From an uncultured Anaerolineales bacterium (GTDB taxonomy: Bacteria > Chloroflexota > Anaerolineae > B4-G1): a stretch of 64,000 bases of DNA. The notes beneath the pieces are model-generated. The model made no database searches, was not told the DNA's origin, and saw only the letters and a list, made by a program, of their open reading frames with translations. Shown here one piece after another: positions 1 to 64,000 of this stretch. The position numbers and the translations under genes are program-made. Positions within the stretch are counted from its first letter, which is position 1. Every line of letters begins with the position of its first letter. The stretch is from assembly GCA_964575455.1 (NCBI GenBank), contig CAZNRX010000001.1, positions 112,527 to 176,526 of the forward strand. The letters are read 5' to 3'.

Positions 1-42
1 GTTATGGTCGTTCTGATCGCCTGTGTGCTGTAGTGTGGGACG

Positions 43-981
43 TCAACTGCGCTGCGGGCCCGACTGTCTCTTGCGGCGTCGTGAGAGCATCAGCACGCCA
101 GCCACGACCAGCACAGCCCCGATGGCCTGGTCGATTGTCATGCGCTCGCCCAGCAGCACGTAGGCGTAGACCGCCACGATGGGGATTTCGGCCATGGCCA
201 GGATGGTGGCGACGCTGGCCTGCAGGCGACCCAGCGCGAAGGTGTAGATGGTGAAGCCGCCGATCGTGGAGATGATGATCAGCCCGACGAAGTGGAGCAG
301 CGTGTAGGGGGGAGTGCCTAGGGGCTGCGGTGTGAAGAACTGGATCGGCAGCAGCACCAGCGCCCCGAAGCCGAAGCCGTAGGTCAGCGTGGTGAACGGG
401 TTGTAGCCGTCCCGCACCTTCTTGATGAACAGGTTCCATCCGGCGTAGGTGACCGGCGTGCCCAGGCCCACCATGAAGCCGAACAGCGTCAGGTCTGCCT
501 CTCCCAGTACGTTCACGCCGGAGACCAGCACCGTGCCCACGAACGTCAGCGCGATGGCCAGGATTTTCCGGCCGGTCAGCGGCTCCCCCCAGATCAGCCA
601 GGCGACGATGGCCACGATGGCCGGCATGGCCGCCTGCTGCACCGTCGCCACCGCGGCCCCGTTGAGGAACACGGCCAGGTTCCAGAAGATGTGGAAAACC
701 CCGATGCTGGCCCCCAGCCCCACCAGCCAGAGCAGATCGTCTCGCTTCACCTTTAACCATCTCGGCCGCAGAACCCGCAGCCCGATCAGCAAGACCAGAA
801 ACGTCGATAGATCGCGCCAGAAGGCCAACGCCAGGGCGGAGACCTCTTGATTGGCCAGGATCAGTTTCACGAACAGCGCCGAGGTCCCCCAGCACGCTGT
901 GGCGATTAGCACGGCCAGCGAGCCGAGCAGATCCGGGCTTTCCAGTGCTTTCTCATCGTACGTTGTGGTCGACTGTGACAT
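43..981 (-). CDS. EamA/DMT-family (drug/metabolite exporter) membrane transporter, ~10 TM. Start chosen at MSQSTTTYD with a GGAGGAAAAG RBS; the longer ORF runs to 1020.
   Basis: Two EamA-like hydrophobic halves. Divergent from the MocR regulator, the classic MocR/target arrangement. The strong RBS is the reverse complement of 991-1000. Confidence 0.8.
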   Translation of the reverse strand: MSQSTTTYDEKALESPDLLGSLAVLIATACWGTSALFVKLILANQEVSALALAFWRDLSTFLVLLIGLRVLRPRWLKVKRDDLLWLVGLGASIGVFHIFWNLAVFLNGAAVATVQQAAMPAIVAIVAWLIWGEPLTGRKILAIALTFVGTVLVSGVNVLGEADLTLFGFMVGLGTPVTYAGWNLFIKKVRDGYNPFTTLTYGFGFGALVLLPIQFFTPQPLGTPPYTLLHFVGLIIISTIGGFTIYTFALGRLQASVATILAMAEIPIVAVYAYVLLGERMTIDQAIGAVLVVAGVLMLSRRRKRQSGPQRS

Positions 982-1307
982 GGTCCGCTTTTCCTCCGTT
1001 GATCTGAGATGACTCTCCAAATCTCTTCGACTTCACGACTCTCAATTATACAGGGGATCGTCGCGGAATAACAGGGACAGAACGGAGCATGCGTGACCAT
1101 AACAGTTTGTCGAAGAAAGCTACCAAGCTTCCGGTAGGGCTTTCAGGCCTCCCTATTCTCAAGGTGACCGGCACTTGGGAGCCTCGCCTCAATGCCCAAG
1201 CTGGCTTCAAACTGCGTCTGCGTCGGGCCTTCGATATCTCGGCGGAAGTGCCGGTCACCTCACGGGAAGGTTTGTTGTGGTTGCTGCTGGGTGCTATAAT
1301 AGACTGT

Positions 1308-2807
1308 ATGGGTGAGCCCAAGCGGTACAAGTACGAGCGCATAGCGGACGACATTGATCACCTTATCGCGTGCGGCGCGTTCAAGCCTGGCGATCGCATC
1401 CCCTCCGTGCGGGAGATGAGCCGCCAGCGAGATGTCAGCATCTCCACCGTCCTCAAGGCCTACTACCTGCTGGAGGCGCGCGGCCTCATCCTGGCGCAGC
1501 CACGCTCGGGGTTCTACGTGCGCAGCGACCTGCCCAGCGACCTTCCGGAACCGGAGATATCGTCGCCGGGGCCCGACCCCACCCAGGTCAGCATGCGGGA
1601 GCTGATCTCCATGGTCGTTCACGCCGAGACCCTTCAGCCTGACCTGATTCAGCTTGGCGCCGCGCACCCCAACCCCTCGCTGGCGGCCACGGAGGAGCTC
1701 AACCGGATGCTGACCTCCGTCGCGCGCCGCATGGGCGACGCCGGCGGCCTCTATGACTACCCGCCGGGGTGCGGGCGGCTGCGCATGCAGATCGCACGTC
1801 GGTATCTGGTCAGCGGATGCAGCCTCTCGCCAGACGATATGATCATCACTTCCGGCTGCTCGGAGTCGGTTAACCTCTGCTTGCGGGCGGTCTGCGAGCC
1901 TGGGGACGTGGTGGCCATCGAGTCGCCCATCTGCTTCGACGCCCTTCAGACGCTGGAGGCCATCGGGCTGCAAGCGCTGGAGATCCCGACCCATCCGCGT
2001 GACGGCATTAGCCTGGATGCGCTCCGCTTCGCCATCGAGCACAACGACGTGAGCGCCTGTATGGTGATTTCCAACTTCAACAACCCGCTGGGCAGCTGCA
2101 TCCCGGATGAGAACAAGCGGGCGCTGGTCGAGCTGCTGACCGAGCACGGCATCCCGCTGATCGAGAACGACATCTTTGGCGAGCTCTACTTCGGCGACTC
2201 GCGTCCCTCGGTGGCGAAGGCGTACGATCGCGAGGGGTTAGTGATGCTCTGCTCTTCCTTCTCCAAGAGCCTCTGCCCGGCTTACCGGGTGGGCTGGGTG
2301 GTGCCCGGACGCTATTACGAGACGGTCGAGTGGCTGAAGTACACCTCCAGTCTGGCCGCCCCTACGCTGTCGGAGCACGCCATCGCCGAGTTCACGGCCA
2401 GCGGCGGCTATGATCCCTACCTCCGACGCGTCCGGCGCGCCTACGAGCGCCGCGTGGCGGCGATGTCGCAGGCGGTGCGGCGCTTCTTCCCGGAGGGTGG
2501 GTCGACGCAGTCACCCAGGTCGACGCAGTCATCCGGATCGACACAGTCATCCGGATCCACACAGTCATCGACGAAGATCACTCGGCCCGCGGGTGGCTTC
2601 GTGCTCTGGGTGGAGCTGCCGGCGTCGGTTGACTCGCTGGTGTTGTACAAGCGGGCCTTGGAGGCCGGGATCGCCATCACGCCCGGCTACCTCTTCTCCG
2701 CTACGGATCAGTACCGAAACTTCATCCGCCTCAACGCAGCCAACTGGTCCGACGAGGCCGAAGCGGCCATCAAGCGCCTGGGGTATCACGTCACTAGAAT
2801 GGCTTGA
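1308..2807 (+). CDS. MocR/GabR-family transcriptional regulator: GntR-type wHTH fused to a PLP-dependent aminotransferase-like domain.
   Basis: N-terminal 'IPSVREMSRQRDVSISTVLKAYYLLEARGLI' HTH motif followed by an aminotransferase class I/II fold-type domain ('SFSKSLCPAYRVGW'). The ATG at 1308 sits 8 nt after TATAAT (1295-1300), suggesting a leaderless start. The listed ORF begins at 1089, but that upstream part looks like non-coding leader. Confidence 0.85.
   Translation: MGEPKRYKYERIADDIDHLIACGAFKPGDRIPSVREMSRQRDVSISTVLKAYYLLEARGLILAQPRSGFYVRSDLPSDLPEPEISSPGPDPTQVSMRELISMVVHAETLQPDLIQLGAAHPNPSLAATEELNRMLTSVARRMGDAGGLYDYPPGCGRLRMQIARRYLVSGCSLSPDDMIITSGCSESVNLCLRAVCEPGDVVAIESPICFDALQTLEAIGLQALEIPTHPRDGISLDALRFAIEHNDVSACMVISNFNNPLGSCIPDENKRALVELLTEHGIPLIENDIFGELYFGDSRPSVAKAYDREGLVMLCSSFSKSLCPAYRVGWVVPGRYYETVEWLKYTSSLAAPTLSEHAIAEFTASGGYDPYLRRVRRAYERRVAAMSQAVRRFFPEGGSTQSPRSTQSSGSTQSSGSTQSSTKITRPAGGFVLWVELPASVDSLVLYKRALEAGIAITPGYLFSATDQYRNFIRLNAANWSDEAEAAIKRLGYHVTRMA
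2502..2573 (+). repeat. In-frame 18-bp x4 tandem repeat (tcgacgcagtcaYccRgR) inside the MocR CDS, encoding STQSPRSTQSSGSTQSSGSTQSS.
   Basis: Four near-identical 18-nt units are visible directly. They fall in a loop just before the conserved 'PAGGFVLWVELP' segment. Confidence 0.9.
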
Positions 2808-2863
2808 GCCACCAGGCGACCTTGGTGACCAAAGAGATCGTATCCCTCAACAGATCGCTGCGC

Positions 2864-3706
2864 TCATCCCGCCTTCCGGAAAACCATCACATACTCGTGC
2901 TTGAAGATGTAGAACCCCCCTCGCAGCGCCCGGTAGCGCCACAGGTTACTGTCCCGCCCTTTGCCCCGCTCGTTCCCCTCGATATTCTTCACGATGATGG
3001 CCTTTGTGCGGAAACCGACGCGCTGCATGCGCTCCATACAGTAGAAACCTAGGGGGATCAACTCACCCTGCGTGTACTTGTCGCCGATGACCAGCGCCGC
3101 GAAGCGCCCCGGCTCCAGCAGCGCGAAACCGTGGCGCGCGGCGACCTCGAACGTGTCCAGGAAGCTGTCCAGGTCGTCGGCGTTGGAGAGGTCGTCCGGG
3201 TGCTCCGAGAACTGGATGATGTCGTGGTAGGGCGGGTGGAGGACCAGGAGCTGGGCATGTTCGGCTGCCATGGCGTCCAGTGTCGCGCGCACGCGGTCCG
3301 CCGTCTCCTCGCTTGTTGCGTCCCCCTGCAGTACCCGGATGCGGTCGCCCAATAGCTCCGGCGAGACCTTCTCGCGCACCGCGTCCACCAGCTCCTCCTT
3401 CAGCTCCACTCCGATCAGACGCCGCCTCTGCCGCTCGGCCTCGATGGCGCTCGTCCCCGATCCCAGGAAAGGATCGAGAACCACGTCGTCCTCTTTTGTG
3501 TAGCGTAGGAACATCTGCGTGGCGATCTGCGGCACGAAGTTGCCGTGGTAATCGAGCTTGTGCCCGCCGCTGCGATCCCGGGCCTCGATCAGCCACAGGC
3601 TGTCGGTCCAGACATGCTCGTACTCCCGCCAGCGGTTGAGGTCGATGTCGGAGTAGGGGGGCGTGGTAGGGGATTCTTCTGATCGTGGTTCGTCCTTTTC
3701 GCTCAC
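2864..3706 (-). CDS. SAM-dependent DNA amino-methyltransferase (N6-adenine/N4-cytosine; PF01555-like). No endonuclease partner is apparent.
   Basis: Motif I 'VLDPFLGSGTSAIEAERQRRRLIGVEL' and motif IV 'LVLHPPYHD'. It is convergent with the MocR gene and followed by an unrelated GH57 gene. Confidence 0.8.
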   Translation of the reverse strand: MSEKDEPRSEESPTTPPYSDIDLNRWREYEHVWTDSLWLIEARDRSGGHKLDYHGNFVPQIATQMFLRYTKEDDVVLDPFLGSGTSAIEAERQRRRLIGVELKEELVDAVREKVSPELLGDRIRVLQGDATSEETADRVRATLDAMAAEHAQLLVLHPPYHDIIQFSEHPDDLSNADDLDSFLDTFEVAARHGFALLEPGRFAALVIGDKYTQGELIPLGFYCMERMQRVGFRTKAIIVKNIEGNERGKGRDSNLWRYRALRGGFYIFKHEYVMVFRKAG

Positions 3707-3946
3707 TGCGTGTCTTCCTCAGTCGGTTGGAGTCTCAGCAGATCCAAGATTGCTCCGAGGGGACTGGCGATCCAGGGCAAGCGAATTGGGTGCACTGAGT
3801 CTCTGTTCTTGACAAGTCGCTCCGTGATGGCACTCCGTCTAGGCCGCTTTGGCCCGGCTGCGTGCCTGACTACGAGCGGGCGGTTACCTGTTCGTAGTGC
3901 GCTACGGAGGGACGGAGTAGCGCCGGGACGGCGACCGGGGGCGCGG

Positions 3947-5386
3947 CTAGGGCTGGGGGCGGCCACACACGGGCGGCCCCGGTCTCGCCTCCAGCTTGGC
4001 CCGGCTGACGATCTCGTCGAAGATGTCGGCGCCCGTCAAATCCGTCTTCTCGCTCCTGGCCACGCTCAGGTTGCGCCGGAACCCGTGCGAGAGGTCCTCG
4101 CCCGTGGCGTAGCGCGTCAGGGCCAGGGCGCGCACCGCGTTGGCAATGGCATAGCGCGGCTCGTAGCGGTCCAGATCGCCGAAGAAGAATGTGCAGCTGA
4201 TGTACATCCTCTGGCGATGGAACTGAGCCTCCAACAGATGGAGCAAGCGCTGCGTCTCCTCGCTGGTCAGATGTCCCAGGCCGTTTCCGTTCAGGAAGGC
4301 ATCCTCGGATACCTTCCCCAGCACCACGTCGATGTAGCGGTCCCGCAAGGGCCAGGGCTTGAACCCCAGCTGATTCGCTTCGCGGGCGTAGATCTGGTCC
4401 AGATCGCAGGCCAGATTGTCCAGGGCCCGTCGGAGCGCGCCCTTCCACCGGCTATTGCCAGGGGTGCAGCCGCAGCCCACAACCCAGCGATCCAGCCCGT
4501 GAGCGCAGCTCCAGGCAGTGTTCTCGATCACCCTGATCTCGGCCTCCGGCGGGTGCTGATTGAGATAGAGCCCCAGCGTGGTCAGCTGGTACCCATGACG
4601 CTCTCCGGCGCCCAGGATGTGGCTTAGCACCTGCGCGCCCTGGCGGTGATGGTGGCCGAACGTCTCGCCGTCGGTGGCGACGATGTGCAGGCCATCCCTC
4701 TGGCAGCGCCACGCCACGTGCTCCTTCAGCCAATCTTCAACGTACGCCGAGTCCGGCATGCCGAAGGAGAGGTGGTTCGATAGATGACGATCGCGCACGA
4801 AGATGGCGATCTCACTGCCGTTGGGCAGCGCCACCCGGTAGGGCCCTCCGCCCGTCTCCAGACTGCCGTACACCTGCTCGTCCGAGAGGATGGTGAAGCG
4901 AATGCCCTCTGCGGTCAGCACCTCCAGCGTCTCGTGGTCCACCGCCATCTCCGGGAGCCACATGCCGTCCGGCCGGTGACCAAAGCGATGCTCGAAGCTG
5001 GCGATCCCCCAGCGCACCTGGCAGATCTTGTCGCGCCGGCGGGCCAGCGGCAGGATCGTGTGGTGGACCGATTGGGCCAGCCCGTTGCCCATACCATGGG
5101 CCCCTCGGTACGCCTGGTCGGCCCCGACGATGCGCTCGTAGGTCTGGTGAGCCTCATCGTCGAGCCAGCGGGCCAGCGTCCCTCCCAGGTTGAAGCTGAT
5201 GCGCTCGAAGTTGCCCGCCCTTGCGTTCGGCTCGTAGCACTCCGCGGTGATGCGCTCGTTCCAGTTGGCGTAGGGAGCGGCGCTGGGCTCCCTGGAGATG
5301 CGGCCGGTGAACGGATCCTCCCGCGGGGGCTGGTAGAAATGGCCGTGAATGCAGAGACGGCAGCGTGCGTTGCTTTGACTATCCAT
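3947..5386 (-). CDS. Glycoside hydrolase family 57 protein (GH57 branching-enzyme/alpha-amylase-like).
   Basis: N-terminal 'CIHGHFYQPPRE' GH57 signature. Start taken at MDSQSNARC; the ORF extends 33 codons upstream without GH57 similarity. Confidence 0.8.
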   Translation of the reverse strand: MDSQSNARCRLCIHGHFYQPPREDPFTGRISREPSAAPYANWNERITAECYEPNARAGNFERISFNLGGTLARWLDDEAHQTYERIVGADQAYRGAHGMGNGLAQSVHHTILPLARRRDKICQVRWGIASFEHRFGHRPDGMWLPEMAVDHETLEVLTAEGIRFTILSDEQVYGSLETGGGPYRVALPNGSEIAIFVRDRHLSNHLSFGMPDSAYVEDWLKEHVAWRCQRDGLHIVATDGETFGHHHRQGAQVLSHILGAGERHGYQLTTLGLYLNQHPPEAEIRVIENTAWSCAHGLDRWVVGCGCTPGNSRWKGALRRALDNLACDLDQIYAREANQLGFKPWPLRDRYIDVVLGKVSEDAFLNGNGLGHLTSEETQRLLHLLEAQFHRQRMYISCTFFFGDLDRYEPRYAIANAVRALALTRYATGEDLSHGFRRNLSVARSEKTDLTGADIFDEIVSRAKLEARPGPPVCGRPQP

Positions 5387-5560
5387 AGCGTTGTCTTTTC
5401 GTGCTCCTGGCGCGGCTTCAACCGCGATCATTGACGCTCTATTGTAACACCGCAGCTCCACAGCAGCAACGTGCCGCAGGCACAAAGGACTTTGCGGTTC
5501 TTGGCGGCCGGAGGACGGTGCGGATCCGGATGGTCCCGTCCCGTGAGGGCGACGCGCGGG

Positions 5561-6031
5561 CTACTCGATCGTCTTCAGATCATCCAGCAACCAAGATTGC
5601 GCATCTTCGTCCGGGACGGTCTCTGCTATGCGGTGGGCTTCGTCAAGGTACGAGGCCATCGTCTGGCACTCACCCGCCACGAGCTCAGCTCTGGCCAGCG
5701 CCTCGTATGCGTAGGCCAGGTAAAAGGGCGGCATGTCGTCATCTTGGCTGGCCTCCAAGCATAGGTGGGCGTATCGTCTGGCGTTCTCGGCCTGGCCGAG
5801 CACGGCATAGATCCTCGACGTTTGCCAGTATGCGGCTGAGATGTTGGCCGGCGCGCAGTCCTCGCGCTGCGTCCAATGCCAGTGCGAGGCCAGACTCAGG
5901 CGGATCATCTGCTCGTCATCTTCGGCCGTCCGGTCAGGCTTGTCCAGCAGCTCCCACGCTTCGTTGAAGCAGTGGGCGGAGAAATACCTGTGTGCAGCGT
6001 TCAGGTCGAAGGTGGGCTTTGCCATGGTCAT
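5561..6031 (-). CDS. Hypothetical protein (156 aa), acidic, no recognised domain.
   Basis: Clean ORF with protein-like composition between glucan genes; no motif recognised. Confidence 0.45.
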   Translation of the reverse strand: MTMAKPTFDLNAAHRYFSAHCFNEAWELLDKPDRTAEDDEQMIRLSLASHWHWTQREDCAPANISAAYWQTSRIYAVLGQAENARRYAHLCLEASQDDDMPPFYLAYAYEALARAELVAGECQTMASYLDEAHRIAETVPDEDAQSWLLDDLKTIE

Positions 6032-6156
6032 CTCCTTTGCTTGTGGTCCCGCGGCGGGGCGGGCAATTGCCGGTGTACTGGTCCCAGCGAACCGGGCAAC
6101 TGACGTTCCCTTTGAGGCGCGGTCTCGCTGGCGGTTACTGCCTCACGGGGGTGCGC

Positions 6157-9100
6157 TCAGGTCGCGGCAGCTTCCAGCAATCTCTCCACTCGGTACTCGG
6201 ATGCTGCCTCGGCTGCCTGTAGCGCCTCGATCACCTCGTAGCAGCTCGTGATTCTCTCGGCCGACGCCCGCTCCGGATCTGCGGCGATCGCCACCGTGGC
6301 GACCACCATCATCCACCACAGCAACTGCTCGAATGCCTCCTCATTGAACCAGAGCACGTCCTGGTACCGGTTGACCTGGAGGAAGCGCTGCACCTCGTCG
6401 TCCTCCAGCCATGAGCGAAGCACCTGGAAGGGCCGGTTCTTGGAGCCCTCACCTAGCTCGAACCAGCGCTGGTGCGTGGTCAGCACCTTGATGGTCGTCA
6501 CGGCCCACCAGGACGATCTCTCGTCGAGGCCCAGGTCCTGGATGGCGCCCGCCGTGATCTTGCCCAGGAGCCATTCGTCCTGCCAGCTGCGGCTGATCCC
6601 CGCAAAAGCCCTCGGTGACTGCGTCGCTCCCGCCTCCATCCTGCCCAGCGCGTGGCTGAAAAGCCAGCCCAGCAGCGTGGACCAGGCCCGGGGATCGTCG
6701 TCTAGGCCCACCTCCGGCACCTCCGTTGGTCCGTCCTGGATGTACTCGGCCACGTGGTCCGGCACCGACAGGCGGCTGCCTATGGTGGGCAGATCCCAAA
6801 CCACCTCCAGCTCCCGGCGTATCTGCCGGGCCAGCGACTCCTCATCGTCACCGCCGTCGGCCCGCGACTTGATCTCTTGGAGAAGCCGGAGCGTTTGTGC
6901 CTCCACCTCGTCTGCCAGCTCCTCACGTCCCTCTGCTCCTCTGCCCCTCTGCTCCCCCGCTCCTCCGCTCTCCTGCTTCCTGGCCTCCATCAGCCTCCGG
7001 AACGTCTCGGCGTTAACCAGCTCCCGAAACGGCCCATGCACCGGCTGGAGGAGCACCTCCTTGAGCGCTTCGTCGATGCTGGGGACCCCGCGTCCGTCGA
7101 GGTAGGCGGTCAGCTGGCCGTAGGGGCGCTCCACTGAGTCGCGGACCTGGCGGAAGTCGAGGAAGACGTGGTATTTGTAGGCGCTTAGCTCGGCGTACAG
7201 CCCTTTCCCGTGCAGGTCCTCGTTGCTGCGGATGTACTCAAGCCCGTTGACGTGATCCCGGAAGATGGTGTAGGTCTTAGACCCATTCTCGTCGTCGCGC
7301 AGATCCAACCCCTCGCCCAGCGATCGCTGAACCAGCTGTTTCTCGTCCTCCCCGGTCTTAGCCGCTTCGCTTCCACGGACCGCGTAGGCGACCGACGTGC
7401 GCACCCAGCCCCGCGTCTCGGCGTACCGGTTGTGGTAGAGCACCAGAGCCCGCTCGTCGCCCACGTGGTTGGAGTAGGCGAAGACGTCCTCGTTCACGTG
7501 GCCGTCGGGCGTGAAGAAGTCGTAGAGCAGAAAGTTCTCGACGTCGGCGAAGAGATACCGCTTGTGGAGCAGCGGGAAGATCTCCCGCTCGTGGCGCTCC
7601 ACCAGGTAGGTGTCCGGGGTCTCGTCCCAGTAGGCGCGGCGGTACTCCATGCCGTACTTCTCCGTGTACCCCTCAACCTGGCCATGGCCGAACATGGGCA
7701 GGCCTGGCACGGTGGCCAGCATGGTGCAGATGCCGAAGTACTTGTCGCCCTTGCCGAACTGATCCACGGCCGTGCGCTCGTCGGGGTTGTTCATGAAGTT
7801 GACGTAGCGCTTCATGATGCGCGGATCGAACGCCAGGGTGTTCTTCATCACGCTGCGGTACTTGGCGTTATCCTCGTCGCGCAGCATGTTCATGAAGGCG
7901 CTGTTATAGACGCGGTGCATGCCCAGCGTGCGCACGAAGTAGCCCTCCATCAGCCAGAACGCCTCGGCCAGCAGCAGCGTGTCCGGCACCTCCTCCGCCA
8001 CCCGGTCCACCACCTGGCGCCAGAACTCCTCCGGCATGAGCTCGTCCAGCTGCTGCCTGGTCATCCCGTGCTCCGCTCGCGAGGGGATGTCGCCGCCGGA
8101 ACCAGGCTCCGGGAACCAGAGCCTCTGGTAGTGCTTCTTCGCCAGCGTCATGGCCGCGTCGAAGCGGATGATAGGGAACTTGTGCGCCACGTGGAGGATC
8201 ATCTGAATCACGGCCTCGCGCACCTCCTCCTTCAGGAAGTTGAGCTGCGCCGTGTCGTTCCACGGCATGCTGGTGCCGTCGTTGCCGTGGTAGATGTACC
8301 GCTCGTCACCGGTCCAGTGGTCCACACGTTTGAAGACCACGGCGGCGTCGCTGCGGTCGTAGTAGCCGTCCTCCAGGTAGATCCCCACGCGATCGTCATT
8401 GCACAGATCCTCGCCGGTGAAGGAGTAGGACGGGAATGGACTGTAGTCCAGCGAGATGAAGCGCTCGGGGTGCTCGATCACCCAGCGGGAGTCGATGCCC
8501 ATGTGGTTGGGCACCATATCGCTGGCCAGCCGGATGCCCCGCCGCCAGGCGCGGTCGCGCAGGCTCTGGTACCCCTCTTCGCCGCCCAGATCGTCCGCCA
8601 CGCGGTAGTCGTCCACGGAGTAGGCGGAGGCCACCGCCTCGGGGTTGCCCATGATCTGCTTGATGCGCTGCGAGGCCGAGCTCCGCTCCCACAAGCCGAT
8701 GAGCCATAGGCTGGTGAAGCCCCGCCGGGCCAGGATGTCCAGCTCCTCGTCCGGTATGTCACCCAAACGGGTGATTGAGCGTTCATACTTCTTCGAAAGC
8801 TGATCGAGCCATACGTAGATGTTCTTGGCCAGCAGCACCACCTTCGGCATCCAGTCCTGGTCGGGGCTGAAGCGCTCATACTCTGCCTCCCTGAACTCAT
8901 AGACCCGGCTCGGACCGGGGCCGAGGAAGGTGGCCTTCTCCTCCTCGGCGATCAGGTCCAGGCTGCTGAGCAGACGATAGAGATACTTGCCCAGGAGCGA
9001 GCCCCAGCGCTCCTGCATGAACGCCAGCTGCCCCGAGAGGGAGTGGGGCGATCTGCGGGCGGGGGCGCTCAACATGTCGATCAGGTTCTCGTGGTCGGGA

Positions 9101-9738
9101 CCGAAAGGGGGCTGGGCGTCGAAGAAATCGTACAGCTCCGCCATCACCTCGCGGTAGGCCGTCTCCCTCTCCATCTCGGTGTCGTCGAACAGCTCCACGA
9201 ACGGCGAGAATCCCGGGTTCTCGTTGGCCAGCCAGAGCAGGATCAGCTCCTCAAGCACGACCTGGCGGTGGGGAACCCCGTCGGTCTCCCCCTCCAGGTA
9301 GGCCTCCGCGCTCATCCCCTGCCGGTAGACGGCCATGGGGGGAAAGCGGTTCACAAACCGTCGCAGCGTTTGGTCGAGCTCTTCCTCGCCGACGTTCTCG
9401 TCCAGCCACGCCAGCGCCTCCTCCATCACGCGGGCGTTCTTCTGCTCTCCATACACCTGGAAGATGTAATGGAGGATCTCGTCGATCAGGCCCATGGCGT
9501 TGATCTGCCCTGCCTTCATCGCCCGTTCCGGGTAGCGCACCAGGTCCTGTTTCTGATTGATGCGCTGGGTGAAGACGCGCGCGGCGTGGAAGTTGGCGAA
9601 GATCACGTTGCCGGTCAGCGTGAAGAGTGTCTCGTCGAAGTCGTAGCGCTCGCGCGCCTCGCGCGAGACGTGGAACTCCCTGGGCGCGCCCGTGACCCGG
9701 GGCGTGTCACCGCCTTTGGGTAAAGGGATGATGATCAT
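6157..9738 (-). CDS. Large (~1190 aa) alpha-amylase-family (GH13-like) protein with long N- and C-terminal extensions; specific activity unknown.
   Basis: Central region 'GFTSLWLIGLWERS...DMVPNHMGIDSRW' resembles GH13 conserved regions (DxVxNH). Start set at MIIIPLPKGG with a GGAG RBS; an alternative ATG lies at 9783 (MRITHY...), 4 nt after the upstream stop. A GA-rich low-complexity run sits at 6890-6960. Confidence 0.7.
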   Translation of the reverse strand: MIIIPLPKGGDTPRVTGAPREFHVSREARERYDFDETLFTLTGNVIFANFHAARVFTQRINQKQDLVRYPERAMKAGQINAMGLIDEILHYIFQVYGEQKNARVMEEALAWLDENVGEEELDQTLRRFVNRFPPMAVYRQGMSAEAYLEGETDGVPHRQVVLEELILLWLANENPGFSPFVELFDDTEMERETAYREVMAELYDFFDAQPPFGPDHENLIDMLSAPARRSPHSLSGQLAFMQERWGSLLGKYLYRLLSSLDLIAEEEKATFLGPGPSRVYEFREAEYERFSPDQDWMPKVVLLAKNIYVWLDQLSKKYERSITRLGDIPDEELDILARRGFTSLWLIGLWERSSASQRIKQIMGNPEAVASAYSVDDYRVADDLGGEEGYQSLRDRAWRRGIRLASDMVPNHMGIDSRWVIEHPERFISLDYSPFPSYSFTGEDLCNDDRVGIYLEDGYYDRSDAAVVFKRVDHWTGDERYIYHGNDGTSMPWNDTAQLNFLKEEVREAVIQMILHVAHKFPIIRFDAAMTLAKKHYQRLWFPEPGSGGDIPSRAEHGMTRQQLDELMPEEFWRQVVDRVAEEVPDTLLLAEAFWLMEGYFVRTLGMHRVYNSAFMNMLRDEDNAKYRSVMKNTLAFDPRIMKRYVNFMNNPDERTAVDQFGKGDKYFGICTMLATVPGLPMFGHGQVEGYTEKYGMEYRRAYWDETPDTYLVERHEREIFPLLHKRYLFADVENFLLYDFFTPDGHVNEDVFAYSNHVGDERALVLYHNRYAETRGWVRTSVAYAVRGSEAAKTGEDEKQLVQRSLGEGLDLRDDENGSKTYTIFRDHVNGLEYIRSNEDLHGKGLYAELSAYKYHVFLDFRQVRDSVERPYGQLTAYLDGRGVPSIDEALKEVLLQPVHGPFRELVNAETFRRLMEARKQESGGAGEQRGRGAEGREELADEVEAQTLRLLQEIKSRADGGDDEESLARQIRRELEVVWDLPTIGSRLSVPDHVAEYIQDGPTEVPEVGLDDDPRAWSTLLGWLFSHALGRMEAGATQSPRAFAGISRSWQDEWLLGKITAGAIQDLGLDERSSWWAVTTIKVLTTHQRWFELGEGSKNRPFQVLRSWLEDDEVQRFLQVNRYQDVLWFNEEAFEQLLWWMMVVATVAIAADPERASAERITSCYEVIEALQAAEAASEYRVERLLEAAAT

Positions 9739-9787
9739 AGATGGCTCCATGCGTGATGGTAATGCGTAATGCGTGATGCGCAATGTC

Positions 9788-11920
9788 TCAAGCGTCGAGG
9801 AGGTCGATGGTCAGCTGCACGTCCCAGGGAAGCTGGGGTTGCAGGGGCATCGCCCACCAGAGCAGGGTGCACGTGCCCTGATAGACGCGCTCGTACCCCG
9901 CTTCGGAGTTGGAGATCGCCTCCAGCGGGAAGTGCCACAAGTTTGTCGGTCGGTTGACGGCTACCTTCACCTCGCCCGCCAGGTTGGGCAGCGTGGACCC
10001 GACCCTGAAGCTCGTCATCTCGTCATACCCGGCGAAGTCGCTCAGGCTGCGGCGCTGCGAGCCCACCGTCAGGTGGCCGTAGCGGCTGTCGCCGCCCACG
10101 ATCCCCCAGTTGAACTCCACGCCAAAGCGCAGGTCGGCCGGTATCTCGTTCAGGTTGATCACGCGGTAGCCAACCGCGAGCTGTGATGACCCGGCCTGCA
10201 CCGAGATCCTTTTCTCCACCCGCACGGGGAACGGCACCTCGCCGGCCCACACGGTGCCCTCCCGCGTCAGGGTCAGCCTCGCCTCTCCGTCACATTCCCT
10301 CACCTCGGCCCGGTAGCGTTGATCGACGAAGTCGCCCTGCTCGCCGTAGTGCGCCTGGTAGAAGCTCTCCGGCGTGGTGTCATCCTGGAGGAAGTGGTCG
10401 AGGAGCGCCACCCGGCGGTGCCAGTCGTAGAAGAGGCGCGTGTGGACGTCGGGCTCCTTGACCCTTGCCCCGCGGGGGATCTCCTCCTCACCGGGCAGGA
10501 AGAGGCGGCCGTGCTCCGCCGCCCGACGCAGCGCTTCGTGGTACCCCTCGCGGTGGCGCGTCATCGTGTTGAGCAGGTTGTAGCGGCGGTCTCGCCAGTC
10601 CCACTCCACCAAGGCGCCGCCGTAGGACGGCTTGAACACCAGGACCTGTCGGTCGGTGTTGAGGATGATCTCCTCCTCGGTGTCGGCGTCCAGATCTCCC
10701 CGTTCAACCCGCACCCAGGTCTCGCTCTCGCTCCCGGCGCGATCGGCCAGCTCCTCCGCGGCGATCAGATGGGCGTAGTTCGCGACGCGGATGTGGAAGA
10801 GGTAGATGCCGCCGAACAGGCCGTGCCAGTAGCCGCAGCTGCACTGCGCGGACCAGGTGTGATCCAGCGCCTGGTCCTTCGCCGCCCCCTCCGGCATCTG
10901 GTGGACCTTGCGGCTGACCCAGAGCATCTTCTTATGCATCTGGTTGACCTCGTCGTAGCGGCCCAGGAAGGAGCGCCATACGCCACCTTTGATGAACTGG
11001 AGCACGTCCTCCCGCTCTTCGTCCTTCAGCTCGCGTCGCACCCCGCTGAGGCTGGCAAACGCGTCCGGCGGGAGGGCCCAGTGCATCATCTCCTCGTAGG
11101 ACGCGCAGGGGAGATAGATCCGACCCAGAGGCGGCAGCTTGGCCGTCAGCTCCCCCAGCGGGCGGGTCTGCAGCCAGTCGCTGTTCTCCTCCAGCGCGGT
11201 GAAGAAGCGGTCGACCCAGCCATTCTCGCCCCAGCAGTGCTCCCATGTGCTGGGCCAGAGGCCGAACTTCTCACCGTCGTCGCCGCAGACAGCGACGCCG
11301 CCGGGATGTCGCTCCGCCTGCTCCCGGAGCCAGGCGATCACAAGCCCAACCGGGCGCCATGGGATGGCGTAGCGTAGGTACATCACGTTGCCGAAGACCT
11401 TTAGCGGCAGCCCCTCTTCCTCGGTGACGTAGTAGCCGAACAGGTCATCGTCGCTCAGGCCGGCCATCTTGAAGGGGGTGTCGTCGAGCAGGGTGTACTC
11501 GACCCCGCCCTGGGCGAGCGCCTTGGGAAGGTGGGGTTCCCAGATCCGCTCGGCGATCCACGCGCCCCTCGGCACCACCCCGAAACGTTCCATCAGGTGC
11601 TGGTTCATCTTGCGGAGCTGTCCCAGCTTGTCCCGCTCCGGGATGGCGATGAATATCGGCTCGTAGTAGCCGCCGGTGAGGAGCTCCACCTGCTCCCGCG
11701 TCACTAGATCGCCCAGCCGATCCAGGTGGTCGGGTTGATTGACGTGCAGCCAATCGAGCAGGGGGCCGCTGTAGTGGAGCCCGAGGCGAATGCCCGGATG
11801 GCGCTCCAGGGTCTCCAGCATGGGATCGTAGGCCTTATGTGTGGCCTCGGCAAAGACGTGGTCGAAGTTGCCCACCGGCTGGTGGTTATGAATGACCAGG
11901 GAGAGTGTCAACTTAGACAT
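9788..11920 (-). CDS. Glycoside hydrolase family 57 protein (4-alpha-glucanotransferase/amylopullulanase-like), 711 aa.
   Basis: N-terminal 'LSLVIHNHQPVGNF' GH57 signature. Start at MSKLTL (ATG at 11920). Confidence 0.8.
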   Translation of the reverse strand: MSKLTLSLVIHNHQPVGNFDHVFAEATHKAYDPMLETLERHPGIRLGLHYSGPLLDWLHVNQPDHLDRLGDLVTREQVELLTGGYYEPIFIAIPERDKLGQLRKMNQHLMERFGVVPRGAWIAERIWEPHLPKALAQGGVEYTLLDDTPFKMAGLSDDDLFGYYVTEEEGLPLKVFGNVMYLRYAIPWRPVGLVIAWLREQAERHPGGVAVCGDDGEKFGLWPSTWEHCWGENGWVDRFFTALEENSDWLQTRPLGELTAKLPPLGRIYLPCASYEEMMHWALPPDAFASLSGVRRELKDEEREDVLQFIKGGVWRSFLGRYDEVNQMHKKMLWVSRKVHQMPEGAAKDQALDHTWSAQCSCGYWHGLFGGIYLFHIRVANYAHLIAAEELADRAGSESETWVRVERGDLDADTEEEIILNTDRQVLVFKPSYGGALVEWDWRDRRYNLLNTMTRHREGYHEALRRAAEHGRLFLPGEEEIPRGARVKEPDVHTRLFYDWHRRVALLDHFLQDDTTPESFYQAHYGEQGDFVDQRYRAEVRECDGEARLTLTREGTVWAGEVPFPVRVEKRISVQAGSSQLAVGYRVINLNEIPADLRFGVEFNWGIVGGDSRYGHLTVGSQRRSLSDFAGYDEMTSFRVGSTLPNLAGEVKVAVNRPTNLWHFPLEAISNSEAGYERVYQGTCTLLWWAMPLQPQLPWDVQLTIDLLDA

Positions 11921-12027
11921 AGCTCTGTCGCTTTCTTCTCGTCTGGGGCACCATGGAGCGGCCAGGTTTGGTGCCCTGCCAACCACCGAAGCCGCCCACG
12001 CCCCACCGTGATCCCACTAGCGGGCTG

Positions 12028-12300
12028 TTAGTTCGGGATATTGTCGTTTATTTTCGCATTTTGGTCAAGTGGCGCGCCGCCCCACTGGGCGATCTTCTCT
12101 CCCCCCAGAGCATAGATGCTGACCATGTGAGTCAGCTCACCGACGTAGACCACGTCATGGTGGGTATCGAAGCAGAGCGCGTCGGGGCGCAGCAGACCCA
12201 TCCACTCGGTCCAGAAGTGGCCGTCGAGATCGAATGCCTGGATACTGTTGTTCTCGCCACCAGCCCTCCACGACCTCGTGCCGGTGACCTCCTGCGCCAT
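12028..12300 (-). pseudogene. Possible gene remnant: a 90-aa ORF resembling a beta-propeller/NHL-type fragment, immediately downstream of xylA.
   Basis: 'HHDVVYVGELTHMVSIYALGGEKIAQWGG' looks like a propeller blade. It has no own RBS and starts 6 nt after the xylA stop. Confidence 0.3.
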
Positions 12301-12306
12301 AGACCA

Positions 12307-13476
12307 CTATCGCGCTCCGAGAAGTAGCTCAATCACCAGTTGGTCCAGCCGCTCGTAGGGCTTTCCCCGTTCGCCCATCGCCACCCGGTCAAAGGCGTGA
12401 TCCTTGAGCGCGCCGGCCTTTGCGCTGGTGTAGGGGCCGGTGTAGTGGTCCATCGCCCCATCGTCAGCCCTAATCTCGTCCAGCAGCGCCTGGATCTCGG
12501 GATCGGCGTCGAACTGCTCTGCCTTCTCCTTCAGAATGAGGTAGGTCCGCATGCAGCCCCTGGCGAAGGCCTTCACGTCCTCGGCGTCGGCCGTGCGATA
12601 GGCGTGCGCATCGAAGTGGCGCGGCCCTTCGTATCCTACGTCCTCCAGGAACTTGACCACAAAGAAGGCCTGCTTGACGTTCTGCGAACCGAAGCGCAGA
12701 TCCTGATCGTAGCGGGCGTAGTTCTGATCGTTGAGGTCGATGTGGAAGAGCTTGCCCGCGTCCCACGCCTGGGCCAGCGCGTGCGCGAAGTTGAGGCCCG
12801 CCATGTGCTCGTGGGCCACCTCCGGGTTGACCCCCACCATCTCCGGGTGGTCCAGCGTTTCGATGAAGCCGAGCATCGCCCCCGTCGTCGGCAGGTAGAG
12901 GTCGCTGCGCGGCTCGTTCGGCTTCGCCTCCAGCGCGAACTCATAGCCATAGTCCTGGTCGACGTTGTACTCACACAGGAAGTTGAGCGCTTCGCGGAAC
13001 CACTTGAGCGCCTCCGTCAGGTCCTTGGCTGCGTCGGTCTCCACCCCTTCGCGCCCACCCCAGAAGACGTAATAGTCCGCCCCAAACTCGGCGCCCAGGT
13101 CCATGGCCCGCATCGTCTTCTGCAGGGCGAAGGCGCGCACCTCGGGGTCGTTGCTGGTGAAGGCGCCATCGCGGAAGACCGGGTCGGCGAACAGGTTGGT
13201 CGTCGCCATCGGCACCACGACGCCCGTCTCGTCGAGCGCCTTCCTGAACTCGGTCACGATCCTGTCCCGCTCCGACGGCGTCGCGTCGATGGGTATCAGA
13301 TCGTTATCGTGGAAGTTCACCCCCCACGCGCCGACCTCCGCCAGCATGTGGACGATCTCCGCCGGGGACATGGCGTCGCGCACCGGCTCCCCAAAGGGAT
13401 CTCCCCCCGTATTGCCCACGGTCCACAGCCCGAAGCTGAACTTATGCTCTGGTTTCGGTTGATACAGATCAGACAT
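12307..13476 (-). CDS. xylA: Xylose isomerase, class I (short, actinobacterial/Thermus type, 389 aa).
   Basis: '[17 protein letters not shown]' and 'FHDNDL' signatures over full-length XylA. RBS GGAGGA (reverse complement of 13481-13489). Confidence 0.93.
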
Positions 13477-13491
13477 GATTTCCTCCTCGTG

Positions 13492-13728
13492 TTAGCTTAG
13501 TATGAACGCCACCAGCTCTCGATGCAGATCCTTCACGTAGTCCGCGTACATCTGGGCCGATATCTGGCTGCAGATCGCGTCGCCCATGCCGATCACGTCG
13601 CACCCGGCCTCGATCTGCGCCCGTACGAACGCCTTCGCCGTTGGCATGACCTTCTCCAGAAGCGTCCTGCTGTAAGGCCGGATCCGAGATCAGCCCATTC
13701 GACTAATGATCTCTTCTCTCCTGCTCAT
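13492..13728 (-). pseudogene. Decayed remnant of a uroporphyrinogen-decarboxylase (URO-D/MtaA-like) family gene: N-terminus 'MSRREEIISRMG*' plus a frameshifted 62-aa internal fragment.
   Basis: Reverse-strand translation gives 'LLEKVMPTAKAFVRAQIEAGCDVIGMGDAICSQISAQMYADYVKDL', which matches the conserved URO-D family core. Only ~240 nt remain of a ~1 kb gene, with an in-frame stop and a frame change. Confidence 0.6.
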
Positions 13729-13966
13729 GAGGTGTCCTCAGGTTGCCGCTGTCATAGATGGCGAGACTGGCCTTAGCGACGGTGCTAGGACGAGGCCCGG
13801 CGCCATGATATCAAATATGAGGGCGATGCACAAGCCTTGGGCATCATGTCATCCTTGCCATTCCGCCCCATTCATGCTACACTTTCTGTTTGCCTACATA
13901 ACGGCCTTGTGGGCTGTTTAGCTGTGCGTTCGATCTGAGGTCAGGTTCTTGTGAGGTAGATGATTG

Positions 13967-14713
13967 ATGCATAAACGAGTGCTCTTGGTGGGGCTGCTGC
14001 TCCTGACGGGCTTGCTTGCCCTGGCCCCCGCGGGTCGGGCGGCCCCGCTCTTCCAGGCTCAGGCGATGATCACCTATCCGACGGACGGGACCACCGTCAG
14101 CGGCCAGGTTCAGGTCAAGGGGGTGGCCACGCACCCCAACATGGACTTCTACCAGGTCCGCTATGCATCGGGTGCGCAGCCGGCAGCCGACTCGCAGTGG
14201 CAGGACTTCGTCATCGTCGAGGGGCAGCAGGTGGACGGCGACGTGTTGGGCACCTGGGACACGACGCAGATCCCCGATGGTCAGTACACGCTGGCGTTGG
14301 CCGTCTGGGGTGTGAACGACGCCAATAACCCATACCTCTTCTTCGCCACGAACATCACCGTCAACAACACCAACCCGGTCGCCACGCCGACACCGGAGGA
14401 GGAGCCGACCGAGGTGCCGCCTACGCCCACGCTCGGCCCTAGCCCCACCCCGGCGGCCGTCGAACAGCCCGCCACGTCTACGCCGCGCCCCACGCCGACC
14501 CTGGTGGCCAGTCTTCTGCCCACGCCGACCATCAGCGCCAGTGAGGAGCCCGCTGTCTCCCTGAACGTAGGGCAGATTCGCGACGGTTTCTGCGTGGGAG
14601 GGCTGATCGCGGTGCTCCTGCTCTCACTCTGGGGCCTCTACCTGCTGGCGAAAGCCGGCTTGCGCTGGTTCCTGCGTCAGCGTTCGCAGTCATCCTCGGG
14701 TGCAAGGCACTGA
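13967..14713 (+). CDS. Secreted/cell-surface protein: signal peptide, beta-rich domain, Pro/Thr-rich linker, C-terminal TM anchor.
   Basis: N-terminal 'LLVGLLLLTGLLALAPA' signal, a 'PTPTLGPSPTPAA...PTPT' linker and a C-terminal hydrophobic segment 'GLIAVLLLSLWGLYLLA'. RBS GAGGTA. Confidence 0.6.
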   Translation: MHKRVLLVGLLLLTGLLALAPAGRAAPLFQAQAMITYPTDGTTVSGQVQVKGVATHPNMDFYQVRYASGAQPAADSQWQDFVIVEGQQVDGDVLGTWDTTQIPDGQYTLALAVWGVNDANNPYLFFATNITVNNTNPVATPTPEEEPTEVPPTPTLGPSPTPAAVEQPATSTPRPTPTLVASLLPTPTISASEEPAVSLNVGQIRDGFCVGGLIAVLLLSLWGLYLLAKAGLRWFLRQRSQSSSGARH

Positions 14714-14787
14714 GGACGCGGCTAGCCTCGCTGTGCACCCAGAGACCCGCTCTACGTCGCGTCACTTCTTATGTTGGTACAGGATCT

Positions 14788-15378
14788 ATGAGTCGTCATC
14801 TTATCGTCGGATTGGGTAACCCGGGTCGGAAGTACGCCGACAACCGTCACAATGTGGGCTTCCGCTGCATCGACCACCTGGCTTCGGCGCACGATCTCTC
14901 CTTCAATCGGCGACAGAGGCAGGCCAGCATCGCCCTTGGTCCCATCCTCCGGCGAGCGGTCGTTCTGATCAAGCCTCGCACCTTCATGAACAAGAGTGGA
15001 TATCCGGTCGCGTCGCTGGCCCGCTTCTATCGTGTCCCGTTGGACAGGCTCCTCGTGGTCTACGACGACCTCGACCTCCCTCTTGGCACCACGCGCATGC
15101 GGCCCCAGGGGGGCAGCGGGGGCCATCGGGGCGTGCAGTCCATCATCAACCAGCTCGGGAGTCAGGAGTTCCCGCGTCTGCGCATCGGCATTGGACGCCC
15201 GCCCGGACGCATGGATCCCGCCGACTACGTCCTTCAGGACTTCTCGGACGACGACGAGGTGCTTCTGGGAACGACGTTGGAGCAGGCCACGGCTGCCATC
15301 GAGACTTGGCTGAGCGAGGGGGTCGAGGAGGCGATGGATCAGTATAACAGAAGCGTTCAGCGCGAAGCTGCTGGTTGA
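14788..15378 (+). CDS. pth: Peptidyl-tRNA hydrolase.
   Basis: 'LIVGLGNPG', 'HNVGF' and 'GGHNG-like GGSGGHRG' motifs over full length. Confidence 0.92.
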   Translation: MSRHLIVGLGNPGRKYADNRHNVGFRCIDHLASAHDLSFNRRQRQASIALGPILRRAVVLIKPRTFMNKSGYPVASLARFYRVPLDRLLVVYDDLDLPLGTTRMRPQGGSGGHRGVQSIINQLGSQEFPRLRIGIGRPPGRMDPADYVLQDFSDDDEVLLGTTLEQATAAIETWLSEGVEEAMDQYNRSVQREAAG

Positions 15379-15463
15379 CTTGGCCACGGTGATCAATAGG
15401 CGTCGCCGGGTTACAGACCCGGCTTGAGCGTATGTTAGGAGCGGGTGTAGCAGCAGCTTTGGC

Positions 15464-18400
15464 ATGAACATCTCTGGCCTCCTGACGGCGCTTGAGGCGC
15501 TGGAGCCTTATCACGCCCTGAAAGAGGACCTGAGGCGGGGTGACCTTCCCACCCCCCTGGGCCTGATGCGCGCTGCGCGGGCGCCCTTGCTGGCCGCTCT
15601 CGCTCGCGATCTGGCTGATCGCCCTATTCTGGTCGTCACTGGCACCGTTGGTCGTGCGCAGAAGATCGCTCAGTCCCTACGCGACTGGTCGGGCGACTCG
15701 GCGGCCGTGACTCGCTTCCCGGAGCCGCTCACCCTCTTCTATGATCGCGCGCCCTGGACCGACGAGGTCATCATCGGGCGTCTACGAACGCTCCGCGCGC
15801 TCTCCGCCCTCCACGCTGCCGCCCCTACCCGCCCGCTGGTCGTAGTTGCCTCGGCGCGCGCGCTAATGCAGCGCACGCTTCCCCTCCATCAGTACCGTCT
15901 TTCCGTGCGTGAGATCAAATTGGGCCAGCTGCTCGACCTCGAGCGCACGCTGCGGCGCTGGGCCGGTCTCGGTTACGAGCCTGTGAGCGTCGTCGAGGCC
16001 GCCGGTCAGTTCAGCCATCGGGGCGGGATCATCGACGTCTTCCCCCCGGCCGACGATCTGCCGGTGCGCATTGAGCTTTGGGGGAATCAGATCGATTCCA
16101 TTCGGCGCTTCGACCCCGCCACGCAGCGCTCGCAGAAGCGGGTGCAGAGCGTTACCATCACCCTTGCCAGAGAGGCCCTGCCGCGGCACGGTCCCCGCGT
16201 TGCCGAGCGCCTGGCCGAGGTGCTGGAGCAGGACCTGCCGGACGATCTGCGAGAGGAGCTGGAGGAGCACTACCGCGGGCTGGATGAGGCGATGCCGTTC
16301 CCCGGCCTTGAGTTCTACCTGCCCCTGTTCTACTCCAGCCCGACCACGCTTCTTAGCTACCTCCCGTCCGACGGCTTGCTCGTCGTCGATGACCGTTGGG
16401 AGTTGGCGGACGCCTGGGCCGAGTTGGAGCAGGAAGCGCTCGATCTGAGGAGTGCCGTCGAGGAGGACGGGTGGTCCTCCGCCCGCGGGCTGCCGGCGGA
16501 TTACCCCTTGCCCTATGCCACCTGGGATGAATGGTCCGAGGCCACAACCGACCGATCGGTCCTCACCCTGGGCCACGGTCGGGAGGGGACCTCGTCGGAC
16601 GTTCCTTCGCGCCTGGCCGACTGTTTTATCCCCGGCCCACGCTTTGGCGGTCAACTGAAGCCGCTGCTCGACCACATCGAGATGGCGCGGCTTCAGGGTG
16701 ACTCCGTCGTCGTGGTCAGCCGACAGGCCCGGCGGCTGACCGACCTTTGGAGCAGGGACCATCAATACCAGTCGCCGCTGGAGGATCTGAGCGACCTCCC
16801 TTCCTCCTGGGGGGAGGAGCCCTCCCTTACGTTCGTGCAGGGAGCCCTTGACGAGGGCTGGATGCTTCAGCCTCCCAAAGGCACGGCCACGCTGCTCTTG
16901 ACGGACGGCGAGATCTTTGGCTGGCGCCGTCCGGCCCCGCGGCGGCCTGTCCACCGTCGCCAGGCCGCCCCCGAGTCCGACTTCTCCGACTTCTCGCCTG
17001 GCGATTACGTCGTCCACGTCGAGTATGGCATTGGCATCTTCCGGGGGCTGGTCACCCGACGCGTTGAGGGCGGCGAGCAGGAGTACCTGCTGGTCGAGTA
17101 CGGCGGTCAGGGTGGATCTCCACCGGATCGCCTCTACGTGCCCATCTATCAGACAGATCGCCTGGGCCGCTACGTCGGGAGCAATGATCGCCCACCGAAG
17201 CTTAGCCAGCTGGGCAAGGCGCGCTGGCGGGACGTCAAGGATCGCGTCAAGCGGGCCACCCGGGAGGTCGCCCGTGAGTTGCTGGAGCTCTACGCCACCC
17301 GCGAGCTGGCCACGGGACACGCTTACCGACCTGATACGCCCTGGCAGACTGAGCTTGAGGCTTCCTTTCCCTATTTCGAGACCCGAGGGCAGCGGGAGGC
17401 CATCGTGGACGTCAAGGATGACATGGAGAGCCCCCAGCCTATGGATCGGCTGATCTGCGGTGACGTGGGCTACGGCAAGACCGAGGTGGCGATCCGCGCT
17501 GCGTTCAAGGCGGTGATGGACGGGCGGCAGGTCGCCGTCCTGGTGCCGACGACGGTGCTGGCCCAGCAGCACTTCGCCACGTTCCGGCAGCGCATGGAGC
17601 CCTTCCCGGTCGAGATTGAGATGCTCTCGCGCTTCCGCACCCGGGCCGAACAGGACGAGATACTGGAGAAGCTACTGGCCGGCCAGGTCGACATCGTGAT
17701 TGGCACCCACCGCCTGCTGCAGGATGACGTCGCCTTCGACGATCTGGGTCTGCTCGTCATCGACGAGGAGCAGCGTTTCGGCGTTACGCACAAAGAGAAG
17801 TTCAAGCGCATGCGCACGGAGCTGGACGTGTTGACGATGACGGCCACCCCGATCCCCCGCACGCTCTATATGTCACTGACCGGTGTGCGCGATATCAGCG
17901 TCATCGAGACCCCGCCCGAGGAGCGCTTGCCGGTGTCGACCTACATCGGCACCTACGACAACGCGCTGGTTCGTCGCGCGATCCTCCGGGAGCTTGAGCG
18001 GGGCGGGCAGGTCTTCTACGTGCACAACCGCGTGCAGACCATCCAGGCTGCGCGGCGACGGCTGGAGCGCGTCGTGCCCGAGGCGAGGTTCGGCGTCGCT
18101 CACGGACGGGTGCGGGAGCGGGACCTGGAGCAGACGATGGTCCGCTTCGTCGCCGGTGAGATTGACGTGCTCGTCTGCACCACCATCATCGAGAGCGGCC
18201 TCGACATTCCCAGCGCCAACACCCTGATCGTGGAGCGGGCCGGCCGCTTCGGGCTCGGTCAGCTCTACCAGCTGCGAGGTCGGGTGGGCCGTGCTGCGCA
18301 GCGTGCCTACGCCTATCTCTTCCACGATCGGGAGAGCCGTCTCACCCCGGAGGGCCGCCAGCGACTGGAGACCATTCGCGAGGCAAGTGGCCTTGGGGAC

Positions 18401-19006
18401 GGCTACACCATCGCCATGCGGGACCTTGAGATTCGTGGCGCGGGCGACATTCTTGGTACGCGTCAGTCCGGTCACATCTCGGCCGTCGGCTTCCATCTCT
18501 ACACCCGTCTCCTGGCCCGGGCGGTGGAGGAGCTGAAGGCCGAGCGAGAGGGGAGGCCCCCGCCGCCAGAACCACTGGCGAACATCCGCATCGACCTGCC
18601 CATCGCAGTGCGGCTGCCGGAGGACTACGTTCCCGATACCTGGCTCCGCTTGAAGATGTATCGCCGTCTGGCCGAGCTGAACACCATGGCCGAGATCGAC
18701 GAGATGGAGACGGAGCTGATCGACCGCTTCGGACCGCTGCCCGGACTGGCGGAGAACCTGCTGTTCCAGCTGCGGCTCAAGGCGCTGGCCCGGGACGCCG
18801 GCGTGCGAGCGGTCACCGTCGACAACGGACGTCTGGCCCTGCGGCCGGCGGGCGAGTTCCCCCGGGAGGCGCTGCGTGGCCACCTATCCCGTGTCTTCGA
18901 CGGTCGGGCCAGCGTGAGCCGGCACGGCGTCTGGCTGGCGAAGGAGGCCGACTGGGAGGAAGCGTTGGTGCGGCTGCTGAAGGAGATGGCGCGTGTGGAG
19001 GGTTGA
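15464..19006 (+). CDS. mfd: Transcription-repair coupling factor Mfd.
   Basis: 1180 aa with a UvrB-interaction-like N-terminus, a CarD/TRCF RNAP-interacting region, DEAD/DEAH helicase motifs ('DEEQRFGV', 'TATPIPRTL') and a TRCF C-terminal domain. Conserved pth-mfd synteny. Confidence 0.93.
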
Positions 19007-19108
19007 CGGATACGCCCCAAGAGGTTATACTGGAGGCAGTGAGCTGGAACGGCTTTAGGTGGCCCCTGATGATTCGGGCCGCTCGGCCGGTAGCGCGATG
19101 AGGAGTCG

Positions 19109-19399
19109 ATGACGATGAATGTCCTGCGTGACCTGTCCGTGATCCTTCTGGCGGCGGAGGCCTTTCTCTTCGCCCTGATCCCGTTGGCGCTCTTCGGCGC
19201 GCTGGTCTACGGCGTTTGGTGGCTGAGGAGGCATCGGAATCTACCTACCTGGCTCAGCAAGACCCGGGGCTACCTGACGCTGGGGCTTTCCTACGTCGAG
19301 CGGGTGATGGACGCGTTGGCCAAGCCCGTCATTGCGGCGCATTCTGCTTTCGCGACCCTGGATGGCTGGCTTGGTGCCGTGCGAGAGCGTGAGCGCTGA
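19109..19399 (+). CDS. Small hypothetical membrane protein (96 aa).
   Basis: GAGGAG RBS and two hydrophobic helices; no recognised family. Confidence 0.4.
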   Translation: MTMNVLRDLSVILLAAEAFLFALIPLALFGALVYGVWWLRRHRNLPTWLSKTRGYLTLGLSYVERVMDALAKPVIAAHSAFATLDGWLGAVRERER

Positions 19400-19485
19400 T
19401 CGAGGAGGGCTGCGGCTTCAAGAAGGTGAATGGTTACCGGAGATCACGTGAGCTGCTGAACAGTACGTGGAGAGGAGGCGATTGA

Positions 19486-19704
19486 ATGAATCTGAGAACG
19501 CGCGCGTTGGTGATAGGTGGTTTGGTCGGTGGGCTGGTCGGCGTGCTGGCCGCTCAGCTCTATCTGCGGTCGGTCGACAGTGAGCTGGACGAGGAGGGGC
19601 AGGTTGATCTTCCCTCCTTTGAACCCAGGGATCTGATCAAGCTGACGCTTAGCGTCCTGGGCACCCTCAAGCTGGTCGATAGTCTGAAGAAGCCCGCGGC
19701 ATAG
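19486..19704 (+). CDS. Small hypothetical membrane protein (72 aa).
   Basis: Strong GAGGAGG RBS 7 nt upstream and an N-terminal TM helix. Preferred over the antisense 181-aa ORF (19444-19989), which has implausible composition. Confidence 0.4.
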   Translation: MNLRTRALVIGGLVGGLVGVLAAQLYLRSVDSELDEEGQVDLPSFEPRDLIKLTLSVLGTLKLVDSLKKPAA

Positions 19705-19818
19705 GTCGCGTGCCAGAACATGTCTCGTGCCTGGAGCGTCGAGTGGCTCTGGAGCGAGCGTGGAAACGACGAAGCTGCTCTTGGGCGCTTCGACGGCCCG
19801 GTCGACAGGGGGGTATCG

Positions 19819-20226
19819 ATGGACTTCACATTCCCGTCTGATGCGTGGATCAAGGCGTTGAGCCGTCGGCTCAACCAGAGTGCGTCGTACGAACGCTCTG
19901 CCAAGGATTGGGAGGGCGATTTTATCTTCATTGTGGAGCCAGACGAGGCCTATGAGGAGACAGCCTACCTCTTTTTGGGCCTCCATCACGGCAAGAGCAC
20001 CAATGCAGCGCTCGTGGAGAGCGAGGATGAGCGAGATGCGGCCTTCGTCATCCGCGCCCCCTTCAGCGTCTGGCGCAGGGTCATCGAGGGAGACCTCGAT
20101 CCCATCCGCGGCATGATGACCCGTCGGCTCAAGCTGTCGGGCAACATGATGAAGATTATGCGCTACCCCAAGGCGGCCCAGGAGATCATCTCCTGTTGCG
20201 CGGAGGTGCCGACCGACTGGAGCTAG
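19819..20226 (+). CDS. SCP2 sterol-binding-domain protein.
   Basis: C-terminal 'MTRRLKLSGNMMKIMRYPKAAQE' is the typical SCP2 helix. Start at MDFTFPSD with a GGGGG RBS; the longer ORF from 19720 lacks an RBS. Confidence 0.65.
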   Translation: MDFTFPSDAWIKALSRRLNQSASYERSAKDWEGDFIFIVEPDEAYEETAYLFLGLHHGKSTNAALVESEDERDAAFVIRAPFSVWRRVIEGDLDPIRGMMTRRLKLSGNMMKIMRYPKAAQEIISCCAEVPTDWS

Positions 20227-20228
20227 CC

Positions 20229-21407
20229 ATGTGGCACTTTGTCTCCCCCCAGATCGTGTTTGGCGAAGGCGCGCTGGACGCCCTCGACGAGCTGCCCCGG
20301 TGGGGTCATACCCAGGGGCGCGCCTTGATCGTTACCGATGCCACGCTGATCGAGTTGGGCCTGGTGGATCGGGTCGTGTCCCGTCTCAACAGCGCGGGGG
20401 TTGACGTGCACCTCTTCGACGCCGTCGAGCCCGAGCCCAGCGTCCAGACCGTGCAGCAGGGCGCGGGGATGGCTCGGGACGTGGCGCCGGATTGGATCGT
20501 CGGCCTTGGCGGCGGATCGTCCATGGATGCGGCGAAGGCGGTCTGGGTGCTGTACGAGCGCCCGGACCTGCAGCCTGCCGAGATCAACCCCTTCATCGAC
20601 CTGGGGCTGCGCCAGAAGGCGCGGCTCATCACCATCCCCACCACCAGCGGCACCGGTGCCGAGGTCACCTGGGCCATTGTGCTCACCGACAGCGCCGAGG
20701 ATCGGAAGATGGGGCTCGGCAACCGGGAGAACGTGGCCGACATGGCCATTGTCGACCCGGAGATGGCGGCCGACATGCCTCCCCGCCTGACGGCCAACAC
20801 TGGCCTCGATGCCCTCACGCACGCCATTGAGGGGTACGTCTGCACCTGGCATACGGATCTGACGGATGGCCTCTGTGTGCACGCCGCTCGGGATGTCTTC
20901 CAGTACCTGCCGCGCGCGGTGGAGGACGGGTCCGACATGGAGGCCCGCGAGCGGATGCACCACGCGGCTACCTCCGCTGGCCTCGGCTTCGGCAACGCCA
21001 TGGCCTCCCTGGCCCACGCCATGGGCCACGCGCTGGGCGCCAGCTTCCACATTCCTCACGGCTGCGCCGTGGGGCTCTGTCTCCCCTACACCATCGAGTT
21101 CGCTGCCCGGACGGCCCCAGAGCGGTGTGCCAGGCTAGCGCAGTGGCTCGGGTTCACCGAGGCCGAGGGTAAGGAGGGGGCTCTCGCGCTGGCTGGCGGT
21201 GTGCGTCGTCTGATGAGCGAGGTCGGCAACCCCACCGCCGTCGCGGACCTGGAGATCGACCGCGTGCTGTATGAGGAGCGGGTGGAGAAGCTGATCGACG
21301 ATGCCTTCAGCGACACCCAGATGGTCACCGCCCCGCGCTCGCCCTCCTACGACGATCTGCGTCAGCTCTTCCTCTGCGCCTACGCCGGGGACGCCGTCGA
21401 CTTCTAA
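20229..21407 (+). CDS. Iron-containing (group III) alcohol dehydrogenase.
   Basis: 'GLGGGSSMDAAKA' NAD-binding motif plus the Fe-ADH His cluster ('HAMGHALGASFHIPHG'). Confidence 0.88.
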   Translation: MWHFVSPQIVFGEGALDALDELPRWGHTQGRALIVTDATLIELGLVDRVVSRLNSAGVDVHLFDAVEPEPSVQTVQQGAGMARDVAPDWIVGLGGGSSMDAAKAVWVLYERPDLQPAEINPFIDLGLRQKARLITIPTTSGTGAEVTWAIVLTDSAEDRKMGLGNRENVADMAIVDPEMAADMPPRLTANTGLDALTHAIEGYVCTWHTDLTDGLCVHAARDVFQYLPRAVEDGSDMEARERMHHAATSAGLGFGNAMASLAHAMGHALGASFHIPHGCAVGLCLPYTIEFAARTAPERCARLAQWLGFTEAEGKEGALALAGGVRRLMSEVGNPTAVADLEIDRVLYEERVEKLIDDAFSDTQMVTAPRSPSYDDLRQLFLCAYAGDAVDF

Positions 21408-21611
21408 CCGCGTCCCCGCGCCACGGCTGTTGGTCGTGAGGCACGCAGCGCAGTGGCGTGCCGTCTCGATGCGGTCAGTAGAGCCTATCATGCCGCTGCG
21501 GCGTGTGTCTGATCGGCCCGGCGATACCTCTCAAGGATCCCCTGCAGCAGGAGAGAAGTCCCAGACAACCTTAAAGTTTTCCCCATGACTCCGGAAAAGC
21601 CCATAAAGTAC

Positions 21612-21640
21612 TAGCAAAAGCAGCCCGCATGCTGTATAAT
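21612..21640 (+). promoter_or_regulatory. Candidate sigma70-type promoter of the dcw operon (-10 TATAAT at 21635-21640, extended TG; weak -35 TAGCAA at 21612-21617).
   Basis: 'gcTGTATAAT' lies ~90 nt upstream of the mraZ start; 17-bp spacer to TAGCAA. Confidence 0.6.
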
Positions 21641-21641
21641 A

Positions 21642-21676
21642 GTGGGCGATTGTGGGGAGAAGTGGGGCATAGTGGG
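21642..21676 (+). promoter_or_regulatory. MraZ operator: four direct GTGGG repeats at exactly 10-bp spacing, immediately downstream of the -10 box.
   Basis: GTGGG at 21642, 21652, 21662 and 21672. Known MraZ operators are direct GTGGG repeats separated by 5-nt spacers overlapping the Pmra promoter. Confidence 0.8.
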
Positions 21677-21730
21677 ATATCTGCCCTTCGCTATGCTCCT
21701 CTTTTGCGCTCAGGTGGGGATTACGCCGAC

Positions 21731-22159
21731 ATGTTTCTGGGAGAGTTTGTTCACACCCTCGACAGCAAGGGGCGACTGACCGTTCCTGCCAAGTTCCGTG
21801 CGGATCTGGACACGAGCTTGGTGGTCACCCGGTGGATGGATCGCTGCCTGGCGATGTTCCCCATGGCCGAGTGGGAGCAGCTGGCCGCGCGAGTGAGTGA
21901 CCTGCCCATGACCGATCGGCGGGCACGGGCGCTCAAGCGGTTCCTTTTCTCCAGTGCTTCTCATGTCTCTCCTGACAATCAGGGACGTGTTCTCATTCCT
22001 CCCCGTCTGCGCGAATACGCTGGCCTCGACGGCGAGGTCGTCGTAGCTGGTCTCAACAACTACATAGAGATCTGGGGCACCGATGCTTGGGGGGACGAAC
22101 GGGAGCGTGTTGAAGGGGACGATGTCGAAGCTGAGGGTTGGGCGGCGTTGGGTATTTGA
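21731..22159 (+). CDS. mraZ: Transcriptional regulator MraZ.
   Basis: Duplicated 'DxxGR' modules ('[14 protein letters not shown]', '[13 protein letters not shown]'). Start at MFLGEF; the listed ORF begins 34 codons earlier, inside the operator. Confidence 0.9.
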
Positions 22160-23124
22160 TGGATGACACGCGAAGGGAGACGGCTCACATACCCGTGCTT
22201 CCTGATGAGGTCATCGATGGCCTCCAGGCGGAGCGCGGCGGGCGGTTCATCGACTGCACGGTCGGGGGAGGGGGGCACGCCGGCGCGATTCTGGAGGCCT
22301 CGGCTCCCGATGGCGTCTTGCTTGGCCTGGATCTGGATCCAGCGGCGCTGGAAATGGCCTCGGATCGCTTGGCCCGCTTTGGAGATCGGGCTCAGTTCGT
22401 CCATGCCTCTTTCGCCCGGCTGAAGGAGGTAGTGCGGGCTCACGGTTTCGCAGGGGAGCGATCGTGGGTCGATGGGATTCTGTTTGATCTAGGTCTGTCG
22501 TCGCTGCAGCTGGCGGACGCCGAACGTGGCTTCTCGTTCATGGCCGACGGGCCGCTCGACATGCGCTTTGATCCCACCTCGGGCGATCCGACGGCCGCCG
22601 ATCTGGTCAATAAGCTCTCTGAGGAAGAGCTGGCGGACATCTTCTATCACTATGGCGAGGAGAGACAGTCGCGTCGCATTGCCGGGGCCATCGTCGAAGC
22701 GAGACCGCTCCATACCACCGGCGAGCTGGCCCAGGTCGTGGAGCAGGCGGTGGGGAGGCGGCGCGGAAGGCTCCACCCGGCGACGCTCACGTTTCAGGCC
22801 CTGCGGATCGCGGTCAACGAGGAGTTGAACGCCATAAGGTCCGCTTTGCCCCAGGCCGTCGAGCTTCTGGCGCCCGGCGGTCGGTTGGCCGTGATAGCCT
22901 TCCATTCCCTGGAGGATCGCATCGTTAAGCGCTTCATGCGCCGCGAGAGCAAGGATTGCATCTGCCCGCCCGAGTTGCCAATCTGCACCTGTGATCATCA
23001 AGCGACGCTTAACGTGATCACACGAAAGCCTATCAGGCCGACCGAGGAGGAGGTGGCGGCCAACCCTCGTTCTCGTTCGGCTCGACTCCGAGTGGGGGCA
23101 CGTCGCCCAAGGCAGGGGGAGTGA
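22159..23124 (+). CDS. rsmH: 16S rRNA (cytosine1402-N4)-methyltransferase RsmH (MraW).
   Basis: 'HIPVL', '[10 protein letters not shown]' and 'DLGLSS' motifs. The ATG overlaps the mraZ stop (TGATG). Confidence 0.92.
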
Positions 23125-23127
23125 ACA

Positions 23128-23457
23128 TTGTCTGAGTTCCTGGATTGGGTCAGCCACGGCGTGAAGCGGGGACGGCTGGAGCTGGACTCGCGCCCGCTGA
23201 TGGTGCTATTCGCCATCGGCGTCGTGCTGACGCTGGTAGCGGCTCTCTACCTGGGGCTCGTCAGTCGGACCGCGGCGCAGGGGCGTCGCATCGAGCAGCT
23301 GCAGACGGACGTGTTTTGCATGCAGCGCGAGAACCAGCAGCTGGCGGTGGAGATCGCTGAGGCGAGCGCCATCCCCCAGCTCATGGAGCGGGCAAGGGCG
23401 TTGGGCTTTGTGCCTGCGGAGCGGGTGGAGTTTCTGAACGGCGGGAGTAGGGAATAG
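23128..23457 (+). CDS. ftsL: Cell division protein FtsL-like (small bitopic).
   Basis: Single TM followed by a coiled-coil region, at the conserved position between rsmH and ftsI; TTG start. Confidence 0.6.
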   Translation: MSEFLDWVSHGVKRGRLELDSRPLMVLFAIGVVLTLVAALYLGLVSRTAAQGRRIEQLQTDVFCMQRENQQLAVEIAEASAIPQLMERARALGFVPAERVEFLNGGSRE

Positions 23458-23467
23458 GGAGTGGGCC

Positions 23468-25234
23468 ATGGCTGAGGGACCGAGGCGCAGGCTTTTGCTG
23501 ATGATCGCCTTGCTAGCGCTGGCGGTGGTGATCACCGTGGTGCAGCTGGTCAAGGTTCAGATCGTCGATCATGAGTTCTACACCAACTGGGCCAAGGAGC
23601 AGCGCGTGAGGGCGGTCAAGATGGCCCAGCCTCCACGGGGCGCGATTCACGATCGGGATGGATATCTTTTGGCCGGCAACGGGGTCAGGTACGCCATCGA
23701 AGCAGCCCCGGCCTACGTGATGAAGAAGCAAGAGGCGGCGGAGGCGTTGGCGTCGGTGCTGCATATGCCGGCCTCGCATTTGGAGGCCCAGTTAAGCAAG
23801 CGCGGCGAGAACGGGCACTACAAGATGTGGGTTTCCGTGGCTGGGTCCGTCTCCCGGGAGATGGGCGAGGCGGTCACTGAGCTGGACATCGGCGGTATCA
23901 CGGTCAGACCGCTCTGGCAGCGAGTGTATCCTGAGGACTCGCTGGCGTCTCATACGCTGGGCTTTGTCAGCGTGGTGACGGGCTACTATGGCGTCGAGGG
24001 CTTCTACAACGCGATGCTCCAGCCCGAGCCGATCAGATGGGTGGGGCCGGTGGACGTCGAGAGCGTGCCCATTCCTTGGGAGCCTGTCGAGGGGGAGTTC
24101 CCTCGCCGCGGCGTGAATCTGGAGCTGACGCTGGATCGCACGGTGCAGGCGCTGGTGGAGGCCGAGCTGGCACACGCTCTGGAGACGTATCAGGCTGAGT
24201 CGGGGACGATCATCGTCATGGAGCCGGAGACGTTCGGGATTCTAGGCATGGCCAGCCTGCCCAGCTACGATCCTGAGGACTACGCTCGGTTCGCCAATCA
24301 AGAGCCCCTGTTGTTTGAGGATCCGGCGGTGAGCAGGCAGTACGAGCCCGGTTCCGTGTTCAAGATCGTGACGGTGGCGGCAGCGCTGGACAGTGGGACC
24401 GTGATGCCGGACAGCGTCTATCACGATCGGGGCTGGATCGAGGTGGGCGGGCGCGCGATCCATAACGCCTCGCGCCAGTCCTACGGGGATCAGTCGGTGA
24501 TCGACATCCTCGTCAAGTCTCTCAACGTGGGGGCCGCGTGGCTGAGCACGAAGATGGGACCAGACATCTTCTATCAATACGCGCAGGACTTTGGCTTTGG
24601 TGAGATGACTCACGTCGATCTGAACGGAGAGGTGCGAGGTCAGCTGTGGCTGCCGGAGGATGTTGAGGATTGGTCCCCCTCCCATTTGGGGACGAACGCC
24701 TTTGGGCAGGGCGTGGCGGTGACGCCGCTGCAGATGGTCACCGCGATGGCGACCGTGGCCAACGATGGAGCCCGCCTTCGGCCTCACATCGTGCATCGCC
24801 GCGTGGCCTCCGACGGGACCCCGTCGGTCTTCCATCCGGTCTTCCAGGAGCAGGTGCTGGCCCCAGAGACCGCTCGTACGCTCACGGATATGTTGGTGCA
24901 GGTGGTTGAAGAGGGAGCGACCCAGGCCAGGGTGGAGGGATACCGGGTTGCGGGCAAGACCGGCACGGCTCAGATTCCCATCCCGGGCGGCTATGACCCG
25001 GAGGGCGCCATCGCCACATTTGTGGGCTTTGGGCCTGTGCCGGATGCAGGGTCGACGGGCGATTTCGCCCAGGTACCCGAGTTGGTCGTCCTGGTGAAGC
25101 TGGATCGCCCCCAGAGCTCGCCGTGGGCGTCCCAGACGGCGGCGCCGACGTTCCAGCGGCTGACGGCACGGCTGTTCACCATGTTGGGCATCCCGCCCAG
25201 CAGCGGCGAGTTGATGGCGGAGGTGGGACCGTGA
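23468..25234 (+). CDS. ftsI: Peptidoglycan D,D-transpeptidase FtsI (class B PBP).
   Basis: N-terminal TM, dimerisation domain, and transpeptidase motifs (SxxK 'SVFK', SxN, 'KTGT'). Confidence 0.9.
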   Translation: MAEGPRRRLLLMIALLALAVVITVVQLVKVQIVDHEFYTNWAKEQRVRAVKMAQPPRGAIHDRDGYLLAGNGVRYAIEAAPAYVMKKQEAAEALASVLHMPASHLEAQLSKRGENGHYKMWVSVAGSVSREMGEAVTELDIGGITVRPLWQRVYPEDSLASHTLGFVSVVTGYYGVEGFYNAMLQPEPIRWVGPVDVESVPIPWEPVEGEFPRRGVNLELTLDRTVQALVEAELAHALETYQAESGTIIVMEPETFGILGMASLPSYDPEDYARFANQEPLLFEDPAVSRQYEPGSVFKIVTVAAALDSGTVMPDSVYHDRGWIEVGGRAIHNASRQSYGDQSVIDILVKSLNVGAAWLSTKMGPDIFYQYAQDFGFGEMTHVDLNGEVRGQLWLPEDVEDWSPSHLGTNAFGQGVAVTPLQMVTAMATVANDGARLRPHIVHRRVASDGTPSVFHPVFQEQVLAPETARTLTDMLVQVVEEGATQARVEGYRVAGKTGTAQIPIPGGYDPEGAIATFVGFGPVPDAGSTGDFAQVPELVVLVKLDRPQSSPWASQTAAPTFQRLTARLFTMLGIPPSSGELMAEVGP

Positions 25235-26727
25235 CGGGAAAGCGTCTGACGCTGGCGGACGTCCTGGAGGGCCTACGGGTGTCGTCCACCGCCGTCGACC
25301 AGCGGCCTGAGGCGCTGCGGCAAGAGATAACGACCGTCGTCATCGATTCCCGCAACGCCAGGCCCGGGGCCTTGTTCTTCGCCTTCGAGGGCGAGCACGC
25401 GGACGGGCACGACTACGTGGGAGACGCCTTCTCTCGGGGGGCCGTCGCGGCCGTCGTGCAGCGCGACGTGCCCGGGGTTGACGCTCTCACGCTGGATTTG
25501 ACGACCCGGGACGCGAAGGGCACTCGAAGCGCGCTGTCGGGAGGGCTGGAGGTGCCGCTGGTGCTGAAGGTCGATCAGACGCTGCCAGCGCTGCAGCGTC
25601 TGGCCACCTTCTGGCGGCGATGTCAGGTCGGGCTGCGCGTCGTCGGTATCACGGGGAGCGTCGGGAAGACCACCACGAAGGAGCTAGCGGCGGCGGTACT
25701 CGCCCGTCGCTATGCGACGATCAAGAGCGAGGCCAGTTATAACAACGAGATCGGCCTGCCGCTGACGCTGCTCCACGTGACCGCCGACCACGAGCGTGTT
25801 GTGTTGGAGATGGGGATGTATGACCTGGGCGAGATCGCGGATCTCGCTCGCATCGCTCAGCCCCACATCGGCGTGGTTACCATCGTCCGGCCGGTGCATC
25901 TGGAGCGCGCTGGGTCATTCGAGCGCATCGTGAAGGCCAAGACGGAGTTGGTCAGCGCGCTGCCGCCCGGGCCGGAGGGCGTGGCGATCCTGAACTACGA
26001 TGATGAGAACGTGCGGAACATGGCCGGAGCGACGGAGGCTGACGTCTTCACCTACGGGTTGTCTCCCGAGGCTGATCTCTGGGCTGATCAGATCGAGGGG
26101 TTGGGGTTGGAAGGCGTCCGCTTCCGGCTCCATCACGAGGATGAGACCCTCCACGTGAGGGTGCCGCTCCTGGGGCGGCATTCCGTCCACACCTCGCTGC
26201 GCGCCGCCGCGGTTGGCCTGGTCGAGGGGCTCACCTGGCAGGAGATTGTGGAAGGCCTGCGGGGCGTGGAGCCATCGGATCAGCTGCGGCTGGTGGCCGT
26301 GCGAGGCCCGGCCAGCGCCACGATCCTGGACGATACGTACAACGCCAGTCCGGCCTCAACTATCGCGGCACTGAACTTGTTGGACGAGTTGGAGGGGCGA
26401 AAGATCGCTGTCTTGGGCGACATGCTGGAGCTGGGCGACTACGAGCGTGAGGGACACGAGAAGGTCGGGATGCGCGTGCTGGAGGTGGCCGACGTGCTCG
26501 TCACGCTGGGATCGTTAGGGCGCATCATCGGCGAGACCACGCTCCGTTGGGGGATGTCGCCCGACGCCGTCCACGTGTTGGAGGAGAGGGAGGAGGTCGT
26601 TCGCCTGTTGGAGGATATGTTGGAGGAGGATGGGGCGCCGCGATCCGTCGTCTTGGTGAAGGGCTCGCGAGCCCTGAGGATGGAGGAGATCGTCAACTCC
26701 CTGAGTCGCGACCTTCCCGAAGGCTGA
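25231..26727 (+). CDS. murF: UDP-N-acetylmuramoyl-tripeptide--D-alanyl-D-alanine ligase MurF.
   Basis: 'GITGSVGKTTTKE' and 'NNEIGLPLTLL' MurF signatures. The GTG start overlaps the ftsI stop (GTGA). No murE precedes it. Confidence 0.85.
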   Translation: MTGKRLTLADVLEGLRVSSTAVDQRPEALRQEITTVVIDSRNARPGALFFAFEGEHADGHDYVGDAFSRGAVAAVVQRDVPGVDALTLDLTTRDAKGTRSALSGGLEVPLVLKVDQTLPALQRLATFWRRCQVGLRVVGITGSVGKTTTKELAAAVLARRYATIKSEASYNNEIGLPLTLLHVTADHERVVLEMGMYDLGEIADLARIAQPHIGVVTIVRPVHLERAGSFERIVKAKTELVSALPPGPEGVAILNYDDENVRNMAGATEADVFTYGLSPEADLWADQIEGLGLEGVRFRLHHEDETLHVRVPLLGRHSVHTSLRAAAVGLVEGLTWQEIVEGLRGVEPSDQLRLVAVRGPASATILDDTYNASPASTIAALNLLDELEGRKIAVLGDMLELGDYEREGHEKVGMRVLEVADVLVTLGSLGRIIGETTLRWGMSPDAVHVLEEREEVVRLLEDMLEEDGAPRSVVLVKGSRALRMEEIVNSLSRDLPEG

Positions 26728-26755
26728 ACATAAGCTTCCGGGAGAGGTGTTTGAT

Positions 26756-27760
26756 ATGGACAGAGCGCTTATTCTGGCGAGTATCTCGTTTCTGCTGGCG
26801 GTGGTGTGGGGGCCGCTGTTGATCCGCATCCTCCGCCACTACCAGATCGGCAAGCGCATTCGCATCGACGGTCCCAGTGACCACCAGAGCAAGATGGGGA
26901 CGCCAACCATGGGCGGGCTGATGATCGTGGTGCCGGTGCTCCTCATCACGCTCGTGTTGAACATTTACAATCTGTTGGGGCGCACCTTGATCGGACGCTC
27001 AATTCTGGTGCCGCTGGGCGTGATGGTGGCCTACGCTCTGATCGGCGCGATAGATGACTTGGCCGGGGTCCGCGGCGTCCGGCGTGGCCTGGGGCTGACG
27101 GCAGGGCGCAAGCTTCTCTGGGAGATCCCCCTGACGTTGGGCATTGCCGTGTTCATGCTCGTCTCTGATGTCCAGTTCGCGGGGCAAGTCGGCGTGCCGG
27201 GTGTTGCCGAGATGGTCAACGTAGGCTGGGTGTGGGTGCCGCTTGCCATGTTCATCATCCTGAGCTCCGCCAATGCGATGAATCTGACCGACGGGTTGGA
27301 TGGGCTGGCCGGGATCATCGTCGCCAGCGCCTTTGCTGCCTACGGCATCATCGCCCGGCTGCAGGGTCAGTTCTACCTGATTCGCTTCTGCTTCACCGTG
27401 GTGGGGGCCTCCTTTGCGTTCCTTTGGTACAACGCCCATCCGGCCCAGATGTTCATGGGCGATACCGGCAGCCTGGCCCTCGGCGCGACGCTAGGCACGG
27501 TGGCGTTGATGACGGGGCAGTGGCTGCTGCTGCCTGTCGTCATCCTGATTCCAGTGGCGGAGACGCTGTCGGTCATCATCCAGGTGCTCTATTTCAAGTA
27601 CACCAAGCGCCGGTTCGGCCAGGGGAGGCGGGTCTTCAAGATGAGCCCACTCCACCATCATTTTGAGCTGTTAGGCTGGTCCGAGACGCAGGTTGTGCAG
27701 CGCTTCTGGCTGGTGGAGCTCCTGGCGGCGATGGCCGGTGTCGCGTTGGCGCTGCTGTAG
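26756..27760 (+). CDS. mraY: Phospho-N-acetylmuramoyl-pentapeptide transferase MraY.
   Basis: Polytopic; 'DDLAGV', 'NLTDGLDGLA' and 'MGDTGSLALG' motifs. GGAGAGG RBS. Confidence 0.92.
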   Translation: MDRALILASISFLLAVVWGPLLIRILRHYQIGKRIRIDGPSDHQSKMGTPTMGGLMIVVPVLLITLVLNIYNLLGRTLIGRSILVPLGVMVAYALIGAIDDLAGVRGVRRGLGLTAGRKLLWEIPLTLGIAVFMLVSDVQFAGQVGVPGVAEMVNVGWVWVPLAMFIILSSANAMNLTDGLDGLAGIIVASAFAAYGIIARLQGQFYLIRFCFTVVGASFAFLWYNAHPAQMFMGDTGSLALGATLGTVALMTGQWLLLPVVILIPVAETLSVIIQVLYFKYTKRRFGQGRRVFKMSPLHHHFELLGWSETQVVQRFWLVELLAAMAGVALALL

Positions 27761-27857
27761 TGTGCAAGTGGGCGAGCGCCCAAGTGCCAACCAGCGGCGC
27801 TAGGCCAGCGTCCCAACGTCTAGACGTTACAACGTTCAAACGTTCCAACGAGTTGTT

Positions 27858-29309
27858 ATGGAAGGAGAGAGACTGAAGGACCAACACGTGGTGATCCTCG
27901 GCCTGGCCCGTCAGGGGGTGGCGCTGGCCCGTTACCTGACTCAGGTCGGCGCCGAGGTGACGGTTTCCGATCTACAGGACGAGGATACCCTGGCCGACGA
28001 AATGGAACAGCTGGCGGATCTTTCGATACGTTATGCCCTGGGTGGCCATCCGATCCATCTGCTGGACGACGCTGATCTCCTGTGCCTCAGTGGCGGGGTG
28101 CCGTTGGACATACCCATCGTCGAAGCAGCGCGGGAGCGAGGTGTCCCTCTCAGCAACGACGCGCAGATCTTCCTGGATCGCTGCCCGGCGCCCGTCATCG
28201 GCATCACGGGCTCGGCTGGCAAGACGACGACCACGGCGTTGGTGGGCGAGATGTGCCGCGCCGCCGGGCTGCGTACCTGGGTGGGAGGCAACATCGGCAA
28301 TCCGCTCATCACCGACCTGCTGGGCGCGGGGCGGGCCGCGATAGGGCCTGATGACTGCGTGGTGATGGAGCTATCCAGCTTCCAGCTGGAGCTGATGACC
28401 GCCAGCCCCCATATCGCGGCGGTGCTCAACGTCACGCCTAACCACCTGGATCGGCATAAGACGATGGAGGCCTACGTGGCGGCCAAGCAGAACATCTTGG
28501 CGCATCAAACCGGCGCGGACATAGCGCTGCTCGGGTACGATGACGCCAACGCACGGGCTCTGGCCCTGGAGACGCCGGCGCAGCTGTTCTTCTTCAGCAG
28601 TGGCGCCGAGGTGGAGGCGGGGGCGTTCAAGACCAACGGTGAATTGACGCTCCGGATGGGAGGGGAGGATCGCGAGATCTGCAAGGCCTCGCAGGTGAAG
28701 TTGCTGGGCGAGCATAATCTGCTTAACGTACTGGCGGCGAGCGCCTTGGCCAGCCTGGCCGGGGCCCCCTTGGAGGCAATTAGCGAGGTGGCCACCACGT
28801 TCACGGGTGTGGAGCATCGCTTGGAGCTCGTGCAGGAGGTGGCCGGCCCGGACGGCTCGGGCCGCATCCTCTGGTACGACGATTCCATCGCCACGGCTCC
28901 GGAGCGCGTGTTGGCCGCGATGCGTTCGTTTGAGGATACCGGATCGCAGCGGTCGACCATCGTTCTTCTCGCCGGTGGACGGGACAAGGATCTGCCGTGG
29001 GACGCGTTTGCCGAGGAGACGGTCCGTCGCGTGCGGCAGTTGATCACCTTCGGTGAGGCCGGTCCGATGATCGCTAGAGAGGTGGAGGGGAAGACGGGGA
29101 GAGGGGCAGGGCTCGAGGGCATCACGCGTGTGGAGACGCTGGAGGAGGCTGTGGAGGCTGCCGCCCGCCTGGCCGAACCGGGGGACGTGGTGTTGTTCTC
29201 GCCGGGCGGTACCAGCTTTGACGCCTTCAAGGACTTCGCCGAGCGCGGCGATCGATTCAAGGCGCTCGTACGGGAGATCTGCGGGAGGGAGCGGAATCGC
29301 TATGGATAA
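27858..29309 (+). CDS. murD: UDP-N-acetylmuramoylalanine--D-glutamate ligase MurD.
   Basis: 'ILGLARQG' Rossmann N-terminus and 'GITGSAGKTTT' P-loop; ligase C-terminal domain. Confidence 0.9.
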   Translation: MEGERLKDQHVVILGLARQGVALARYLTQVGAEVTVSDLQDEDTLADEMEQLADLSIRYALGGHPIHLLDDADLLCLSGGVPLDIPIVEAARERGVPLSNDAQIFLDRCPAPVIGITGSAGKTTTTALVGEMCRAAGLRTWVGGNIGNPLITDLLGAGRAAIGPDDCVVMELSSFQLELMTASPHIAAVLNVTPNHLDRHKTMEAYVAAKQNILAHQTGADIALLGYDDANARALALETPAQLFFFSSGAEVEAGAFKTNGELTLRMGGEDREICKASQVKLLGEHNLLNVLAASALASLAGAPLEAISEVATTFTGVEHRLELVQEVAGPDGSGRILWYDDSIATAPERVLAAMRSFEDTGSQRSTIVLLAGGRDKDLPWDAFAEETVRRVRQLITFGEAGPMIAREVEGKTGRGAGLEGITRVETLEEAVEAAARLAEPGDVVLFSPGGTSFDAFKDFAERGDRFKALVREICGRERNRYG

Positions 29310-30543
29310 GAGACGTCGAGCGACTGGCCATCCTGACTATGGCCTCATTCTGGTGGTCACGGGCCTGATCATCGTCGGCCTGATGATGGTCTACAGCGCG
29401 ACCTTCGACTGGTCCTATCAGGAGCACGGTAGCTCCTTTCACATCGCCTTCCGGCAACTCCAGTGGGTGCTCATCGGCGTCGTGGTGCTTGTTGTGCTCA
29501 CGCTCGTCCCGTATGAATGGTGGCAGGAGAAGGCCGTGCCCATTATGGGGGGCACGCTGCTTCTGTTGATACTCGTCCTCATTGTGGGGAAGGAGCGCTT
29601 CGGCGCTAAGCGATCTCTGTGGAATGGCTCCATCCATCCCGGGGAGCTGGCGAAGCTGACCCTGGTCATCTACGTCGCTGCCTGGCTCTCCTCCAAGGGC
29701 GACCAGATCCGTCACGTCTCCTATGGCCTGATACCTTTCGCCGTCCTGATCGGCCTGGTGGCCGGTTTGATCGTGGCGCAGCCGGACCTGGGAACCGCCG
29801 TGCTGATCGCGCTGACGTCTTTTGCCGTTTTCTTCTTCGCCGGGGCTGAGATCCTTCAGCTTGCCGGCGGAGGCGTCGTCGCCGTGATCACGTTTCTGTC
29901 TCTGATCAGCAAGTTCCCGCACGCCGCGGATCGTATCACCGAGTGGATCAAGGCGTGGAGGGATCCGGAGCTGGCCGGCTATCACATCCGACAGACCCTG
30001 ATCGCCCTGGGCAGCGGGGGGCCGCTTGGGGTCGGGCTAGGGCAGGGACAGCAGAAACTCGGCTACCTGCCCACGCACCATACCGACGCGATCTTCGCCG
30101 TGCTCGGTGAGGAGACCGGTCTGTTGGGGTGTCTTCTGGTGATTGGGCTGTTTGTCCTGTTTGCCTATCGAGGTTTCAGGATCACGATCGATGCTCGGGA
30201 CCCCTTTGCCGCGCTCCTGGCGTGTGGGGTCACCTGTTGGATCACGTTCCAGGCGCTGATCAACGTGGGCGTTGTGACGGGGTTGCTCCCCTTTACGGGC
30301 ATGGCGCTGCCGTTTATCAGCTCTGGTGGCTCCGGGATGGTCACCTCACTGGCCGGCGTGGGGTTGTTGCTCAGCGTTTCACGCGGCCGAAGCACCAGCA
30401 GAGTCACGAATGGACGGACGTCAAGGATGTTCGACAGGCGGGAGGAGAGTCGTCAGTATGCGAGTCTGGATCGCCGGTGGGGGAACAGGGGGACACGTGT
30501 ATCCCGGCCTCGCCGTCGTGCAGGCACTTCGCGCCGAGAATGA
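29302..30543 (+). CDS. ftsW: SEDS-family peptidoglycan glycosyltransferase FtsW.
   Basis: ~10 TM and 'GLPFISSGGSG'-type SEDS motifs. The ATG overlaps the murD end. The C-terminal ~28 codons overlap murG in another frame, so the true stop may be earlier. Confidence 0.8.
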   Translation: MDKRRRATGHPDYGLILVVTGLIIVGLMMVYSATFDWSYQEHGSSFHIAFRQLQWVLIGVVVLVVLTLVPYEWWQEKAVPIMGGTLLLLILVLIVGKERFGAKRSLWNGSIHPGELAKLTLVIYVAAWLSSKGDQIRHVSYGLIPFAVLIGLVAGLIVAQPDLGTAVLIALTSFAVFFFAGAEILQLAGGGVVAVITFLSLISKFPHAADRITEWIKAWRDPELAGYHIRQTLIALGSGGPLGVGLGQGQQKLGYLPTHHTDAIFAVLGEETGLLGCLLVIGLFVLFAYRGFRITIDARDPFAALLACGVTCWITFQALINVGVVTGLLPFTGMALPFISSGGSGMVTSLAGVGLLLSVSRGRSTSRVTNGRTSRMFDRREESRQYASLDRRWGNRGTRVSRPRRRAGTSRRE

Positions 30544-31633
30544 TGACGCTGGCGTCGGCGCCCGTCCCCGGGCCGACATAGACGTCACCTACATCGGCGG
30601 AGAAGGAGGCATTGAGGAGACACTGGCCAAGCGGGCGGATGTTCGCTTCGTCGGCATTCCGGCCGGCGGTGTGCACGGTCTGGCGCCGTGGCGGGCGGTA
30701 CAGAACCTTTTCAAGTTGATTCGCGGCTGGTGGGCTGCCTACCGGCTTGGGCGTCGAGCCCCTGTGCGCCCATCGGCGCTCTTCGCCACCGGCGGCTACG
30801 CCAGCGTGCCCGTGGCGCTGGCGGCCTGGATGCTGCGCGTGCCCATTCTCGTCTACCTGCCCGACGTGGAGCCAGGGCTCGCCGTTCGCTTCATCGCCCG
30901 GCTGGCGTCGAAGGTTGCGGTCACGGTGGAGGACTCGCGGGCCTACTTCCCTGACCACAAGGTTGTGGTGAGCGGGTACCCGGTGCGGGCGGCCTTCCGG
31001 CGCATCCAGAGTGACGTGGGGCAGGTGGAGGCGCGGCGAACGCTGGGGCTGGCATCCCTGGCTCTGCAGGGGTCTGTGACCCCTGACGAGGATCCTGTCC
31101 TTCTCGTCATGGGCGGGAGCCGTGGGGCGCGCAGCATCAATCGCGCCTTGAGTGAGATTCTGGAGCAGGTACTGGAGATGGCGCAGGTGATACATTTGAC
31201 TGGCGAGCTGGATTGGGACTGGGCCTCCGAGCAGCGGGACGCGCTGCCCGCACGGCTGCGGGAGCGCTATGCTGCCTTTCCCTACCTGCACGAGATGGGG
31301 TATGCGCTGACCACTGCGGATCTCGCGCTCTGTCGGGCGGGAGCCTCGACCCTGGGGGAGCTTCCCTTCTTCGGGCTGCCCGCCATTCTGGTGCCGTACC
31401 CGCACGCATGGCGCTATCAGCGGGTGAACGCGGCATGGTTGACGGAGCGAAGGGCGGCGGTCACGTTGAGGGATGAGCGCTTGGAGGACGACTTGCTTTC
31501 GACACTGCGGAATCTCTTGACGGACGAAGAACGGCTGGCGCAGATGGGGGATCGGGCTCGGGCGCTCTCTCGGCCCGATGCAGCGGCTCGTCTGGCGGAG
31601 GCCTTCCTTAACACGAAGATCACGAAACCCTAG
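30458..31633 (+). CDS. murG: Undecaprenyldiphospho-muramoylpentapeptide beta-N-acetylglucosaminyltransferase MurG.
   Basis: 'WIAGGGTGGHVYPGLAV' GT28 N-terminus. GGAGGAGAG RBS at 30441-30449. Confidence 0.9.
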   Translation: MRVWIAGGGTGGHVYPGLAVVQALRAENDDAGVGARPRADIDVTYIGGEGGIEETLAKRADVRFVGIPAGGVHGLAPWRAVQNLFKLIRGWWAAYRLGRRAPVRPSALFATGGYASVPVALAAWMLRVPILVYLPDVEPGLAVRFIARLASKVAVTVEDSRAYFPDHKVVVSGYPVRAAFRRIQSDVGQVEARRTLGLASLALQGSVTPDEDPVLLVMGGSRGARSINRALSEILEQVLEMAQVIHLTGELDWDWASEQRDALPARLRERYAAFPYLHEMGYALTTADLALCRAGASTLGELPFFGLPAILVPYPHAWRYQRVNAAWLTERRAAVTLRDERLEDDLLSTLRNLLTDEERLAQMGDRARALSRPDAAARLAEAFLNTKITKP

Positions 31634-31643
31634 GTGGTGTGAC

Positions 31644-32168
31644 ATGATGCCCTTGGACACAGCTTTGTTCACCTTCGTCTTGCTCTTCGGCCTGATGGGT
31701 GCTTTGCGAGGATGGTCAAAGGAGATGCTTGTGCTTTTCAGCGTCATCCTGGCGCTGGCCGTGCGCCTCATCTTCAGCCAGTACGTTCCCATTGCCAGGG
31801 AGTTCTTCGATCGTCCCCCGGTGGAGCAGTTCTATCTCTACTCCGGGTTGATTATCCTCATGGCCATCGCCGGCTACGCCGGCCCCGCGGTCTCGGGGCG
31901 ACTGGCCGGTGTCTCCGCGCGCGAGACGCTTCAGGACATCATGTTGGGATTCATCATCGGTGCGCTCAACGGCTTTCTGATCGTCGGCTCGATCTGGTAC
32001 TTCTTGGACGCCGCTGGCTACGGCGTCTTGGGGATCGCCGAGCCGGCACCGGGTTCACTGGCCGCGGCGATAGCCATCAAGTACCTGCCGCCTTTGTGGC
32101 TGTCCGACGCCGTCTTGTTGACCGTTTTCTCTTTCGCATCGGTCTTCGTCATCATTGTGCTCGTTTAG
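31644..32168 (+). CDS. CvpA-family (colicin V production-like) membrane protein inserted in the dcw cluster.
   Basis: 4-TM protein; 'FGLMGALRGWSKEMLVLFSV' resembles the CvpA N-terminal motif. Confidence 0.5.
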   Translation: MMPLDTALFTFVLLFGLMGALRGWSKEMLVLFSVILALAVRLIFSQYVPIAREFFDRPPVEQFYLYSGLIILMAIAGYAGPAVSGRLAGVSARETLQDIMLGFIIGALNGFLIVGSIWYFLDAAGYGVLGIAEPAPGSLAAAIAIKYLPPLWLSDAVLLTVFSFASVFVIIVLV

Positions 32169-32181
32169 CAGTGGAAGAGGC

Positions 32182-33672
32182 ATGTCCGATATCTCTGACA
32201 AGCACGTTCATTTGATAGGCATCGGCGGAGCGGGCCTTTCGGCAATCGCGCGCGTGCTGTTGGAGCAGGGCGCCGCGGTCTCTGGATCTGATCTGGTCGT
32301 CTCGCCGGTAGCGCAGGCTTTGGCGCGCGATGGCGCCTTGGTCTGCGAGGGGCACGATGCCGAGAACGTCACACGCTGGCGGCACGCTGTCGACGTGGTC
32401 GTCGCCTCCTCGGCCGTCCCGGAGGACAACGTGGAGATTCAGGCAGCGCGTGCCTACAGTATCCCCGTCTTTAGGCGGCCTGCCTTTCTTGGCCAGATGA
32501 TGGAGGGGAAGCAAGGCGTGGCGGTGGCCGGCACGCACGGCAAGACGACCACGACGGCCATGGTCGCCGTTATCCTGTTGGAGGCTGGCTGCGATCCCAC
32601 CTTCATCGTCGGTGGTGTGCTGGCCGACCTGAAGACGAACGCCCGGGCTGGCGACGGCCCACTGTTCTTGATAGAGGCCGATGAGTATGACCGCACGTTT
32701 CTCAGCTTGAAGCCCGACCTGGCCGTGATCACCAACGTGGAGCACGACCATCCGGACTGCTATCCCACGTTCGACGACTTTCGGTCGGCGTTCGAGTCGT
32801 TTGCGGCCCTGGTACCAGGCGGAGGCCTGCTGGCCGTCTGTGTGGACGATCCCGTGGCGCGCGCCATCGGACAGGGTCGCGCCCAGCTCGCGGAGTCTCG
32901 CCCAGCTCGTGGCGCGTCTCGCAACGACGAGCTCGCAGAGCCGGAGGGCCCCCCGTCGGTCAGGTTCTTTGGGCTGGGCGAGGGGGCGACCTGGCGGGCG
33001 GAGGAGATCCATGCCAACTTTGCCGGTGGCGTCGATTTCCTGGCTGTCCACCGCGACGAGACGCTGGGCCTGGTGCGGCTTCGCGTGCCCGGGGGCCATA
33101 ACGCCTCCAATGCGATGGCGGCTTTGGCGGTGACGGATTTCCTGGGCGTTCCCTTTCGTGTAGCACGAGAGGCGTTAACTGGCTTCCGGGGGGTTGCGCG
33201 CCGCTTCGAGGTCAAGGGAATGGTGGATGGCGTGGTGGTGATCGATGATTATGCTCATCATCCCACCGAGATTCGAGCCACCCTGCGGGCCGCCAAGGAG
33301 CGTTTCCCGGAGCGGCGGATCTGGGCAGTATGGCAGCCGCACACGTACAGCCGCACCAAGGAGCTGCTGGATGGGTTTGCGTCGTCGTTTGACGATGCTG
33401 ATCGCGTCGTCGTGCTCCCCATCTACCCAGCTCGCGAGACCGATACGCTGGGGGTCAGTGCTGGCGACGTCGTGGACGCTATGGATCATGCGGCGTCGGC
33501 GCCGGTCGATGCGCGTGTTGCGGGGTCGATGGACGCGGCGATGGACGAGCTGCGGGCCGCCGTGCAGTCGGGCGACGTGGTGCTGACGCTTGGCGCGGGC
33601 GATGGCGATCAGGTTGGCGAACGGTTGCTGGCTTGGCTGGGAGGGAAGCGTGATGTTCTGGAAGATGGGTGA
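32182..33672 (+). CDS. murC: UDP-N-acetylmuramate--L-alanine ligase MurC.
   Basis: 'HLIGIGGAGLSAIA' and 'GTHGKTTTT' motifs. Has a ~25-aa low-complexity insertion ('AQLAESRPARGASRNDELAEPEGPP'). Confidence 0.9.
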   Translation: MSDISDKHVHLIGIGGAGLSAIARVLLEQGAAVSGSDLVVSPVAQALARDGALVCEGHDAENVTRWRHAVDVVVASSAVPEDNVEIQAARAYSIPVFRRPAFLGQMMEGKQGVAVAGTHGKTTTTAMVAVILLEAGCDPTFIVGGVLADLKTNARAGDGPLFLIEADEYDRTFLSLKPDLAVITNVEHDHPDCYPTFDDFRSAFESFAALVPGGGLLAVCVDDPVARAIGQGRAQLAESRPARGASRNDELAEPEGPPSVRFFGLGEGATWRAEEIHANFAGGVDFLAVHRDETLGLVRLRVPGGHNASNAMAALAVTDFLGVPFRVAREALTGFRGVARRFEVKGMVDGVVVIDDYAHHPTEIRATLRAAKERFPERRIWAVWQPHTYSRTKELLDGFASSFDDADRVVVLPIYPARETDTLGVSAGDVVDAMDHAASAPVDARVAGSMDAAMDELRAAVQSGDVVLTLGAGDGDQVGERLLAWLGGKRDVLEDG

Positions 33673-33888
33673 GGATCATCAGGAGGGCGGATCACTGATA
33701 GGGCGCTTGAGGGGGGTGCGCAAGCGGAAGCGGAGCCGGTCGGCGGGTGACCGTGACCCGGGTGGCGGTGTCGATCCCTATGCCTGCAGCGTGGTGGCGT
33801 CCAAGATGAAGCTGGTGAAGGCTGGGCGGAGGCGCGATGCCGGCCGGCGGCGGGATCTCCGTGGCTGACCAGCGACAGCGCCTCGGCG

Positions 33889-34854
33889 ATGAGGGGGCGT
33901 TCAGTGGATGACGCAGTGACCGCCTCGGCGGGTGCAGCGCAGCACGTCCCCGAACCGGCCGCACTGGATGCCCTGGCCGAAGCGCTGGGGCCGCGCGTGC
34001 AGCGGGGGGTGCGGCTGGCGCGTTTCATCGCGATGGGCGTCGGCGGGCCGGCCGATCTCTTGACGGTCGTCGAGAGCTCGGATGGTCTGGCTCGCGCGGT
34101 TGGAGCGGCCCGGCGACACGCCGTCCCCTTCCGGGTGCTGGGCGGCGGCTGCAACGTGCTGGTCGCCGATCAAGGCGTGCGAGGGTTGGTGATTGTCAAT
34201 CGGGCGGCGTCCGTCTCGTTCGAGGACGGTGTGGTACACGCGGAGTCTGGGATGAAGCTGGCCTTTCTGGCGCGAAAGGCGGTCGATAGCGGTCTGGGCG
34301 GTTTGGCCTGGGCTGCTGGCCTGCCGGGTACCGTCGGTGGGGCTGTCGTGGGGAACGCGGGTGCCTTCGATGGCGACATTGCGGGCACGCTGCGCAGCGG
34401 TGCGGTGCTGGAGCCCAATGGCGAGGTTGTGGAGAGGGAGAACGCGTGGTTTGACTTCGCCTATCGCAGCAGTCGGCTCAAGGGGGACGCCGTCACCCGG
34501 CACGTGGTGCTGGCGGCTGCGTTTGAGCTGGAGCCGGGCGAGAGGGCCGCGTTGAGGGCGCGAGCCGACGAGGTGTTGGCATGGCGCAGGGCACACCATC
34601 CCTCGGGCGCTACGATGGGCTCGACGTTCAAGAACTCACCGGATCACTACGCCGGACAGCTCGTCGAACAGGCGGGCCTGAAGGGTTATCGCGTTGGTGG
34701 GGCCAGGATCTCGGAGCAGCACGCCAATTTTCTGATCAACGATGGGGACGCCACGGCCAGCGATGTGTTGGCTCTCATCGAGCACGCTCAGGCAGAGGTG
34801 GCGCGGCAGTTTGGCGTGGAGCTTGCGCTGGAGATCGAGTTGCTGGGCTGGTGA
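33889..34854 (+). CDS. murB: UDP-N-acetylenolpyruvoylglucosamine reductase MurB.
   Basis: FAD-binding 'MGVGGPADLL' and 'LGGGCNVLV' motifs. The start is uncertain because the reading frame stays open upstream. Confidence 0.85.
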   Translation: MRGRSVDDAVTASAGAAQHVPEPAALDALAEALGPRVQRGVRLARFIAMGVGGPADLLTVVESSDGLARAVGAARRHAVPFRVLGGGCNVLVADQGVRGLVIVNRAASVSFEDGVVHAESGMKLAFLARKAVDSGLGGLAWAAGLPGTVGGAVVGNAGAFDGDIAGTLRSGAVLEPNGEVVERENAWFDFAYRSSRLKGDAVTRHVVLAAAFELEPGERAALRARADEVLAWRRAHHPSGATMGSTFKNSPDHYAGQLVEQAGLKGYRVGGARISEQHANFLINDGDATASDVLALIEHAQAEVARQFGVELALEIELLGW

Positions 34855-34913
34855 ACACGAAGTGTACGAAACATGACACGAAGTGCGCGAATGCGGGGAG
34901 GGAGGATCTGTTG

Positions 34914-36086
34914 ATGCGCAGGATCCGTGTGGGGGTTATCTTCGGTGGGTGTTCAGGGGAGCATGAGGTGTCGCTTCAGTCTGCCCGGTCCGTTATGGAC
35001 GCCATGGACAAGGAGAAGTATGAGGTCGTGCCCGTCGGTATCACCAAAGATGGCCGCTGGATCGCGTCAGGCGACCCGATGCGAGCTCTGAGGACCGGAG
35101 ATTTCAGCGCCAGCCAGCCCGCCGCGCTGCTGAGCGATCCCGGGTCGACGGGCGATCTCGCCCAGGTAGCCGGTTCAACGCAGTCCCCGCGGCAGAGATT
35201 GATGCGTCTTGATGAGAGAGGCCAGGCGATAGAAGCGACCCCGCTGGCGCAGCTCGACGTCGTCTTCCCGGTCCTTCATGGACCCTATGGCGAGGACGGC
35301 ACCGTCCAGGGCCTGCTTGAGTTGGCCGGGCTTCCCTACGTCGGCGCCCCGGTGACCGCCTCTGCGGTGGCGATGGATAAGGTGATCTTCAAGGACGTGA
35401 TGCGCGCGCACGGGTTGCCCATTGTGGAGCACGTGATGGTGAAGCGCAAGACGTGGGAGGCCGATCCCGAGAGCATCCTGGCCCAGGTCGAGGAGCGGTT
35501 TGCGTATCCGGTCTTCACCAAGCCAGCCAATCTTGGGTCGAGCGTCGGCATCTCCAAGTGTCACGAACGGGCCGGGTTAGGGGCTGGCCTGCGGGAGGCG
35601 GCCCGCTACGACCGGAAGCTGCTCGTCGAGCCGGCTGTGCCAGCGGCACGAGAGATTGAGGTCAGCGTCCTGGGCAATGATGATCTGGTCGCTTCCGTTC
35701 CTGGGGAGATCGTCCCCAGCCGCGAGTTCTACAGCTACGAGGCCAAGTACATGGACGTCGGCGAGGAGGCCTCCGATCTGTTGATCCCCGCCCCCCTCTC
35801 TCCAGAGATGACCCGGCGCGTGCAGGATATCGCGGTGCAGACCTACCGCGCTATCGACTGCGCCGGTATGGCGCGCGTCGATTTCCTGCTCTCGGGCGAG
35901 ACAGAGGCGTTGTACGTGAACGAGGTTAATACCATCCCTGGCTTCACCAGCATCAGCATGTACCCTAAGCTGTGGGAGGCCAGCGGTCTGCCCTACCCGG
36001 AGCTGATCGATCGCTTGATTGAGCTGGCGCTCGAGCGCCAGCGCGATAAGGCCCGCATAGAGATATCGTATCGAACCGGGGAGTGA
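34914..36086 (+). CDS. ddl: D-alanine--D-alanine ligase.
   Basis: 'IRVGVIFGGCSGEHEVSLQSA' N-terminus and ATP-grasp motifs. GGGAGGGAGGA RBS at 34896-34906. The listed ORF's first 111 codons overlap murB and the repeat array and are not coding. Confidence 0.88.
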   Translation: MRRIRVGVIFGGCSGEHEVSLQSARSVMDAMDKEKYEVVPVGITKDGRWIASGDPMRALRTGDFSASQPAALLSDPGSTGDLAQVAGSTQSPRQRLMRLDERGQAIEATPLAQLDVVFPVLHGPYGEDGTVQGLLELAGLPYVGAPVTASAVAMDKVIFKDVMRAHGLPIVEHVMVKRKTWEADPESILAQVEERFAYPVFTKPANLGSSVGISKCHERAGLGAGLREAARYDRKLLVEPAVPAAREIEVSVLGNDDLVASVPGEIVPSREFYSYEAKYMDVGEEASDLLIPAPLSPEMTRRVQDIAVQTYRAIDCAGMARVDFLLSGETEALYVNEVNTIPGFTSISMYPKLWEASGLPYPELIDRLIELALERQRDKARIEISYRTGE

Positions 36087-36090
36087 GTCC

Positions 36091-36981
36091 ATGACCAAGT
36101 CTTGGAGTCCCAACACGAAGCGCAGCCGCAGGCGGAGCGATAGACGCTACGACAGAGGTGGAGCGGTGGTCCTGAATCGCGTGAAGCTCGGTCAGGCGCC
36201 GGTCTCTCTGCACAGAATCCGCTGGACGCAGCGAGGGCTTTGGATGCTCCTGGCCTTGGCCATCCTGGGGGGCGCGTTGGGGCTATGGCTCACCGTGGAC
36301 GCTCGCTTCTACATCTACGATGCGGAGATCGTCGGCAACCGTCGTCTGTCGCACCAGGAGGTCTTCGAGGCCAGTGGGCTATGGGGGCTGCACATTCTCT
36401 GGGCTCGATCCGCGACCATCGAGTCACGAATCCTGGAAGCGTTGCCCTCGCTGGAGAGCGTCACGACCAGCTGCAGCTTGCCCTCGGCGTGCACCATCTC
36501 CGTCGTGGAGCGCCGGCCTCGCGTCCTGTGGGATGAGCGGTCTGGGGCCTCGGGTGGGCTTTGGTGGATCGACGAGGAGGGTGCCATCTTCCCCGGGACG
36601 GCGTCTGTTCCCGTCCAGGATGATGGGGCCGGTACGGGCGGCCTGGAGGGCGCTGCCGGGGGATGGATGGTGACTGGCCCCCTGCCGCGCGAGGAGGGGC
36701 AGGTCCAGGACCATCTTGACGAACAGGTGCGCGTGGCGTTGACCGAGTTGTGGGAGAGCGGGAGAGATCTGTCAACGGCGTTTCAGTACTCCCCCGAGCA
36801 CGGATTGAGCTTCGTTGATGAACACGGATGGCGCATCATTGTGGGACGAGGACCTGGGATGGCTCGTCGTCTACAGGCCTTGGAGCTCTTGGTGGCGCAT
36901 CTCGAATCGCGCGACGTGACGCCTCGCTTTGTGGATGTGCGGTTTGCAGAAGCGCCCTACTACGTGCCTGCAGCGGAGTAA
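36091..36981 (+). CDS. ftsQ: Cell division protein FtsQ/DivIB (POTRA domain).
   Basis: Basic cytoplasmic N-terminus, single TM 'LWMLLALAILGGALGLWL', then a POTRA-like domain; conserved position before ftsA. Confidence 0.75.
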   Translation: MTKSWSPNTKRSRRRSDRRYDRGGAVVLNRVKLGQAPVSLHRIRWTQRGLWMLLALAILGGALGLWLTVDARFYIYDAEIVGNRRLSHQEVFEASGLWGLHILWARSATIESRILEALPSLESVTTSCSLPSACTISVVERRPRVLWDERSGASGGLWWIDEEGAIFPGTASVPVQDDGAGTGGLEGAAGGWMVTGPLPREEGQVQDHLDEQVRVALTELWESGRDLSTAFQYSPEHGLSFVDEHGWRIIVGRGPGMARRLQALELLVAHLESRDVTPRFVDVRFAEAPYYVPAAE

Positions 36982-37075
36982 AACGGGACACGAAAGGCGC
37001 GAAGAACGACACGAAAGGCGCAAAGCACGACGCGAAGGACGCGAAGGATGAAGGGCACGAATGGGGTGCAGACCG
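36982..37075 (+). repeat. Phased CACGAA-type direct-repeat array (21-bp units 'gacacgaaaggcgcgaagaac' x2 plus degenerate copies) in the ftsQ-ftsA gap.
   Basis: Units at 36988-37008 and 37009-37029 differ by 2 nt, then 'gacgcgaaggacgcgaaggatgaagggcacgaatgg'. CGAA cores recur every 10-11 bp. Confidence 0.85.
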
Positions 37076-37116
37076 CAGAGGTGAAGCGCCTTTTCTGAAG
37101 TGGGGAGTGTAGAGCC

Positions 37117-38337
37117 GTGGAACGAACGGTAGTCGGTATCGATGTCGGCTCCAGCAAAATATGCACGATGGTGGGAGAGGTCCGTGATAACGGCGACCTG
37201 CGTGTCGTCGGCGTTGGCCTGGTCACGGCGCGTGGCCTGCGCAAGGGCGTGGTGGTCAACGTGGATGAGGCCACGGAGGCACTCGCCGCCTCGGTCGCTG
37301 AGGCCGAGCGCTCCTCCGGGTACAAGCTTGAGCGGGCCTATGTGAGCGTCAGCGGCGAGCACATCTCATCGCTAAACAGCCAGGGTGTGGTCGGTGTCTC
37401 CCATCGCCGTTCAGGCATCACCATCGATGACGTGGAGAGGGCGCTGGACGCCGCTTGTGCCATCACGGTGTCGCACAACCAGGAGGTCATCCACGTGATC
37501 CCGCGTGGCTACGTGGTCGACGGGCAGGGCGGCGTGCAGGATCCCATCGGCATGCACGGCTTCCGCCTGGAGGTTGAGGCTCACCTCGTCACGGCCTCCT
37601 CCACGGCGATCCAGAATCTGTTGAAGTGCGTACGTCAGGCCGGCCTGGAGGCCGACGAGGTCGTCTCGGCGGGGATAGCCGCTGGCGACGCCGTCCTGGC
37701 GGAGACGGAGCGTGAGATGGGGGTGGTGCTAGCCGATATCGGCGCTGGTACCACCGACGTGGCTATCTTCATCGATGGCACTGTGTGGCACACGGTCACG
37801 CTGGGCATCGGTGGCGCCTACGTCACACAGGACATCGCCATCGGGCTTCGTCTGCCTCCGTCTGTCGCTGAGGAGATCAAGGTGAAGCACGGACATGCCC
37901 TTCCGACTCAGGTGGACAACGACGAGGTGTTCACCGTCTCCTCCTTCGGCGACGAGTTCAGCCAGGAGGTGCCGCGGTGGAAGCTGGCCAGCATCGTTCA
38001 GGCGCGGGCTGAGGAGATTCTCTCCATGATCAACAAGGAGATCAAGCGCTCGGGGTACGACGGCCTGCTGCCGGCCGGCGTGGTGCTCTCCGGTGGCACA
38101 GCGCAGCTCCTCGGCATGCGAACCCTGGGGCGGCAAGTGCTCGGCCTGCCTGTGCGCCTGGGCAGCCCCAGGAACCTCCATGGCCTGGTCGATGCCGTCA
38201 GCAACCCGGCGCACGCCGTGGGGGCGGGATTGTTGACCTGGGGGAGCACGGAGGAGGCCCGTCCACAGCTCAAGGTCCGGCCCGGGCCTGGCGGCGGGGC
38301 GCGCATCCTCAAATGGCTGCGGACGTTGCTTCCGTAA
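37117..38337 (+). CDS. ftsA: Cell division protein FtsA.
   Basis: 'VVGIDVGSSKI' actin-fold phosphate-1 motif and 'DIGAGTTDVAIF' phosphate-2 motif. Confidence 0.92.
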   Translation: MERTVVGIDVGSSKICTMVGEVRDNGDLRVVGVGLVTARGLRKGVVVNVDEATEALAASVAEAERSSGYKLERAYVSVSGEHISSLNSQGVVGVSHRRSGITIDDVERALDAACAITVSHNQEVIHVIPRGYVVDGQGGVQDPIGMHGFRLEVEAHLVTASSTAIQNLLKCVRQAGLEADEVVSAGIAAGDAVLAETEREMGVVLADIGAGTTDVAIFIDGTVWHTVTLGIGGAYVTQDIAIGLRLPPSVAEEIKVKHGHALPTQVDNDEVFTVSSFGDEFSQEVPRWKLASIVQARAEEILSMINKEIKRSGYDGLLPAGVVLSGGTAQLLGMRTLGRQVLGLPVRLGSPRNLHGLVDAVSNPAHAVGAGLLTWGSTEEARPQLKVRPGPGGGARILKWLRTLLP

Positions 38338-38430
38338 CGCGAAGGGCACGAAACAGAAGACGAAGAGCGTGAAATAGAGCACGAAGGGCACGAAGCACGA
38401 AACACACGAAACACTATGGGCACGAGATAG
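38338..38430 (+). repeat. Second phased CACGAA/CGAAG repeat array (ftsA-ftsZ intergenic region).
   Basis: 'cgcgaagggcacgaaacagaagacgaagagcgtgaaatagagcacgaagggcacgaagcacgaaacacacgaaacac' with cores spaced ~10 bp. Confidence 0.85.
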
Positions 38431-38508
38431 GGGAGCAAGCAGAGCAACACATCGAGCTGAAAAGGGGACAGAATGGCACTCTCGCATCACGACATTGGAG
38501 GAGGAACA

Positions 38509-39585
<1,077 letters not shown>

Positions 39586-39812
39586 CGTCTCTGCGCTTCA
39601 CTGGCGCGCAGGCACGAGAAGAGTGCGCGGGGAGCGCGGGTCCGGTCTTCTGGCGGTGCGTCACTTTCCGCGCGCAGCGGATCTGCCACGGGCCATCGGC
39701 CCGTCCGCCGTCGCGGCCCGCTGTTGCGACGCCTGTCTCAGACTTGTCGGTCGTGTGCTGAGAGCTGTTCTATATCTTGCGTAGGCTTGTGCTCGATAGT
39801 GGGGCCTGGCGG

Positions 39813-39844
39813 TATGGCGCGTGGTTCTGGCCGACCACGCGCCA
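39813..39844. terminator. Strong GC hairpin (12-bp perfect stem ATGGCGCGTGGT/ACCACGCGCCAT, 8-nt loop), a candidate factor-independent terminator for the convergent ftsZ and aminotransferase transcripts; no U-tract.
   Basis: Perfect inverted repeat seen directly, located between two convergent genes. Confidence 0.45.
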
Positions 39845-39948
39845 TATCGGCCTGTGCCTGATCTCCTGGTCAGATGGGGGCTGGTGCGTGGCCGCGAGAT
39901 CGGGTGCAGCAAAAGCGACGGGGCGCGGGCTGACTCTGCCCGGGCTCC

Positions 39949-41121
39949 TCAAGGCTCGCCCGTAATGTTGAGGGCTGCCAACGCCTTCCGCATCCTCTCC
40001 AGCGCTTCGATCAGCATCGAGCGTGGACATCCGAAGTTCAGCCGTGCGAATCCCTCTCCCGCCTCACCAAAGACCGCGCCGTCGACCAGGGCCACCCTGG
40101 CTTCTTCCAGGAAGAACGTATAGGGATTGCCTGGGATACCAGACTGGTGGCAGCTCAGCCAGGCCAGATAGGTCCCCTCCGGCTTGCCCATCGTGATGCC
40201 GGGTAGCTCCCGATCCACGTAGTCCAGCAGAAAATCGCGATTCCCCTCCAGGTAACGCAGCACCGCGTCCAGCCAGGGCTGACCGTCGCGATAGGCCGCT
40301 AGAGCGGCCGTATACCCCAGCACGTTCACGCCTGACATCAGGCCGCCGTGTGTAGCCTTGAGGCTATCCCGGAGCTCCTGGTTCTCGACGATGGCCACCG
40401 CGCACTTGAGCCCGGCGATGTTGTACGTCTTGCTTGGTGCCATCAACGTGATCGACTGCTGCCCCACCTCCGGGGCCAGCGCTGCGATCGGCGTGTGCAC
40501 GTTGTCGTCGAGCAGCAGGTCGCAGTGAATCTCATCTGAACAGATGATGATCTCGTGTCGCAGACAGATCTCAGCCATCCTCTGCAGCTCATCGCGCCGG
40601 AAGACGCGTCCCACAGGGTTGTGGGGATTGCACAGGATGAAGATGCGGGTCCGGTCGCTGATGGTCCTCTCGAACAGGTCGAAGTCGATCTCGTAGGCTC
40701 CGTCCGACCGCCGGGTGAGTTCCATCTCATCGTTGATCAATCCGGCGTCGGCCGGGGCCTCCAGAATGGGCCGGTAGACCGGCGTTTGGACCAGCACACC
40801 CTCCCCAGGAGAGGCAATGGCGTGGCATGCCAGGTTGAAGCCAGGCACGACCCCCGACAGAAAGATCAGATCCTCTGGCGAGACGTGCCAATCGTAGCGT
40901 TCATGCAGCCGGCCGACGATCACCTCTCGAAGCCCGTCCGGCGCCGTGCCGTAGCCAAAGATGCCATGCTCGACCCGTTCCTGCAGGGCGCGTATGACAG
41001 GCTCCGGCGCCGGGAAGTCCATATCCGCCACCCACATGGGCAGGACATCCTCACCGTAGCGGTGCCATTTGATGCTTTCGAACCGTCGTCTGTCAATGCG
41101 TCTGTCGAAGTCGTAGATCAT
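39949..41121 (-). CDS. PLP-dependent aminotransferase class I/II, MalY/PatB-type C-S lyase (cystathionine beta-lyase-like).
   Basis: 'SKTYNIAGLKCA' PLP-lysine region and 'FILCNPHNPVGRVF'; MalY/PatB-like overall. Start at MIYDFD; the ORF extends 22 codons further upstream. Confidence 0.8.
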   Translation of the reverse strand: MIYDFDRRIDRRRFESIKWHRYGEDVLPMWVADMDFPAPEPVIRALQERVEHGIFGYGTAPDGLREVIVGRLHERYDWHVSPEDLIFLSGVVPGFNLACHAIASPGEGVLVQTPVYRPILEAPADAGLINDEMELTRRSDGAYEIDFDLFERTISDRTRIFILCNPHNPVGRVFRRDELQRMAEICLRHEIIICSDEIHCDLLLDDNVHTPIAALAPEVGQQSITLMAPSKTYNIAGLKCAVAIVENQELRDSLKATHGGLMSGVNVLGYTAALAAYRDGQPWLDAVLRYLEGNRDFLLDYVDRELPGITMGKPEGTYLAWLSCHQSGIPGNPYTFFLEEARVALVDGAVFGEAGEGFARLNFGCPRSMLIEALERMRKALAALNITGEP

Positions 41122-41287
41122 CGTGATGCTCAAATCCCCTTTTCCACGCGCCGAGGACGGCGACCGAGTCGCCATCCCTGCCTTCACCCATTCTATATCG
41201 GATGGGGCGGCTCGTCAACGCCAAACCCTTGTGCTCTGCTGGTACAGCCTTGCGCTTGAACTTTAAGATTATCTGTGCCATGCGGGC

Positions 41288-41374
41288 TTGCCCGCTGTCC
41301 CCGCCTATGGTATAATGGGGCCATACTATCCCCAACATATGGGGTTCACTACCCCACAAGACCCCATATGTGGG
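41288..41374 (+). promoter_or_regulatory. nrdR promoter (-35 TTGCCC at 41288-41293, 17-bp spacer, extended -10 TGgTATAAT at 41308-41316) followed by two NrdR-box-like palindromes (CCCAACATATGGGG at 41331-41344; CCCCATATGTGGG at 41362-41374).
   Basis: Two imperfect palindromes centred on CATATG, 29 bp centre-to-centre, downstream of the -10 box. This resembles tandem NrdR boxes (consensus roughly acaCwAtATaTwGtgt) and would imply autoregulation. Confidence 0.6.
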
Positions 41375-41486
41375 CACTCTGTCTCTTCAATGCATAATAG
41401 CAGTGAGCTCAGCGCATTGAGGCGCCAATGCGCTCAACATCTGCCCTCGGGCGGAGTATTCTCTGTTCAGCGTAGGAGAAAGGTTT

Positions 41487-41939
41487 ATGAGATGTCCATA
41501 TTGTGGCAGCAAACGCACTAGGGTCGTCGACACCGCGCGCAAGGAGCATAGCATCCGCCGTCGTCGAGAATGCAAGGAATGTGAGAAGCGCTTCTCGACC
41601 ATGGAGCGGGCCATTCTCACGACGCCACTGGTGGTCAAGCGTGACGGCCGCCGTGAGGCCTTCGACCGGGAGAAAGTTCTCTCTGGCCTGCGGGTCGCGT
41701 GCGCTCGGCGGCCCGTGTCGGCCGGCGATCTGGAGCGCGTGGTCGACCGGGTTGAGAGCCATATCCGCGAGTTGGGCAAGACCGAGATTCCCACCCGCGC
41801 CATCGGTGACGTCGTGATTGAGGAGCTGAAGTCCCTGGATCCTGTCTCCTACATTCGCTATGCCATCATCTACCTCGGGCTGGAGGATTTGGAGGCGGTG
41901 CGGACAGAGGTCAACCGCTTGCTGGAGGAACAGGAGTAG
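41487..41939 (+). CDS. nrdR: Transcriptional repressor NrdR (zinc ribbon + ATP-cone).
   Basis: 'MRCPYCGSKRTRVVDT...RRRECKECEKRFST' zinc ribbon and an ATP-cone domain; 150 aa. Confidence 0.93.
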   Translation: MRCPYCGSKRTRVVDTARKEHSIRRRRECKECEKRFSTMERAILTTPLVVKRDGRREAFDREKVLSGLRVACARRPVSAGDLERVVDRVESHIRELGKTEIPTRAIGDVVIEELKSLDPVSYIRYAIIYLGLEDLEAVRTEVNRLLEEQE

Positions 41940-42049
41940 CGTGGAGGGGCCGAGATGGAGCCGGGCCATAGCGTCGCACCCGCGATGCCGGTTGCCTGAT
42001 GGGGTGGCCGCAGGTTGATCGCGAGGGCGACGGAAGGAGTGAGGGTTCG

Positions 42050-42685
42050 ATGGCAGAGACACCAGATCTGAGCGGTGTGCCCCTGCGCCTGAACAAGCAC
42101 GTCTATGAGTATTATCAGTTTCAAGGATATGATACGAATGACTGCGGGCCTACCAGCGTGGCGATCGCGGTGAACGCCTTGTTGGGGGGCTGGGTGCTGG
42201 AGGGTCCGGTCGTGGCCGAGGAGATGAGCCACGTCGCCTTCGAGTGGAAGCCCCTGCCCCACCTGGTGGTGCCCCGCATTCCGAACTGGGCCACCTTCCC
42301 ATGGGGGATCGCCCACTACCTGCGGAAGCAGGGGTTCCGCGCCCGCTGGCGCCTGTTTGGGACGCTGGAGAGACTAGAGCGCAACCTGCGCGCTGATCTG
42401 CTGACGATGGTCATAGTAGGCGAGCCTTGGAAATGGGCTAGGGACGATCCAGATCAGTCCGGGCGGGAGCGATGGGTCTATGATGGATGGGGGCACGTCA
42501 AGATCCTCTATGGTCAGCTGCCGGGGCGCAGGTTGTACTTCGTCGATCCCGGCTGGAACGCCGAGAACAGAGAGGATCCCTTGGAGCGGTTTGGCATCTT
42601 TTCGCAGGAGGAGGACCAATTCCTTCGTGAGTGGCGGAACTTGCTGCGTATCTTCATTGAGGTGGAGGAGAATCCGCGAGCCTAA
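42050..42685 (+). CDS. Papain-like cysteine peptidase, C39-like domain protein (hypothetical).
   Basis: 'QFQGYDTNDCGPTSVAIAVNAL' fits the C39/C39-like Cys motif (Q...xDCGxxxLxM), with a downstream 'GHVKILYG' His. GAGGG RBS before MAETPD. Confidence 0.5.
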   Translation: MAETPDLSGVPLRLNKHVYEYYQFQGYDTNDCGPTSVAIAVNALLGGWVLEGPVVAEEMSHVAFEWKPLPHLVVPRIPNWATFPWGIAHYLRKQGFRARWRLFGTLERLERNLRADLLTMVIVGEPWKWARDDPDQSGRERWVYDGWGHVKILYGQLPGRRLYFVDPGWNAENREDPLERFGIFSQEEDQFLREWRNLLRIFIEVEENPRA

Positions 42686-42761
42686 GACCGGATGACGAAG
42701 GTGGGTGAGGTGCTCCCTGAGCCTGCCTGTTGAGTATGTTGCATAGCATGAGGAGAACAGC

Positions 42762-43139
42762 ATGTCAGATCGCAATGCCGCGTCGCCTAAGATGACTGCG
42801 CCCATCCATGAGCTTCTCATCGTTTGGACCAGCGGCGACCGGGACGTCGCGCTGAAGATGGTCTTCATGTACGCCGCCAACGCCAAACGACATGATTGGT
42901 GGGATGAGGTCAATCTACTCGTCTGGGGCTCCTCGCAGAAGCTGCTGGCGGAGGACTCGGAGCTCCAGGCCGAGCTGACCACGATGATCGAGCTGGGTGT
43001 GCACGTGGGCGCGTGCAAGGCCTGCGCCGACGGCTACTCGGTCACCGAGCAGCTCGAGGAGCTGGGCGTGGAGGTCTTCTACAGCGGCGAGTACCTGACC
43101 GACTGGATCAAGTCGGGCCGGGCCGTGATCACATTCTAG
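42762..43139 (+). CDS. DsrE/DsrF/TusD-like sulfur-relay family protein.
   Basis: ~125 aa with 'LIVWTSGD' and 'GACKACADGY' characteristic of the DsrE fold. Confidence 0.6.
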   Translation: MSDRNAASPKMTAPIHELLIVWTSGDRDVALKMVFMYAANAKRHDWWDEVNLLVWGSSQKLLAEDSELQAELTTMIELGVHVGACKACADGYSVTEQLEELGVEVFYSGEYLTDWIKSGRAVITF

Positions 43140-43149
43140 GCCCAGCCCC

Positions 43150-43272
43150 GGTGCGTTGGTGCATTGCACGTGCCGTGCGTGCGGGCCACCTGGCGGAGTA
43201 CGGTGCGTTGCACGTGCTGTGCGTGCGGGCCACCTGGCGGAGTACGGTGCGTTGCACGTGCCGTGCGTGCGA
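43150..43272 (+). repeat. Tandem repeat, ~44-bp unit x2.7 (ggtgcgttgcacgtgcYgtgcgtgcgggccacctggcggagtac), each copy carrying the palindrome GCACGTGC.
   Basis: Copies at 43150-43201 (with an 8-bp internal duplication), 43202-43245 and 43246-43272 (partial). GCACGTGC at 43166, 43210 and 43254, exactly 44 bp apart. Confidence 0.9.
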
Positions 43273-43313
43273 CGCATCTGGAGCAGAGCAGCGAGCTGCA
43301 CGTTTGGAGATAC

Positions 43314-43559
43314 ATGGACGAGGAACACACAGACATATCGGACGATGCCAACCAGCGCGAGCTGGAGGAGGCCCCCAACGGGCCGCTCAAGATCGTGATG
43401 GACGCGCGGGATCTGGAGTTCCTCGATGGGGCGTTTGGAGCGGTCACGGCGTTCTTCATGCTGATGTACGTCGACCAGGCCGACTTCCTCGGAAGAGGTG
43501 GAGACAGGATACGGGGTTCTCTGGCCCGAGAGGCCATTGGACGTCCGTCGCTACGTTGA
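43314..43559 (+). CDS. Small acidic hypothetical protein (81 aa).
   Basis: GGAGA RBS before the ATG at 43314. The longer listed ORF starts inside the tandem repeat and is unlikely to be coding there. Confidence 0.35.
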   Translation: MDEEHTDISDDANQRELEEAPNGPLKIVMDARDLEFLDGAFGAVTAFFMLMYVDQADFLGRGGDRIRGSLAREAIGRPSLR

Positions 43560-43700
43560 GCTGGCGCGGCAGGTGGGATTCGACATAGAGGAGCGATGGG
43601 AGAGTGATCGGGTTTTTCGTCTCTCACTGCGCAAAGCGTGAGATGGGTCGACAGAGGGCGTGCCGATGATGGAAGCAATTTCAGTGAAGGAGGATAGACG

Positions 43701-44477
43701 GTGGAGGAGATGACGACGATGGCGTCGCTGCGAGAGGTTTTTACGTTTCCTTTTCGCGGTCCCGACTGGAAGCAGCCCTTCATCATCGGGTCCGTGCTAC
43801 TGATCGTGAGCTTCTTCATCCCGATCCTGCCGCTGATCTTCGTCTGCGGCTACGTGCTCGTGGTGATGCGTCAGGCCATCCGGGGGAATGAGCTCACCCT
43901 GCCGCGTTGGGACGACTGGGGCAAGCTGGCGGGGGACGGCCTGCGCGCCATGCTGGTTGGCTTCATCTACCTGCTGCCGGGGCTGTTGGTCGCGTCTGGC
44001 GGCTTTGCGCTATACCTTGCGACCACGTTTGCTATGCCCTTCGCCATCGAGGCTGGAGACGAAACCCTCTGGCCGCTCCTCTTCTTCGGCAGCTTCGCCA
44101 TTATGTTCCTCTCGATGTTTCTCGGGACCCTGCTCACGCTGTTAGGGGCGATTCCACTGCCGATAGCCACTGCGCACTTCATTGACGAGGACGACCTGTC
44201 GGCCGCTTTTCGATTCCGTCAGTGGTGGCGGCTGCTGCGCGCGAACCCGATGGGCGTCTTCATCGCCTGGGTGATGGTGGCTGGGCTGATGGCCATCGTC
44301 TATCTGGTCGTCTTGCTGGCCTACTACACACTTGTGCTGTGCTGCGCGGTCCCGTTCCTGGCGAGTCCCATCGGCTTCTACGTCCTGCTGGTGAGCGCCG
44401 CCATCTTTGGGCGCACCTATCGGGAGAGCTGGCGGATGGTGGCGGACAGCCGTGTTGCAGAGAAAAACGGGCCGTGA
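43701..44477 (+). CDS. Polytopic membrane protein (DUF4013-like), 258 aa.
   Basis: 6-7 TM helices with the conserved-looking '[10 protein letters not shown]' and '[11 protein letters not shown]' segments. GGAGGAG RBS. Immediately upstream of nrdJ. Confidence 0.55.
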
Positions 44478-44572
44478 AAGAAGCTTGCGCTTCAGCTTTC
44501 GCATCGGAACCGCGCAACTTTGGCCCGATACGTTACTTGACCCCTTCGGCCCATACCGAGATTGGAGAGAAT

Positions 44573-47023
44573 ATGACGATACAGGAAACAATGGAGATTG
44601 ACGCACCTAATCAGGAGGCATCCATTGAAGACAGGCTTTCCGAGAACGCCCTGAAGGTCTTCCAGCGCCGTTACGTGCGCAAAGGACCGGACGGACAGCC
44701 CGTGGAAACGGTAGCGGGTGTCTTTCGTCGTGTCGCCTCCCATGTCGCCGCTGCCGAGGAGGGCCTCAACGGCGACGCTCAGCGGGCGGAGAAGATCTTC
44801 TTCGACCTTATGACCCGGCTCCACTTCCTGCCCAACTCGCCGACCTTCACCGGCGCGGGCACGCCTCTCTCACAGCTGGCGGCCTGCTTCGTCCTACCTA
44901 TCTCCGACGACATGGGGCGTCGGGATGATGGCATCTTCGAGACGCTGCGGGACATGGCGCTGATTCAACAGACCGGTGGCGGTACCGGCTTCTCGTTCTC
45001 CCGTCTGCGGCCTAAGAGCGCCGTCGTTCATTCCAGCGGCGGCGAGGCCACCGGCCCAGTCGGCTTCATGCAGGTCTACGACACCGCCTCCGAGATCATC
45101 AGCCAGGGCGGAGCGCGGCGCGGCGCGAACATGGCGGTCCTCCACGTCAACCATCCCGACATCCGCGACTTCATTCACTGCAAGTCGAGTGAGTACGCCA
45201 TCACCAACTTCAACATCTCCGTCGGCATCACGGATGACTTCATGCGGGCCGTCGCCCAGGACGAGAACGTCGACCTGGTCAACCCTCAGGATGGGGAGGT
45301 ATGGGAGACCGTCGCCGCCCGGGAGCTGTTCGACGAGATGGTGAAAGCGGCCCATCGGAACGGCGAGCCAGGCTTGCTCTTCTTGGACACGGCCAATCGG
45401 GACAATCCCACGCCCCATCTGGGCGACTATGAGGCGACCAATCCGTGCGGAGAGCAGCCCTTGCTCCCCTATGAGAACTGCTGCCTGGGATCCATCAACC
45501 TGGCGCGTCACGTGAGGCCGGCCAGCAACGACGGCAGGCGCGCGGTCAGGGTGGTCGACTGGGAGAAGCTTGAGGAGACGATCCGACAGGCGGTCCGCTT
45601 CCTCGACGATGTCGTCGGCGCCAACGGATACGTGCCGGCCGTGCCCGAGCTGCGCGAGGCTGCTCGGCGCACGCGCCGCATCGGCCTGGGCATCACCGGG
45701 CTGGGCGACGTGCTCTATCAACTCCGCGTGCGCTACGGCAGCCAGGAGGCGCGAGATCTGGCCGGCCAGTTGATGGCCTTCATCCGCTACCACGCTATGC
45801 GCACCAGCGTCGACCTGGCGCGCGAGCGAGGCCCCTTCCCGGCCATCGAGGGCAGCGTCTACGATCCTGCGGACGTGCGCTGGGAGCCACCCCAGCCCGT
45901 CGAGCCCTTCGACCCGTCGAACCATTGGGGTCGGCCCTCGCTCCATTGGGACGCCCTCGTGGCCGATATCGAGCGTCACGGCATCCGGAACGCGGCCCAG
46001 ACGACCATCGCGCCGACGGGCACCCGCTCGACCATCGCCGGCATAGAGGCCTACGGCTGCGAGCCGGTCTTCGCTCTTGCCTACGTGCGTCACATGAACG
46101 ACAACGGTCAGGACGTGGAACTCGAGTACACCAGCCCTCTCTTCCTGCAGGCCCTGACGGAGGCCGGGTTGGACGAGGCGTCGCGCCAGCAGATCATCGA
46201 GCAGGTAGCGGTCTCTGGGAGCTGTCAGGACGTGGAGCAGGTTCCCGAGGCCATCCGCGAGGTCTTTGTCGTGGCCCAGGACGTTCCCGCGGAAGAGCAT
46301 GTCCGCATGCAGGCCGCGCTTCAGGCCTTCGTGGATGCCTCCATCAGCAAGACCATCAACTTCCCGGGCGACGCAGAGCCTGAGGAGGTGGCTCGCGCGT
46401 TTGAGCTGGCCTGGAAGCTGGGATGCAAGGGCCTCACTGTCTACGTGACGGGCTCGCGCGAGAAAGTGGTGCTGGAGACGAAGGAGACGAGGCAGGCCAA
46501 GCAGCGGCCCACGGCCGGCATGATGTCCACCGATGTGCGGCCGCGCCCTCACACGCTGGAGGGCAAGACCTACAGAGTGCAGACCCCCCTGGGCACAGCC
46601 TACACCACGGTCAACGTCAACGGCGACGGCGAGCCGTTCGAGGTGTTTCTCAACGTGGGCAAGGCCGGGTCGGACACAGCGGCGGTGGCGGAGGCTATCG
46701 GGCGCCTGGTCTCGTTGGTTCTGCGTTTGCCCTCACCCCTCTCGTCCAGGCGGAGGCTGAACCAGGTGGTTCGACAGCTGCGGGGCATCGGCAGTGGTCG
46801 CTCGTTGGGCTTTGGACGTGACCGGGTGCGCAGCCTCCCGGACGGCGTGGCGCAGGTGCTGGCCGAGCACCTGGGCCTTGCGGAGCCCGTGGAGGGCGCC
46901 AAGAGGAGCGAGCAGCTCCCACTCTTCCCGGAGGGCGATCTCTGTCCCGAGTGTGGTCAGGCTTCACTCGTCTTCGAGGAGGGCTGTCGCCACTGCTACA
47001 ACTGCGGCTACAGCGAATGCTAG
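44573..47023 (+). CDS. nrdJ: Adenosylcobalamin-dependent (class II) ribonucleoside-diphosphate/triphosphate reductase NrdJ.
   Basis: 816 aa with '[12 protein letters not shown]', '[11 protein letters not shown]' and '[21 protein letters not shown]' active-site regions, and a C-terminal CxxC...CxxC zinc ribbon. GGAGAGA RBS. The listed ORF starts 117 codons too early. Confidence 0.92.
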
Positions 47024-47041
47024 GTGTTTCTGGAGGGGGGA

Positions 47042-48058
47042 CTACACCACCTCCACGTTCAGCGCGGAGAGGACCGCGTCGATCGGGTTGAGGATCGTCG
47101 CGGCCGGTGACCCCGCGAAGAGCAGGCCCACCACGCGCTTCTCCATGTCCAGCACCGCCGATCCGGAGTCCCCACCCTCGCTCATGGGGCTGGCGATCAA
47201 CTGCCCCGTGAAGAGCGCCTTCGGGCCGTAGTAGTCGATGCGCACCGTGGCGTCGACCTGGGTGATGGTCCCCTTGGTGTAGCCCGTGGTCCGGCCTGAC
47301 TTCTGCACCTCGGTCCCCAGCGACGCTGTGCCGACGCCCACCGGCGTGCCAATGCCCAGGATCTCGTTGGTCACCTGATTCGGCGAGAGCGGTCGCGCCA
47401 GAGCGGCGTCCACTCGATTGGCCGCCTCGCTCCTCTTCACCGCCTCGAGCTCGTGGCGCGACCCCAGGGCCCCTGCGATGACGTTCATGAGCTTCGCCGT
47501 CCAGTCGGCGATGTCGCACTCGGACGGCTCCGAGTCGAAGATCAGAGGCACGTACTCCGCCAGCCTGGCGATCCGGTCCTCCGGCCCGCCACCGTCCGCG
47601 GATCCGGGCTGGAGGATCGGGTCCCAGATCTCGCACGTGTTGGTGTTGGCGAGCACATGGTTGTTGGAGAGGATGAACAGCTCTTCGTCGCGGTGTACCA
47701 GGCAGCCGAACGTGCCGGCGGTGATCAGGTAGTGTCCCACAGAGACGCCGGGTGGGATGACCGGTCGCCAGCGGTCTTGCGGCCCCAGCTCCTCCCCTCC
47801 GGAGGGGAGGGCGCGCAGCAGCCCCGTCTCGACCACATCTGTCTTGACGTTCTCCACCTTCGGGGGCACCAGATCTCGTGCCGTCAGCGCGGCGGCTGGC
47901 TCCTTGTGCGTCACCGAAACCACGACGCTCAGCTCCCCGGTGTTCTCCCCTTGGCTTACCTTGTAGCCCAGGCCAACGCCCACCACGTTGCGCTTCCCCA
48001 GTAGATCGACGGCATGCGTCTCCTTGGCGCTTTTCGCCTGAGCGAGTCCATGCACCAT
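47042..48058 (-). CDS. Chymotrypsin-fold (S1-like) serine peptidase with an N-terminal ~90-aa accessory domain.
   Basis: Candidate triad His 'GHYLITAGTFGC', Asp, and Ser 'GDSGSAVLD'. AGGAGGTGA RBS. The N-domain 'NVVGVGLGYK...ELSVVVSVTHKEP' is paralogous to the upstream small ORF. Confidence 0.7.
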   Translation of the reverse strand: MVHGLAQAKSAKETHAVDLLGKRNVVGVGLGYKVSQGENTGELSVVVSVTHKEPAAALTARDLVPPKVENVKTDVVETGLLRALPSGGEELGPQDRWRPVIPPGVSVGHYLITAGTFGCLVHRDEELFILSNNHVLANTNTCEIWDPILQPGSADGGGPEDRIARLAEYVPLIFDSEPSECDIADWTAKLMNVIAGALGSRHELEAVKRSEAANRVDAALARPLSPNQVTNEILGIGTPVGVGTASLGTEVQKSGRTTGYTKGTITQVDATVRIDYYGPKALFTGQLIASPMSEGGDSGSAVLDMEKRVVGLLFAGSPAATILNPIDAVLSALNVEVV

Positions 48059-48099
48059 CGCGTCACCTCCTAAACACGAAAACCACGAACTACGCTGCT

Positions 48100-48366
48100 C
48101 TATGTGAGTGCCCGGAACTGGCCCACAGCCTCGATGTCCACAGGCACGCCATCCAACTCATGCGGTACGATGTCCTTTGCCTTGAGCTTCGAACGGGGTA
48201 CCTTGTGCGTCACCGAGACGACGATGGCTGGTTCGTCCGTTAGCCTCCCACGCCGTCTGCGAAACCCGATGCCTACGCCAACCACGTTAGCCTTCCGCAT
48301 CAGCCTACCCTCGTGCTTCGTCTTGACGCGTCGGAGCCGCTTCATCTGTTCCTTCGATACTGGCAT
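48100..48366 (-). CDS. Stand-alone 88-aa protein homologous to the N-terminal domain of the adjacent S1-like peptidase.
   Basis: 'NVVGVGIGFRRRRGRLTDEPAIVVSVTHKVPRSKLKAKDIVPHELDGVPVDIEAVG' aligns with the protease N-domain. GGAGGAG RBS 7 nt before the ATG at 48366. The longer 317-aa listed ORF upstream of this Met is GC-rich antisense. Confidence 0.6.
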   Translation of the reverse strand: MPVSKEQMKRLRRVKTKHEGRLMRKANVVGVGIGFRRRRGRLTDEPAIVVSVTHKVPRSKLKAKDIVPHELDGVPVDIEAVGQFRALT

Positions 48367-48416
48367 GTCTCTCTCCTCCGTCCCGGTCGGTGGCCGGACC
48401 CTTCCTCCACGCTCGC

Positions 48417-49406
48417 CTACTCTGATGTGGAGATGAGGCGCATCTGCATCAACTGGGCCTGCTGCGTCGCGGCCAAGGCCTGGAGCCTCCTGTCGCCGCT
48501 CTGATCGGCTAGCTCGGCCGCTCGCTCTAGGTCGGCCAGAGCAGCGTCGTAGTCCTTCTCCGCGGCGGCCACTCCGGCTCGCATATAGTATCCCCAACCT
48601 GACGTCGGATCCAGGTCGATGGCCTTGTTGGCGTCGGCCCTCGACTTCGCCACGTCGCCCGCCTGCAGGTAGATTGGGGCCCGGTTGAGGACGAAATCGA
48701 ACCGCGTCTCGTAGAGGGGCTCGGCGGCAGCGAAGGCTTCCTCGGCCTGGGTCGATGCCCCAAGCTGGCCGTGCAGCACCCCTTTCCAGAGCCACGGTTC
48801 GGGATCGTCTGGGGTGAGCTCCGTCGCGGCGTTGAACGCCGCGAGCGCCGCTCGCAGGTCCCCCTCCGCAACCTGATATCTGCCTGCTTCCATGTGCCGT
48901 AACGCCTCGCCCACCTCCGGAGGGGGGGCGAGGAATCGCTCGTAGGCCAGCCACGCGCCCGCCAGAAGGACGATGACGGCCAGCGCGCCCGCCGCCAACC
49001 GCATTAGCCTGCGGCGCCGTTGCCTGGCGGCCGCTTCGTCCAGGTGCCACCACCAGTTGTCGGATAGGGAATCCCGACTGCTGCGCCTAGCTTCTTCGAG
49101 GGCCCAGCCTGCCTGTTTCAGGAAGCGCTCCTTGCGGTGCTGCAGCTGCCGCTGAAGGGTCTCGAACCTCGTCTGCTCGATGCGCACGTCCACGTCCTGC
49201 TGCCCGAGATCGTGCAGCTCGTGGTCGATGCGGTCCAGGAGGTGGAGCAGCTCCAGTGGATTCGACAAGGTGGATCGGTCTCCCACCTCAGACGCCCGCG
49301 AGCCGGCGTCGCTCAGGGCAGAGATCGCGCGCTCGGCCTGATCCAGCGCTTCGCGTACGCGGTCGATCGTCGTGCGGCTCTTGGATGGGACGTAGAGCTT
49401 ACCCAT
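48417..49406 (-). CDS. TPR-repeat protein with one TM helix.
   Basis: TM 'LAAGALAVIVLLAGAWLAY' followed by several TPR-like helical pairs. Start uncertain (MGKLYV at 49406 or upstream at 49538). Confidence 0.55.
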   Translation of the reverse strand: MGKLYVPSKSRTTIDRVREALDQAERAISALSDAGSRASEVGDRSTLSNPLELLHLLDRIDHELHDLGQQDVDVRIEQTRFETLQRQLQHRKERFLKQAGWALEEARRSSRDSLSDNWWWHLDEAAARQRRRRLMRLAAGALAVIVLLAGAWLAYERFLAPPPEVGEALRHMEAGRYQVAEGDLRAALAAFNAATELTPDDPEPWLWKGVLHGQLGASTQAEEAFAAAEPLYETRFDFVLNRAPIYLQAGDVAKSRADANKAIDLDPTSGWGYYMRAGVAAAEKDYDAALADLERAAELADQSGDRRLQALAATQQAQLMQMRLISTSE

Positions 49407-50256
49407 TGTCCTGATCGGGTGCAAGCTCGTCGTAGACCTGCTTGAGCCCGTTTCGCGCCCGACGCCGGAAGCGCGAGCGCTGGTCGTCGGCGAGAGGGAA
49501 GACGGAGAGCAGCTCATCCACGAAGTCGACCACGTCATCGCGTGCTTTGCCGCGCCTGTGGAGCGAGCGCACCCGCCGGCGCGCCAGACGTACGTATTCG
49601 CTCAACGGCTCCGTCGTCAAATGACCGTCTATCGGACCTCGCCCTGGCACGAACGTGACGTCGGACAGGTAAGGGCGTCGCAGCTGGCTCAGCGTGTGCA
49701 GCCAGGCTCGGGTGTCCGGGCATTCGTCCATAAACGGTGGCTTGCCTACGACCAGCGTGTCGCCCAGGAATATGACGTCTGCGTCCTTCAGCTTGACACA
49801 GCCGCTTCCCGGGGCGGCGCCATCGATCCGCTCCAGCACCACGTCTGTGCCCCCCTTGTGCAGCGTCAGCGTTTCGCTGAACAACAGGCTGGGCAGCGGG
49901 GGATCGAGGCTCTTGAGAGCCTCCTCTTGCTCTGGGTGATCGCGCTTCAGCCGCCTGATTGCGTTGCGCCAAAACCCCCGGCTGTAGTTGACCGCTTGCT
50001 CGTAAGCCCCTTCTGAGGCGACGATGGGGGCCTCCAGCAGGGATGCGCAGAGCAACCGATGGGGGTGCGCATCCGTTAGGGCCGTGTAGACGATGGGCTG
50101 CTCGGTCAGCTCTGAGATCTGCTGACGCCACCTCAAGACGTCCTCAGGCAGCGTCGGCACGTCCACAGCGACGACGCCCGTCGGTCCGAGGATGCAGCCG
50201 ACGTTGACGTAGGCATACTCGGTTGAGACGTAGACGTTGGGTGCGATCTGTTTCAT
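49399..50256 (-). CDS. MBL-fold metallo-hydrolase.
   Basis: Beta-lactamase-like fold with His/Asp-containing segments ('TDAHPHRL', 'FLGDTLV'). Confidence 0.65.
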   Translation of the reverse strand: MKQIAPNVYVSTEYAYVNVGCILGPTGVVAVDVPTLPEDVLRWRQQISELTEQPIVYTALTDAHPHRLLCASLLEAPIVASEGAYEQAVNYSRGFWRNAIRRLKRDHPEQEEALKSLDPPLPSLLFSETLTLHKGGTDVVLERIDGAAPGSGCVKLKDADVIFLGDTLVVGKPPFMDECPDTRAWLHTLSQLRRPYLSDVTFVPGRGPIDGHLTTEPLSEYVRLARRRVRSLHRRGKARDDVVDFVDELLSVFPLADDQRSRFRRRARNGLKQVYDELAPDQDNG

Positions 50257-50266
50257 GGTGTTTTCC

Positions 50267-51529
50267 TTAATCCTTTGGCTTCAATGTCTCCTCTAGATCG
50301 CGAAGGACGCTCTCGACCTGGTCCACGCTGGTGCCGGGTGCGCTCCCTTGGGCGACTTGAGGCCTCCCCCCACCCTTACCATCCAGTTGAGCGCACGCCT
50401 CCTGAAGAAGCCGGTTCACGTCCAGGTCTAGGGTCTCTGCCCGTGCGAAGCAGAAGTGAACCCGCTCATTGACGCTGAACAACAAGGCGACGACGTCGCT
50501 ATGCTCCGCCAGCTTGCGGGCCAGGGTTTGCAGCTCACCGGCGCTCCGCTGTTGCCACACCGCTCCGACGATCCGATAGGTCCCGTAAATGGCTGCTTTC
50601 TCTACTAGCTGGGCGCTCTCCATATCCAGCAGCCGCTCTCGAAGCTCCCGCTCGGCGCGTTGCAGCTGCTTGTTCTCTTCCTGTAGACGATCAACAGCTT
50701 CATCCAGCTCCTGAGTCCCGACGGTCAGCGTTTTACCCAGCGTGGCCGTCATGCTCCGCCTGGCCTCGTAGTCCCGCAGCGCGCGCTCCCCGCACAGGAA
50801 CTCGACGCGGGTCTTGTCGCCGCGATGCTCCAGCCCGACGATCTTGATCATCCCCACCTCGCCCGTGCGGGCGACGTGCGTCCCCCCACAGGGGTTGACG
50901 TCGAAGGAGGGTTCGTCTGCCTTCGAAGATTCGGGGATCTTGATCAGGCGGATGGGCCCCTCTACGTCCGGCGGCAGGTCTGCAGGTGGCAGGTCCGGCG
51001 CAGCGTTGCTGTCCACGAAGCGAACGCTGATCGGGCGATCATCCCAGACCACGTCGTTGGCCGCTACCTCGACCGGCAGGACGTCCTTCCACTGGAGATC
51101 CGCGATGCCTATGTCGATTGTGCTCGACGTCGCTCCCAGGTGGAAGCCGACTGTTGCCGCATTGGGATGACCGGCGTCCCCGAGCACGTGCTCGAAGGCC
51201 GCTGAGAGGATGTGTTGGCCCGTGTGCTGCTGCATGTGATCGAAGCGGCGCTGCCAGTCTATCTTCCCCACGACCTCATCCGTTGCGATGGCGCCCGAGA
51301 GAACGTGCACGATGGGCCTTCGACCGGAATCGTCGGCCTCACCTTCGACCACGTCCAGCACGGTCGCCCTCCCCAGCGTGCCTCGATCTGCTGGCTGTCC
51401 GCCCGACGTGGGATAGAACGCCGTGCGATCCAGGATCACCGCGGGATGATCCTGCCAGGTCAGCTCCTCGACCATGCGAGCGGTGAAACGCGTCTGATAG
51501 GGTTCGGTGTAGTAGAGCCGTTCTGTCAT
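50267..51529 (-). CDS. Alanyl-tRNA editing protein AlaX-L (AlaRS editing-domain homologue).
   Basis: 'HTGQHILSAA' and 'CGGTHV' zinc-binding editing motifs plus an AlaRS-like C-terminal domain. Confidence 0.85.
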   Translation of the reverse strand: MTERLYYTEPYQTRFTARMVEELTWQDHPAVILDRTAFYPTSGGQPADRGTLGRATVLDVVEGEADDSGRRPIVHVLSGAIATDEVVGKIDWQRRFDHMQQHTGQHILSAAFEHVLGDAGHPNAATVGFHLGATSSTIDIGIADLQWKDVLPVEVAANDVVWDDRPISVRFVDSNAAPDLPPADLPPDVEGPIRLIKIPESSKADEPSFDVNPCGGTHVARTGEVGMIKIVGLEHRGDKTRVEFLCGERALRDYEARRSMTATLGKTLTVGTQELDEAVDRLQEENKQLQRAERELRERLLDMESAQLVEKAAIYGTYRIVGAVWQQRSAGELQTLARKLAEHSDVVALLFSVNERVHFCFARAETLDLDVNRLLQEACAQLDGKGGGRPQVAQGSAPGTSVDQVESVLRDLEETLKPKD

Positions 51530-53229
51530 TCTACCTCCAGGGGCAATCTGAACGTGAACCGGCTGCCCTCTCCGGGCGTGCTGTCCACCCAGATGTCGCC
51601 GCCGTGAGCCTCCACGGCCAGCTTGCAGAAAGGGAGCCCAAGGCCCGTGCCCTTCGTTCCTCGGGCGCTCTCCAGGCGCGTGAAGCGCTCGAAGATGTGG
51701 CTCTTTGCTTCTGGGGATATGCCCAGCCCGTTGTCGGAGACGGTGAACGATAGGCTTACCTCTCCCTGCTCAACCGTGAGGGCGATCTCGCCTTCCGCTG
51801 GGGTGAACTTCGCCGCGTTGTCCAACAGGTTCGTCAGGACGCGGGTGATCATGTCGCGGTCGACGCTCACCGGAGGGAGGCCAGTTGGGACGTCGACGGT
51901 GAGCGCCTGCTTCTTCTTCTCAATCACCGGTCGCACCAGGTCGACCGCCTCTCGGGCCAATAGCCTGGGCGGCACCAGGATTCTGTTCAGGTCCGCCTTC
52001 CCCTCCTCCAGCTGCCGCAGATCGAGAAGGGAGTCGATGAGACGCCGCAGTCTCTTGCTGCTGCGCATCGCTACTTGTAGTACGTCCATGATGGGGAAGG
52101 TGCTGTCCTCCTCCCGGAGCGCCTGCTGCATCATCTGTAGGCTGCCCACAATGTTGCTCAATGGATTCTGCAGGTCGTGGACGATCATATGCATCAGATC
52201 ATCCCTCATGCGCTCGAGTTCCGTCAGTTCTGTGATGTCGTGTCCGATCCACTGGATGGCCCTCTGTCTCCCGTAGTCGATAGTCGTCATATGCACACTC
52301 AAGGTGCGTGGGCCGCTGGGGGACGGTATTCTCATCTCAGCGCTCTTCTCCCCATTCTCGGGCAGGGTCTCGAACAGCGTCTCAGCTGTAGCTGCCGTAG
52401 GGCTCAGGGCTGTCGCGGAGCGTATGGCCGTCGCGGAGCCTGCTCCTTGCTTCCCACCGAGCAGATCGCCCCAGCGCGATCCGATGAGTTCGCCCGCTGG
52501 CCGTCCCATCAACTCGACTGCCTTCTGGTTGACGTCAAGGATCTCCGTGTTGAAGTCCATAACGATCACTGGCACGGGGCTGCCGTGGAACAGCCTCTCG
52601 TAGCGGCGTTCAGCTCGGCCCGCGCGCTCGTAGAGCTCCGCGTTGTGGATGGCCAGCGCGGCCTGATCCGCGATCTGGTTCAGTACCTCCAGCGCGTGCT
52701 CGTCGAGCGTGCCGGCGGTGGGGTTGAGGGCCTCAATCGCACCGATGGTCTCCTGCTCTACCTTGATAGGGGCTGCCAGCACGGTCTGGGTTTGGAAGCC
52801 CGTCTTCTCGTCGATGCCGAAGTAGAAACGCTTGTCGCTATAAGCGTCCGAGATGAGGATCGACTTACCCTCTCGCGTAACCCAGCCGGCGATGCCTTCA
52901 TCCAGCGGAAGGCGGAGGCCGGTGATGGCCTCGGGTGTCCCACCGACGGCGACTCGGAACGTGAGGGTAGGGGAGCCCTTGCCATCCATGCTCTCCTGGT
53001 CGAGGAGGGCGACAGACACCGCTTCCACCTGGAAGTAGTCGCGCACCTGAGTCATTAGGGAGTGGAGCACGCTGTCCAGGTCCAGTGTAGCCGTCAGCAG
53101 CTGGTTTGTCTCGCGGAGGAAGGATAGCTCACGCACCTTGGACTCGAGGCGCCGAATCCGTTCAAGGTTGTTGGAGGGGACAGACGCCATCCCGGGGATA
53201 GACGCCATCCCTGACTCATTCTCTGTCAT
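51526..53229 (-). CDS. GAF/PAS sensor histidine kinase.
   Basis: A GAF domain, then PAS, HisKA ('MIVHDLQNPLSNI') and HATPase_c ('GTGLGLPFCKLAVEAHGG'). Confidence 0.85.
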   Translation of the reverse strand: MTENESGMASIPGMASVPSNNLERIRRLESKVRELSFLRETNQLLTATLDLDSVLHSLMTQVRDYFQVEAVSVALLDQESMDGKGSPTLTFRVAVGGTPEAITGLRLPLDEGIAGWVTREGKSILISDAYSDKRFYFGIDEKTGFQTQTVLAAPIKVEQETIGAIEALNPTAGTLDEHALEVLNQIADQAALAIHNAELYERAGRAERRYERLFHGSPVPVIVMDFNTEILDVNQKAVELMGRPAGELIGSRWGDLLGGKQGAGSATAIRSATALSPTAATAETLFETLPENGEKSAEMRIPSPSGPRTLSVHMTTIDYGRQRAIQWIGHDITELTELERMRDDLMHMIVHDLQNPLSNIVGSLQMMQQALREEDSTFPIMDVLQVAMRSSKRLRRLIDSLLDLRQLEEGKADLNRILVPPRLLAREAVDLVRPVIEKKKQALTVDVPTGLPPVSVDRDMITRVLTNLLDNAAKFTPAEGEIALTVEQGEVSLSFTVSDNGLGISPEAKSHIFERFTRLESARGTKGTGLGLPFCKLAVEAHGGDIWVDSTPGEGSRFTFRLPLEVE

Positions 53230-53867
53230 AGGCTCTCAAATACCACTTCCTCCCGCCCATGAAGCTTCTCGAGTACTTTCTCCGTGATCATGTCCAGGTG
53301 GTCGTGGTTCGTCACGAAGTCCAAGGCATCGGAGGGCACGGTCAGCACCGGACAGAGTGAGAAGCTGCTGATCCATCCCTCATACAGCCTGTTCAACTGG
53401 TCGAGGTAGGTTGTCGAGATCTTCTGTTCGTAGGAGCGGCCGCGTCTCTGGATCCGCTGCTTCAGCGTGGCCACCGAAGCCCGCAGGTAGATGATCAGGT
53501 CTGGAGGAGGGAGCACCGTGGTCACCACCTCGTAGAGCTCGCAGTAGCTCCGGTAGTCCCGTTCTTCCATCGACCCCTGCCGATAGAGATTGCACGCGAA
53601 GATCTCGGCGTCCTCGTAAACCGTTCGGTCTTGCACCACGGAGTTCGCGCGTTGGAGAAGCTGCCAATGATGGCGCAGACGGCGCGATAGGAAGTAGATC
53701 TGTGAGTGGAAGCTCCACCGCTCCATGTCCTCGTAGAAGTCAGATAGATAGGGGTTGTCATTGACGGCCTCGAAGAAAGGCTCCCAATCCAGCCGCTTGC
53801 TCAGCAGTTCCGTCAACGTGGATTTCCCGACGCCTATGTTGCCGGCGATGGCGACAAAACGTTTCAT
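53226..53867 (-). CDS. Deoxynucleoside kinase (dAK/dCK/dGK family).
   Basis: 'IAGNIGVGKSTL' P-loop and dNK-family ERS-like core. Very strong GGAGGGAGAGGGGAGG RBS; ATG at 53867 overlaps the upstream stop. Confidence 0.85.
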   Translation of the reverse strand: MKRFVAIAGNIGVGKSTLTELLSKRLDWEPFFEAVNDNPYLSDFYEDMERWSFHSQIYFLSRRLRHHWQLLQRANSVVQDRTVYEDAEIFACNLYRQGSMEERDYRSYCELYEVVTTVLPPPDLIIYLRASVATLKQRIQRRGRSYEQKISTTYLDQLNRLYEGWISSFSLCPVLTVPSDALDFVTNHDHLDMITEKVLEKLHGREEVVFESL

Positions 53868-56800
53868 ACCTCCCCTCTCCCTCCACCTTCCCGAAAGCTT
53901 CCGTCGGCTTTCGGCGAGGTTGCCTGCGGCAGAGAGACGATGAAGGTGCTTCCTGCCTGCGGTGAGCTTCTGACGGTCACGTGGCCCCCGTACACCTCCA
54001 CGATTTCCCATACCAGAGCCAGTCCAATGCCCATCCCCTCGAAGCGTCGTTTGATGCTGCCATCAACCTGGTAGAATCGCTCGAAGATGCGATCCAGGTG
54101 CTCTTGCTTGATCCCGATACCTTCGTCCTTGACCGCGACACACGAGGAGCCGTCATCTTCCCAGGCCTGGAGCGTGATGGTGCCACCGTCGGGGCTGAAC
54201 TTGATGGCGTTTTCGATCAAATGGGTGAAGGCCTGCGTCAGGTGCTCTCTGTTTGCCATCACCGGGGGGAGGGCATCGGGAAGCGCCTTGTACAAGCGGA
54301 CCCCCGCGCTGCACGCTCGTGCCTTGAGCTCCAGCGCCGCGTGTTCTACGGCCTCCAGCAGGCAGACCGGTCTCGACATTGGCTTCTCTCGGGATAGGCT
54401 GTCGAGCGTCGTCAGGTCCCGGGTGCGACGCTGAAGGGCGTCGATGCGCTTGCGAATGATCATCAGCGCTTCCTGCTGCTTCGCCGACAAGGACCCCAGG
54501 TCTCCGGCCATCAAGAGCTCGATGTAACCCTGTACCAGCGTGAACGGGGTTCGCAGCTCGTGGCTTACATTCTGCACCAGCTCGGTGCGCAGTCGGTCTA
54601 TTTCCTTCAGCTCGTCGTAAGCCTGGCTCAGCTTGTCCCGCTGCTCTTGCAGCCTCTGGTAGAGTCGGGCGTTCTCCAGCACGATACCAAGCTGGGCAGC
54701 GACAGCTTGGAACAGGCGCAGATCGTCTTCGTCGAATGCGTTCGTCTTGGGGCTCTCAGCGTTGAGGACCGCGATCACGCGTCCAGCGACCCTGACCGGC
54801 ACGTTCAGTTCCGAGAGCACCTCGGGCGCTCCCTCGAAATAGCCTGGCGTCTCGCGCACGTCGTCGATGATCTGGGCTTCTCCGGTCAGGTAGGCCCGCC
54901 CCGCCACACTCCGATCCAGCGGTATCCTCACCTTGGTCATCTCCGGCGCATAGCCGATCTGAGAGGGATGCAGCTTGAGGGCCGTGGCGTGGTGCCTGCC
55001 ATCTGCGGAGGATGCCTCTTGGTGGCCGAACACCTCCGATTCCAAATCCGGAAGGGCAAACGAGAGGTGCTCGATGCCGAGCATGTGATGTAGCGCGTCG
55101 ATGGTTCGTTCCAGCACCTTGTCGAAATCGAGCGTGATGGCTCCGGCTTGCATCACCTGCTGCAGCAAGCGCATCTCCCTCAGCCGCCGCTTAAGCTCTT
55201 CGAACAGCCGGGCCTTTTCCACCGCGATAGCAACTTGGTTGGAGATGCCGGAGAAGATGCGGCGGTGCTCCTCGTCGAAGGCGTGGGGCTCATACGATTG
55301 CGCGGAGATGACACCGATCAGCTCATCTCTGGCCAGGAGTGGCAGAACCATCAGAGATCGCGTCGGCGTGCCTCGGGCGATGCCTTCCACAGGCAAGGTC
55401 TCCTGGTCCCGCTCCCAGTCGTCGATCCATAGCGGCTCCTTGTTGCGCACCACCCATCCCGCAAATCCCCCGTCCTCTTCAAGATCCAGCGCGACGGGGT
55501 CCAGACGGCGTCCTCGGTCGACGATGAGCGAGATGTAGAGCTTTCCGTTTCCAGATGACCCGGCGATATCGCCCGTTGACGTATCTTGGTAGAGCCCGAT
55601 GTAGAACGTGGTGATGTCCATCAGTCTGCTCAACTGCTCATAGACCCGTTCCAACACCTCGTCCAGGCTGAGTGTCGAGTTGATGGCCAGGTCGATGTTG
55701 CGGAGCGCAGTGAGCACCTCGACGTGGTGCTGCTCCTCCTCATGCAGGCGAGCGTTCTGCAGGGCGATGGCTATCTGCTCTGCCAGCGTGGATGCTGTGG
55801 CGACATCCAGCTCGTCGAAGCGTCTCCTCTCTTGGCACTGCAGATCAAGCACCCCGATGACCTCGCTTTCAATCCTGAGAGGCAATGCCAGCTCTGACCC
55901 GGCCTGATACCTGTCCGGGAAGGGGGCGAAGTACCTCTCCTCCTGGCGAGCATCGTTGCTTGCCAGACACTGGCCGTGGCGCGCAACCCAACCGATGATG
56001 CCCTGGTCCAGCGGCTGGCGGTAGTCGTCCGGCACCGCGTCTGCTCCGATCCCCGCCTTGCCTCCGATGATCAAGTCCCCGGCCTTCGCATCCATCAGCA
56101 TGATAATCACGCTGTCGTAGCGAAAGTGTTCATGGATGGTCTCGGCCACGGCCGGAAGCAGGCGCTCAGGCTCGAGGATGGTGTTGGCCTGCCGGGCCAC
56201 CAGGCTGAGCAGGGCGCCGTACCTGGCCTGACGACGGGCCTGCTGGTAGAGCCTGGCGTTCTCGATTGCGAGCGTCGCCTGCGCAGCGACCCACGTAGCC
56301 ACGTCGATCTGTCTGGCCGTGAAACGGCGTCCCTCCTCGACGTGATCCAGCGCCATCAGGCCCACGACCCACTTCTTGCTGATCAGGGGAACGAGGAGCA
56401 CGCTCTTGATGCCGAAGGGCTCGATCAGGCGCTTGGGCAGCGACGAGGCCTCCGCATCGGCGATGAACAACGGGCTCTGCTCGCGAATCACCCGCTGCGC
56501 CTCTGGGATCTCAGTCAGCGGCACAGGATAGCTTGCTTCCCTGAACAAGCGCCACATCTCATGGTCCTTGTGGCCGTTGCTGAACGCGGACATAGCCGGT
56601 CTCGACATCTCTCCATCGTCGCCGATCAAGACGATGGTGCAGCGATGCGCCCCACAGACGTCGGCCGCGAGCTGGCTCACCCGTTTCAGCACCTGGGTCA
56701 TGTCCAGCGTCGCGGACACCTCGCGTCCGATCTCGACCAGTGTCCTCAGTTCCTTGTTGCTCTCCTCAAGATCAGCGGTGCGCGGCCAGTAGGTCGAGGG

Positions 56801-57145
56801 GCGATCTCGCTCGGGCACCGTCGCTGCACTTGGTTGTGCGGCATCTCCTTCCACGCCTTCCTGGTAGGCCCGCTTATCCGCTCTCAGGCGCTGTACCTCG
56901 TCCAACAGGCTCGAATCCAGCGGTTCTAGTTCATCTGCAGGCAGCAGGCTGGCGTCGACCACCACCACGTCCGGTGAGGCCGTGGCCTCGCAGGCGTGCT
57001 TGGTCAGCATCTCATCGACCTCGTTGAGGTCGGCCACAGCGTAGACTGTATGTCCGCTCTGCTCCAGCAGCGCCTGGAGCGCCTCGCGGACGCTCGGCTC
57101 GTCGGCTGCAATCAGGATCTTGATCACGTCAGCTTTTGGTGACAT
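53864..57145 (-). CDS. Hybrid multi-GAF sensor histidine kinase with an N-terminal receiver (REC) domain.
   Basis: N-terminal REC ('IKILIAADEPSVREAL...VVVVDASL'), at least four GAF domains, HisKA ('VSHELRTPFT') and HATPase_c ('GMGIGLALV'). Confidence 0.85.
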   Translation of the reverse strand: MSPKADVIKILIAADEPSVREALQALLEQSGHTVYAVADLNEVDEMLTKHACEATASPDVVVVDASLLPADELEPLDSSLLDEVQRLRADKRAYQEGVEGDAAQPSAATVPERDRPSTYWPRTADLEESNKELRTLVEIGREVSATLDMTQVLKRVSQLAADVCGAHRCTIVLIGDDGEMSRPAMSAFSNGHKDHEMWRLFREASYPVPLTEIPEAQRVIREQSPLFIADAEASSLPKRLIEPFGIKSVLLVPLISKKWVVGLMALDHVEEGRRFTARQIDVATWVAAQATLAIENARLYQQARRQARYGALLSLVARQANTILEPERLLPAVAETIHEHFRYDSVIIMLMDAKAGDLIIGGKAGIGADAVPDDYRQPLDQGIIGWVARHGQCLASNDARQEERYFAPFPDRYQAGSELALPLRIESEVIGVLDLQCQERRRFDELDVATASTLAEQIAIALQNARLHEEEQHHVEVLTALRNIDLAINSTLSLDEVLERVYEQLSRLMDITTFYIGLYQDTSTGDIAGSSGNGKLYISLIVDRGRRLDPVALDLEEDGGFAGWVVRNKEPLWIDDWERDQETLPVEGIARGTPTRSLMVLPLLARDELIGVISAQSYEPHAFDEEHRRIFSGISNQVAIAVEKARLFEELKRRLREMRLLQQVMQAGAITLDFDKVLERTIDALHHMLGIEHLSFALPDLESEVFGHQEASSADGRHHATALKLHPSQIGYAPEMTKVRIPLDRSVAGRAYLTGEAQIIDDVRETPGYFEGAPEVLSELNVPVRVAGRVIAVLNAESPKTNAFDEDDLRLFQAVAAQLGIVLENARLYQRLQEQRDKLSQAYDELKEIDRLRTELVQNVSHELRTPFTLVQGYIELLMAGDLGSLSAKQQEALMIIRKRIDALQRRTRDLTTLDSLSREKPMSRPVCLLEAVEHAALELKARACSAGVRLYKALPDALPPVMANREHLTQAFTHLIENAIKFSPDGGTITLQAWEDDGSSCVAVKDEGIGIKQEHLDRIFERFYQVDGSIKRRFEGMGIGLALVWEIVEVYGGHVTVRSSPQAGSTFIVSLPQATSPKADGSFREGGGRGEV

Positions 57146-57186
57146 CTTCCGTTAGATACGAAGAGCGCGAAACACGGAGGCACGAA

Positions 57187-58161
57187 TCATGAAGGCCTCG
57201 AATCGTAGGGGGGCGAGGGCTCTACCCCGATCGAATCCGCCAATTCCTTCAGCTGTGCCATGGCTTGTTGCAGCGTCGCTTTCATCTGGGAGGCCCGCAC
57301 CTCAGAACGCTCCGCTCCCTGCTGGGCGAGGAATGCCCCTACGCGGCCCAGGGCCTCATTCGCCGCCAGAAACTCGCCCAGGCCCGGGGGACCGACCTGT
57401 CCTGGCTGCAATTGATAGGCCGCTCGCTGCGGGACATCCCACATCTGCGCCTCGCCTGCCGAGTGCGGGCTCGACCACCCGCTTGCCACAGATTCTCCCA
57501 ACTGTGGCAGCGACTGCTGATAGGCGCCGATCCCCAATGACCTCCTGACCTTCTCCTCGACGAACGCAAGAGCGCTGTTATCCCGGACGTAGTTCAAGTC
57601 GTTGGTGTCGATGACCAGCAGAGCCTTCGTGCCCTTCGCGTCCCTTTTCGCGCCTTTCGTGTTCTTGCTGGCGAAGTGGGCCTCGTAAGCCTCTCTCACC
57701 ATAGCGATATAGTCGCGATCCATCTCCCGCTCGTATGGGCGGTCGCGCGCCGCGATGCGCGCCATCAGCGTGTCTGTGTCGGCCTTGAGATAGATCACCA
57801 GATCGGGAACGGCGATGCGATCCGCGAGCAGAGCATATAGCCTTCGGTACATCTCTAGCTCATCGCCCTCCAGGTTCAGACGGGCGAAGAGGGCGTCCTT
57901 GCCGAACGTGTAGTCGCCAATCAGGGGTTTGTTCGCCGTCAGCGACGGTATCTCCTGTTGCTGGCGGTAGCGGCTCAGGAGGAAGAACAACTGCGTCTGG
58001 AAGGCGTAGCGGGCGCGATCGCCGTAGAAGCTTGAGAGGAATGGGTTCTCCTCAAAGGCCTCCAAAAGTAGCTCTGCCTCGAAGCGCGGCTGCAGGAGGC
58101 GGGCCAGCGTCGTCTTGCCCACTCCGATCGGCCCTTCGATGGCCAGGAAAAAGGGTCTCAT
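57187..58161 (-). CDS. Deoxynucleoside kinase paralogue with a ~130-aa C-terminal extension and a repeat-derived internal insertion.
   Basis: 'IEGPIGVGKTTLA' P-loop. An 11-aa insertion 'KNTKGAKRDAKGT', encoded by CACGAA-family repeat DNA, is absent from the paralogue at 53226-53867. Confidence 0.8.
   Translation of the reverse strand: MRPFFLAIEGPIGVGKTTLARLLQPRFEAELLLEAFEENPFLSSFYGDRARYAFQTQLFFLLSRYRQQQEIPSLTANKPLIGDYTFGKDALFARLNLEGDELEMYRRLYALLADRIAVPDLVIYLKADTDTLMARIAARDRPYEREMDRDYIAMVREAYEAHFASKNTKGAKRDAKGTKALLVIDTNDLNYVRDNSALAFVEEKVRRSLGIGAYQQSLPQLGESVASGWSSPHSAGEAQMWDVPQRAAYQLQPGQVGPPGLGEFLAANEALGRVGAFLAQQGAERSEVRASQMKATLQQAMAQLKELADSIGVEPSPPYDSRPS
57623..57662 (-). repeat. CACGAA-family repeat copy embedded in-frame inside the deoxynucleoside kinase CDS.
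   Basis: Reverse complement 'aacacgaaaggcgcgaaaagggacgcgaagggcacgaagg' matches the ftsQ-ftsA unit 'gacacgaaaggcgcgaag'. Confidence 0.8.
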
Positions 58162-59576
58162 GCTACCCGCTCACCGTAGGAAAGAAGCGTATCCACCATC
58201 CCTGAGTCCCGCCCCTCGGCGTAGACCCGCAGCACCGGCTCGGTGCCCGATGGGCGAATCAGGAGCCACGAGTCGTCGGCCAACAGATACTTGACGCCGT
58301 CCAGCGTGTTCACGTCGATGACCGTCTCTCCGGCCAGAGCGTCGGGCGCCTCGTTCAGCAGTCGCTCCACCATCTTCCGCTTGGTGACTGGCGTGCGCAG
58401 GGGCATGTCGCGGCGCGCGTAGCAAGCCGGCCCGACATCGCTCTGGACGGACGCCACCAGCTCGTGCAGGGGGCACTCCGCGCTCGCCACAATCTCCAGG
58501 AGCAGGAGGCCCATCAGCACCCCGTCGCCCTCCGGAATGTGGCCCTTGATGCTCAGGCCGCCGGATTCCTCGCCGCCGATCAGGACATCGTCGTTCAAAA
58601 TCTGGTCGGCGATGTGATTGAATCCCACCGGCGTCTCCACCAACGGCAGGTCGTACTGCGCGGCCAGGCGATCCACCATGCGAGTGGTGGAGATGCTCTT
58701 GACCACCGTGCCGCGCCAGCCTCGTTCCTCGACCAGGTGCCGCAGCGCCAGGCAGAAGATGTGATGGGGGTCGACGAAGTTCCCCAGCCCGTCCATAGCG
58801 CCGAGCCGGTCGCCATCCCCGTCCGTGGCCAGCCCAATGTCGGCGTGGTGGGCCTGGATGGCTGCCGCAAGGGCGCTCAGGTAGTGTCCTACCGGTTCCG
58901 GGTGGATGCCTCCAAAACCGGGGTTCATCTCGCCGCGGATCTCCACCACGCGGCAGCGCGTGCGGGCGAGCATATCCGCGATGCACTTCCGGCCCGATCC
59001 GAACATGGCGTCGGCGACCACGCGCAGCTCGCTGGCGGAGATCAGATCGAGGTCGACCAGGCCGCCCAGGTGCTCGTAGTAGGCCCAGGCGGGGTCAAAG
59101 CGCTGGATGAGGTCCTGGTCGATGGCGGTCTCGTAGTCCATTACGTTGGGCCAGCGGGCGCGCTCCTGGTTGCGGTTCAGATAGGCCTCGACGTGCTCCG
59201 CCTGTTCCGGCAGCGCTGCGCCGCCAAAATCGGCCTTCAGCTTCAGCCCATTGTAGCGGGGGGCGTTGTGGCTGGCGGTGATCATCACGCCGGCGGCCGC
59301 CTCCTTGTGCAGGACCGCATATGAGATGGCCGGGGAGGGCGCGTCGGCCCGGGTCAAGTGGGCGACGACCCCGTTGCCAGCCAGCACGCGGGCCACCTCG
59401 GCGGCGTAGCGGTCGGAGAGGAAGCGGGTGTCGAACCCGATCACCACCTCCGGCCTGGCGCTCGCTTCCTCCAGGACGTAGTCGGCGATGGCCTGAGCGA
59501 CCAGGCGCAGGTTGGCGAAGGTGAACGTGTCCGATATGACGGCGCGCCAGCCGTCCGTTCCGAATCTGATCGTCAA
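58158..59576 (-). CDS. Phosphoglucomutase/phosphomannomutase-family alpha-D-phosphohexomutase.
   Basis: 'FGTDGWRAVI' N-terminus and 'TASHNAPRYNGLK' phosphoserine loop. TTG start with an AAGGAG RBS. Confidence 0.85.
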   Translation of the reverse strand: MTIRFGTDGWRAVISDTFTFANLRLVAQAIADYVLEEASARPEVVIGFDTRFLSDRYAAEVARVLAGNGVVAHLTRADAPSPAISYAVLHKEAAAGVMITASHNAPRYNGLKLKADFGGAALPEQAEHVEAYLNRNQERARWPNVMDYETAIDQDLIQRFDPAWAYYEHLGGLVDLDLISASELRVVADAMFGSGRKCIADMLARTRCRVVEIRGEMNPGFGGIHPEPVGHYLSALAAAIQAHHADIGLATDGDGDRLGAMDGLGNFVDPHHIFCLALRHLVEERGWRGTVVKSISTTRMVDRLAAQYDLPLVETPVGFNHIADQILNDDVLIGGEESGGLSIKGHIPEGDGVLMGLLLLEIVASAECPLHELVASVQSDVGPACYARRDMPLRTPVTKRKMVERLLNEAPDALAGETVIDVNTLDGVKYLLADDSWLLIRPSGTEPVLRVYAEGRDSGMVDTLLSYGERVA

Positions 59577-59698
59577 AGCAAACTCCTTTCGTCAGCCAGG
59601 TTTGCAGGCTGCAGACGCTCGGGGTGGATTGTCGTAAGCAGTGACCACATCTGCCCCTCCGGATCCGCGACCCGGAGCGTGCACCAGCACTGTATCTG

Positions 59699-59727
59699 AT
59701 TATAGTCCCAGAGAGGCCTCATGTCAA
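59699..59727 (-). promoter_or_regulatory. Consensus sigma70 promoter on the minus strand (TTGACA-17 bp-TATAAT) upstream of the PGM/PMM gene.
   Basis: Reverse complement of 59699-59727 is TTGACAtgaggcctctctgggacTATAAT. Confidence 0.7.
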
Positions 59728-59742
59728 AGCTCAAATCGCCCC

Positions 59743-61164
59743 CTAGGCATCGAAGTAGAGCTCCATCTCGTAGGGATGGGGGCGGTTACGGACCTGATAA
59801 TACTCCTCGTCCATCTTGAACGCGGTCCACCGCTTGATGAGATCCTCTGTGAAGACCTCATCGACCAGCAGGAAGTCGTGGTCCTCCTCCAGCGCCTCCA
59901 GTGACTCCTTCAGGGAGCTGGGCAGCGGCTTGATCTCCGCTCGTCTCCTTTCCGACCACGAGAAGATGTCCGCATCGATTGGCCCAAAGCCCGCCTCGCT
60001 CGGGTCAATCTGGCGGCGCACCCCGTCCAGGCCCGCCAGGAGCTGCCCCGCCAGCGTCAGGTAGACGTTGCACGTGGCGTCTGGGGGACGGAACTCGATG
60101 CGCGCCTCGTCAGGCTGCGTGGCGTAGCGCGGGATGCGCACCGCGGCGCTCCGGTTGCCGATGGAGAAGAACGCGTTGACCGGCGCCTCGTAGCCGGGCA
60201 CCAGCCGCCGGTAGGAGTTTGTGCTCGGGCTCGTCAGGCCCAGCAGTGCAGGGCCGTGGTGGAGCAGCCCGCCGATGTAGTAGAGGGCCGTCTCGCTCAT
60301 CAGCCCGTAGCCATCCGGATCGTAGAAGACGTTATGGCCGTCCTTGAACAGGTGCTGATGAAAGTGCATGCCGGAGCCCGCCTCGCCGTAGATCGGCTTG
60401 GGCATGAACGTGGCCGTCTGGCCGTGGTGGTGCGCCGTCATCTTCGTGACGTACTTGACGATCATGGTGGCGTCGCCAGCCTGCAGGAGGCCCATCAGCG
60501 GCGTCTCGATCTCGCACTGTCCCGGCCCGCCTACCTCGTGATGGTGGTACTTCACCGGGACGCCCATCGACTGCAGCTGGAGGCTCATCTCGCTGCGCAC
60601 GTTGTGGAGTGCATCCTTGGGGGGTATGGCGTGATAACCGCCGTGCAGCGGGATGTAGTGCCCGTGGCCCGCCACGCCGCTGCGCCACGTGGCCTCGCTC
60701 GACTCGACCCTGTAGCCTGCGCGGTTCATCTCATTCTCGTAGGCCACTGTGTCGAAGACGTAGAACTCAAACTCCGGCCCCCACAGGCTGCGGTCGGCGA
60801 TGCCGCTCTCCACCAGGTGCTTCTCCGCGCGGCGGGCCACGTTGCGCGGATCGTTGTCGAAGATCGCCTTCGTGTCTGCCTCCAACGTCGTACAGATGAA
60901 GCTGACCGTCGGCGCGTCGCAGAAGGGGTCTGCGAACCCGGTGGAGAGGTCCGGCACCAGAACCATGTCGCCGGCCTTGACGGACTTGAGACCGACCGCG
61001 GACCCGTCGAACCCCACTCCAGCCTCCATCAGCGCCGGCGTGAAACGTTCTCTCGGCACCGTGAGGTGGTGCCAGCGCCCCCACAGATCCGTGAACTTGA
61101 GATCGACCATCTGGATATCATTCGTCTCCACGTAGTTCCGAGCCTCTTCAAATGAACTGAACAT
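59743..61164 (-). CDS. glnA: Glutamine synthetase (type I-like).
   Basis: GS beta-grasp and catalytic domain motifs ('FDGSA', 'GPEFEFYVFD', 'KPIYGEAGSGMHFHQ', 'NVYLTLAG'). AAGGGGG RBS before MFSSFEE. Confidence 0.9.
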   Translation of the reverse strand: MFSSFEEARNYVETNDIQMVDLKFTDLWGRWHHLTVPRERFTPALMEAGVGFDGSAVGLKSVKAGDMVLVPDLSTGFADPFCDAPTVSFICTTLEADTKAIFDNDPRNVARRAEKHLVESGIADRSLWGPEFEFYVFDTVAYENEMNRAGYRVESSEATWRSGVAGHGHYIPLHGGYHAIPPKDALHNVRSEMSLQLQSMGVPVKYHHHEVGGPGQCEIETPLMGLLQAGDATMIVKYVTKMTAHHHGQTATFMPKPIYGEAGSGMHFHQHLFKDGHNVFYDPDGYGLMSETALYYIGGLLHHGPALLGLTSPSTNSYRRLVPGYEAPVNAFFSIGNRSAAVRIPRYATQPDEARIEFRPPDATCNVYLTLAGQLLAGLDGVRRQIDPSEAGFGPIDADIFSWSERRRAEIKPLPSSLKESLEALEEDHDFLLVDEVFTEDLIKRWTAFKMDEEYYQVRNRPHPYEMELYFDA

Positions 61165-61380
61165 CTCTGCCCCCTTTTCGTGCCCGTCATTTCGTGGGTG
61201 GTCCCCCTCTTGCATGTTGTTGGCTCATTTTCGCTCATGAGGGATCGTGGGTCGACGCAGTCACCCGAGATCCCGTCCAGAGCGCCGGATAGCCATATCC
61301 GGCGCGAGCAGAGTGGCAAATGTGGCGCGCTGCAACCCAGCAACACGCTACAGGGGGACCACCATTTCGTGAGCTTCGTC

Positions 61381-62544
61381 TCAATTCGTATCCTTCGTGT
61401 TGAGAATCTGACGATACACAGCCACGGTCCTGGCCGCTACGCTTTCCTGCGTGAACTGGCGCAGCACTCTCTCTCGTCCCCGTCTCGCCAGGCGGCGTGC
61501 GATCTCGGGTTCGTGCATCAACCGGACCAGATGGGCCTTGAGCGCTGCGACGTCGCCCTCCGGGAACACCAGACCGGCATCCCCGATGACGTGGGGAATC
61601 TCTCCGCAGTCGGAGCCGATGACCGGAACGCCACACGCCATCGCCTCGATCAGCACCCGCCCGAACTGCTCCACCCAGTTCGGTTGGGAGCGCGAGGGCA
61701 AGACGAGCGCGTCCAACTGCCGGTAGAACGCCGGCATGCGCAGCGACGGCAGCCACCCCTCGAATGTGACGTTGCCGGTCAACCCCAGGTGACGGGTCTG
61801 GGCCTCCAGTGCCTCCCTTTCGCTGCCGTCACCCAGGATGCGCAGGCGCCACGGCCCGGCTTCGAGCGCTGGGCCCTTCAAGTCCCCCACCGCTTCCAGC
61901 AGCAGATCGACACCCTTCTCCGGCACCAGACGGCCCACGTACCCGATGGCAAAGGGCGATCCCGGCGTGGCGCCTCGCACCGGAGACTCCTCTGAAGGCG
62001 ATGAGTTGGAGGGCGTGAAGATGGTGGGATCGACCCCAAACTGGGGGATGATGGCCATCGGCCCTTCGTAGCCCTTGTCCCGCCAAACCTCCGCTGCCCC
62101 CTCGCTGCCCACGATGGCGTAGTTGGTGTTCTGGAGGTTGTAGGACTCGATCAGTCGGAAGGGCAGTGGATACCGTCGGTTGAGGTTCTGCCAGGAGAAC
62201 CAGAGAGCTCGGGCGCTAGCTCGCTTGGCCATCCAGAGGGCGTGGGCCGTGCCGAGGTTGTAGGGTTCCTCATCAATGTGTACCACGTCGGGGGCGAACG
62301 ACCGCAAGCGTCGCCCCAGCCGGGGGTAGATGTGGAGGTGGAAGCTGCCGCTGAACGTGATGGGCTCCACCACCAACTCGTACCCGTCTGTGTGTGCGCG
62401 TTCCAGGTGGAGCACCCGGCTGGCCTCGCGCCAGGAGGGGGGGACGGCGACCATCAGGTCGACGTCGGGAAAGCGAGCGATCTCCTCAAGCTTCCGCTGG
62501 TAGGCGCCCACCAGACAGGCCTTGGAGACCATCAGAACGCGCAT
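61381..62544 (-). CDS. GT4-family glycosyltransferase (GT-B fold).
   Basis: 'EQFGRVLIEAMACGVPVIGSDCGEIPHVIGD' EX7E-type GT4 motif. The last codons (ILNTKDTN*) are encoded by CACGAA-repeat DNA. Confidence 0.85.
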   Translation of the reverse strand: MRVLMVSKACLVGAYQRKLEEIARFPDVDLMVAVPPSWREASRVLHLERAHTDGYELVVEPITFSGSFHLHIYPRLGRRLRSFAPDVVHIDEEPYNLGTAHALWMAKRASARALWFSWQNLNRRYPLPFRLIESYNLQNTNYAIVGSEGAAEVWRDKGYEGPMAIIPQFGVDPTIFTPSNSSPSEESPVRGATPGSPFAIGYVGRLVPEKGVDLLLEAVGDLKGPALEAGPWRLRILGDGSEREALEAQTRHLGLTGNVTFEGWLPSLRMPAFYRQLDALVLPSRSQPNWVEQFGRVLIEAMACGVPVIGSDCGEIPHVIGDAGLVFPEGDVAALKAHLVRLMHEPEIARRLARRGRERVLRQFTQESVAARTVAVYRQILNTKDTN

Positions 62545-62737
62545 AGGGGCACCTTGCTCATATCACAGCGGCATCAGGCAGTATCTGTTGGACGGTTCTG
62601 CTTGGTCAGAGGGCCGCATATCGTGTCACAGAAAACGGAGCGCGGCCACTCTTCACCCACCCTGGTCATGCGACGCCAGGGCCTGGCATTATAGCATGCC
62701 CTGCCGGGTGAGCAATCATCTGGGGCAGGCTAGCCAC

Positions 62738-62765
62738 TTGTCATAGCTAGCACATCGAGTACAAT
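62738..62765 (+). promoter_or_regulatory. Candidate promoter (TTGTCA-16 bp-TACAAT) for the downstream Mrp-like operon.
   Basis: Hexamers at 62738-62743 and 62760-62765, ~115 nt upstream of the first operon gene. Confidence 0.5.
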
Positions 62766-62878
62766 CTCCGTGTACGAAGCAAGCTGCATCATACAGTGAC
62801 AAATAGATAGACACTCTGTACGCCTAATTCCTGGAGGCTTCGTGTTGGTCTTCGGCAAGCGGAGGAGCCAAGTTTGGG

Positions 62879-63172
62879 GTGTATCTCACCGGTGGTGAGA
62901 AGGGAGGACAGCAGATTAACCTATTGTTCGCTCTTGCCTTGATTGTGGCGGTTCTCGCTGCAGGGGCAGCAGCGATAATGGCGAAGAACATGCTGCGCGC
63001 GGCTGTGGCAGTGGGTACCGGCAGCCTTGCGTTGGCTGCGCTGTTCTTCCTCTTGGGCGCACCGTATGCCGGCGCCTTCGAGCTGAGCGTGGGAGCCGGG
63101 CTGATCAGCGTGCTGTTCATCATAGCTATCAGCCTGACGGAATCGATAGGGGGGCAAAGCGATGGCTCGTAG
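62879..63172 (+). CDS. Small membrane subunit of an Mrp/Mnh-type Na+/H+ antiporter (MnhB/DUF4040-like).
   Basis: Three TM helices; placed immediately before the MnhB/C/D-like genes. Confidence 0.5.
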   Translation: MYLTGGEKGGQQINLLFALALIVAVLAAGAAAIMAKNMLRAAVAVGTGSLALAALFFLLGAPYAGAFELSVGAGLISVLFIIAISLTESIGGQSDGS

Positions 63173-63386
63173 GCTCACGTCCTGGATACTCCTGCTCGCC
63201 CTTCTGGTGGTGACGGGACTGGTCGTCGGCCGCTGGGTCTGGGGCCACTCACAAGTGCCCGCAGCAACCTCGTTCCGCGCCTGGTGGTGGGAGCGGAGAG
63301 AGGCCGACGTGGCCGTCCAGGTGGGACTCGTATTCGCCGGGTCCTTGGGCATCGCTGCCCTAATGCCGCCAGAGGAGGAGGGCTGA
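63162..63386 (+). CDS. MnhB-like small membrane subunit (74 aa).
   Basis: Two TM helices; overlaps the previous gene by 11 nt, suggesting operon coupling. Confidence 0.45.
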   Translation: MARRLTSWILLLALLVVTGLVVGRWVWGHSQVPAATSFRAWWWERREADVAVQVGLVFAGSLGIAALMPPEEEG

Positions 63387-63710
63387 ATGAACTGGGGAGC
63401 GGCACATCTTCAGGATTTGGTGTTCTTATCCGGGAGCGGACTGCTATTCCTGTTGGGGTTGGCGTGTCTGATCACCCAGCGCCAGGCCATCAAGCAGGTG
63501 ATCGGTCTGAAGATCATGCTCCAGGGGGTGACGCTGGGCTTAATCTACCAAGGTCACGTGAGCGGGGATCTTCATACCGTACAGAGCATGGTCATCTCTG
63601 CCCTCGTGGTCGAGACGATCCTGATCGCCGTGGCGTTGGCGCTGATCATCAACATCTACGAGTACCACCCCTCAGGAGACGTGGACGAACTGGACATGCT
63701 GCGCGGTTAG
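63387..63710 (+). CDS. MrpC/NuoK-like antiporter subunit.
   Basis: Three-TM NuoK-like fold ('LKIMLQGVTLGLIY'). Confidence 0.6.
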   Translation: MNWGAAHLQDLVFLSGSGLLFLLGLACLITQRQAIKQVIGLKIMLQGVTLGLIYQGHVSGDLHTVQSMVISALVVETILIAVALALIINIYEYHPSGDVDELDMLRG

Positions 63711-63712
63711 CA

Positions 63713-64000
63713 TGACGAACGGACTCCTTATCGCCCTGTTCAGCGCTCCATTCCTGGCGAGTGTGGTCGTCGCCGTCCTCCTGCGCCACTCCTCGACCGG
63801 CGCCCGTCGAGTGGCTCTAGTCGCGAGCGGCGCGACGGCGCTGTGCGCAACGGCGCTCCTCAGCCGGGTGGGGGACGACCCGACCCTCGTCATCCGGTGG
63901 CTGCCTGGCACCGGACCCATGACCTTCGGCCTGGGTGCCACGGGCCTCTATGCGGCCCTGGTTACCACCTGGGTCGCATTTCTGATCCTGCTCGCCACCG
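63713..64000 (+). CDS. MrpD/NuoL/NuoN-like proton-pumping antiporter subunit, 5' partial (runs off the window).
   Basis: N-terminal TM helices typical of the NuoL/MrpD family; no stop within the window. Confidence 0.5.

Follow-up and report, generated by a model that had tools for sequence, protein, structure and literature searches.

The window, i.e. the whole stretch of 64,000 nucleotides of Anaerolineales DNA that was analysed, contains the exact 20-mer GTGGGTCGACGCAGTCACCC twice, at 2497-2516 within the gene for a MocR-type regulator and at 61247-61266 on the upstream side of glnA. We consider it probable that both are copies of a REP-like interspersed palindromic repeat of one Anaerolineae clade, which propagates at the DNA level, lengthens through slippage and persists in disordered protein loops. 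Sites in other Anaerolineae show that its 18-bp unit, GGGTCGACGCAGTCACCC, has been copied as DNA to new intergenic and intragenic places; short repeats of this general kind, intragenic ones included, are already known in other bacteria. The original prediction had recognised the shared 20-mer, with coordinates that have to be lowered by one base, and had regarded the match as too long for chance. The latter holds, as no such pair was found in 100 shuffles of the window and an extrapolation of the decay in exact-match lengths gives about 0.03 expected matches of 20 nt or more. The window's next-longest exact repeats measure 18 and 17 nt.

The array in the MocR-type regulator

According to TRF, positions 2502-2569 hold 3.8 copies of an 18-bp repeat (90% matches). 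When phased to the unit, the array consists of four head-to-tail units at 2499-2570 on the forward strand, namely GGGTCGACGCAGTCACCC (2499-2516), AGGTCGACGCAGTCATCC (2517-2534), GGATCGACACAGTCATCC (2535-2552) and GGATCCACACAGTCATCG (2553-2570), which agrees with the fourfold in-frame repeat first proposed for this gene. From 5' to 3' the units carry 0, 2, 3 and 5 mismatches to the consensus, and the array codes in frame for the entire 24-residue insert GSTQSPRSTQSSGSTQSSGSTQSS.

The host gene (1308-2807, forward strand) was identified by Pfam, orthologue alignment and Foldseek. Its product is a MocR/GabR-type regulator of 499 residues, counted from M74 of a long ORF beginning at 1089, and the three features by which MocR membership was judged are all present: an N-terminal GntR wHTH domain, a C-terminal fold-type-I aminotransferase-like domain (Aminotran_1_2), and the PLP lysine, K320 in the SFSK motif, which is invariant among 51 sequences. 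GabR, PdxR and KAT-II were the structural matches found by Foldseek. As originally suggested, the insert precedes a conserved segment; it is located directly before the TRPxGGF strand. The AlphaFold pLDDT is below 50 over residues 398-419, and the solved homologue 1x0m skips exactly residues 398-422. The insert is thereby predicted to form a surface loop within the aminotransferase-like domain, disordered and without contacts.

The glnA-side copy and the hairpin

The glnA-side copy is a single consensus unit (61249-61266, forward strand), which the GT at 61247-61248 completes to the 20-mer. It is situated 83 nt 5' of the glnA ATG (61164, minus strand), in the 216-nt spacer (61165-61380, minus strand) that was delimited by locus comparison between a GT4 glycosyltransferase gene and glnA. 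Elsewhere the same spacer measures 123 nt (L076), 71 nt (L077) or 12-13 nt (L078, L079 and L080, three related loci from two distinct GlnA clusters). What had been called a glnA leader is therefore, judging from these loci, a lineage-specific spacer and not a conserved leader. As RNA the spacer is strongly structured (fold z = -4.3). An Rfam search of the window and the spacer returned nothing at gathering score and only a chance match at E <= 1, and no sigma-70-like promoter was found near the palindrome. No finding supports a regulatory link between the MocR regulator and glnA.

The unit is itself an 18-bp imperfect palindrome, with a stem of GGGT/ACCC and GAC/GTC, a single bulge and GCA as the loop. 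Folding energies are -2.9 kcal/mol for the 18-nt core and -18.5 kcal/mol (z = -4.6) for three consensus units together. On the glnA side the unit caps an imperfect palindrome of 34 nt, GGGATCGT-unit-GAGATCCC (61241-61274), which was delimited by DNA folding (-9.6 kcal/mol, z = -2.6) and by its recurrence. Intergenic units are often found at the tip of this palindrome; the same hairpin recurs at 32-34 nt in L002, in L004 and in L059 (10160-10186), and L059 has another site where additional units enlarge it. No transposase was found between the two L059 hairpins, the enclosed gene being an ordinary histidine kinase.

The glnA-side hairpin is also enclosed by a 167-bp MITE-like element (61197-61363) with perfect 12-bp terminal inverted repeats, GGTGGTCCCCCT, at 61197-61208 and 61352-61363, and with flanking 8-bp direct repeats, ATTTCGTG, at 61189-61196 and 61364-61371. 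Beyond the hairpin, a second copy of this element was not present in the DNA searched, and the hairpin may either be part of the element or have been inserted into it.

Distribution of the unit in Anaerolineae

The unit was found at about 45 sites in other Anaerolineae assemblies, as singletons or in head-to-tail arrays, which bears out the proposal of a short dispersed element. Within the genome collection the exact 20-mer occurs solely in Anaerolineae MAGs, in three unrelated contexts; two other MAGs carry it. Scanning related metagenome contigs with the 18-mer retrieved about 30 Anaerolineae-like contigs with singletons and arrays of up to four or more units. The 14-kb contig L071 has seven unit sites. 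In the window the density is low, at two sure loci in 64 kb, a point against the repeat reading. A third copy had been proposed in a GH13-like gene of the window at about 6613-6628, and a match does exist there, although a weaker one: GGAGCGACGCAGTCACCG (6613-6630, minus strand) agrees with the unit at 15 of 18 positions, has a 13-nt exact core and encodes ..GATQSPR... Compared with two orthologues it is not a clean indel, so that it may be either a decayed unit or a chance match.

Unit sites are both intergenic and in frame within Pfam-confirmed genes. The confirmed hosts are dnaE, nifU, vanZ and genes for an AddB-like protein, fumarase, GH13, GH15, a GntR/FCD regulator, a Cys/Met PLP enzyme and xanthine dehydrogenase. 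Statements on frame and orientation refer to Pfam-validated sites only, the GC3-based gene calls, which mislabelled several sites, having been left out. At these loci the unit is read in at least three frames, all of them sense: GSTQSP, which is the commonest frame of the intragenic copies, VDAVTR (GH15, the FCD regulator and the Cys/Met enzyme) and GRRSHP (AddB-like). Five of the six reading frames of the unit are open. The use of several frames, together with the non-coding copies, indicates that conservation is at the level of DNA and not of protein. Sense orientation at all 11 of the 11 Pfam-validated intragenic loci could stem either from selection for the peptide or from a mechanism that is strand-specific. 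The intragenic inserts fall in segments that are absent from solved homologues, MocR being the one modelled.

A protein search with a synthetic peptide of seven GSTQSP repeats gave one match above threshold, a blastn search of plasmids with a four-unit array gave one irrelevant match only, and a full-text literature search for the sequence found no paper.

Copy number at orthologous sites

The original prediction also held that the length of the insert could vary between strains. In its favour, copy number differs between species-level relatives (82-92% protein identity), the MocR site containing no unit in 75 of 79 orthologues, one unit in two clusters and four in the window; the segment concerned is not a linker, however, but a loop inside the aminotransferase-like domain. 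The empty MocR site has the sequence GAG|ACG, to which filled sites add exactly n x 18 bp. Variation was also seen in GH13, where the close relative L072 has one unit at a site that has none in the window, and in VanZ, with two to three units on one contig and at least four on another. The empty and filled MocR and GH13 alleles differ by exact 18-bp multiples, and target-site duplications are absent.

The single unit in L074 has two derived bases in common with units 3 and 4 of the window, and around the array the DNA identity between the window and L072 drops from 88-97% to 75-78%. A neighbour-joining tree hinted at three independent insertions at this one MocR codon; we rejected this reading and prefer a recombination patch, with the derived bases being shared. 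The native MocR sequence just 3' of the insertion site, GACGAAGCTCACCCG, is partly unit-like (top 1.3-3.6% of background windows), whereas the empty GH13 site has no likeness to the unit, and microhomology targeting was accordingly rejected as a general rule.

With tandem arrays at many loci and variable copy number at orthologous ones, the unit behaves as a dispersed minisatellite or VNTR, and MocR and VanZ offer ready markers of variable copy number for typing. It does not behave as a phase-variable contingency repeat, since it is six codons long and every copy number keeps the frame.

Comparison with other short repeats

Several known repeat families share some of these properties. Like RPE, the Anaerolineae unit is palindromic, apparently selfish DNA that is found in frame in unrelated genes, and the encoded peptide spares the fold. 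RPE-1 is about 100-150 bp long and present as a single copy per site, whereas our unit has 18 bp in one to four or more tandem copies, and the taxa are unrelated. The MIRU-type VNTRs of mycobacteria also form one family, with tandem arrays at many loci whose copy number varies between orthologues, but MIRU units measure 40-100 bp, lie between operon genes and are not palindromic hairpins. The cyanobacterial STRRs are likewise very short units in tandem arrays scattered round the genome of a filamentous bacterium; they are heptamers and mainly intergenic, and as heptamers do not preserve the reading frame. As to MITEs, only the 167-bp glnA-side element shows terminal inverted repeats and 8-bp flanking direct repeats; the 18-bp unit lacks terminal inverted repeats and makes no target-site duplication. 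The unit also differs from IS200/IS605 elements, as a conserved 4-5-nt target abutting the insertion point was not seen across the 45 sites.

The unit is very small and acts as interspersed repeat and minisatellite both. With it, Anaerolineae join the few lineages that have selfish palindromic DNA inside protein-coding genes, the replicative polymerase gene dnaE included. For annotation, it accounts for odd low-complexity loops in conserved proteins and for swollen intergenic spacers in these MAGs.

Alternative explanations

It is extremely unlikely that the MocR array was born from native sequence by local slippage and that the glnA-side 20-mer matches it by coincidence. The native sequence does resemble the unit in part, and chance exact 16- to 18-mers do occur within the window, but the same exact 18- to 20-mer turns up at dozens of unrelated sites, and in the closest relative it lies in another gene, which effectively refutes this; the GH13 empty site is not unit-like. 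We give just as little credence to an artefact of assembly or of the library, for instance an adaptor-like oligonucleotide in the contigs. Many matches do come from one JGI project (Ga0207796/Ga0207797, the latter being JGI sample 3300027962); copies are nevertheless carried by independent sources (NCBI MAGs, ENA, Logan and other JGI samples), and they show point mutations, graded decay, loop positions and, within genes, invariable retention of the frame. The imperfect palindrome has the size of an operator and lies upstream of glnA, as would be expected of a transcription factor site that controls glnA, with the MocR copies incidental or autoregulatory. This is very improbable, because the entire spacer that carries the motif is missing from the glnA upstream region of five related loci, the motif also flanks unrelated genes, such as those for a corrinoid protein and a histidine kinase, and occurs within coding sequence, and a promoter of the sigma-70 type was not found nearby. 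A functional peptide module, in which GSTQSP would be selected as a flexible or modifiable Ser/Thr-rich loop with DNA identity following from codon bias, would fit the preference for this frame and the consistent sense orientation. We regard it as improbable in view of the near-identical DNA that is also read as VDAVTR and GRRSHP and is common between genes, the large majority of MocR orthologues that have no unit, and a loop that is predicted to be disordered and to make no contacts.

Better placed, although still only a tentative possibility, is a bona fide REP with a GTAG tag that is mobilised by a RAYT, a specific version of the copying mechanism that is compatible with our preferred REP-like reading. 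The likeness to REP/BIME (Di Nocera, De Gregorio and Rocco 2013, PMC3733652) consists of a short imperfect palindrome that is dispersed, mostly intergenic but also in frame in genes including dnaE and those of recBCD-type repair, at times nested in a larger 'target' palindrome, and without target duplication. Both dnaE and recBCD-type genes are known to harbour intragenic REPs, which compares with dnaE and the addB-like gene among our hosts, and the REPs of T. roseum (Chloroflexi) nest in a larger palindrome (PMC3733652). The same paper speaks of RPE-1 as 'longer palindromic insertions'. The unit and its 34-nt form also provide the stem-loop of a REP (an imperfect palindrome of 20-40 bp), and the 20-mer starts with GTGG, to which the GTAG tag of REPs (the other tag being CGTC) can degenerate (PMC3733652). 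Against this, GT precedes the first unit at just eight of the 45 sites, the reverse-strand CGTC is internal to the stem-loop, and an unpaired GTAG or CGTC tag is thus lacking from an 18-bp core whose 7-bp stem is short and bulged. REPs are mostly extragenic, whereas the unit has at least 11 Pfam-confirmed intragenic loci; its copies are mainly direct head-to-tail arrays and not the inverted pairs of REPs and REPINs, and a head-to-tail arrangement is rare in described REP families (PMC3733652). Finally, no RAYT or other Y1 transposase was found by tblastn with an IS200 TnpA query in 660 kb, which is weak negative evidence.

A possible route of spread and growth

If the two 20-mers are indeed copies of a REP-like repeat, the creation of a new copy would need an activity that works in trans on the hairpin, for which a single-strand HUH/RAYT-like nuclease is the most plausible candidate. 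As the array structure suggests, a seeded unit would then multiply head-to-tail via replication slippage, and homologous recombination may shuttle filled and empty alleles among relatives. Given a unit of six codons with five open frames out of six, insertions that land in surface loops would be tolerated and would persist as selfish and probably neutral passengers. At MocR the outcome would be the 24-residue disordered loop in the aminotransferase-like domain.

The arrays are polar, beginning sharply at the 5' edge and decaying towards the 3' edge: a decayed unit (at most six mismatches) adjoins the array on its 3' side at 13 sites and on its 5' side at one. Exact consensus copies are present in lineages with gene divergence above 10%, and a G is found 6 nt upstream of the unit at 33 of the 45 sites and likewise at each of the three empty ones. 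If the unit were an active minimal mobile element of an undescribed kind, a sequence-specific activity would insert it or add units at the 5' edge of an existing array, without target duplication and at a point five bases after a G (GNNNNN|unit). This would account for the consensus copies in diverged lineages, the polar decay and the flank bias, and we regard such an element as rather doubtful. The contrast between the sharp and the decaying array edge, together with the G at -6, provides concrete leads on the mechanism by which transposase-less short repeats spread.

An 18-bp repeat in MocR and its copies in the window

The array-bearing ORF (1308..2807, plus strand) encodes a MocR/GabR-type regulator with GntR wHTH and Aminotran_1_2 domains. 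The tandem repeat that had been proposed at 2497-2573 in this gene was recovered by TRF at 2502-2569 (18-bp period, 3.8 copies, 90% matches); in unit phase it comprises four units (2499 to 2570), which are in frame and encode GSTQSPRSTQSSGSTQSSGSTQSS. The 20-mer GTGGGTCGACGCAGTCACCC occurs in two exact copies as claimed, but at 2497-2516 and 61247-61266, both one base lower than predicted. With regard to the third copy, reported as a 16/17 match at ~6613-6628 in the GH13-like gene, we found a unit-like stretch there, but a weaker one (15/18 positions at 6613-6630, minus strand). A comparable 20-mer pair appeared in 0 dinucleotide-preserving shuffles of the window. Maximal exact repeats of 14, 15, 16, 17 and 18 nt numbered 48, 8, 8, 1 and 1, respectively, and empirical extrapolation from this length decay gave ~0.03 expected matches of ≥20 nt. 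Judged on the window alone, the match is unusual, not overwhelming.

Two further stretches on the minus strand resemble the unit, by chance or as decayed copies: CCACCCGGGTCACGGTCACCC (33742-33769) and TCACCCAGGTCGACGC (47234-47265), which matches the junction of units 1 and 2 exactly over 16 nt. The window also contains a 44-nt tandem repeat at 43158-43303 (2.6 copies, 95% matches; GGTGCGTTGCACGTGCCGTGCGTGCGGGCCACCTGGCGGAGTAC).

Distribution and genic context of the unit

When one genome per species was scanned for the exact 20-mer, three matches were obtained, each in an Anaerolineae MAG and away from the MocR and glnA loci: one within a fumarase beta-type gene (two units 33 nt apart), one intergenic and having 32 nt in common with the window's glnA-side copy, and one within a GH15 gene. 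The 18-mer GGGTCGACGCAGTCACCC was found at 68 loci in metagenome contigs. About 30 of these are on Anaerolineae-like contigs, many from Ga0207796/Ga0207797, where units are single or arranged head to tail in arrays that reach four or more; Ga0207797 (JGI sample 3300027962) also holds close orthologues of the window's MocR and GlnA. Seven of the sites are on a single contig of 14 kb (L071), and several of these flank a corrinoid-protein gene. These additional copies uphold the original prediction of a dispersed element. Some isolated loci in other high-GC contigs were read as chance matches, and ~20 loci represent one unrelated conserved locus in human-gut assemblies. This low-GC locus (L005, L007, L009, L015, L018 and others; ~20 gut metagenome assemblies) has the exact 18-mer between imperfect inverted repeats (..tgcacccggca-unit-ttaacccgtggcaaaaaac..) and was taken as a chance match.

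Many copies are located within real, Pfam-confirmed genes, and numerous others are intergenic. The commonest reading, GSTQSP, was seen in dnaE, whose DNA_pol3_alpha domain contains three units, in a NifU_N protein with four, and in Fumerase_C, GH13, a xanthine-dehydrogenase MoCoBD subunit and the VanZ N-terminus, while the unit is read as VDAVTR in GH15, a GntR/FCD regulator and a Cys/Met PLP enzyme, and as GRRSHP in an AddB-like helicase-nuclease. The sense orientation was found at all Pfam-validated intragenic loci (11/11). Since the unit occupies three reading frames as well as non-coding sites, peptide selection is ruled out as the cause of its identity, and the unit is conserved as DNA, not protein. 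Individual genes can contain the repeat twice, at separate sites (in L053, a Cys_Met_Meta_PP gene; also in L044 and L001); in L044, arrays of opposite orientation are 1.5 kb apart, one in dnaE and the other just beyond its predicted start.

Anatomy of units, arrays and flanks

The unit is an imperfect palindrome with hairpin potential: three consensus units form a long hairpin (-18.5 kcal/mol, z = -4.6); folding of the window's decayed MocR array is not unusual (z = -1.7). Intergenic units often form the tip of a longer palindrome (34 nt; GGGATCG(Y)-unit-G(A/G)(A/G)ATCCC). Such palindromes are found in the window, in contig L002, in contig L004 and twice in L059, where extra units enlarge one of the two. 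Among 45 sites, a decayed unit (6 or fewer mismatches) adjoins the array on its 3' side at 13 and on its 5' side at one, demonstrating that arrays decay in a polar manner, and the MocR array agrees (0, 2, 3 and 5 mismatches).

Moreover, 33 of the 45 sites have a G 6 nt upstream of the first unit (p ~1e-6, related sites removed). As this G is already there at all three empty sites, it looks like a target preference. The flanks revealed no conserved 4-5-nt target abutting the insertion point. Nor is resemblance to the unit a general property of insertion sites: the MocR site falls in the top 1-4% when compared with background windows, but the GH13 site does not resemble the unit.

Orthologous sites

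The number of units in MocR does vary among orthologues (0, 1 or 4). The site is a two-residue turn in 75 of 79 parsed orthologues, one extra unit is present in the orthologue P0004 (GSTQSS) and the P0005 cluster (GSTQSP), and the window has four. The DNA of the empty site is ..GAAGAG|ACGAAG.., to which filled alleles add exactly 18 or 72 bp without target duplication. The unit turns over between close relatives: L072, the window's closest relative (89% DNA identity in MocR), lacks the unit in MocR but has a clean consensus copy (GSTQSP) in its orthologue of GH13, at a site that is empty in the window. Tandem copy number also differs in VanZ, with 2-3 units in one orthologue and at least 4 at the same site in another.

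Filled MocR alleles do not appear to form a single clade in an NJ tree, as repeated insertions at one codon might produce. This explanation was rejected because window-L072 DNA identity drops from 88-97% to 75-78% over ~200 nt around the array, and because the single unit of L074 has two derived bases in common with window units 3 and 4. Around the array, L073, L074 and L075 are more similar to the window than L072 is. The pattern is more simply read as one old insertion, probably moved or removed by homologous recombination. The mosaic patch covers approximately 2388-2570 (MocR alignment columns 1080-1260), where more distant relatives stay at 84-88%, which suggests a recombination tract including the array. 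In L072 (6821-7486), L073 and L075, a Flavodoxin_2/FMN_red gene is located between MocR and the N6_N4 methyltransferase gene; the window lacks it, the two genes being 56 nt apart (2808-2863).

With regard to the protein, phmmer against PDB aligned MocR to a KAT-II homologue (1x0m) in two pieces, and the stretch left out between them is exactly residues 398-422. The AlphaFold model (51 sequences; mean pLDDT 80), which resembles GabR, PdxR and class-I aminotransferases, falls below 50 at residues 398-419, between a long helix (368-393) and the strand from 423 with the conserved TRPxGGF segment. The insert is thus predicted to lie on the surface of the small C-terminal subdomain of MocR as a disordered loop. 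The loop does precede the conserved segment as anticipated; it is not the inter-domain linker that the first reading implied.

Origin of the repeat and relation to known systems

The unit has been dispersed as DNA. Slippage could account for array growth and recombination for the shuffling of filled and empty alleles, and inserts may persist because loops would tolerate a unit that is six codons long and open in five frames. Seeding by a single-strand HUH/RAYT-type activity agrees with the hairpin, the absence of target duplication and the clean empty sites, but is at odds with the direct arrangement of the arrays and with the lack of both a tag and an adjacent target. A tblastn search with an IS200 TnpA query found no HUH/RAYT-type gene in the window and related contigs (660 kb), a weak negative.

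The phenomenon has precedents; new in detail are a unit of only six codons, the polarity of the arrays and the bias in the flank. The classic examples of palindromic inserts in frame are the Rickettsia RPEs, and the Anaerolineae unit works in a similar way to these and to REPs, although the longest RPEs (RPE-1) are far larger. REP elements are 20-40-bp palindromes, which in several species occur inside genes, notably replication/repair genes such as dnaE and recBCD, and in T. roseum (Chloroflexi) are nested in small target palindromes (Di Nocera et al. 2013, PMC3733652). Their GTAG tag can degenerate to GTGG, and head-to-tail dimers are rare (PMC3733652); the Anaerolineae family differs from the REP superfamilies in both tag and arrangement. 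It resembles MIRU/STRR repeats in being tandem and variable in copy number. A full-text search found no published paper containing the unit sequence.

The GT4-glnA spacer

The finding is real and the first reading of it holds in essence; what it shows is a selfish REP-like repeat and not a MocR-glnA regulatory link. The gene order GT4, glnA, PGM is kept in relatives, and the spacer measures 12-13 nt in L078, L079 and L080, 71 nt in L077, 123 nt in L076 and 216 nt in the window (61165..61380). It is a lineage-specific nest of repeats and not the conserved "glnA leader" it had been called, and nothing links it functionally to MocR. The 34-nt unit-bearing hairpin is enclosed by a 167-bp element (61197-61363) that has a MITE-like signature: its 12-bp terminal inverted repeats (GGTGGTCCCCCT) are perfect, and 8-bp direct repeats (ATTTCGTG; 61189-61196 and 61364-61371) adjoin it on both sides. 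Relatives lack this element, and no second copy was found in the window and the related contigs compared. Folded as RNA, the spacer shows strong structure (z = -4.3); it matched no Rfam family, and no consensus promoter or terminator was found in it.

The extra DNA of the window's spacer includes short ACGAA-type repeats. These ACGAA/CGAAG-type repeats constitute a second dispersed family, in both orientations, with periods of 7-9 and 21 nt (e.g. GACACGAAAGGCGCGAAGAAC x3), located at 25508-25523, 36987-37060, 38337-38425, 57155-57190, 57625-57665 and the spacer edges (61166-61196 and 61364-61400). Of these, 36987-37060, 57155-57190 and the two spacer edges are apparently intergenic.

Follow-up and report, generated by a model that had tools for sequence, protein, structure and literature searches.

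The proteins that most resemble those described here are alpha-glucan enzymes of families GH13 and GH57. On the GH13 side are 3DHU from Lactobacillus plantarum, a structural-genomics alpha-amylase whose annotated specificity is putative, AmyB from Thermotoga neapolitana (4GKL), which is an exo-amylase, and GlgE (GH13_3), a maltosyltransferase that takes part in glycogen synthesis. The first two are about 420-450 aa long and have an A/B/C domain core; GlgE is about 660-700 aa long, with beta-rich N and S domains and RVDNPH as its CSR II motif. In actinobacterial operons, GlgE is usually accompanied by GlgB. A Pontibacter cluster is likewise a basis for expecting GlgB with GlgE (PMC11206854). 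On the GH57 side, the branching enzymes have HxHLP in CSR-1 and ELF(Y)GHW in CSR-4 (PMC11206854), and Amo45 and PoGH57 represent a "non-specified amylase" group in which the GH57 catalytic domain is followed by DUF3536, with HGHFY at CSR-1 and GET(F/Y)GHH at CSR-4 (PMC11206854). The activity of that group is poorly defined; assays have given weak amylolytic activity (CNP-G3 cleavage only) or weak 4-alpha-glucanotransferase-like activity (PMC11206854, PMC4017763). Finally, there is the three-domain 4-alpha-glucanotransferase of the hyperthermophilic archaeon Thermococcus litoralis (PDB ID: 1K1W).

The window analyzed is a 64,000-nucleotide stretch from an uncultured Anaerolineales bacterium, in which a first-pass annotation had claimed a co-oriented alpha-glucan cluster of two GH57 enzymes, a giant protein, and a 156-aa acidic protein. 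Four genes are indeed found there at 3947-11923, all on the minus strand and with Pfam domains of glucan enzymes among them, and their GC3 of 0.78-0.88 favors, by codon statistics, all four ORFs being real genes. The features are as follows.

3947..5431, minus strand: GH57 + DUF3536 protein of the "non-specified amylase" group, 479-494 aa depending on the start (PF03065, PF12055)
5561..6031, minus strand: 156-aa acidic TPR-like protein, probable passenger
6157..9738, minus strand: giant GH13-family protein, 1193 aa, P0001 (PF00128; 100% database match; AlphaFold2 model)
8839..9681, minus strand: N-terminal all-alpha domain of the giant, residues about 20-300, helical in the model and family-specific
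7534..8838, minus strand: GH13 (beta/alpha)8 barrel with domain B, residues about 301-735
7129..7533, minus strand: domain C beta-sandwich, residues about 736-870 (strands 737-866 in the model)
6157..7128, minus strand: C-terminal all-alpha region, residues about 871-1193 plus the stop codon (helices in the model)
8158-8160, 7963-7965, and 7780-7782, minus strand: codons of catalytic residues D527, E592, and D653, respectively
9788..11923, minus strand: GH57 4-alpha-glucanotransferase of T. litoralis type, 711 aa (Pfam, PDB ID: 1K1W)

The giant lies in an ORF spanning 6157-9783, and its true start is the ATG at 9738, which has a Shine-Dalgarno GGAG 7 nt upstream; the 1193-aa product is identical (100%) to database protein P0001 and has no signal peptide. 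PF00128 (Alpha-amylase), found at residues 346-709 with 44.5 bits (cut-off 22), is the sole Pfam match along the whole length, with no CBM, second catalytic, or SLH domain. The AlphaFold2 model (pLDDT 87, pTM 0.80) has a barrel of canonical topology with domain B after beta3, followed by a beta-sandwich domain C that falls within the ~400-residue GH13 match. The CSRs are on beta3, beta4, beta5, and beta7, and R525, D527, E592, D653, and H412 sit where these strands end on the C-terminal side; none of the five residues varies among 125 diverse members. The first-pass annotation had seen GH13 regions I/II in a ~120-aa stretch; the kinship stands, and the extent has to be enlarged to a whole GH13 fold over residues ~300-866.

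In CSR IV, the second His of FxxNHD is absent, and an invariant Pro (N651-P652-D653) is found there as in GlgE; in alignments, D653 pairs with the Asp of NHD in 4AEF and with that of TPD in GlgE. Replacement of this His by Pro is a known tolerated deviation in GH13 and does not disqualify a protein from membership. The fold, the catalytic triad, the CSR II Arg (in the motif RFDAA), and the CSR I His place the giant in GH13, clan GH-H. Judged by these residues, it is clearly predicted to be a retaining enzyme with nucleophile (D527), acid/base (E592), and transition-state Asp (D653) intact; although it has diverged very far from other GH13 members, its catalytic machinery is intact.

The flanks are what set the giant apart. 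Submitted separately (residues 1-340, and two pieces covering ~711-1193), they have zero Pfam matches at E ≤ 10. Sequence and fold searches of the PDB find nothing covering the ~280-aa N-terminal domain and nothing significant for the ~320-aa C-terminal region, inside which there is a variable linker at ~915-1010. When ORFs from the first 80 loci are searched with an HMM of the N-terminal domain, only members of the giant's own family match. Thus the first-pass ends of ~330 and ~500 aa do match nothing, and only their sizes need correction. A well-characterised fusion, such as an amylopullulanase, would have undone the view of the giant as the uncharacterised component; the domain search finds no recognizable extra domains, all NCBIfam equivalogs stay far below their cut-offs, and the PDB yields no structure with this architecture, so that neither an amylopullulanase nor a known multidomain GH13 fusion is indicated.

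The best profile-to-PDB matches of the giant are 3DHU (E = 2 × 10−9) and 4GKL (E = 1 × 10−8). They have the same A/B/C core and, after beta3, the same NHxxxDSxWVxEHP(D/E)WF motif, but the alignment spans only ~400 residues (16% identity), the N-terminal domain and helical C-terminal region belong to the giant alone, and CSR IV reads NNPD in the giant against NHD.

Upstream of the giant, the second GH57 gene has an ORF at 9788-11986 and a probable ATG at 11923, giving the 711 aa that had been noted for a glucanotransferase-like protein. Pfam finds Glyco_hydro_57 (PF03065), AmyA-A_glucT_m (PF09094), and AmyA-gluTrfs_C (PF09095), the same three-domain architecture as 1K1W, which it matches over the full length (E = 6 × 10−127, residues 25-723 against 3-654). 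By domains and full-length similarity, it belongs among the GH57 4-alpha-glucanotransferases and is a predicted functional analogue of MalQ; it is bacterial (Chloroflexota) and 1K1W archaeal. The same gene is upstream of the giant in close relatives L081 and L082, and GH77 MalQ takes its place in other lineages.

The first GH57 gene has an ORF at 3947-5485 and probably starts at 5431 or 5386. Its product matches PF03065 (E = 1.5 × 10−21) and then PF12055 (DUF3536; E = 6.4 × 10−30, positions 3-159 of the 284-position model), a domain order that puts it in the "non-specified amylase" group. It has HGHFY at CSR-1 and GETFGHH at CSR-4, the same as PoGH57 (PMC11206854), and CTFFFGD, in agreement with the description of CSR-5 as ending in two Phe (PMC6037648). 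It is short, about 480-495 aa against 673 aa for Amo45 (PMC4017763). It had been called branching-enzyme-like, a label that does not survive: HGHFY and GETFGHH stand where a GH57 glycogen branching enzyme has HxHLP and ELF(Y)GHW, and the GBE equivalog NF041133, whose cut-off is 1000 bits, gives only 34.

The 156-aa protein has a net charge of about -15, counted from its sequence, no match in a Pfam search, and a family of ~1300 clusters, some labelled TPR repeat protein. Its homologue is found beside the giant in 1 of 162 related loci (L081, same position), and outside giant loci the homologues occur in unrelated gene contexts. It is probably a lineage-specific passenger with no functional part in the system, and we drop it from the cluster.

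To see which neighbors are kept, we counted them in the ±10 kb flanks of those 162 loci. GH57-DUF3536 is the most conserved neighbor, present anywhere in 36 and immediately downstream in 31 of the 118 with enough flank, followed by GlgC (21), GlgA (19), MalQ (17), GlgE and TreS-Mak (3 each), and GlgX and GlgP (1 each). The order GlgA>GlgC>giant>GH57-DUF3536 on the same strand is found in L085, L086, and L089, and giant>GlgE>TreS-Mak in L026 and L062. The GlgE next to the giant is bona fide in L026, L062, and L015 (E = 10−172 for L026 against Streptomyces coelicolor GlgEI), and the usually accompanying GlgB is missing from these operons. Fusion proteins join GlgC to the giant (P0035), MalQ to the giant (P0136), and the giant to GlgA (P0206). 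By its gene neighborhoods, the family is thus linked to both routes by which alpha-1,4-glucan is made, GlgC/GlgA and TreS-Mak/GlgE, and with GlgA/GlgC or GlgE/TreS-Mak as the kept partners, the earlier phrase "maltodextrin remodelling" is too narrow. The locus is best explained as one lineage's version of a conserved module that handles alpha-glucan (glycogen) inside the cell, with the giant and GH57-DUF3536 as its core and, here, the GH57 4-alpha-glucanotransferase replacing MalQ.

As for what the giant does, we tentatively propose, more in doubt than in confidence, that it transfers alpha-glucan chains in glycogen metabolism and possibly stands in for GlgB. It would act on growing or stored alpha-1,4-glucan, and the likeliest single reaction would be branching, in which an alpha-1,4 bond is cut and the chain is joined elsewhere; this step would be common to both synthesis routes. 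The trimming or disproportionation of chains would then fall to GH57-DUF3536 and the 4-alpha-glucanotransferase. That the two helical end domains might shape an acceptor site or assemble partners is pure conjecture. Branching is proposed because it is the only classical glycogen function never seen beside the giant, while GlgX, GlgP, GlgE, MalQ, and GlgA co-occur with it (with E. coli GlgB as query, an orthologue is in 0 of 162 neighborhoods, which is weak evidence since it concerns ±10 kb only), and because the GH57-DUF3536 neighbor does not have branching-enzyme fingerprints. Retaining GH13 chemistry would permit chain transfer, and the giant holds the usual position of the branching enzyme in glgA/glgC and glgE clusters.

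Several points count against it. A Pfam search finds no CBM48 in the giant, no GlgB NCBIfam model matches it, and phmmer with E. coli GlgB has no match to the family, so that it is not a GH13_8/9 GlgB; with its different architecture and lack of sequence affinity, branching activity is hypothetical. Strong conservation of the active site is more usual with small defined substrates than with polymer clefts, the nearest structural relatives (3DHU, 4GKL, GlgE) include no branching enzyme, and of the loci flanked by 8 kb or more, ~60% have no alpha-glucan neighbor.

It is unlikely, though worth serious consideration, that the giant instead works in the cytoplasm as an alpha-amylase or a maltodextrin hydrolase, perhaps an exo-acting or maltose-forming one, and degrades glycogen or maltodextrin with GH57-DUF3536 and the 4-alpha-glucanotransferase as partners, comparable to the "amy" genes that certain glg operons include (PMC4282360). 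Alpha-amylases are its best sequence and fold relatives, RFDAA in CSR II is amylase-like, and MalQ or the GH57 4-alpha-glucanotransferase often adjoins it. However, a simple amylase would not usually be 1193 aa long, with ~600 extra residues, and keep 67% identity in its catalytic domain from phylum to phylum, the amylase-typical CSR IV His is replaced by the invariant Pro, and the fusions and operons are with the synthesis genes GlgC and GlgA.

The giant could also be GlgE-like, using or making an alpha-glycosyl phosphate (maltose-1-phosphate, glucose-1-phosphate) as a GH13 glucan phosphorylase or transferase, which we regard as distinctly unlikely. CSR III and IV align with Mycobacterium tuberculosis GlgE (LLAEAFW/FLSEAFT, FMNNPDE/FVNTPDI), giving common LAEAF and N-x-P-D motifs with the unusual Pro; 3DHU and 4GKL are the next-best PDB relatives of GlgE itself; GlgP almost never adjoins the giant; and a highly conserved active site would suit a small defined donor. 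Yet the GlgE alignment alone is not significant (E = 0.73), the similarity is local to motifs (E = 0.04-0.7) rather than full-length with N and S domains, and CSR II is RFDAA against RVDNPH. Where a true GlgE is a separate adjoining gene, as in L026, L062, and L015, the giant is no substitute for it, and in most giant loci maltokinase or TreS is absent nearby.

We give a still smaller chance to adjacency being phylogenetic inertia, with the giant acting on some other alpha-glucoside, for example a compatible solute or cell-envelope glucan. The ~60% of well-flanked loci cited above are in line with this, as is the conserved synteny in Anaerolineaceae with unrelated thiolase, cyclase, epimerase, and FtsZ genes, but the glucan-gene association recurs across gene orders, orientations, and phyla (KSB1, Spirochaetales, several Chloroflexota clades), and there are three independent kinds of fusion. 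Least probable of all is a TreY-like role, in which glucan reducing ends become trehalosyl for release by GH57-DUF3536 or TreZ: several TreY are among the sole NCBIfam/PDB sequence matches near CSR I (DMVPNHM vs DIVPNHM), tight pairing with a second hydrolase recalls TreY/TreZ, and L026 has TreZ (729 bits, cut-off 539) and no canonical TreY beside the giant, but the TreY equivalog gives 27 bits against a cut-off of 499, TreZ is in only 1 of 162 loci, and neither equivalog nor fold places the giant in TreY (GH13_26).

Whichever reaction it catalyzes, chain transfer being our proposal, the giant belongs to a family of more than 8000 clusters at 90% identity, or 1515 at 50% identity (E ≤ 10−30), found in at least 10 phyla with 51-72% full-length identity. 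The records are MAGs and metagenome contigs, with sediment among the sources that their titles name, and the family is plentiful in Anaerolineae and at least 9 further phyla, so the cluster cannot be called typical of thermophilic lineages. Between the most diverse members, the catalytic domain is 67% identical, the N-terminal domain averages 32%, and the C-terminal region is least conserved at ~20%. We found no characterised member, the annotation being only "alpha-amylase family glycosyl hydrolase". This conservation and spread resemble those of core metabolism. The giant represents a large, widespread, unstudied GH13 family located beside glycogen-synthesis genes in many phyla, and may itself be a core enzyme, so far unrecognised, of glycogen metabolism in bacteria.

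On the minus strand of the window, four co-oriented genes with strong coding statistics occupy 3947-11986. The first-pass annotation had their coordinates and sizes right, and the observation is confirmed as follows.

9788-11923, minus strand: GH57 #2, 711 aa from the likely ATG, with three Pfam domains of the archaeal alpha-amylase/4-alpha-glucanotransferase type
6157-9738, minus strand: the giant GH13-like protein, 1193 aa, with GGAG 7 nt before the ATG at 9738 and a translation identical to database protein P0001
5561-6031, minus strand: an acidic 156-aa protein with no Pfam match
3947-5431 or 3947-5386, minus strand: GH57 #1, a GH57 catalytic domain followed by the first half of DUF3536

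The G+C content of the window is 64%, and chromosomal housekeeping genes are present. The flanks of the cluster are not related to alpha-glucans, encoding an EamA transporter, a GntR-aminotransferase regulator, a DNA methylase, a sugar-isomerase-like TIM barrel, Pth and Mfd. A search of the whole window found no GlgA, GlgC, GlgB, GlgP, GlgX or MalQ, and the only other sugar-phosphate enzyme seen there is a 472-aa protein of the phosphoglucomutase/phosphomannomutase family (58158-59576, minus strand), about 46 kb from the cluster. Scanning for promoters and terminators yielded no signal above chance. Directly upstream on the same strand are a 90-aa ORF and the gene of a 389-aa xylose-isomerase-like TIM-barrel protein (12028-13476), which we rejected as cluster members; neither is at this position in L081 and L082, the window's closest relatives, in which the cluster adjoins a 198/249-aa ORF, Pth and Mfd. 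The 156-aa protein was likewise rejected as a pathway component, being present in 1 of 162 related loci (L081) and in unrelated contexts elsewhere. Its family is small and TPR-like, with ~1300 clusters, and we treat it as a passenger. Immediately downstream of the GH57-DUF3536 gene is an N6/N4 DNA methylase (2864-3706, minus strand) with no restriction partner visible, in a position kept in L081 and two other related loci, L006 and L086.

GH57 #2 aligns end to end with the structure of the Thermococcus litoralis 4-alpha-glucanotransferase, 1K1W (E = 6e-127), and by its architecture and full-length similarity can be filed as a predicted GH57 4-alpha-glucanotransferase homologue. GH57 #1 is a member of the DUF3536 group, listed in Janecek's analyses as 'non-specified amylases' with a CSR-5 (conserved sequence region 5) ending in FF (PMC6037648), as it does in GH57 #1. 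The motifs of GH57 #1 are HGHFY and GETFGHH; at exactly those positions, the Pontibacter DUF3536 enzyme PoGH57 has HGHFY and ETYGHH, and branching enzymes carry HxHLP and ELF(Y)GHW, a difference used by the PoGH57 authors to exclude a branching-enzyme identity (PMC11206854). The branching-enzyme (GBE) equivalog models score GH57 #1 at 34 and 17 bits against cut-offs of 1000 and 920. Because both the motifs and these scores exclude it, the earlier label 'branching-enzyme-like' is wrong. As to what such proteins do, PoGH57 has a low activity suggestive of a 4-alpha-glucanotransferase (PMC11206854), and for the metagenomic Amo45, CNP-maltotrioside was the only substrate cleaved, with no polymer attacked (PMC4017763).

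The structure of the giant protein was predicted with AlphaFold2 from 64 diverse family members, giving a confident model (pLDDT 87, pTM 0.80). The model has an all-alpha N-terminal domain at residues about 20-300, a canonical GH13 (beta/alpha)8 barrel at about 300-735 with a large domain B at 412-500, a beta-sandwich domain C at 737-866, and an all-alpha C-terminal region with a variable linker at 872-1192. Neither Pfam at E ≤ 10 nor a PDB sequence search matched the isolated N-domain, domain C or C-terminal region, and HMMs of these three parts had no non-family match among 972 ORFs of the first 80 related loci. Foldseek against the PDB returned a flat list of GH13 structures for the model with no subfamily signal, leaving the N- and C-terminal regions unmatched, and a fold search with a model in which the C-terminal helices alone were well folded gave nothing significant (best E ≥ 0.06). 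An hhalign comparison with a small GH13 neighbor was confined to the beta2-beta3 region. At the end of the N-domain, D293, W296 and M297 are invariant; since they just precede beta1 (model residues 302-306), the N-domain may contribute to the active site. Near the C-terminus, residues about 1134-1154 (6277-6339) form a very hydrophobic, Trp-rich helix, EQLLWWMMVVATVAIAA, which is kept in close homologues and is buried in the model at high confidence.

Fold and catalytic machinery alike make the giant protein a GH13 member. The conserved sequence regions are in their expected places: DMVPNH at beta3, IIRFDAA at beta4, LLLAEAF at beta5 and FMNNPDE after beta7. D407, N411, H412, R525, D527, E592, P652 and D653 show no variation across 125 representatives with 42-58% identity to the query, and N651 is at least 90% conserved among these and invariant in the 64-sequence subset. 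The sole deviation in the catalytic motifs is an invariant Pro in place of the CSR IV His. This is an intact retaining GH13 enzyme and, because the catalytic residues are invariant among divergent members, almost certainly a catalytically competent one. As it has no signal sequence, it is cytoplasmic. The residue 500-735 profile aligns weakly with Mycobacterium tuberculosis GlgE (E = 0.73), and the pairs of motifs are striking: LLAEAFW/FLSEAFT, LGMHRVYNSAF/LGFTQSYSYF and FMNNPDE/FVNTPDI for the giant protein and GlgE, respectively. The next-best PDB relatives of GlgE itself are also the amylase structures 3DHU and 4GKL (AmyB). On these motif matches and this shared kinship, the catalytic domain is placed near GlgE and the 3DHU/AmyB amylases within GH13, in a lineage of its own that is very divergent. 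A eukaryotic-type debranching enzyme was rejected, its sole support being a sub-threshold hDGE_amylase match in one fusion protein, with GDE_C absent. The suspicion that the giant protein is not a known fusion held up, as none of the characterised GH13 subfamilies or known fusion architectures tested fits.

The family is large. A word-indexed protein search gave at least 8000 matches, of which the best 120 are all full length and 65-83% identical, mostly from Chloroflexota/Anaerolineae. An exhaustive HMMER search over 1.84 billion 50%-identity representatives gave 1515 matches at E ≤ 1e-30; identity is 44% or more throughout the top 150, most of them between 1100 and 1260 aa long. Scanning one genome per species found more than 590 loci, the best 80 of which come from Chloroflexota, Calditrichota, KSB1, Armatimonadota, Syntrophorhabdaceae and other 'Deltaproteobacteria', Spirochaetes, Nitrospira, Acidobacteria, Chlamydiota and Planctomycetes. 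Compared with the window protein, the 64 most diverse representatives average 67% identity over catalytic domains A+B, where 100 columns are invariant, and 32%, 39% and about 20% over the N-domain, domain C and C-terminal region, respectively. The giant GH13 is under strong purifying selection. The only names given by any source are 'glycosidase' and 'alpha-amylase family glycosyl hydrolase', including for the protein from the cultured Longilinea arvoryzae KOME-1 (WP_075073714.1/A0A0S7BJ15), and literature searches (GH13/GH57/GH77 in Chloroflexi, GlgE-like, Anaerolineae glgB, novel branching enzyme) found no study of the family.

Neighbors were classified by reference sequences, including E. 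coli GlgB, GlgP, GlgA, GlgC and GlgX, in 162 loci with ORF calls (80 genome-derived, 80 metagenome-derived and the 2 close relatives). The most frequent neighbor is GH57-DUF3536, in 36 of the 162, followed by GlgC (21), GlgA of family GT5 (19), MalQ of family GH77 (17), a cyclomaltodextrinase-like GH13 (7), GH57 4-alpha-glucanotransferase (5), GlgE (3) and TreS-maltokinase (3), with GlgX, TreZ and alpha-glucan phosphorylase in 1 each. GlgB, by the E. coli reference, is in none of these local neighborhoods. Of 118 loci with enough flank, 31 have GH57-DUF3536 directly downstream of the giant GH13, and at least one alpha-glucan gene is nearby in 44 of 110 with at least 8 kb of flank. The recurring gene orders are listed next.

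Gene orders around the giant GH13 (GH57D, GH57-DUF3536; GH57-4aGT, GH57 4-alpha-glucanotransferase)
GlgA > GlgC > giant > GH57D: L085, L086 and L089, on one strand
giant > GH57D < GlgA > GlgC > MalQ >: nine loci in full, and several more without GlgA or ended by the contig edge
MalQ > giant: L002 and L038
giant > GlgE > TreS-Mak > TreZ > GH57D: L026 and L062, from KSB1
giant > GlgX > x > GlgE > TreS-Mak: L015, gene identities confirmed
GH57-4aGT > giant > 155-aa > GH57D: the order in the window, kept in its closest relatives at 80% and 76% identity

In the window, then, the GH57 4-alpha-glucanotransferase takes the place held elsewhere by MalQ. The GlgE-pathway operons (L026 3453-16497, L062 10001-17110, L015 10001-21949) encode on one strand the giant GH13, GlgE and a TreS-maltokinase fusion, in some followed by TreZ and GH57-DUF3536; their carriers are KSB1 and one unclassified MAG, and L015 also has GlgX. 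GlgB and TreY are absent from all three. L121 (7281-13450) alone encodes an alpha-glucan phosphorylase (739 aa; DUF3417 + Phosphorylase), two genes upstream of the giant GH13 and on its strand. Some long database members carry partners within the same polypeptide: GlgC-giant (P0035, 1571 aa), MalQ (GH77)-giant (P0136, 1680 aa) and giant-GlgA (GT5 glycogen synthase; P0206, 1637 aa), which are either natural fusions or merged gene calls. Two others, P0157 (1769 aa) and P0133 (1308 aa, with a C-terminal HHH_5), have extra C-terminal sequence. The giant GH13 is genomically coupled to both routes of alpha-1,4-glucan synthesis, to 4-alpha-glucanotransferases and above all to GH57-DUF3536.

Elsewhere in the window is a division/cell-wall (dcw) cluster (21629-39585, plus strand) with MraZ, MraW, an FtsI-like PBP, MraY, MurD, MurC, Ddl, FtsQ, FtsA and FtsZ. 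Because 8 other loci, mostly from Anaerolineae, also have FtsZ no more than 10 kb from the giant GH13, the two regions are loosely syntenic. At 25235-26746 and 29310-32154, where murE/murF and ftsW/murG are expected, crude gene calling yields just ORFs that are short or on the minus strand and have poor codon statistics, among them a 462-aa minus-strand ORF with no Pfam match; these gaps may reflect the difficulty of calling genes at high GC. At 44222-47023 (plus strand) is a large chain of ribonucleotide reductase (933 aa) with a C-terminal TSCPD domain; Rfam found neither a cobalamin riboswitch nor any other RNA family in the whole window, and there are no tRNAs in the 64 kb. The product of 50267-51529 (minus strand, 420 aa) has tRNA_SAD and DHHA1 domains and just the tail of an alanyl-tRNA synthetase core, which suggests either a stand-alone editing protein of the AlaX type or a truncated AlaRS. 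Two large sensor histidine kinases, side by side at 51526-57145 (minus strand), have GAF+PAS (567 aa) and four GAF domains (1093 aa), with no response regulator noted beside them.

What the giant GH13 does would be the processing of a glycogen or maltodextrin chain. Elongation (GlgA, GlgE), activation (GlgC, TreS-Mak), disproportionation (MalQ, GH57 4-alpha-glucanotransferase), debranching (GlgX) and phosphorolysis (GlgP) each occur beside it at least once, and branching is the only classical glycogen function that never does in the 162 loci. Branching is also the one step common to the GlgC/GlgA and GlgE routes (PMC11206854, PMC12525153). For these two reasons, a chain-transfer or branching role is the best single guess, and a tentative one. 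It is similarly possible, at that same low level of confidence, that the family is an unrecognised core glycogen enzyme, either a branching enzyme of a third, non-homologous architecture, which would replace GlgB in Anaerolineae, KSB1, Calditrichota and others, or the catalyst of a new glucan reaction, whose step would be common to both routes. In either case, its working partner might be the GH57-DUF3536 proteins, which are just as unexplained. A serious caveat against branching is that the apparent closest relatives include an amylase and a maltosyltransferase; also, an active site so conserved may indicate a small, specific substrate. Furthermore, whereas GlgB has a CBM48, the giant protein has none, and has no affinity to known branching enzymes.

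A catabolic amylase is a rather doubtful reading, favored by the kinship with 3DHU and AmyB and disfavored by the operons and fusions with GlgC and GlgA. A GlgE-like sugar-phosphate-dependent transferase or phosphorylase is unlikely; the motif pairs speak for it, and the genuine GlgE encoded beside the giant GH13 in L026, L062 and L015 speaks against it. That the glycogen-gene context is not meaningful is improbable given the repeated gene orders, set against the loci with no alpha-glucan gene nearby. A TreY-like isomerase, with TreZ beside the giant GH13 in one locus, is most improbable, and an identity as TreY itself was rejected, there being neither an equivalog nor a fold match. The proposal of a non-classical glycogen or maltodextrin remodelling pathway is supported in part only: the giant protein stands as its uncharacterised component, and the branching label of GH57 #1 falls away.

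Accounts of glycogen metabolism in bacteria usually count five or six enzymes. The giant GH13 family equals these in conservation, with 67% catalytic-domain identity across phyla, is very abundant in environmental genomes (thousands of clusters), and is physically linked or fused to GlgA, GlgC, MalQ and GlgE, yet is only generically named. Defining its reaction could give a new glucan-modifying enzyme for starch technology and could explain the function of the GH57-DUF3536 group, so far resistant to characterisation; it would also fill a gap in the carbon-storage model for Chloroflexota and other dominant bacteria of sediment, soil and wastewater.

Follow-up and report, generated by a model that had tools for sequence, protein, structure and literature searches.

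Upstream of the mraZ gene of an uncultured Anaerolineae lineage, the pentamer GTGGG occurs four times in tandem on the strand of the gene, which raises the question of whether these repeats form the operator through which MraZ controls the dcw (mra) operon. That MraZ regulates its own gene via GTG(G/T) repeats at a 10-bp phase is firmly known from several phyla, and for that reason the locus does not open a new question. Its value is that the mraZ start, the dcw promoter and the operator can be firmly annotated in this lineage, and it adds Chloroflexota to the phyla in which an array of MraZ boxes can be read directly from the DNA.

mraZ and the dcw cluster

The window, by which we refer to the whole stretch of 64,000 nucleotides that was analysed, contains mraZ at the head of a series of genes encoded on the same strand:

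Positions 21731 to 22159, plus strand: mraZ, 142 amino acids beginning MFLGEF (PF02381, 4.8e-35).
Positions 22159 to 39585, plus strand: the rest of the dcw cluster, from Pfam matches and ORFs, with the order rsmH, FtsL-like small ORF, class B PBP, murE, mraY, murD, ftsW and murG, followed by a small membrane-protein ORF, murC, murB, ddl, ftsQ, ftsA and ftsZ.

The closest proteins to this MraZ, with 68-94% identity, come from metagenome-assembled genomes of Anaerolineae/Chloroflexota. They place the organism in the class Anaerolineae, and the guess of a Chloroflexota genome made in the preliminary description was therefore right. The protein aligns from residue 1 and without gaps with the MraZ chains of Mycoplasma pneumoniae and M. 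genitalium (1n0e, 9qlr; ~1e-21). This residue-for-residue agreement of the N-terminus with the solved structures and with homologues of 142 amino acids confirms the start at 21731 that had been proposed earlier.

With regard to the residues involved in DNA recognition, the cryo-EM characterisation of the M. genitalium MraZ-operator complex (2026) has revealed that K13, R15 and R86 contact bases of the TG(T/G) signature, while D11 and D82 keep the arginines in position, and single alanine mutants of K13, R15 or R86 each lose DNA binding (PMC12957436). All of D11, K13, R15, D82 and R86 are present in the window MraZ and are invariant in an alignment of 17 homologues. They lie in two DXXXR motifs, D11-S-K13-G-R15 and D82-N-Q-G-R86, which are among the features by which an MraZ operator locus is recognised.

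The dcw cluster extends over 17.9 kb from mraZ through ftsZ, which ends at 39585, with all genes on the plus strand. The boxes described below are located upstream of mraZ, which is followed by rsmH and then by the cluster down to ftsZ, an arrangement that is likewise part of the definition of an MraZ operator locus. The start codon of rsmH (Methyltransf_5, 2.6e-113) overlaps the mraZ stop codon (TGATG, 22157-22161), and the terminator-like matches inside the cluster are not above chance (4 found vs 8.7 expected). Internal promoters would fit into the gaps of 100-216 bp before murD, murB, ftsA and ftsZ, and transcription of the cluster as a single unit is thus only plausible. Accordingly, from the earlier proposal of an ~18-kb dcw transcription unit beginning at 21731, the same-strand gene cluster is confirmed by Pfam matches and ORFs, and the single transcript stays a plausible reading. 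Within the cluster, no murF was seen between murE and mraY (25123-27760, plus strand), and a membrane-protein ORF of ~175-196 amino acids fills the apparent gap between murG and murC (31578-32168, plus strand).

The upstream neighbour of mraZ is an Fe-alcohol dehydrogenase gene that ends at 21407. Since this gene is also found on the plus strand, no divergent promoter confuses the picture. A 7-bp GC-rich inverted repeat, GGCACGC-9 nt-GCGTGCC, lies 33 nt past the dehydrogenase stop codon (21440-21462, plus strand) and is not accompanied by a T-run. The terminator scan made no call at this repeat, which may be a terminator-like hairpin that parts the dehydrogenase gene from the mraZ promoter.

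Box array, promoter and leader

The region from -200 to +15 of mraZ was aligned across 15 loci, namely the window and 14 Anaerolineae loci with MraZ proteins that are 63-94% identical. The elements recognised in the window between the promoter and the gene are the following:

Positions 21612 to 21617, plus strand: -35-like hexamer TAGCAA, 17 bp from the -10, with T21612 and G21614 invariant.
Positions 21635 to 21640, plus strand: -10 element TATAAT, abutting the TG at 21633-21634; GTATAAT is invariant in 15/15 aligned loci.
Positions 21642 to 21646, plus strand: putative MraZ box 1, GTGGG, over the discriminator, with the predicted transcription start site (TSS) just 3' of it.
Positions 21652 to 21656, plus strand: putative MraZ box 2, GTGGG; TGTGG is invariant or nearly so in the 15 loci.
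Positions 21662 to 21666, plus strand: putative MraZ box 3, GTGGG; TGG is invariant and the first base is G in 13/15 loci.
Positions 21672 to 21676, plus strand: putative MraZ box 4, GTGGG; AGTGG is invariant in the 15 loci and the fifth base is G in 8/15.
Positions 21712 to 21719, plus strand: purine-rich, Shine-Dalgarno-like element AGGTGGGG, with a fifth GTGGG, in a conserved block.

Direct reading of the sequence bears out the four GTGGG copies with an exact 10-bp period right after the -10 element, as they had been described previously; box 1 starts 1 nt after TATAAT, and the distance from the end of box 4 to the mraZ ATG is 55 nt. In published work, MraZ operators are characterised by three or more direct repeats of a GTG(G/T) core with a 10-bp period, i.e. 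with 6 nt between the 4-nt cores (PMC12957436; 10.1101/2022.02.09.479790), and this pattern is present here. Statistically, the array is not random. When GTGGG-N5-GTGGG-N5-GTGGG was searched on both strands with up to one mismatch, the array was the sole site in the 64-kb window, with two overlapping matches, against an expectation of 0.01 per window (mean of 100 shuffles). The pentamer itself is found 99 times on the plus strand and 86 times on the minus strand of the window, where no run other than the array has at least two GTGGG at 10-bp spacing or at least three at any spacing of 6-15 bp. From the frequencies of GTGGG, four in-phase copies would be expected by chance ~7e-7 times per window.

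A relaxed triple-GTGG search for other MraZ targets in the window returned only a one-mismatch match at 36544-36577, inside the ftsQ coding sequence, which is no evidence of a regulon site. Separately, on the minus strand, positions 41320-41375 lie between the end of the minus-strand ORF 41409-42062 and the promoter of an aminotransferase gene, and contain a 10-bp inverted repeat (CATATGGGGT ... ACCCCATATG) that could be a terminator hairpin. This repeat is followed by TGGGG-type G-runs (ATGGGG, GTGGGG 10 bp on, then TTGGGG), which are unconvincing as an MraZ array owing to their irregular spacing.

The putative promoter may be of the sigma-70 type, with a -10 that matches the consensus at 6/6 positions and a spacer of 17 bp, which falls in the 16-18 bp range of such promoters. 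The -35 hexamer matches TTGACA at only 3/6 positions, which is why a consensus promoter scan makes no call, and the promoter assignment thus rests on conservation and not on that scan. In the relatives, the hexamer reads TGGACA, TAGACA or TAGCCA, with positions 1, 3 and 6 conserved; the 15 loci share a -35-like pattern T-R-G-N-N-A located 17 bp upstream of the -10, in which the A is nearly invariant (A21617 is conserved in at least 90% of them). The preliminary description had considered the -10 to be of the extended type, which could not be upheld, because the TG at -14/-13 abuts the hexamer (gcTGTATAAT) and the canonical TGnTATAAT requires it at -15/-14. Nevertheless, the G of this dinucleotide is invariant and the T is found in 14/15 loci; selection therefore acts on the TG, though in a role other than that of a canonical extended -10. 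The position of the -10 predicts a TSS at ~21647-21649.

The fifth GTGGG, at 21714, was absent from the earlier account; it follows box 4 by 42 bp and precedes the ATG by 17 nt. In the relatives, the block at 21712-21719 takes the form (C/G)GTGGGG(G)A, while locus L011 has AGAGGAGAA (GAGGAG) at that place and L010 lacks GTGG there, both of which disfavour this copy as a distal operator box. The element AGGTGGGG, including the fifth GTGGG, is probably a ribosome-binding site and not a fifth operator box. In several of the related loci (L002, L005 and L006), at about -20 from the mraZ start, the Shine-Dalgarno-like sequence GTGGGGGA is preceded by its complement, resulting in the palindrome CCCACGTGGG. 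The window reads CTCAGGTGGGG in its place, and the palindrome is not conserved there.

Conservation of the boxes

In the 15-locus alignment, the invariant or near-invariant non-coding columns are GTATAAT, the T and the G of the -35, and the GTGG cores of boxes 2-4. The per-box counts show that the GTGG cores are kept in the orthologous loci while the spacers drift, another of the properties that define the MraZ operator. Box 1 is the least conserved in the relatives, where it reads GTGG, ATGG, TTGG or GTGA, and the functional array may therefore comprise three boxes and a weak one. When the 60 ten-base units are pooled, their consensus is W-A/T-G-T-G-G-G-G-n-R. Furthermore, in L082-L084 an extra gene is present between the dehydrogenase gene and mraZ and the promoter-operator module is unchanged, which indicates that the module travels with mraZ. 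Judged by its sequence, the window array possesses every feature expected of the MraZ operator family.

The survey was extended to the 78 loci whose upstream sequence was long enough; they belong to Chloroflexota (Anaerolineae, Caldilineae, Chloroflexia, Thermomicrobia and Limnocylindria), Bacillota (Brevibacillus and Alicyclobacillus) and Patescibacteria. At least three GTGG in exact 10-bp phase were found within -250 to -1 of mraZ in 52/78 loci, compared with 0/2628 control windows of 250 bp drawn from the surveyed loci themselves; about one third of the loci are devoid of an exact-phase array of at least three within 250 bp of mraZ. The deep conservation of the array that had been suggested is hence borne out across three phyla, although this is not a discovery, as it has already been stated in the literature (PMC12957436).

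Four or five boxes are present in 12 loci, including those of Chloroflexus (L073), Thermomicrobium (L043) and the Ardenticatenaceae type (L018-L021). Arrays of four or more are found in several Chloroflexota lineages, namely the clade of the window, L018-L021, L043, L073 and L015. The Chloroflexus array begins directly after TATAAT, and in some other Chloroflexota loci, for example L025, L026 and L048, the -10 is embedded in or flanked by boxes (GTGGtgtataatGTGG). Boxes placed in this manner fit promoter occlusion.

The anatomy of the sequence, its non-random nature, the in-register conservation of the boxes, and the identity of MraZ and of its contact residues are all direct observations of this analysis. 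The contact residues and the in-register boxes, together with the enrichment across phyla and the likeness to E. coli discussed below, support the reading of the repeats as an MraZ operator put forward in the preliminary description.

Proposed mechanism and alternative explanations

The region is very probably the promoter-operator through which the dcw (mra) operon is autoregulated, with repression by MraZ via the four boxes. With regard to MraZ binding, cooperativity, repression and the TSS, the mechanism proposed here is modelled on the work in E. coli, B. subtilis and Mycoplasma. The sigma-70-type promoter (TAGCAA, 17 bp, TATAAT) would direct transcription from the predicted start, and the four boxes, one helical turn apart and on one face of the DNA, would span roughly -6 to +30. 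MraZ would act as a ring oligomer, four adjacent subunits of which would bind the boxes cooperatively, each inserting a beta-sheet 'cradle' (K13, R15 and R86, with the support of D11 and D82) into successive major grooves, where the cradle would read the TG(G/T) core. MraZ on the boxes would mask the start site along with the early part of the transcribed region, and RNA polymerase would be blocked, excluded or trapped. In this way, negative feedback would act on mraZ itself, on rsmH and on the division and cell-wall genes further downstream.

It is improbable that the boxes are a genuine MraZ site from which MraZ activates the dcw promoter, or acts on it both ways. Activation has a precedent in M. 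gallisepticum, where MraZ is reported as an activator upon overexpression, as cited in PMC12957436. However, the boxes of the window extend from 1 nt past the -10 to ~+30, a location that is typical of repressors and incompatible with class I/II activation, and the equivalent position is repressive in E. coli (according to its annotation), B. subtilis and M. genitalium.

The repeats could also be bound by a different factor, or represent a tandem repeat without regulatory function that arose by chance or slippage, but both are very unlikely. The conservation of the GTGG cores and not of the spacers is the opposite of what a recent tandem duplication leaves behind, the array co-occurs with mraZ across three phyla, and in the cryo-EM structure MraZ reads a sequence that agrees with the core (PMC12957436).

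Selection of the four G-runs as a G-quadruplex, whether formed by non-template DNA or by the RNA of the 5' leader, or as part of another structure of that RNA, appears exceedingly unlikely. The window does fit the canonical pattern G3+N1-7 x4 (GGGCGATTGTGGGGAGAAGTGGGGCATAGTGGG), as does the E. coli leader if its Shine-Dalgarno G-run is counted. Nonetheless, the motif is kept in only 5/15 close relatives and 9/83 loci, for which reason the G-quadruplex was rejected as a selected feature; moreover, it is GTGG that is conserved and not a run of at least three G, as also seen in the variable fifth base of box 4, and the Mycoplasma boxes read GTGT (PMC12957436). As for other structures, the single-sequence fold of the leader is no better than that of shuffles (z = -1.05), RNAalifold on the 15 leaders gives a consensus of -3.4 kcal/mol with almost no covariation, and the leader has no Rfam match at E <= 1, results on which a leader RNA structure or riboswitch was rejected.

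Finally, the notion that the repeats encode an N-terminal extension of MraZ from the ATG at 21629 has next to no probability and was rejected: the frame is open from there into mraZ (a 176-aa ORF, 21629-22159) and several database homologues measure 163-175 amino acids, as some gene callers annotate them, but in-frame stops occur between the boxes and the start in relatives (L081, L084, L001, L002, L005 and L008; the 94%-identical L081 has TAG at -60), their leaders carry single-base indels, most homologues have 142 amino acids and the solved structures align from residue 1, i.e. M21731.

Additional elements around the mraZ promoter

A further conserved element is found upstream of the MraZ-repressed promoter proposed above:

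Positions 21567 to 21579, plus strand: A/T-rich element AACCTTAAAGTTT, a conserved, aligned block in the relatives that lies 32 nt ahead of the -35.

Across loci, this element takes the form AACCTTAAA(G/A)TTT. Between -130 and -173 relative to the mraZ start, 20 related loci (L001-L004, L006, L008-L011, L013, L014, L024, L028, L030, L036, L078 and L081-L084) carry the sequence CTTAAARTT, compared with a single occurrence elsewhere (~400 kb, both strands). In these 20 loci, the element is hardly found anywhere but 45-85 bp ahead of the box array, and some loci have two copies ~20-25 bp from each other; the window contains a degenerate proximal copy at ~21590-21603. The element could be UP-like or serve as a site for another factor. 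A more elaborate reading, in which it represents a second, undescribed input into the dcw promoter of Anaerolineae besides MraZ (the site of a division regulator and not a passive UP element) and the TG before the -10 is a degenerate fifth half-site, is unlikely, although not negligibly so. The TG as a fifth MraZ half-site (TGT) would let MraZ compete directly with sigma for the -10.

A weaker second copy of the element, AATCTTAAAGTTC, with two mismatches, is found on the minus strand at 41258-41270. It is located 39 nt upstream of a good promoter, TTGACG-17-TAGAAT, of a class I/II aminotransferase gene (39949-41187, minus strand). With up to two mismatches allowed, the 13-mer matches only 21567-21579 and 41258-41270 in the window, where 0.10 matches are expected.

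Additionally, a LexA-type (Cheo-box-like) palindrome, (A)GAAC-N4-GTTC(T), was observed in 22/82 related loci vs 5 in 395 kb elsewhere. It is located either in the mraZ leader after the MraZ boxes, for instance at -52 (L025), -42 (L016), -24 (L022) or -65 (L048) from the mraZ start, or exactly across the start codon (GAACATATGTTC), for instance at -6 in L012, L024, L028, L030, L033, L036 and L056. No LexA box was found anywhere in the 64-kb window. LexA sites upstream of mraZ have been reported in human gut metagenomes (PMC3998124), and in Chloroflexota a box of this type would make the dcw operon a direct target of SOS control.

Comparison with known MraZ systems

In E. coli MG1655 (NC_000913), where MraZ is annotated as a repressor, the region upstream of mraZ reads TTGACA-17-TAAACT-7-GTGGGaaattGTGGGgcaaaGTGGG. 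This promoter, Pmra (mraZ1p), shares with the window the GTGGG core and the 10-bp period, and even the spacers are similar (GTGGGaaattGTGGGgcaaaGTGGG vs GTGGGcgattGTGGGgagaaGTGGGgcataGTGGG in the window). However, E. coli has three boxes, direct GTGGG repeats with 5-nt spacers, and the window four, and the first E. coli box starts 7 nt after the -10 (TAAACT), compared with 1 nt in the window. The strength of the promoter elements is also inverted, since E. coli combines a consensus -35, TTGACA, with a weak -10, whereas the window combines a weak -35 with a consensus -10.

In B. subtilis, the MraZ-binding repeats, termed MBRs, consist of three GTGG[A/T]G repeats with 4-nt spacers and are needed for repression, which is abolished by the MraZ substitutions R15A or R86A (10.1101/2022.02.09.479790). 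As in the window, a GTGG core recurs with a 10-bp period at the Pmra promoter, and just as the array has no second copy in the 64-kb window, the B. subtilis genome contains the triple repeat only once. The two systems differ in the number of boxes, three in B. subtilis and four in the window, and in the fifth base, which is A or T in the former and G in the latter.

A similar layout is also found in M. genitalium, whose operator comprises four boxes, AAAGTGT-N3 x3 followed by AAAGTGG; box 1 contains the TSS and comes just after the -10 (PMC12957436). When these boxes are mutated one by one, binding and repression are progressively abolished (PMC12957436), and the operon is de-repressed in mraZ mutants. 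The window likewise has four boxes with a 10-bp period and a -10 directly before box 1, and its predicted TSS is also in or next to this box. Each core is preceded by A-rich base(s) in M. genitalium, and in the window by A/T at both preceding positions in most units (WAGTGG); the pooled unit resembles the AAAGTG(T/G) unit of Mollicutes. Furthermore, K13, R15, R86, D11 and D82 of M. genitalium MraZ are identical in the window MraZ. The cores differ, being GTGT in M. genitalium and GTGG(G) in the window, which belongs to a high-GC genome.

Across diverse bacteria, three GTG(G/T) boxes with 6-nt spacers have been described, and four boxes have been presented as a peculiarity of some Mycoplasma (PMC12957436). 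The survey shows that four or more boxes also occur outside this genus, and that the boxes of Chloroflexota lie directly against the -10 element or enclose it. Both features lend support to the published suggestion that the structural mechanism described for M. genitalium is general.

Follow-up and report, generated by a model that had tools for sequence, protein, structure and literature searches.

A predicted NrdR operator at the nrdR promoter of an Anaerolineales bacterium and its probable link to a distant nrdJ gene

Two 16-bp boxes located at 41330-41376 of the window (the whole 64-kb stretch of DNA that was analysed, with a G+C content of 64%) constitute, judging by their sequence, a canonical NrdR operator at the promoter of the nrdR gene, to which NrdR is predicted to bind. 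The class II ribonucleotide reductase (RNR) gene nrdJ, which has no such boxes of its own, is probably the last gene of the same expanded operon, headed by the nrdR promoter and this operator, with which it would be co-transcribed.

Operator, promoter and NrdR protein

The original prediction for this locus had described a promoter (TTGCCC, a 17-bp spacer and TGgTATAAT) followed by a pair of palindromes resembling tandem NrdR boxes, and had suggested that nrdR is likely autoregulated. The palindromes as first described, CCCAACATATGGGG at 41331-41344 and CCCCATATGTGGG at 41362-41374, are indeed found there with their CATATG centres 29 bp apart, and only their register has been corrected. NrdR boxes were read as 16-mers centred on A8|T9 and not on CATATG, a register in which the distance is 31 bp from centre to centre. 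Box 1 (CCCCAACATATGGGGT, 41330-41345, approximately +8 to +23) and box 2 (ACCCCATATGTGGGCA, 41361-41376, approximately +39 to +54) are then separated by a 15-bp linker (41346-41360). The criteria for an operator were drawn from published work on NrdR (PMC13584703; PMC12051234; PMC9110341). Two boxes are required by the repressor, their highly conserved positions are C4, A6, A8, T9, T11 and G13, and the linker between them is constrained in length only (PMC13584703), with an optimum of 15-16 bp (PMC12051234). Linkers of 15-16 bp were taken as the standard, with 14-17 bp tolerated and 24-27 bp as an alternative. All six key positions are present in both boxes (12/12), and intra-box pairing extends to 5/8 positions in box 1 and 6/8 in box 2, so that both are partially palindromic.

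The resemblance to tandem NrdR boxes is also upheld by the statistics of the window. The core C.A.AT.T.G has 13 matches in the 64 kb, compared with 6.7 ± 2.5 in shuffled sequences, and a single pair of cores has the spacing of NrdR sites, namely the one at 41330-41376; any such pair occurred in 0/300 shuffles. A symmetrised PWM built solely from ten experimentally bound boxes of E. coli and S. coelicolor (the literature PWM) gives 15.5 bits to box 1 and 12.2 bits to box 2, which rank first and fourth among all 16-mers of the window. The pair reaches 27.7 bits, above the best pair of every shuffle (mean 14.2, standard deviation 2.6, maximum 24.5, n = 200) and inside the range of 20.2-32.9 bits obtained for the validated E. 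coli and S. coelicolor pairs when each was left out of the PWM. With a second, independent PWM made from the sites of relatives, the window's own being excluded (the clade PWM), the boxes score 21.9 and 16.8 bits and the pair 38.7 bits, against a shuffle maximum of 19.8. Box 1 is the top single box of the window under both PWMs.

Other box-like sequences were encountered as well. A candidate ‘box 0’ (TCCCCGCCTATGGTAT, 41298-41313), with a 16-bp linker to box 1, was rejected, as it has just 4.5 bits and carries G6 and C8, and its score in relatives stems from the TGTGGTAT of the extended -10. Lone NrdR-like 16-mers of high score are located at 39767-39782, 23818-23833 and 26965-26980, all without a partner at any allowed spacing; the first is intergenic, between ftsZ and an aminotransferase gene, and the other two lie inside ORFs. 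These are probably chance matches.

Box 1 begins 14 bp past the conserved extended -10 of the predicted nrdR promoter, designated P1. As depicted by the consensus scan, P1 is a predicted sigma-70-type promoter on the + strand, composed of the -35 hexamer TTGCCC (41288-41293), a 17-bp spacer to the -10 hexamer and the extended -10 TGgTATAAT (41308-41316), with 10/12 matches and the TG present. Its sequence and coordinates agree with those first described, and it is the top-ranked sigma-70-like site within the 3.9 kb scanned (40900-44800). A start near 41323 is predicted from the usual 7-nt distance past the end of the -10 at 41316. Approximately 55 bp upstream of this start, an A/T-rich element, AACTTTAAGAT (41258-41270, + strand), ranks with the best-conserved blocks ahead of the -35 in the alignment described below; it is UP-element-like by position only, and an UP element or a site for a different regulator are both conceivable. 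Farther upstream, a divergent promoter-like site (TTGACG-17-TAGAAT, 41190-41218, - strand) faces the aminotransferase gene, the true start of which is probably Met23 (approximately 41121), from where homologue alignments begin.

The alignment of 11 upstream regions has revealed four blocks kept in nine Anaerolineae/Thermoflexales-like loci (the window, L081-L084, L001, L002, L085 and L087). These are the A/T-rich block near -55, CTTGyC at the -35, the almost invariant TGTGGTATAAT comprising the extended -10 region of P1, and the two boxes. The nine orthologous operators retain 105/108 key positions. Among their box 1 sequences, all six key columns are invariant, while 6/10 of the other columns vary. 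Mean pairwise identity falls to 40% in the linker, versus 81% and 74% in the boxes, and linker length is 15 bp in eight loci and 14 bp in L084. Invariant key columns accompanied by a drifting linker are the footprint expected of an NrdR site. A box pair with a 14-bp linker is also found in L088 and L089, in a diverged context, and in most nrdR loci of other phyla, too, the best-scoring pair is a tandem in front of nrdR.

The gene behind this promoter, nrdR (41487-41939, + strand), encodes a protein of 150 aa with a Zn ribbon (PF22811) and an ATP-cone (PF03477) in Pfam. With 151.7 bits it passes the cutoff (124.65) of the NrdR equivalog model TIGR00244, and it matches NrdR chains in the PDB with E = 3e-35. 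The Zn-ribbon cysteines C3, C6, C29 and C32, an RRRR motif at R24-R27 and the C-terminal ATP-cone are all present. Its closest relatives are encoded by MAGs labelled Anaerolineales (85% identity) and Thermoflexales (82%), with metagenome contigs reaching up to 91%, which points to a Chloroflexota source of the Anaerolineae/Thermoflexales type. As nrdR is an equivalog NrdR gene behind an operator that has all the sequence characteristics named above and is conserved in relatives, autoregulation stands as the natural reading of the site; being the first gene of the unit, nrdR would itself be under the control of its product.

One residue of this protein departs from the studied NrdRs. In S. coelicolor, the NrdR residues Asp15 and Arg17 come close to the bases, and an R17A mutant lacks DNA binding (PMC9110341). 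The window's NrdR reads D15-T16-A17-R18, with Asp15 kept and the arginine found one position later. This [A/T]17-R18 state is common to the window and its 11 closest relatives (L081-L089, L001 and L002), and Arg17 is present in all 149 other NrdRs fetched. The shift to Arg18 is regarded as real, since the alignment with Chloroflexota NrdRs of the same loop length is ungapped. When operators were chosen by the six key positions only, half-site position 3 was C in 90% of the clade versus A in 63% elsewhere (nCCC versus nCAC). As this is a single evolutionary event, a connection between the move of the arginine from 17 to 18 and that of the half-site from nCAC to nCCC is no more than suggestive. 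Recognition of the boxes by an NrdR with Ala17/Arg18 may differ in detail, and the conservation of the boxes argues for retained NrdR binding despite Ala17. Nothing specific to NrdR in Chloroflexi was found in the literature, and a preprint (10.1101/2025.03.28.645925) is without residue-level information on Arg17. As a natural variant with the essential Arg17 displaced and the operator conserved, this NrdR lends itself to studying box recognition by the Zn-ribbon.

The genes between nrdR and nrdJ

The nrdJ gene (44573-47023, + strand) encodes a class II (B12-dependent) ribonucleotide reductase (TIGR02504, 669 bits against a cutoff of 400), in which Pfam detects the barrel, all-alpha and TSCPD domains and no ATP-cone. 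In the window it does not follow nrdR immediately, as in the Streptomyces-type arrangement, but lies 2,633 bp away. Where four unrelated genes had been proposed to fill this distance, three are intact ORFs and the fourth is a fragment of a SAM methyltransferase gene; all are on the + strand, and the gene after nrdJ is convergent. The first ORF is a candidate C39-like peptidase (42050-42685, + strand), a call that remains weak (Peptidase_C39_2 in Pfam, E = 0.15). It opens at 41999, homologues align from approximately M18 (42050), and orthologues occupy the same position in L001, L002, L081, L082 and L084. It is followed by a DsrE-like gene (42762-43139, + strand; PF02635, E = 5.7e-6), with orthologues in L001, L081 and L084. 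The ‘small ORF’ behind it (43314-43559, + strand) is the remnant of a class I SAM methyltransferase gene, covering positions 24-78 of 95 of Methyltransf_11 (E = 6e-4). The fragment is 245 bp long, the remnant is truncated and apparently frameshifted (43314-43642), and an intact gene for a 232-aa methyltransferase is located at the same place in L084 (8521-9219). The last is a DUF4013 membrane protein gene (43701-44477, + strand; PF13197, E = 1e-31), which is not present in the relatives examined; the AlkD-like gene of these relatives is in turn missing from the window. Just after the DsrE-like gene, a 44-bp tandem repeat (GGTGCGTTGCACGTGCCGTGCGTGCGGGCCACCTGGCGGAGTAC, 43158-43271) has been detected, with 2.6 copies at 95% identity and unique in the window. 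A role for this repeat as a terminator or structured element was rejected, as it shows z = -0.05 against shuffles and no T-run.

The same interval has been filled differently in the relatives. At least five different gene sets, spanning 2-4 kb, occupy the gap between nrdR and nrdJ (in the window, L084, L001, L002 and L082). Besides that of the window, these comprise C39-like, DsrE-like, AlkD-like and methyltransferase genes in L084; C39-like, AlkD-like and DsrE-like genes in L001; PHP, C39-like and AlkD-like genes in L002; and PHP, a 141-aa ORF, C39-like, DUF427 and AlkD-like genes in L082. The gap genes are always on the strand of nrdR and nrdJ, with short gaps and sometimes 4-bp overlaps between them. 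In L085, L088, L089, L003 and L090, nrdJ comes directly after nrdR, with its start approximately 50-200 bp past the nrdR stop. In L087, an intein-containing nrdD and nrdG come after nrdR with a 4-bp overlap, and no nrdJ is found there (L087 975-3977). The best box pair is upstream of nrdR in each of these six loci. A separate observation concerns nrdJ of L001, which has an intein-looking insertion of approximately 1.1 kb at residue 292 (4614-5707). Varied, co-oriented cargo in the clade and adjacency of the two genes in distant relatives are most economically read as an ancestral nrdR-nrdJ operon of the Streptomyces kind (PMC9110341) that insertions have lengthened.

Neither PWM detected a box pair of plausible strength in the nrdR-nrdJ interval of the window, L084, L001 or L002. 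The absence of boxes upstream of nrdJ and of the membrane protein gene at 43701, which the original prediction had noted, was reproduced by the PWM scan of 41940-44660, where the best pair reaches 11.6 with the literature PWM (inside the peptidase-like ORF) or -3.6 with the clade PWM. A weak candidate pair located 185 bp upstream of nrdJ in L004 (Dehalococcoidia), outside the clade of the window, was set aside; it scores 16.5 bits and one of its boxes is without C4 and G13. This absence had led to the suggestion that nrdJ might escape NrdR or be regulated by it from another place, a suggestion against which stand the adjacency of nrdR and RNR genes in relatives, the co-orientation of the gap genes and the lack of an intervening promoter-like or terminator-like site. 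If nrdJ is controlled from 41330-41376, boxes of its own are unneeded, and its apparent escape from NrdR most likely arises from viewing each gene as a transcription unit of its own. Co-transcription from nrdR through to nrdJ, starting at the operator-bearing promoter, is accordingly rated as somewhat more likely than not.

The rival explanation that survives best states that the boxes autoregulate only nrdR, and perhaps the next genes, while nrdJ has an unrecognised promoter of its own, either free of NrdR or controlled from outside the window. We regard this as unlikely, yet as the alternative that deserves the most attention. It draws on the 2.6 kb between the nrdR stop and the nrdJ start, on the lack of boxes near nrdJ, and on the fact that the 561 bp at 43140-43700 and the 95-bp gap before nrdJ could hold a promoter below the scan threshold. 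The former stretch, with its tandem repeat and gene remnant, could be the likeliest hiding place of a missed promoter or a non-canonical terminator. Against this explanation, nrdR adjoins an RNR gene in the wider clade, and linkage and co-orientation persist across at least five insertion states. Consensus scans detected no promoter-like site between the two genes in the window, L084, L001 and L002, and no terminator-like site in the window or L002; L084 and L001 have only weak terminator-like hairpins, inside genes. An unusually stable hairpin is likewise missing, with the window's four intergenic RNAs folding no better than shuffles. Among the four genomes, conservation is lacking in the 95 bp ahead of nrdJ, which also speaks against a dedicated promoter, even if it is neutral regarding a weak one there. 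Finally, the lack of an ATP-cone in NrdJ means that transcriptional dATP sensing would be the sole overall feedback on the enzyme.

Should the single expanded operon be correct, the locus shows an RNR operon acquiring unrelated genes under one operator, which would place the cargo under the control of the dNTP pool. A broader proposal can be made with somewhat less than even confidence, namely that the nrdR-nrdJ operon of this clade is an insertion hot spot, where one dATP/ATP-sensing operator governs a transcript of approximately 5.7 kb with non-RNR cargo, and where the arginine shift from 17 to 18 and the half-site shift from nCAC to nCCC belong to the same history. The cargo would then be the C39-like, DsrE-like and DUF4013 genes in the window, and genes for a PHP phosphoesterase, an AlkD-like DNA-alkylation repair protein, a methyltransferase and DUF427 in the relatives. 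For annotation purposes, an nrdR-led operon with its NrdR operator can be entered at this site, and the lack of boxes at nrdJ should not be equated with lost NrdR control.

The nrdR leader and other readings of the boxes

Between box 2 and nrdR, a 5' leader of 110 nt (41377-41486, + strand) contains two hairpins and the ribosome-binding site AGGAGA (41474-41479). Hairpin 1 (AGCGCATTG/CAATGCGCT, 41411-41434, + strand) is kept in seven close relatives, with a few compensatory changes on both sides of its pairs. Hairpin 2 (41440-41455, + strand) has a U-rich tail and was flagged as terminator-like in the window and L084. The leader is absent from L085 and L087, and the leaders of L088, L089, L003 and L090 are not alignable, so that hairpin 1 is not extendable to distant relatives. 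For the nrdR leader and the region ahead of nrdJ, a riboswitch or another catalogued RNA was considered and discarded, as an Rfam scan of 38000-48000 at E <= 1, covering both, gave no match. The leader hairpin with its U-rich tail could serve as an attenuator or stabiliser, adding a second layer of control.

The leader also bears on the choice of promoter. A second promoter-like site, P2 (TGGGCA-16-CATAAT, 41371-41398), overlaps box 2 with its -35, and if it were the working promoter, the boxes would be located upstream of or over the promoter as in S. coelicolor. P2 has 9/12 matches in the scan, and overlap with the polymerase binding site is frequent among NrdR boxes (PMC9110341). Its CATAAT is nonetheless unconserved, being replaced by CCTATA, TCCATA, GGCTTG and similar sequences in relatives, while P1 is near-invariant in nine loci, including L085 and L087, which have no leader. 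P2 is therefore an improbable promoter for nrdR, and P1 is retained.

The complementarity of the boxes raises the question of whether they act as RNA, forming a 5'-terminal leader hairpin that affects mRNA stability or translation. The boxes form an inverted repeat (14 nt, 93% complementary, with a 15-nt loop), and in the minimum-free-energy structure of the leader they are paired with each other; the leader folds with z = -3.9 against shuffles. Any two palindromic boxes are mutually complementary, however, and the hairpin may be a by-product. The complementarity between the boxes drifts from 10 to 14 of 16 positions in nine relatives, and changes in box 1 are uncompensated in box 2. The invariant columns are instead exactly the six NrdR contact positions, and a function of the boxes as RNA appears very improbable next to their reading as an NrdR operator. 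The idea of a chance resemblance, or of a site for another CATATG-binding factor, can point to isolated box-like 16-mers that arise by chance in the window (13 core matches where 6.7 are expected) and is barely credible, given that a correctly spaced pair is found in no shuffle, that the scores exceed all shuffles with two independent PWMs, and that the pair recurs upstream of nrdR in nine relatives and in many phyla.

Comparison with known NrdR systems

The behaviour of the operator can be proposed by analogy with the NrdRs of S. coelicolor and E. coli. A tetramer of NrdR carrying dATP and ATP would use its Zn-ribbons to bind the two boxes, bending the DNA sharply, and with box 1 placed within the footprint of RNA polymerase, the bound repressor would block polymerase binding or escape. 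When dATP falls, the oligomeric state of NrdR would change, the DNA would be released and the promoter would fire, giving one transcript that probably runs from nrdR through the peptidase-like, DsrE-like and DUF4013 genes to nrdJ. ATP-only forms of NrdR do not bind DNA (PMC9110341; PMC12051234). An operator downstream of the -10 has a precedent in E. coli nrdAB, where boxes 1 and 2 are the functional ones (PMC12176259).

The closest counterpart is the nrdRJ operator of S. coelicolor, with the boxes TCCCCACATCTAGTGG//AGCCCACAAGTTGTGG (PMC13584703), for which organism a cryo-EM structure of NrdR bound to DNA has been determined (PMC9110341). Both systems carry a pair of 16-bp boxes ahead of nrdR, spaced by a 15-bp linker, and agree in the six conserved positions and in the C-rich and G-rich flanks of the boxes; in the window, too, nrdR is predicted to be autoregulated and a class II reductase to end the operon. 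The window differs in that its boxes are just downstream of the predicted -10 and start, while those of S. coelicolor are upstream of or over the start. It also differs in having approximately 2.6 kb between nrdR and nrdJ, a 110-nt structured leader after box 2, and Ala17/Arg18 in NrdR. Boxes 1 and 2 of E. coli nrdAB share with the window the 15-bp linker and the position in the downstream promoter region (PMC12176259; PMC13584703). The E. coli ‘box 0’ over the -10 is non-functional and unbound, similar to the weak pseudo-box at 41298-41313. Unlike the window, E. coli nrdAB is a class Ia operon with AT-rich boxes (xxxCTATATATAGxxx), and its nrdR is encoded elsewhere. In the NrdR regulon of Rodionov and Gelfand (2005), tandem boxes reportedly occur upstream of nrd operons and often of nrdR, which is said to be frequently clustered with nrd genes. 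The window departs from this comparative-genomics picture by having non-RNR genes inside its putative NrdR-controlled unit. The kind of operator is thus already known, and the one described here is, by all its sequence features, an ordinary and well-conserved NrdR operator heading a predicted nrdR-led RNR operon.
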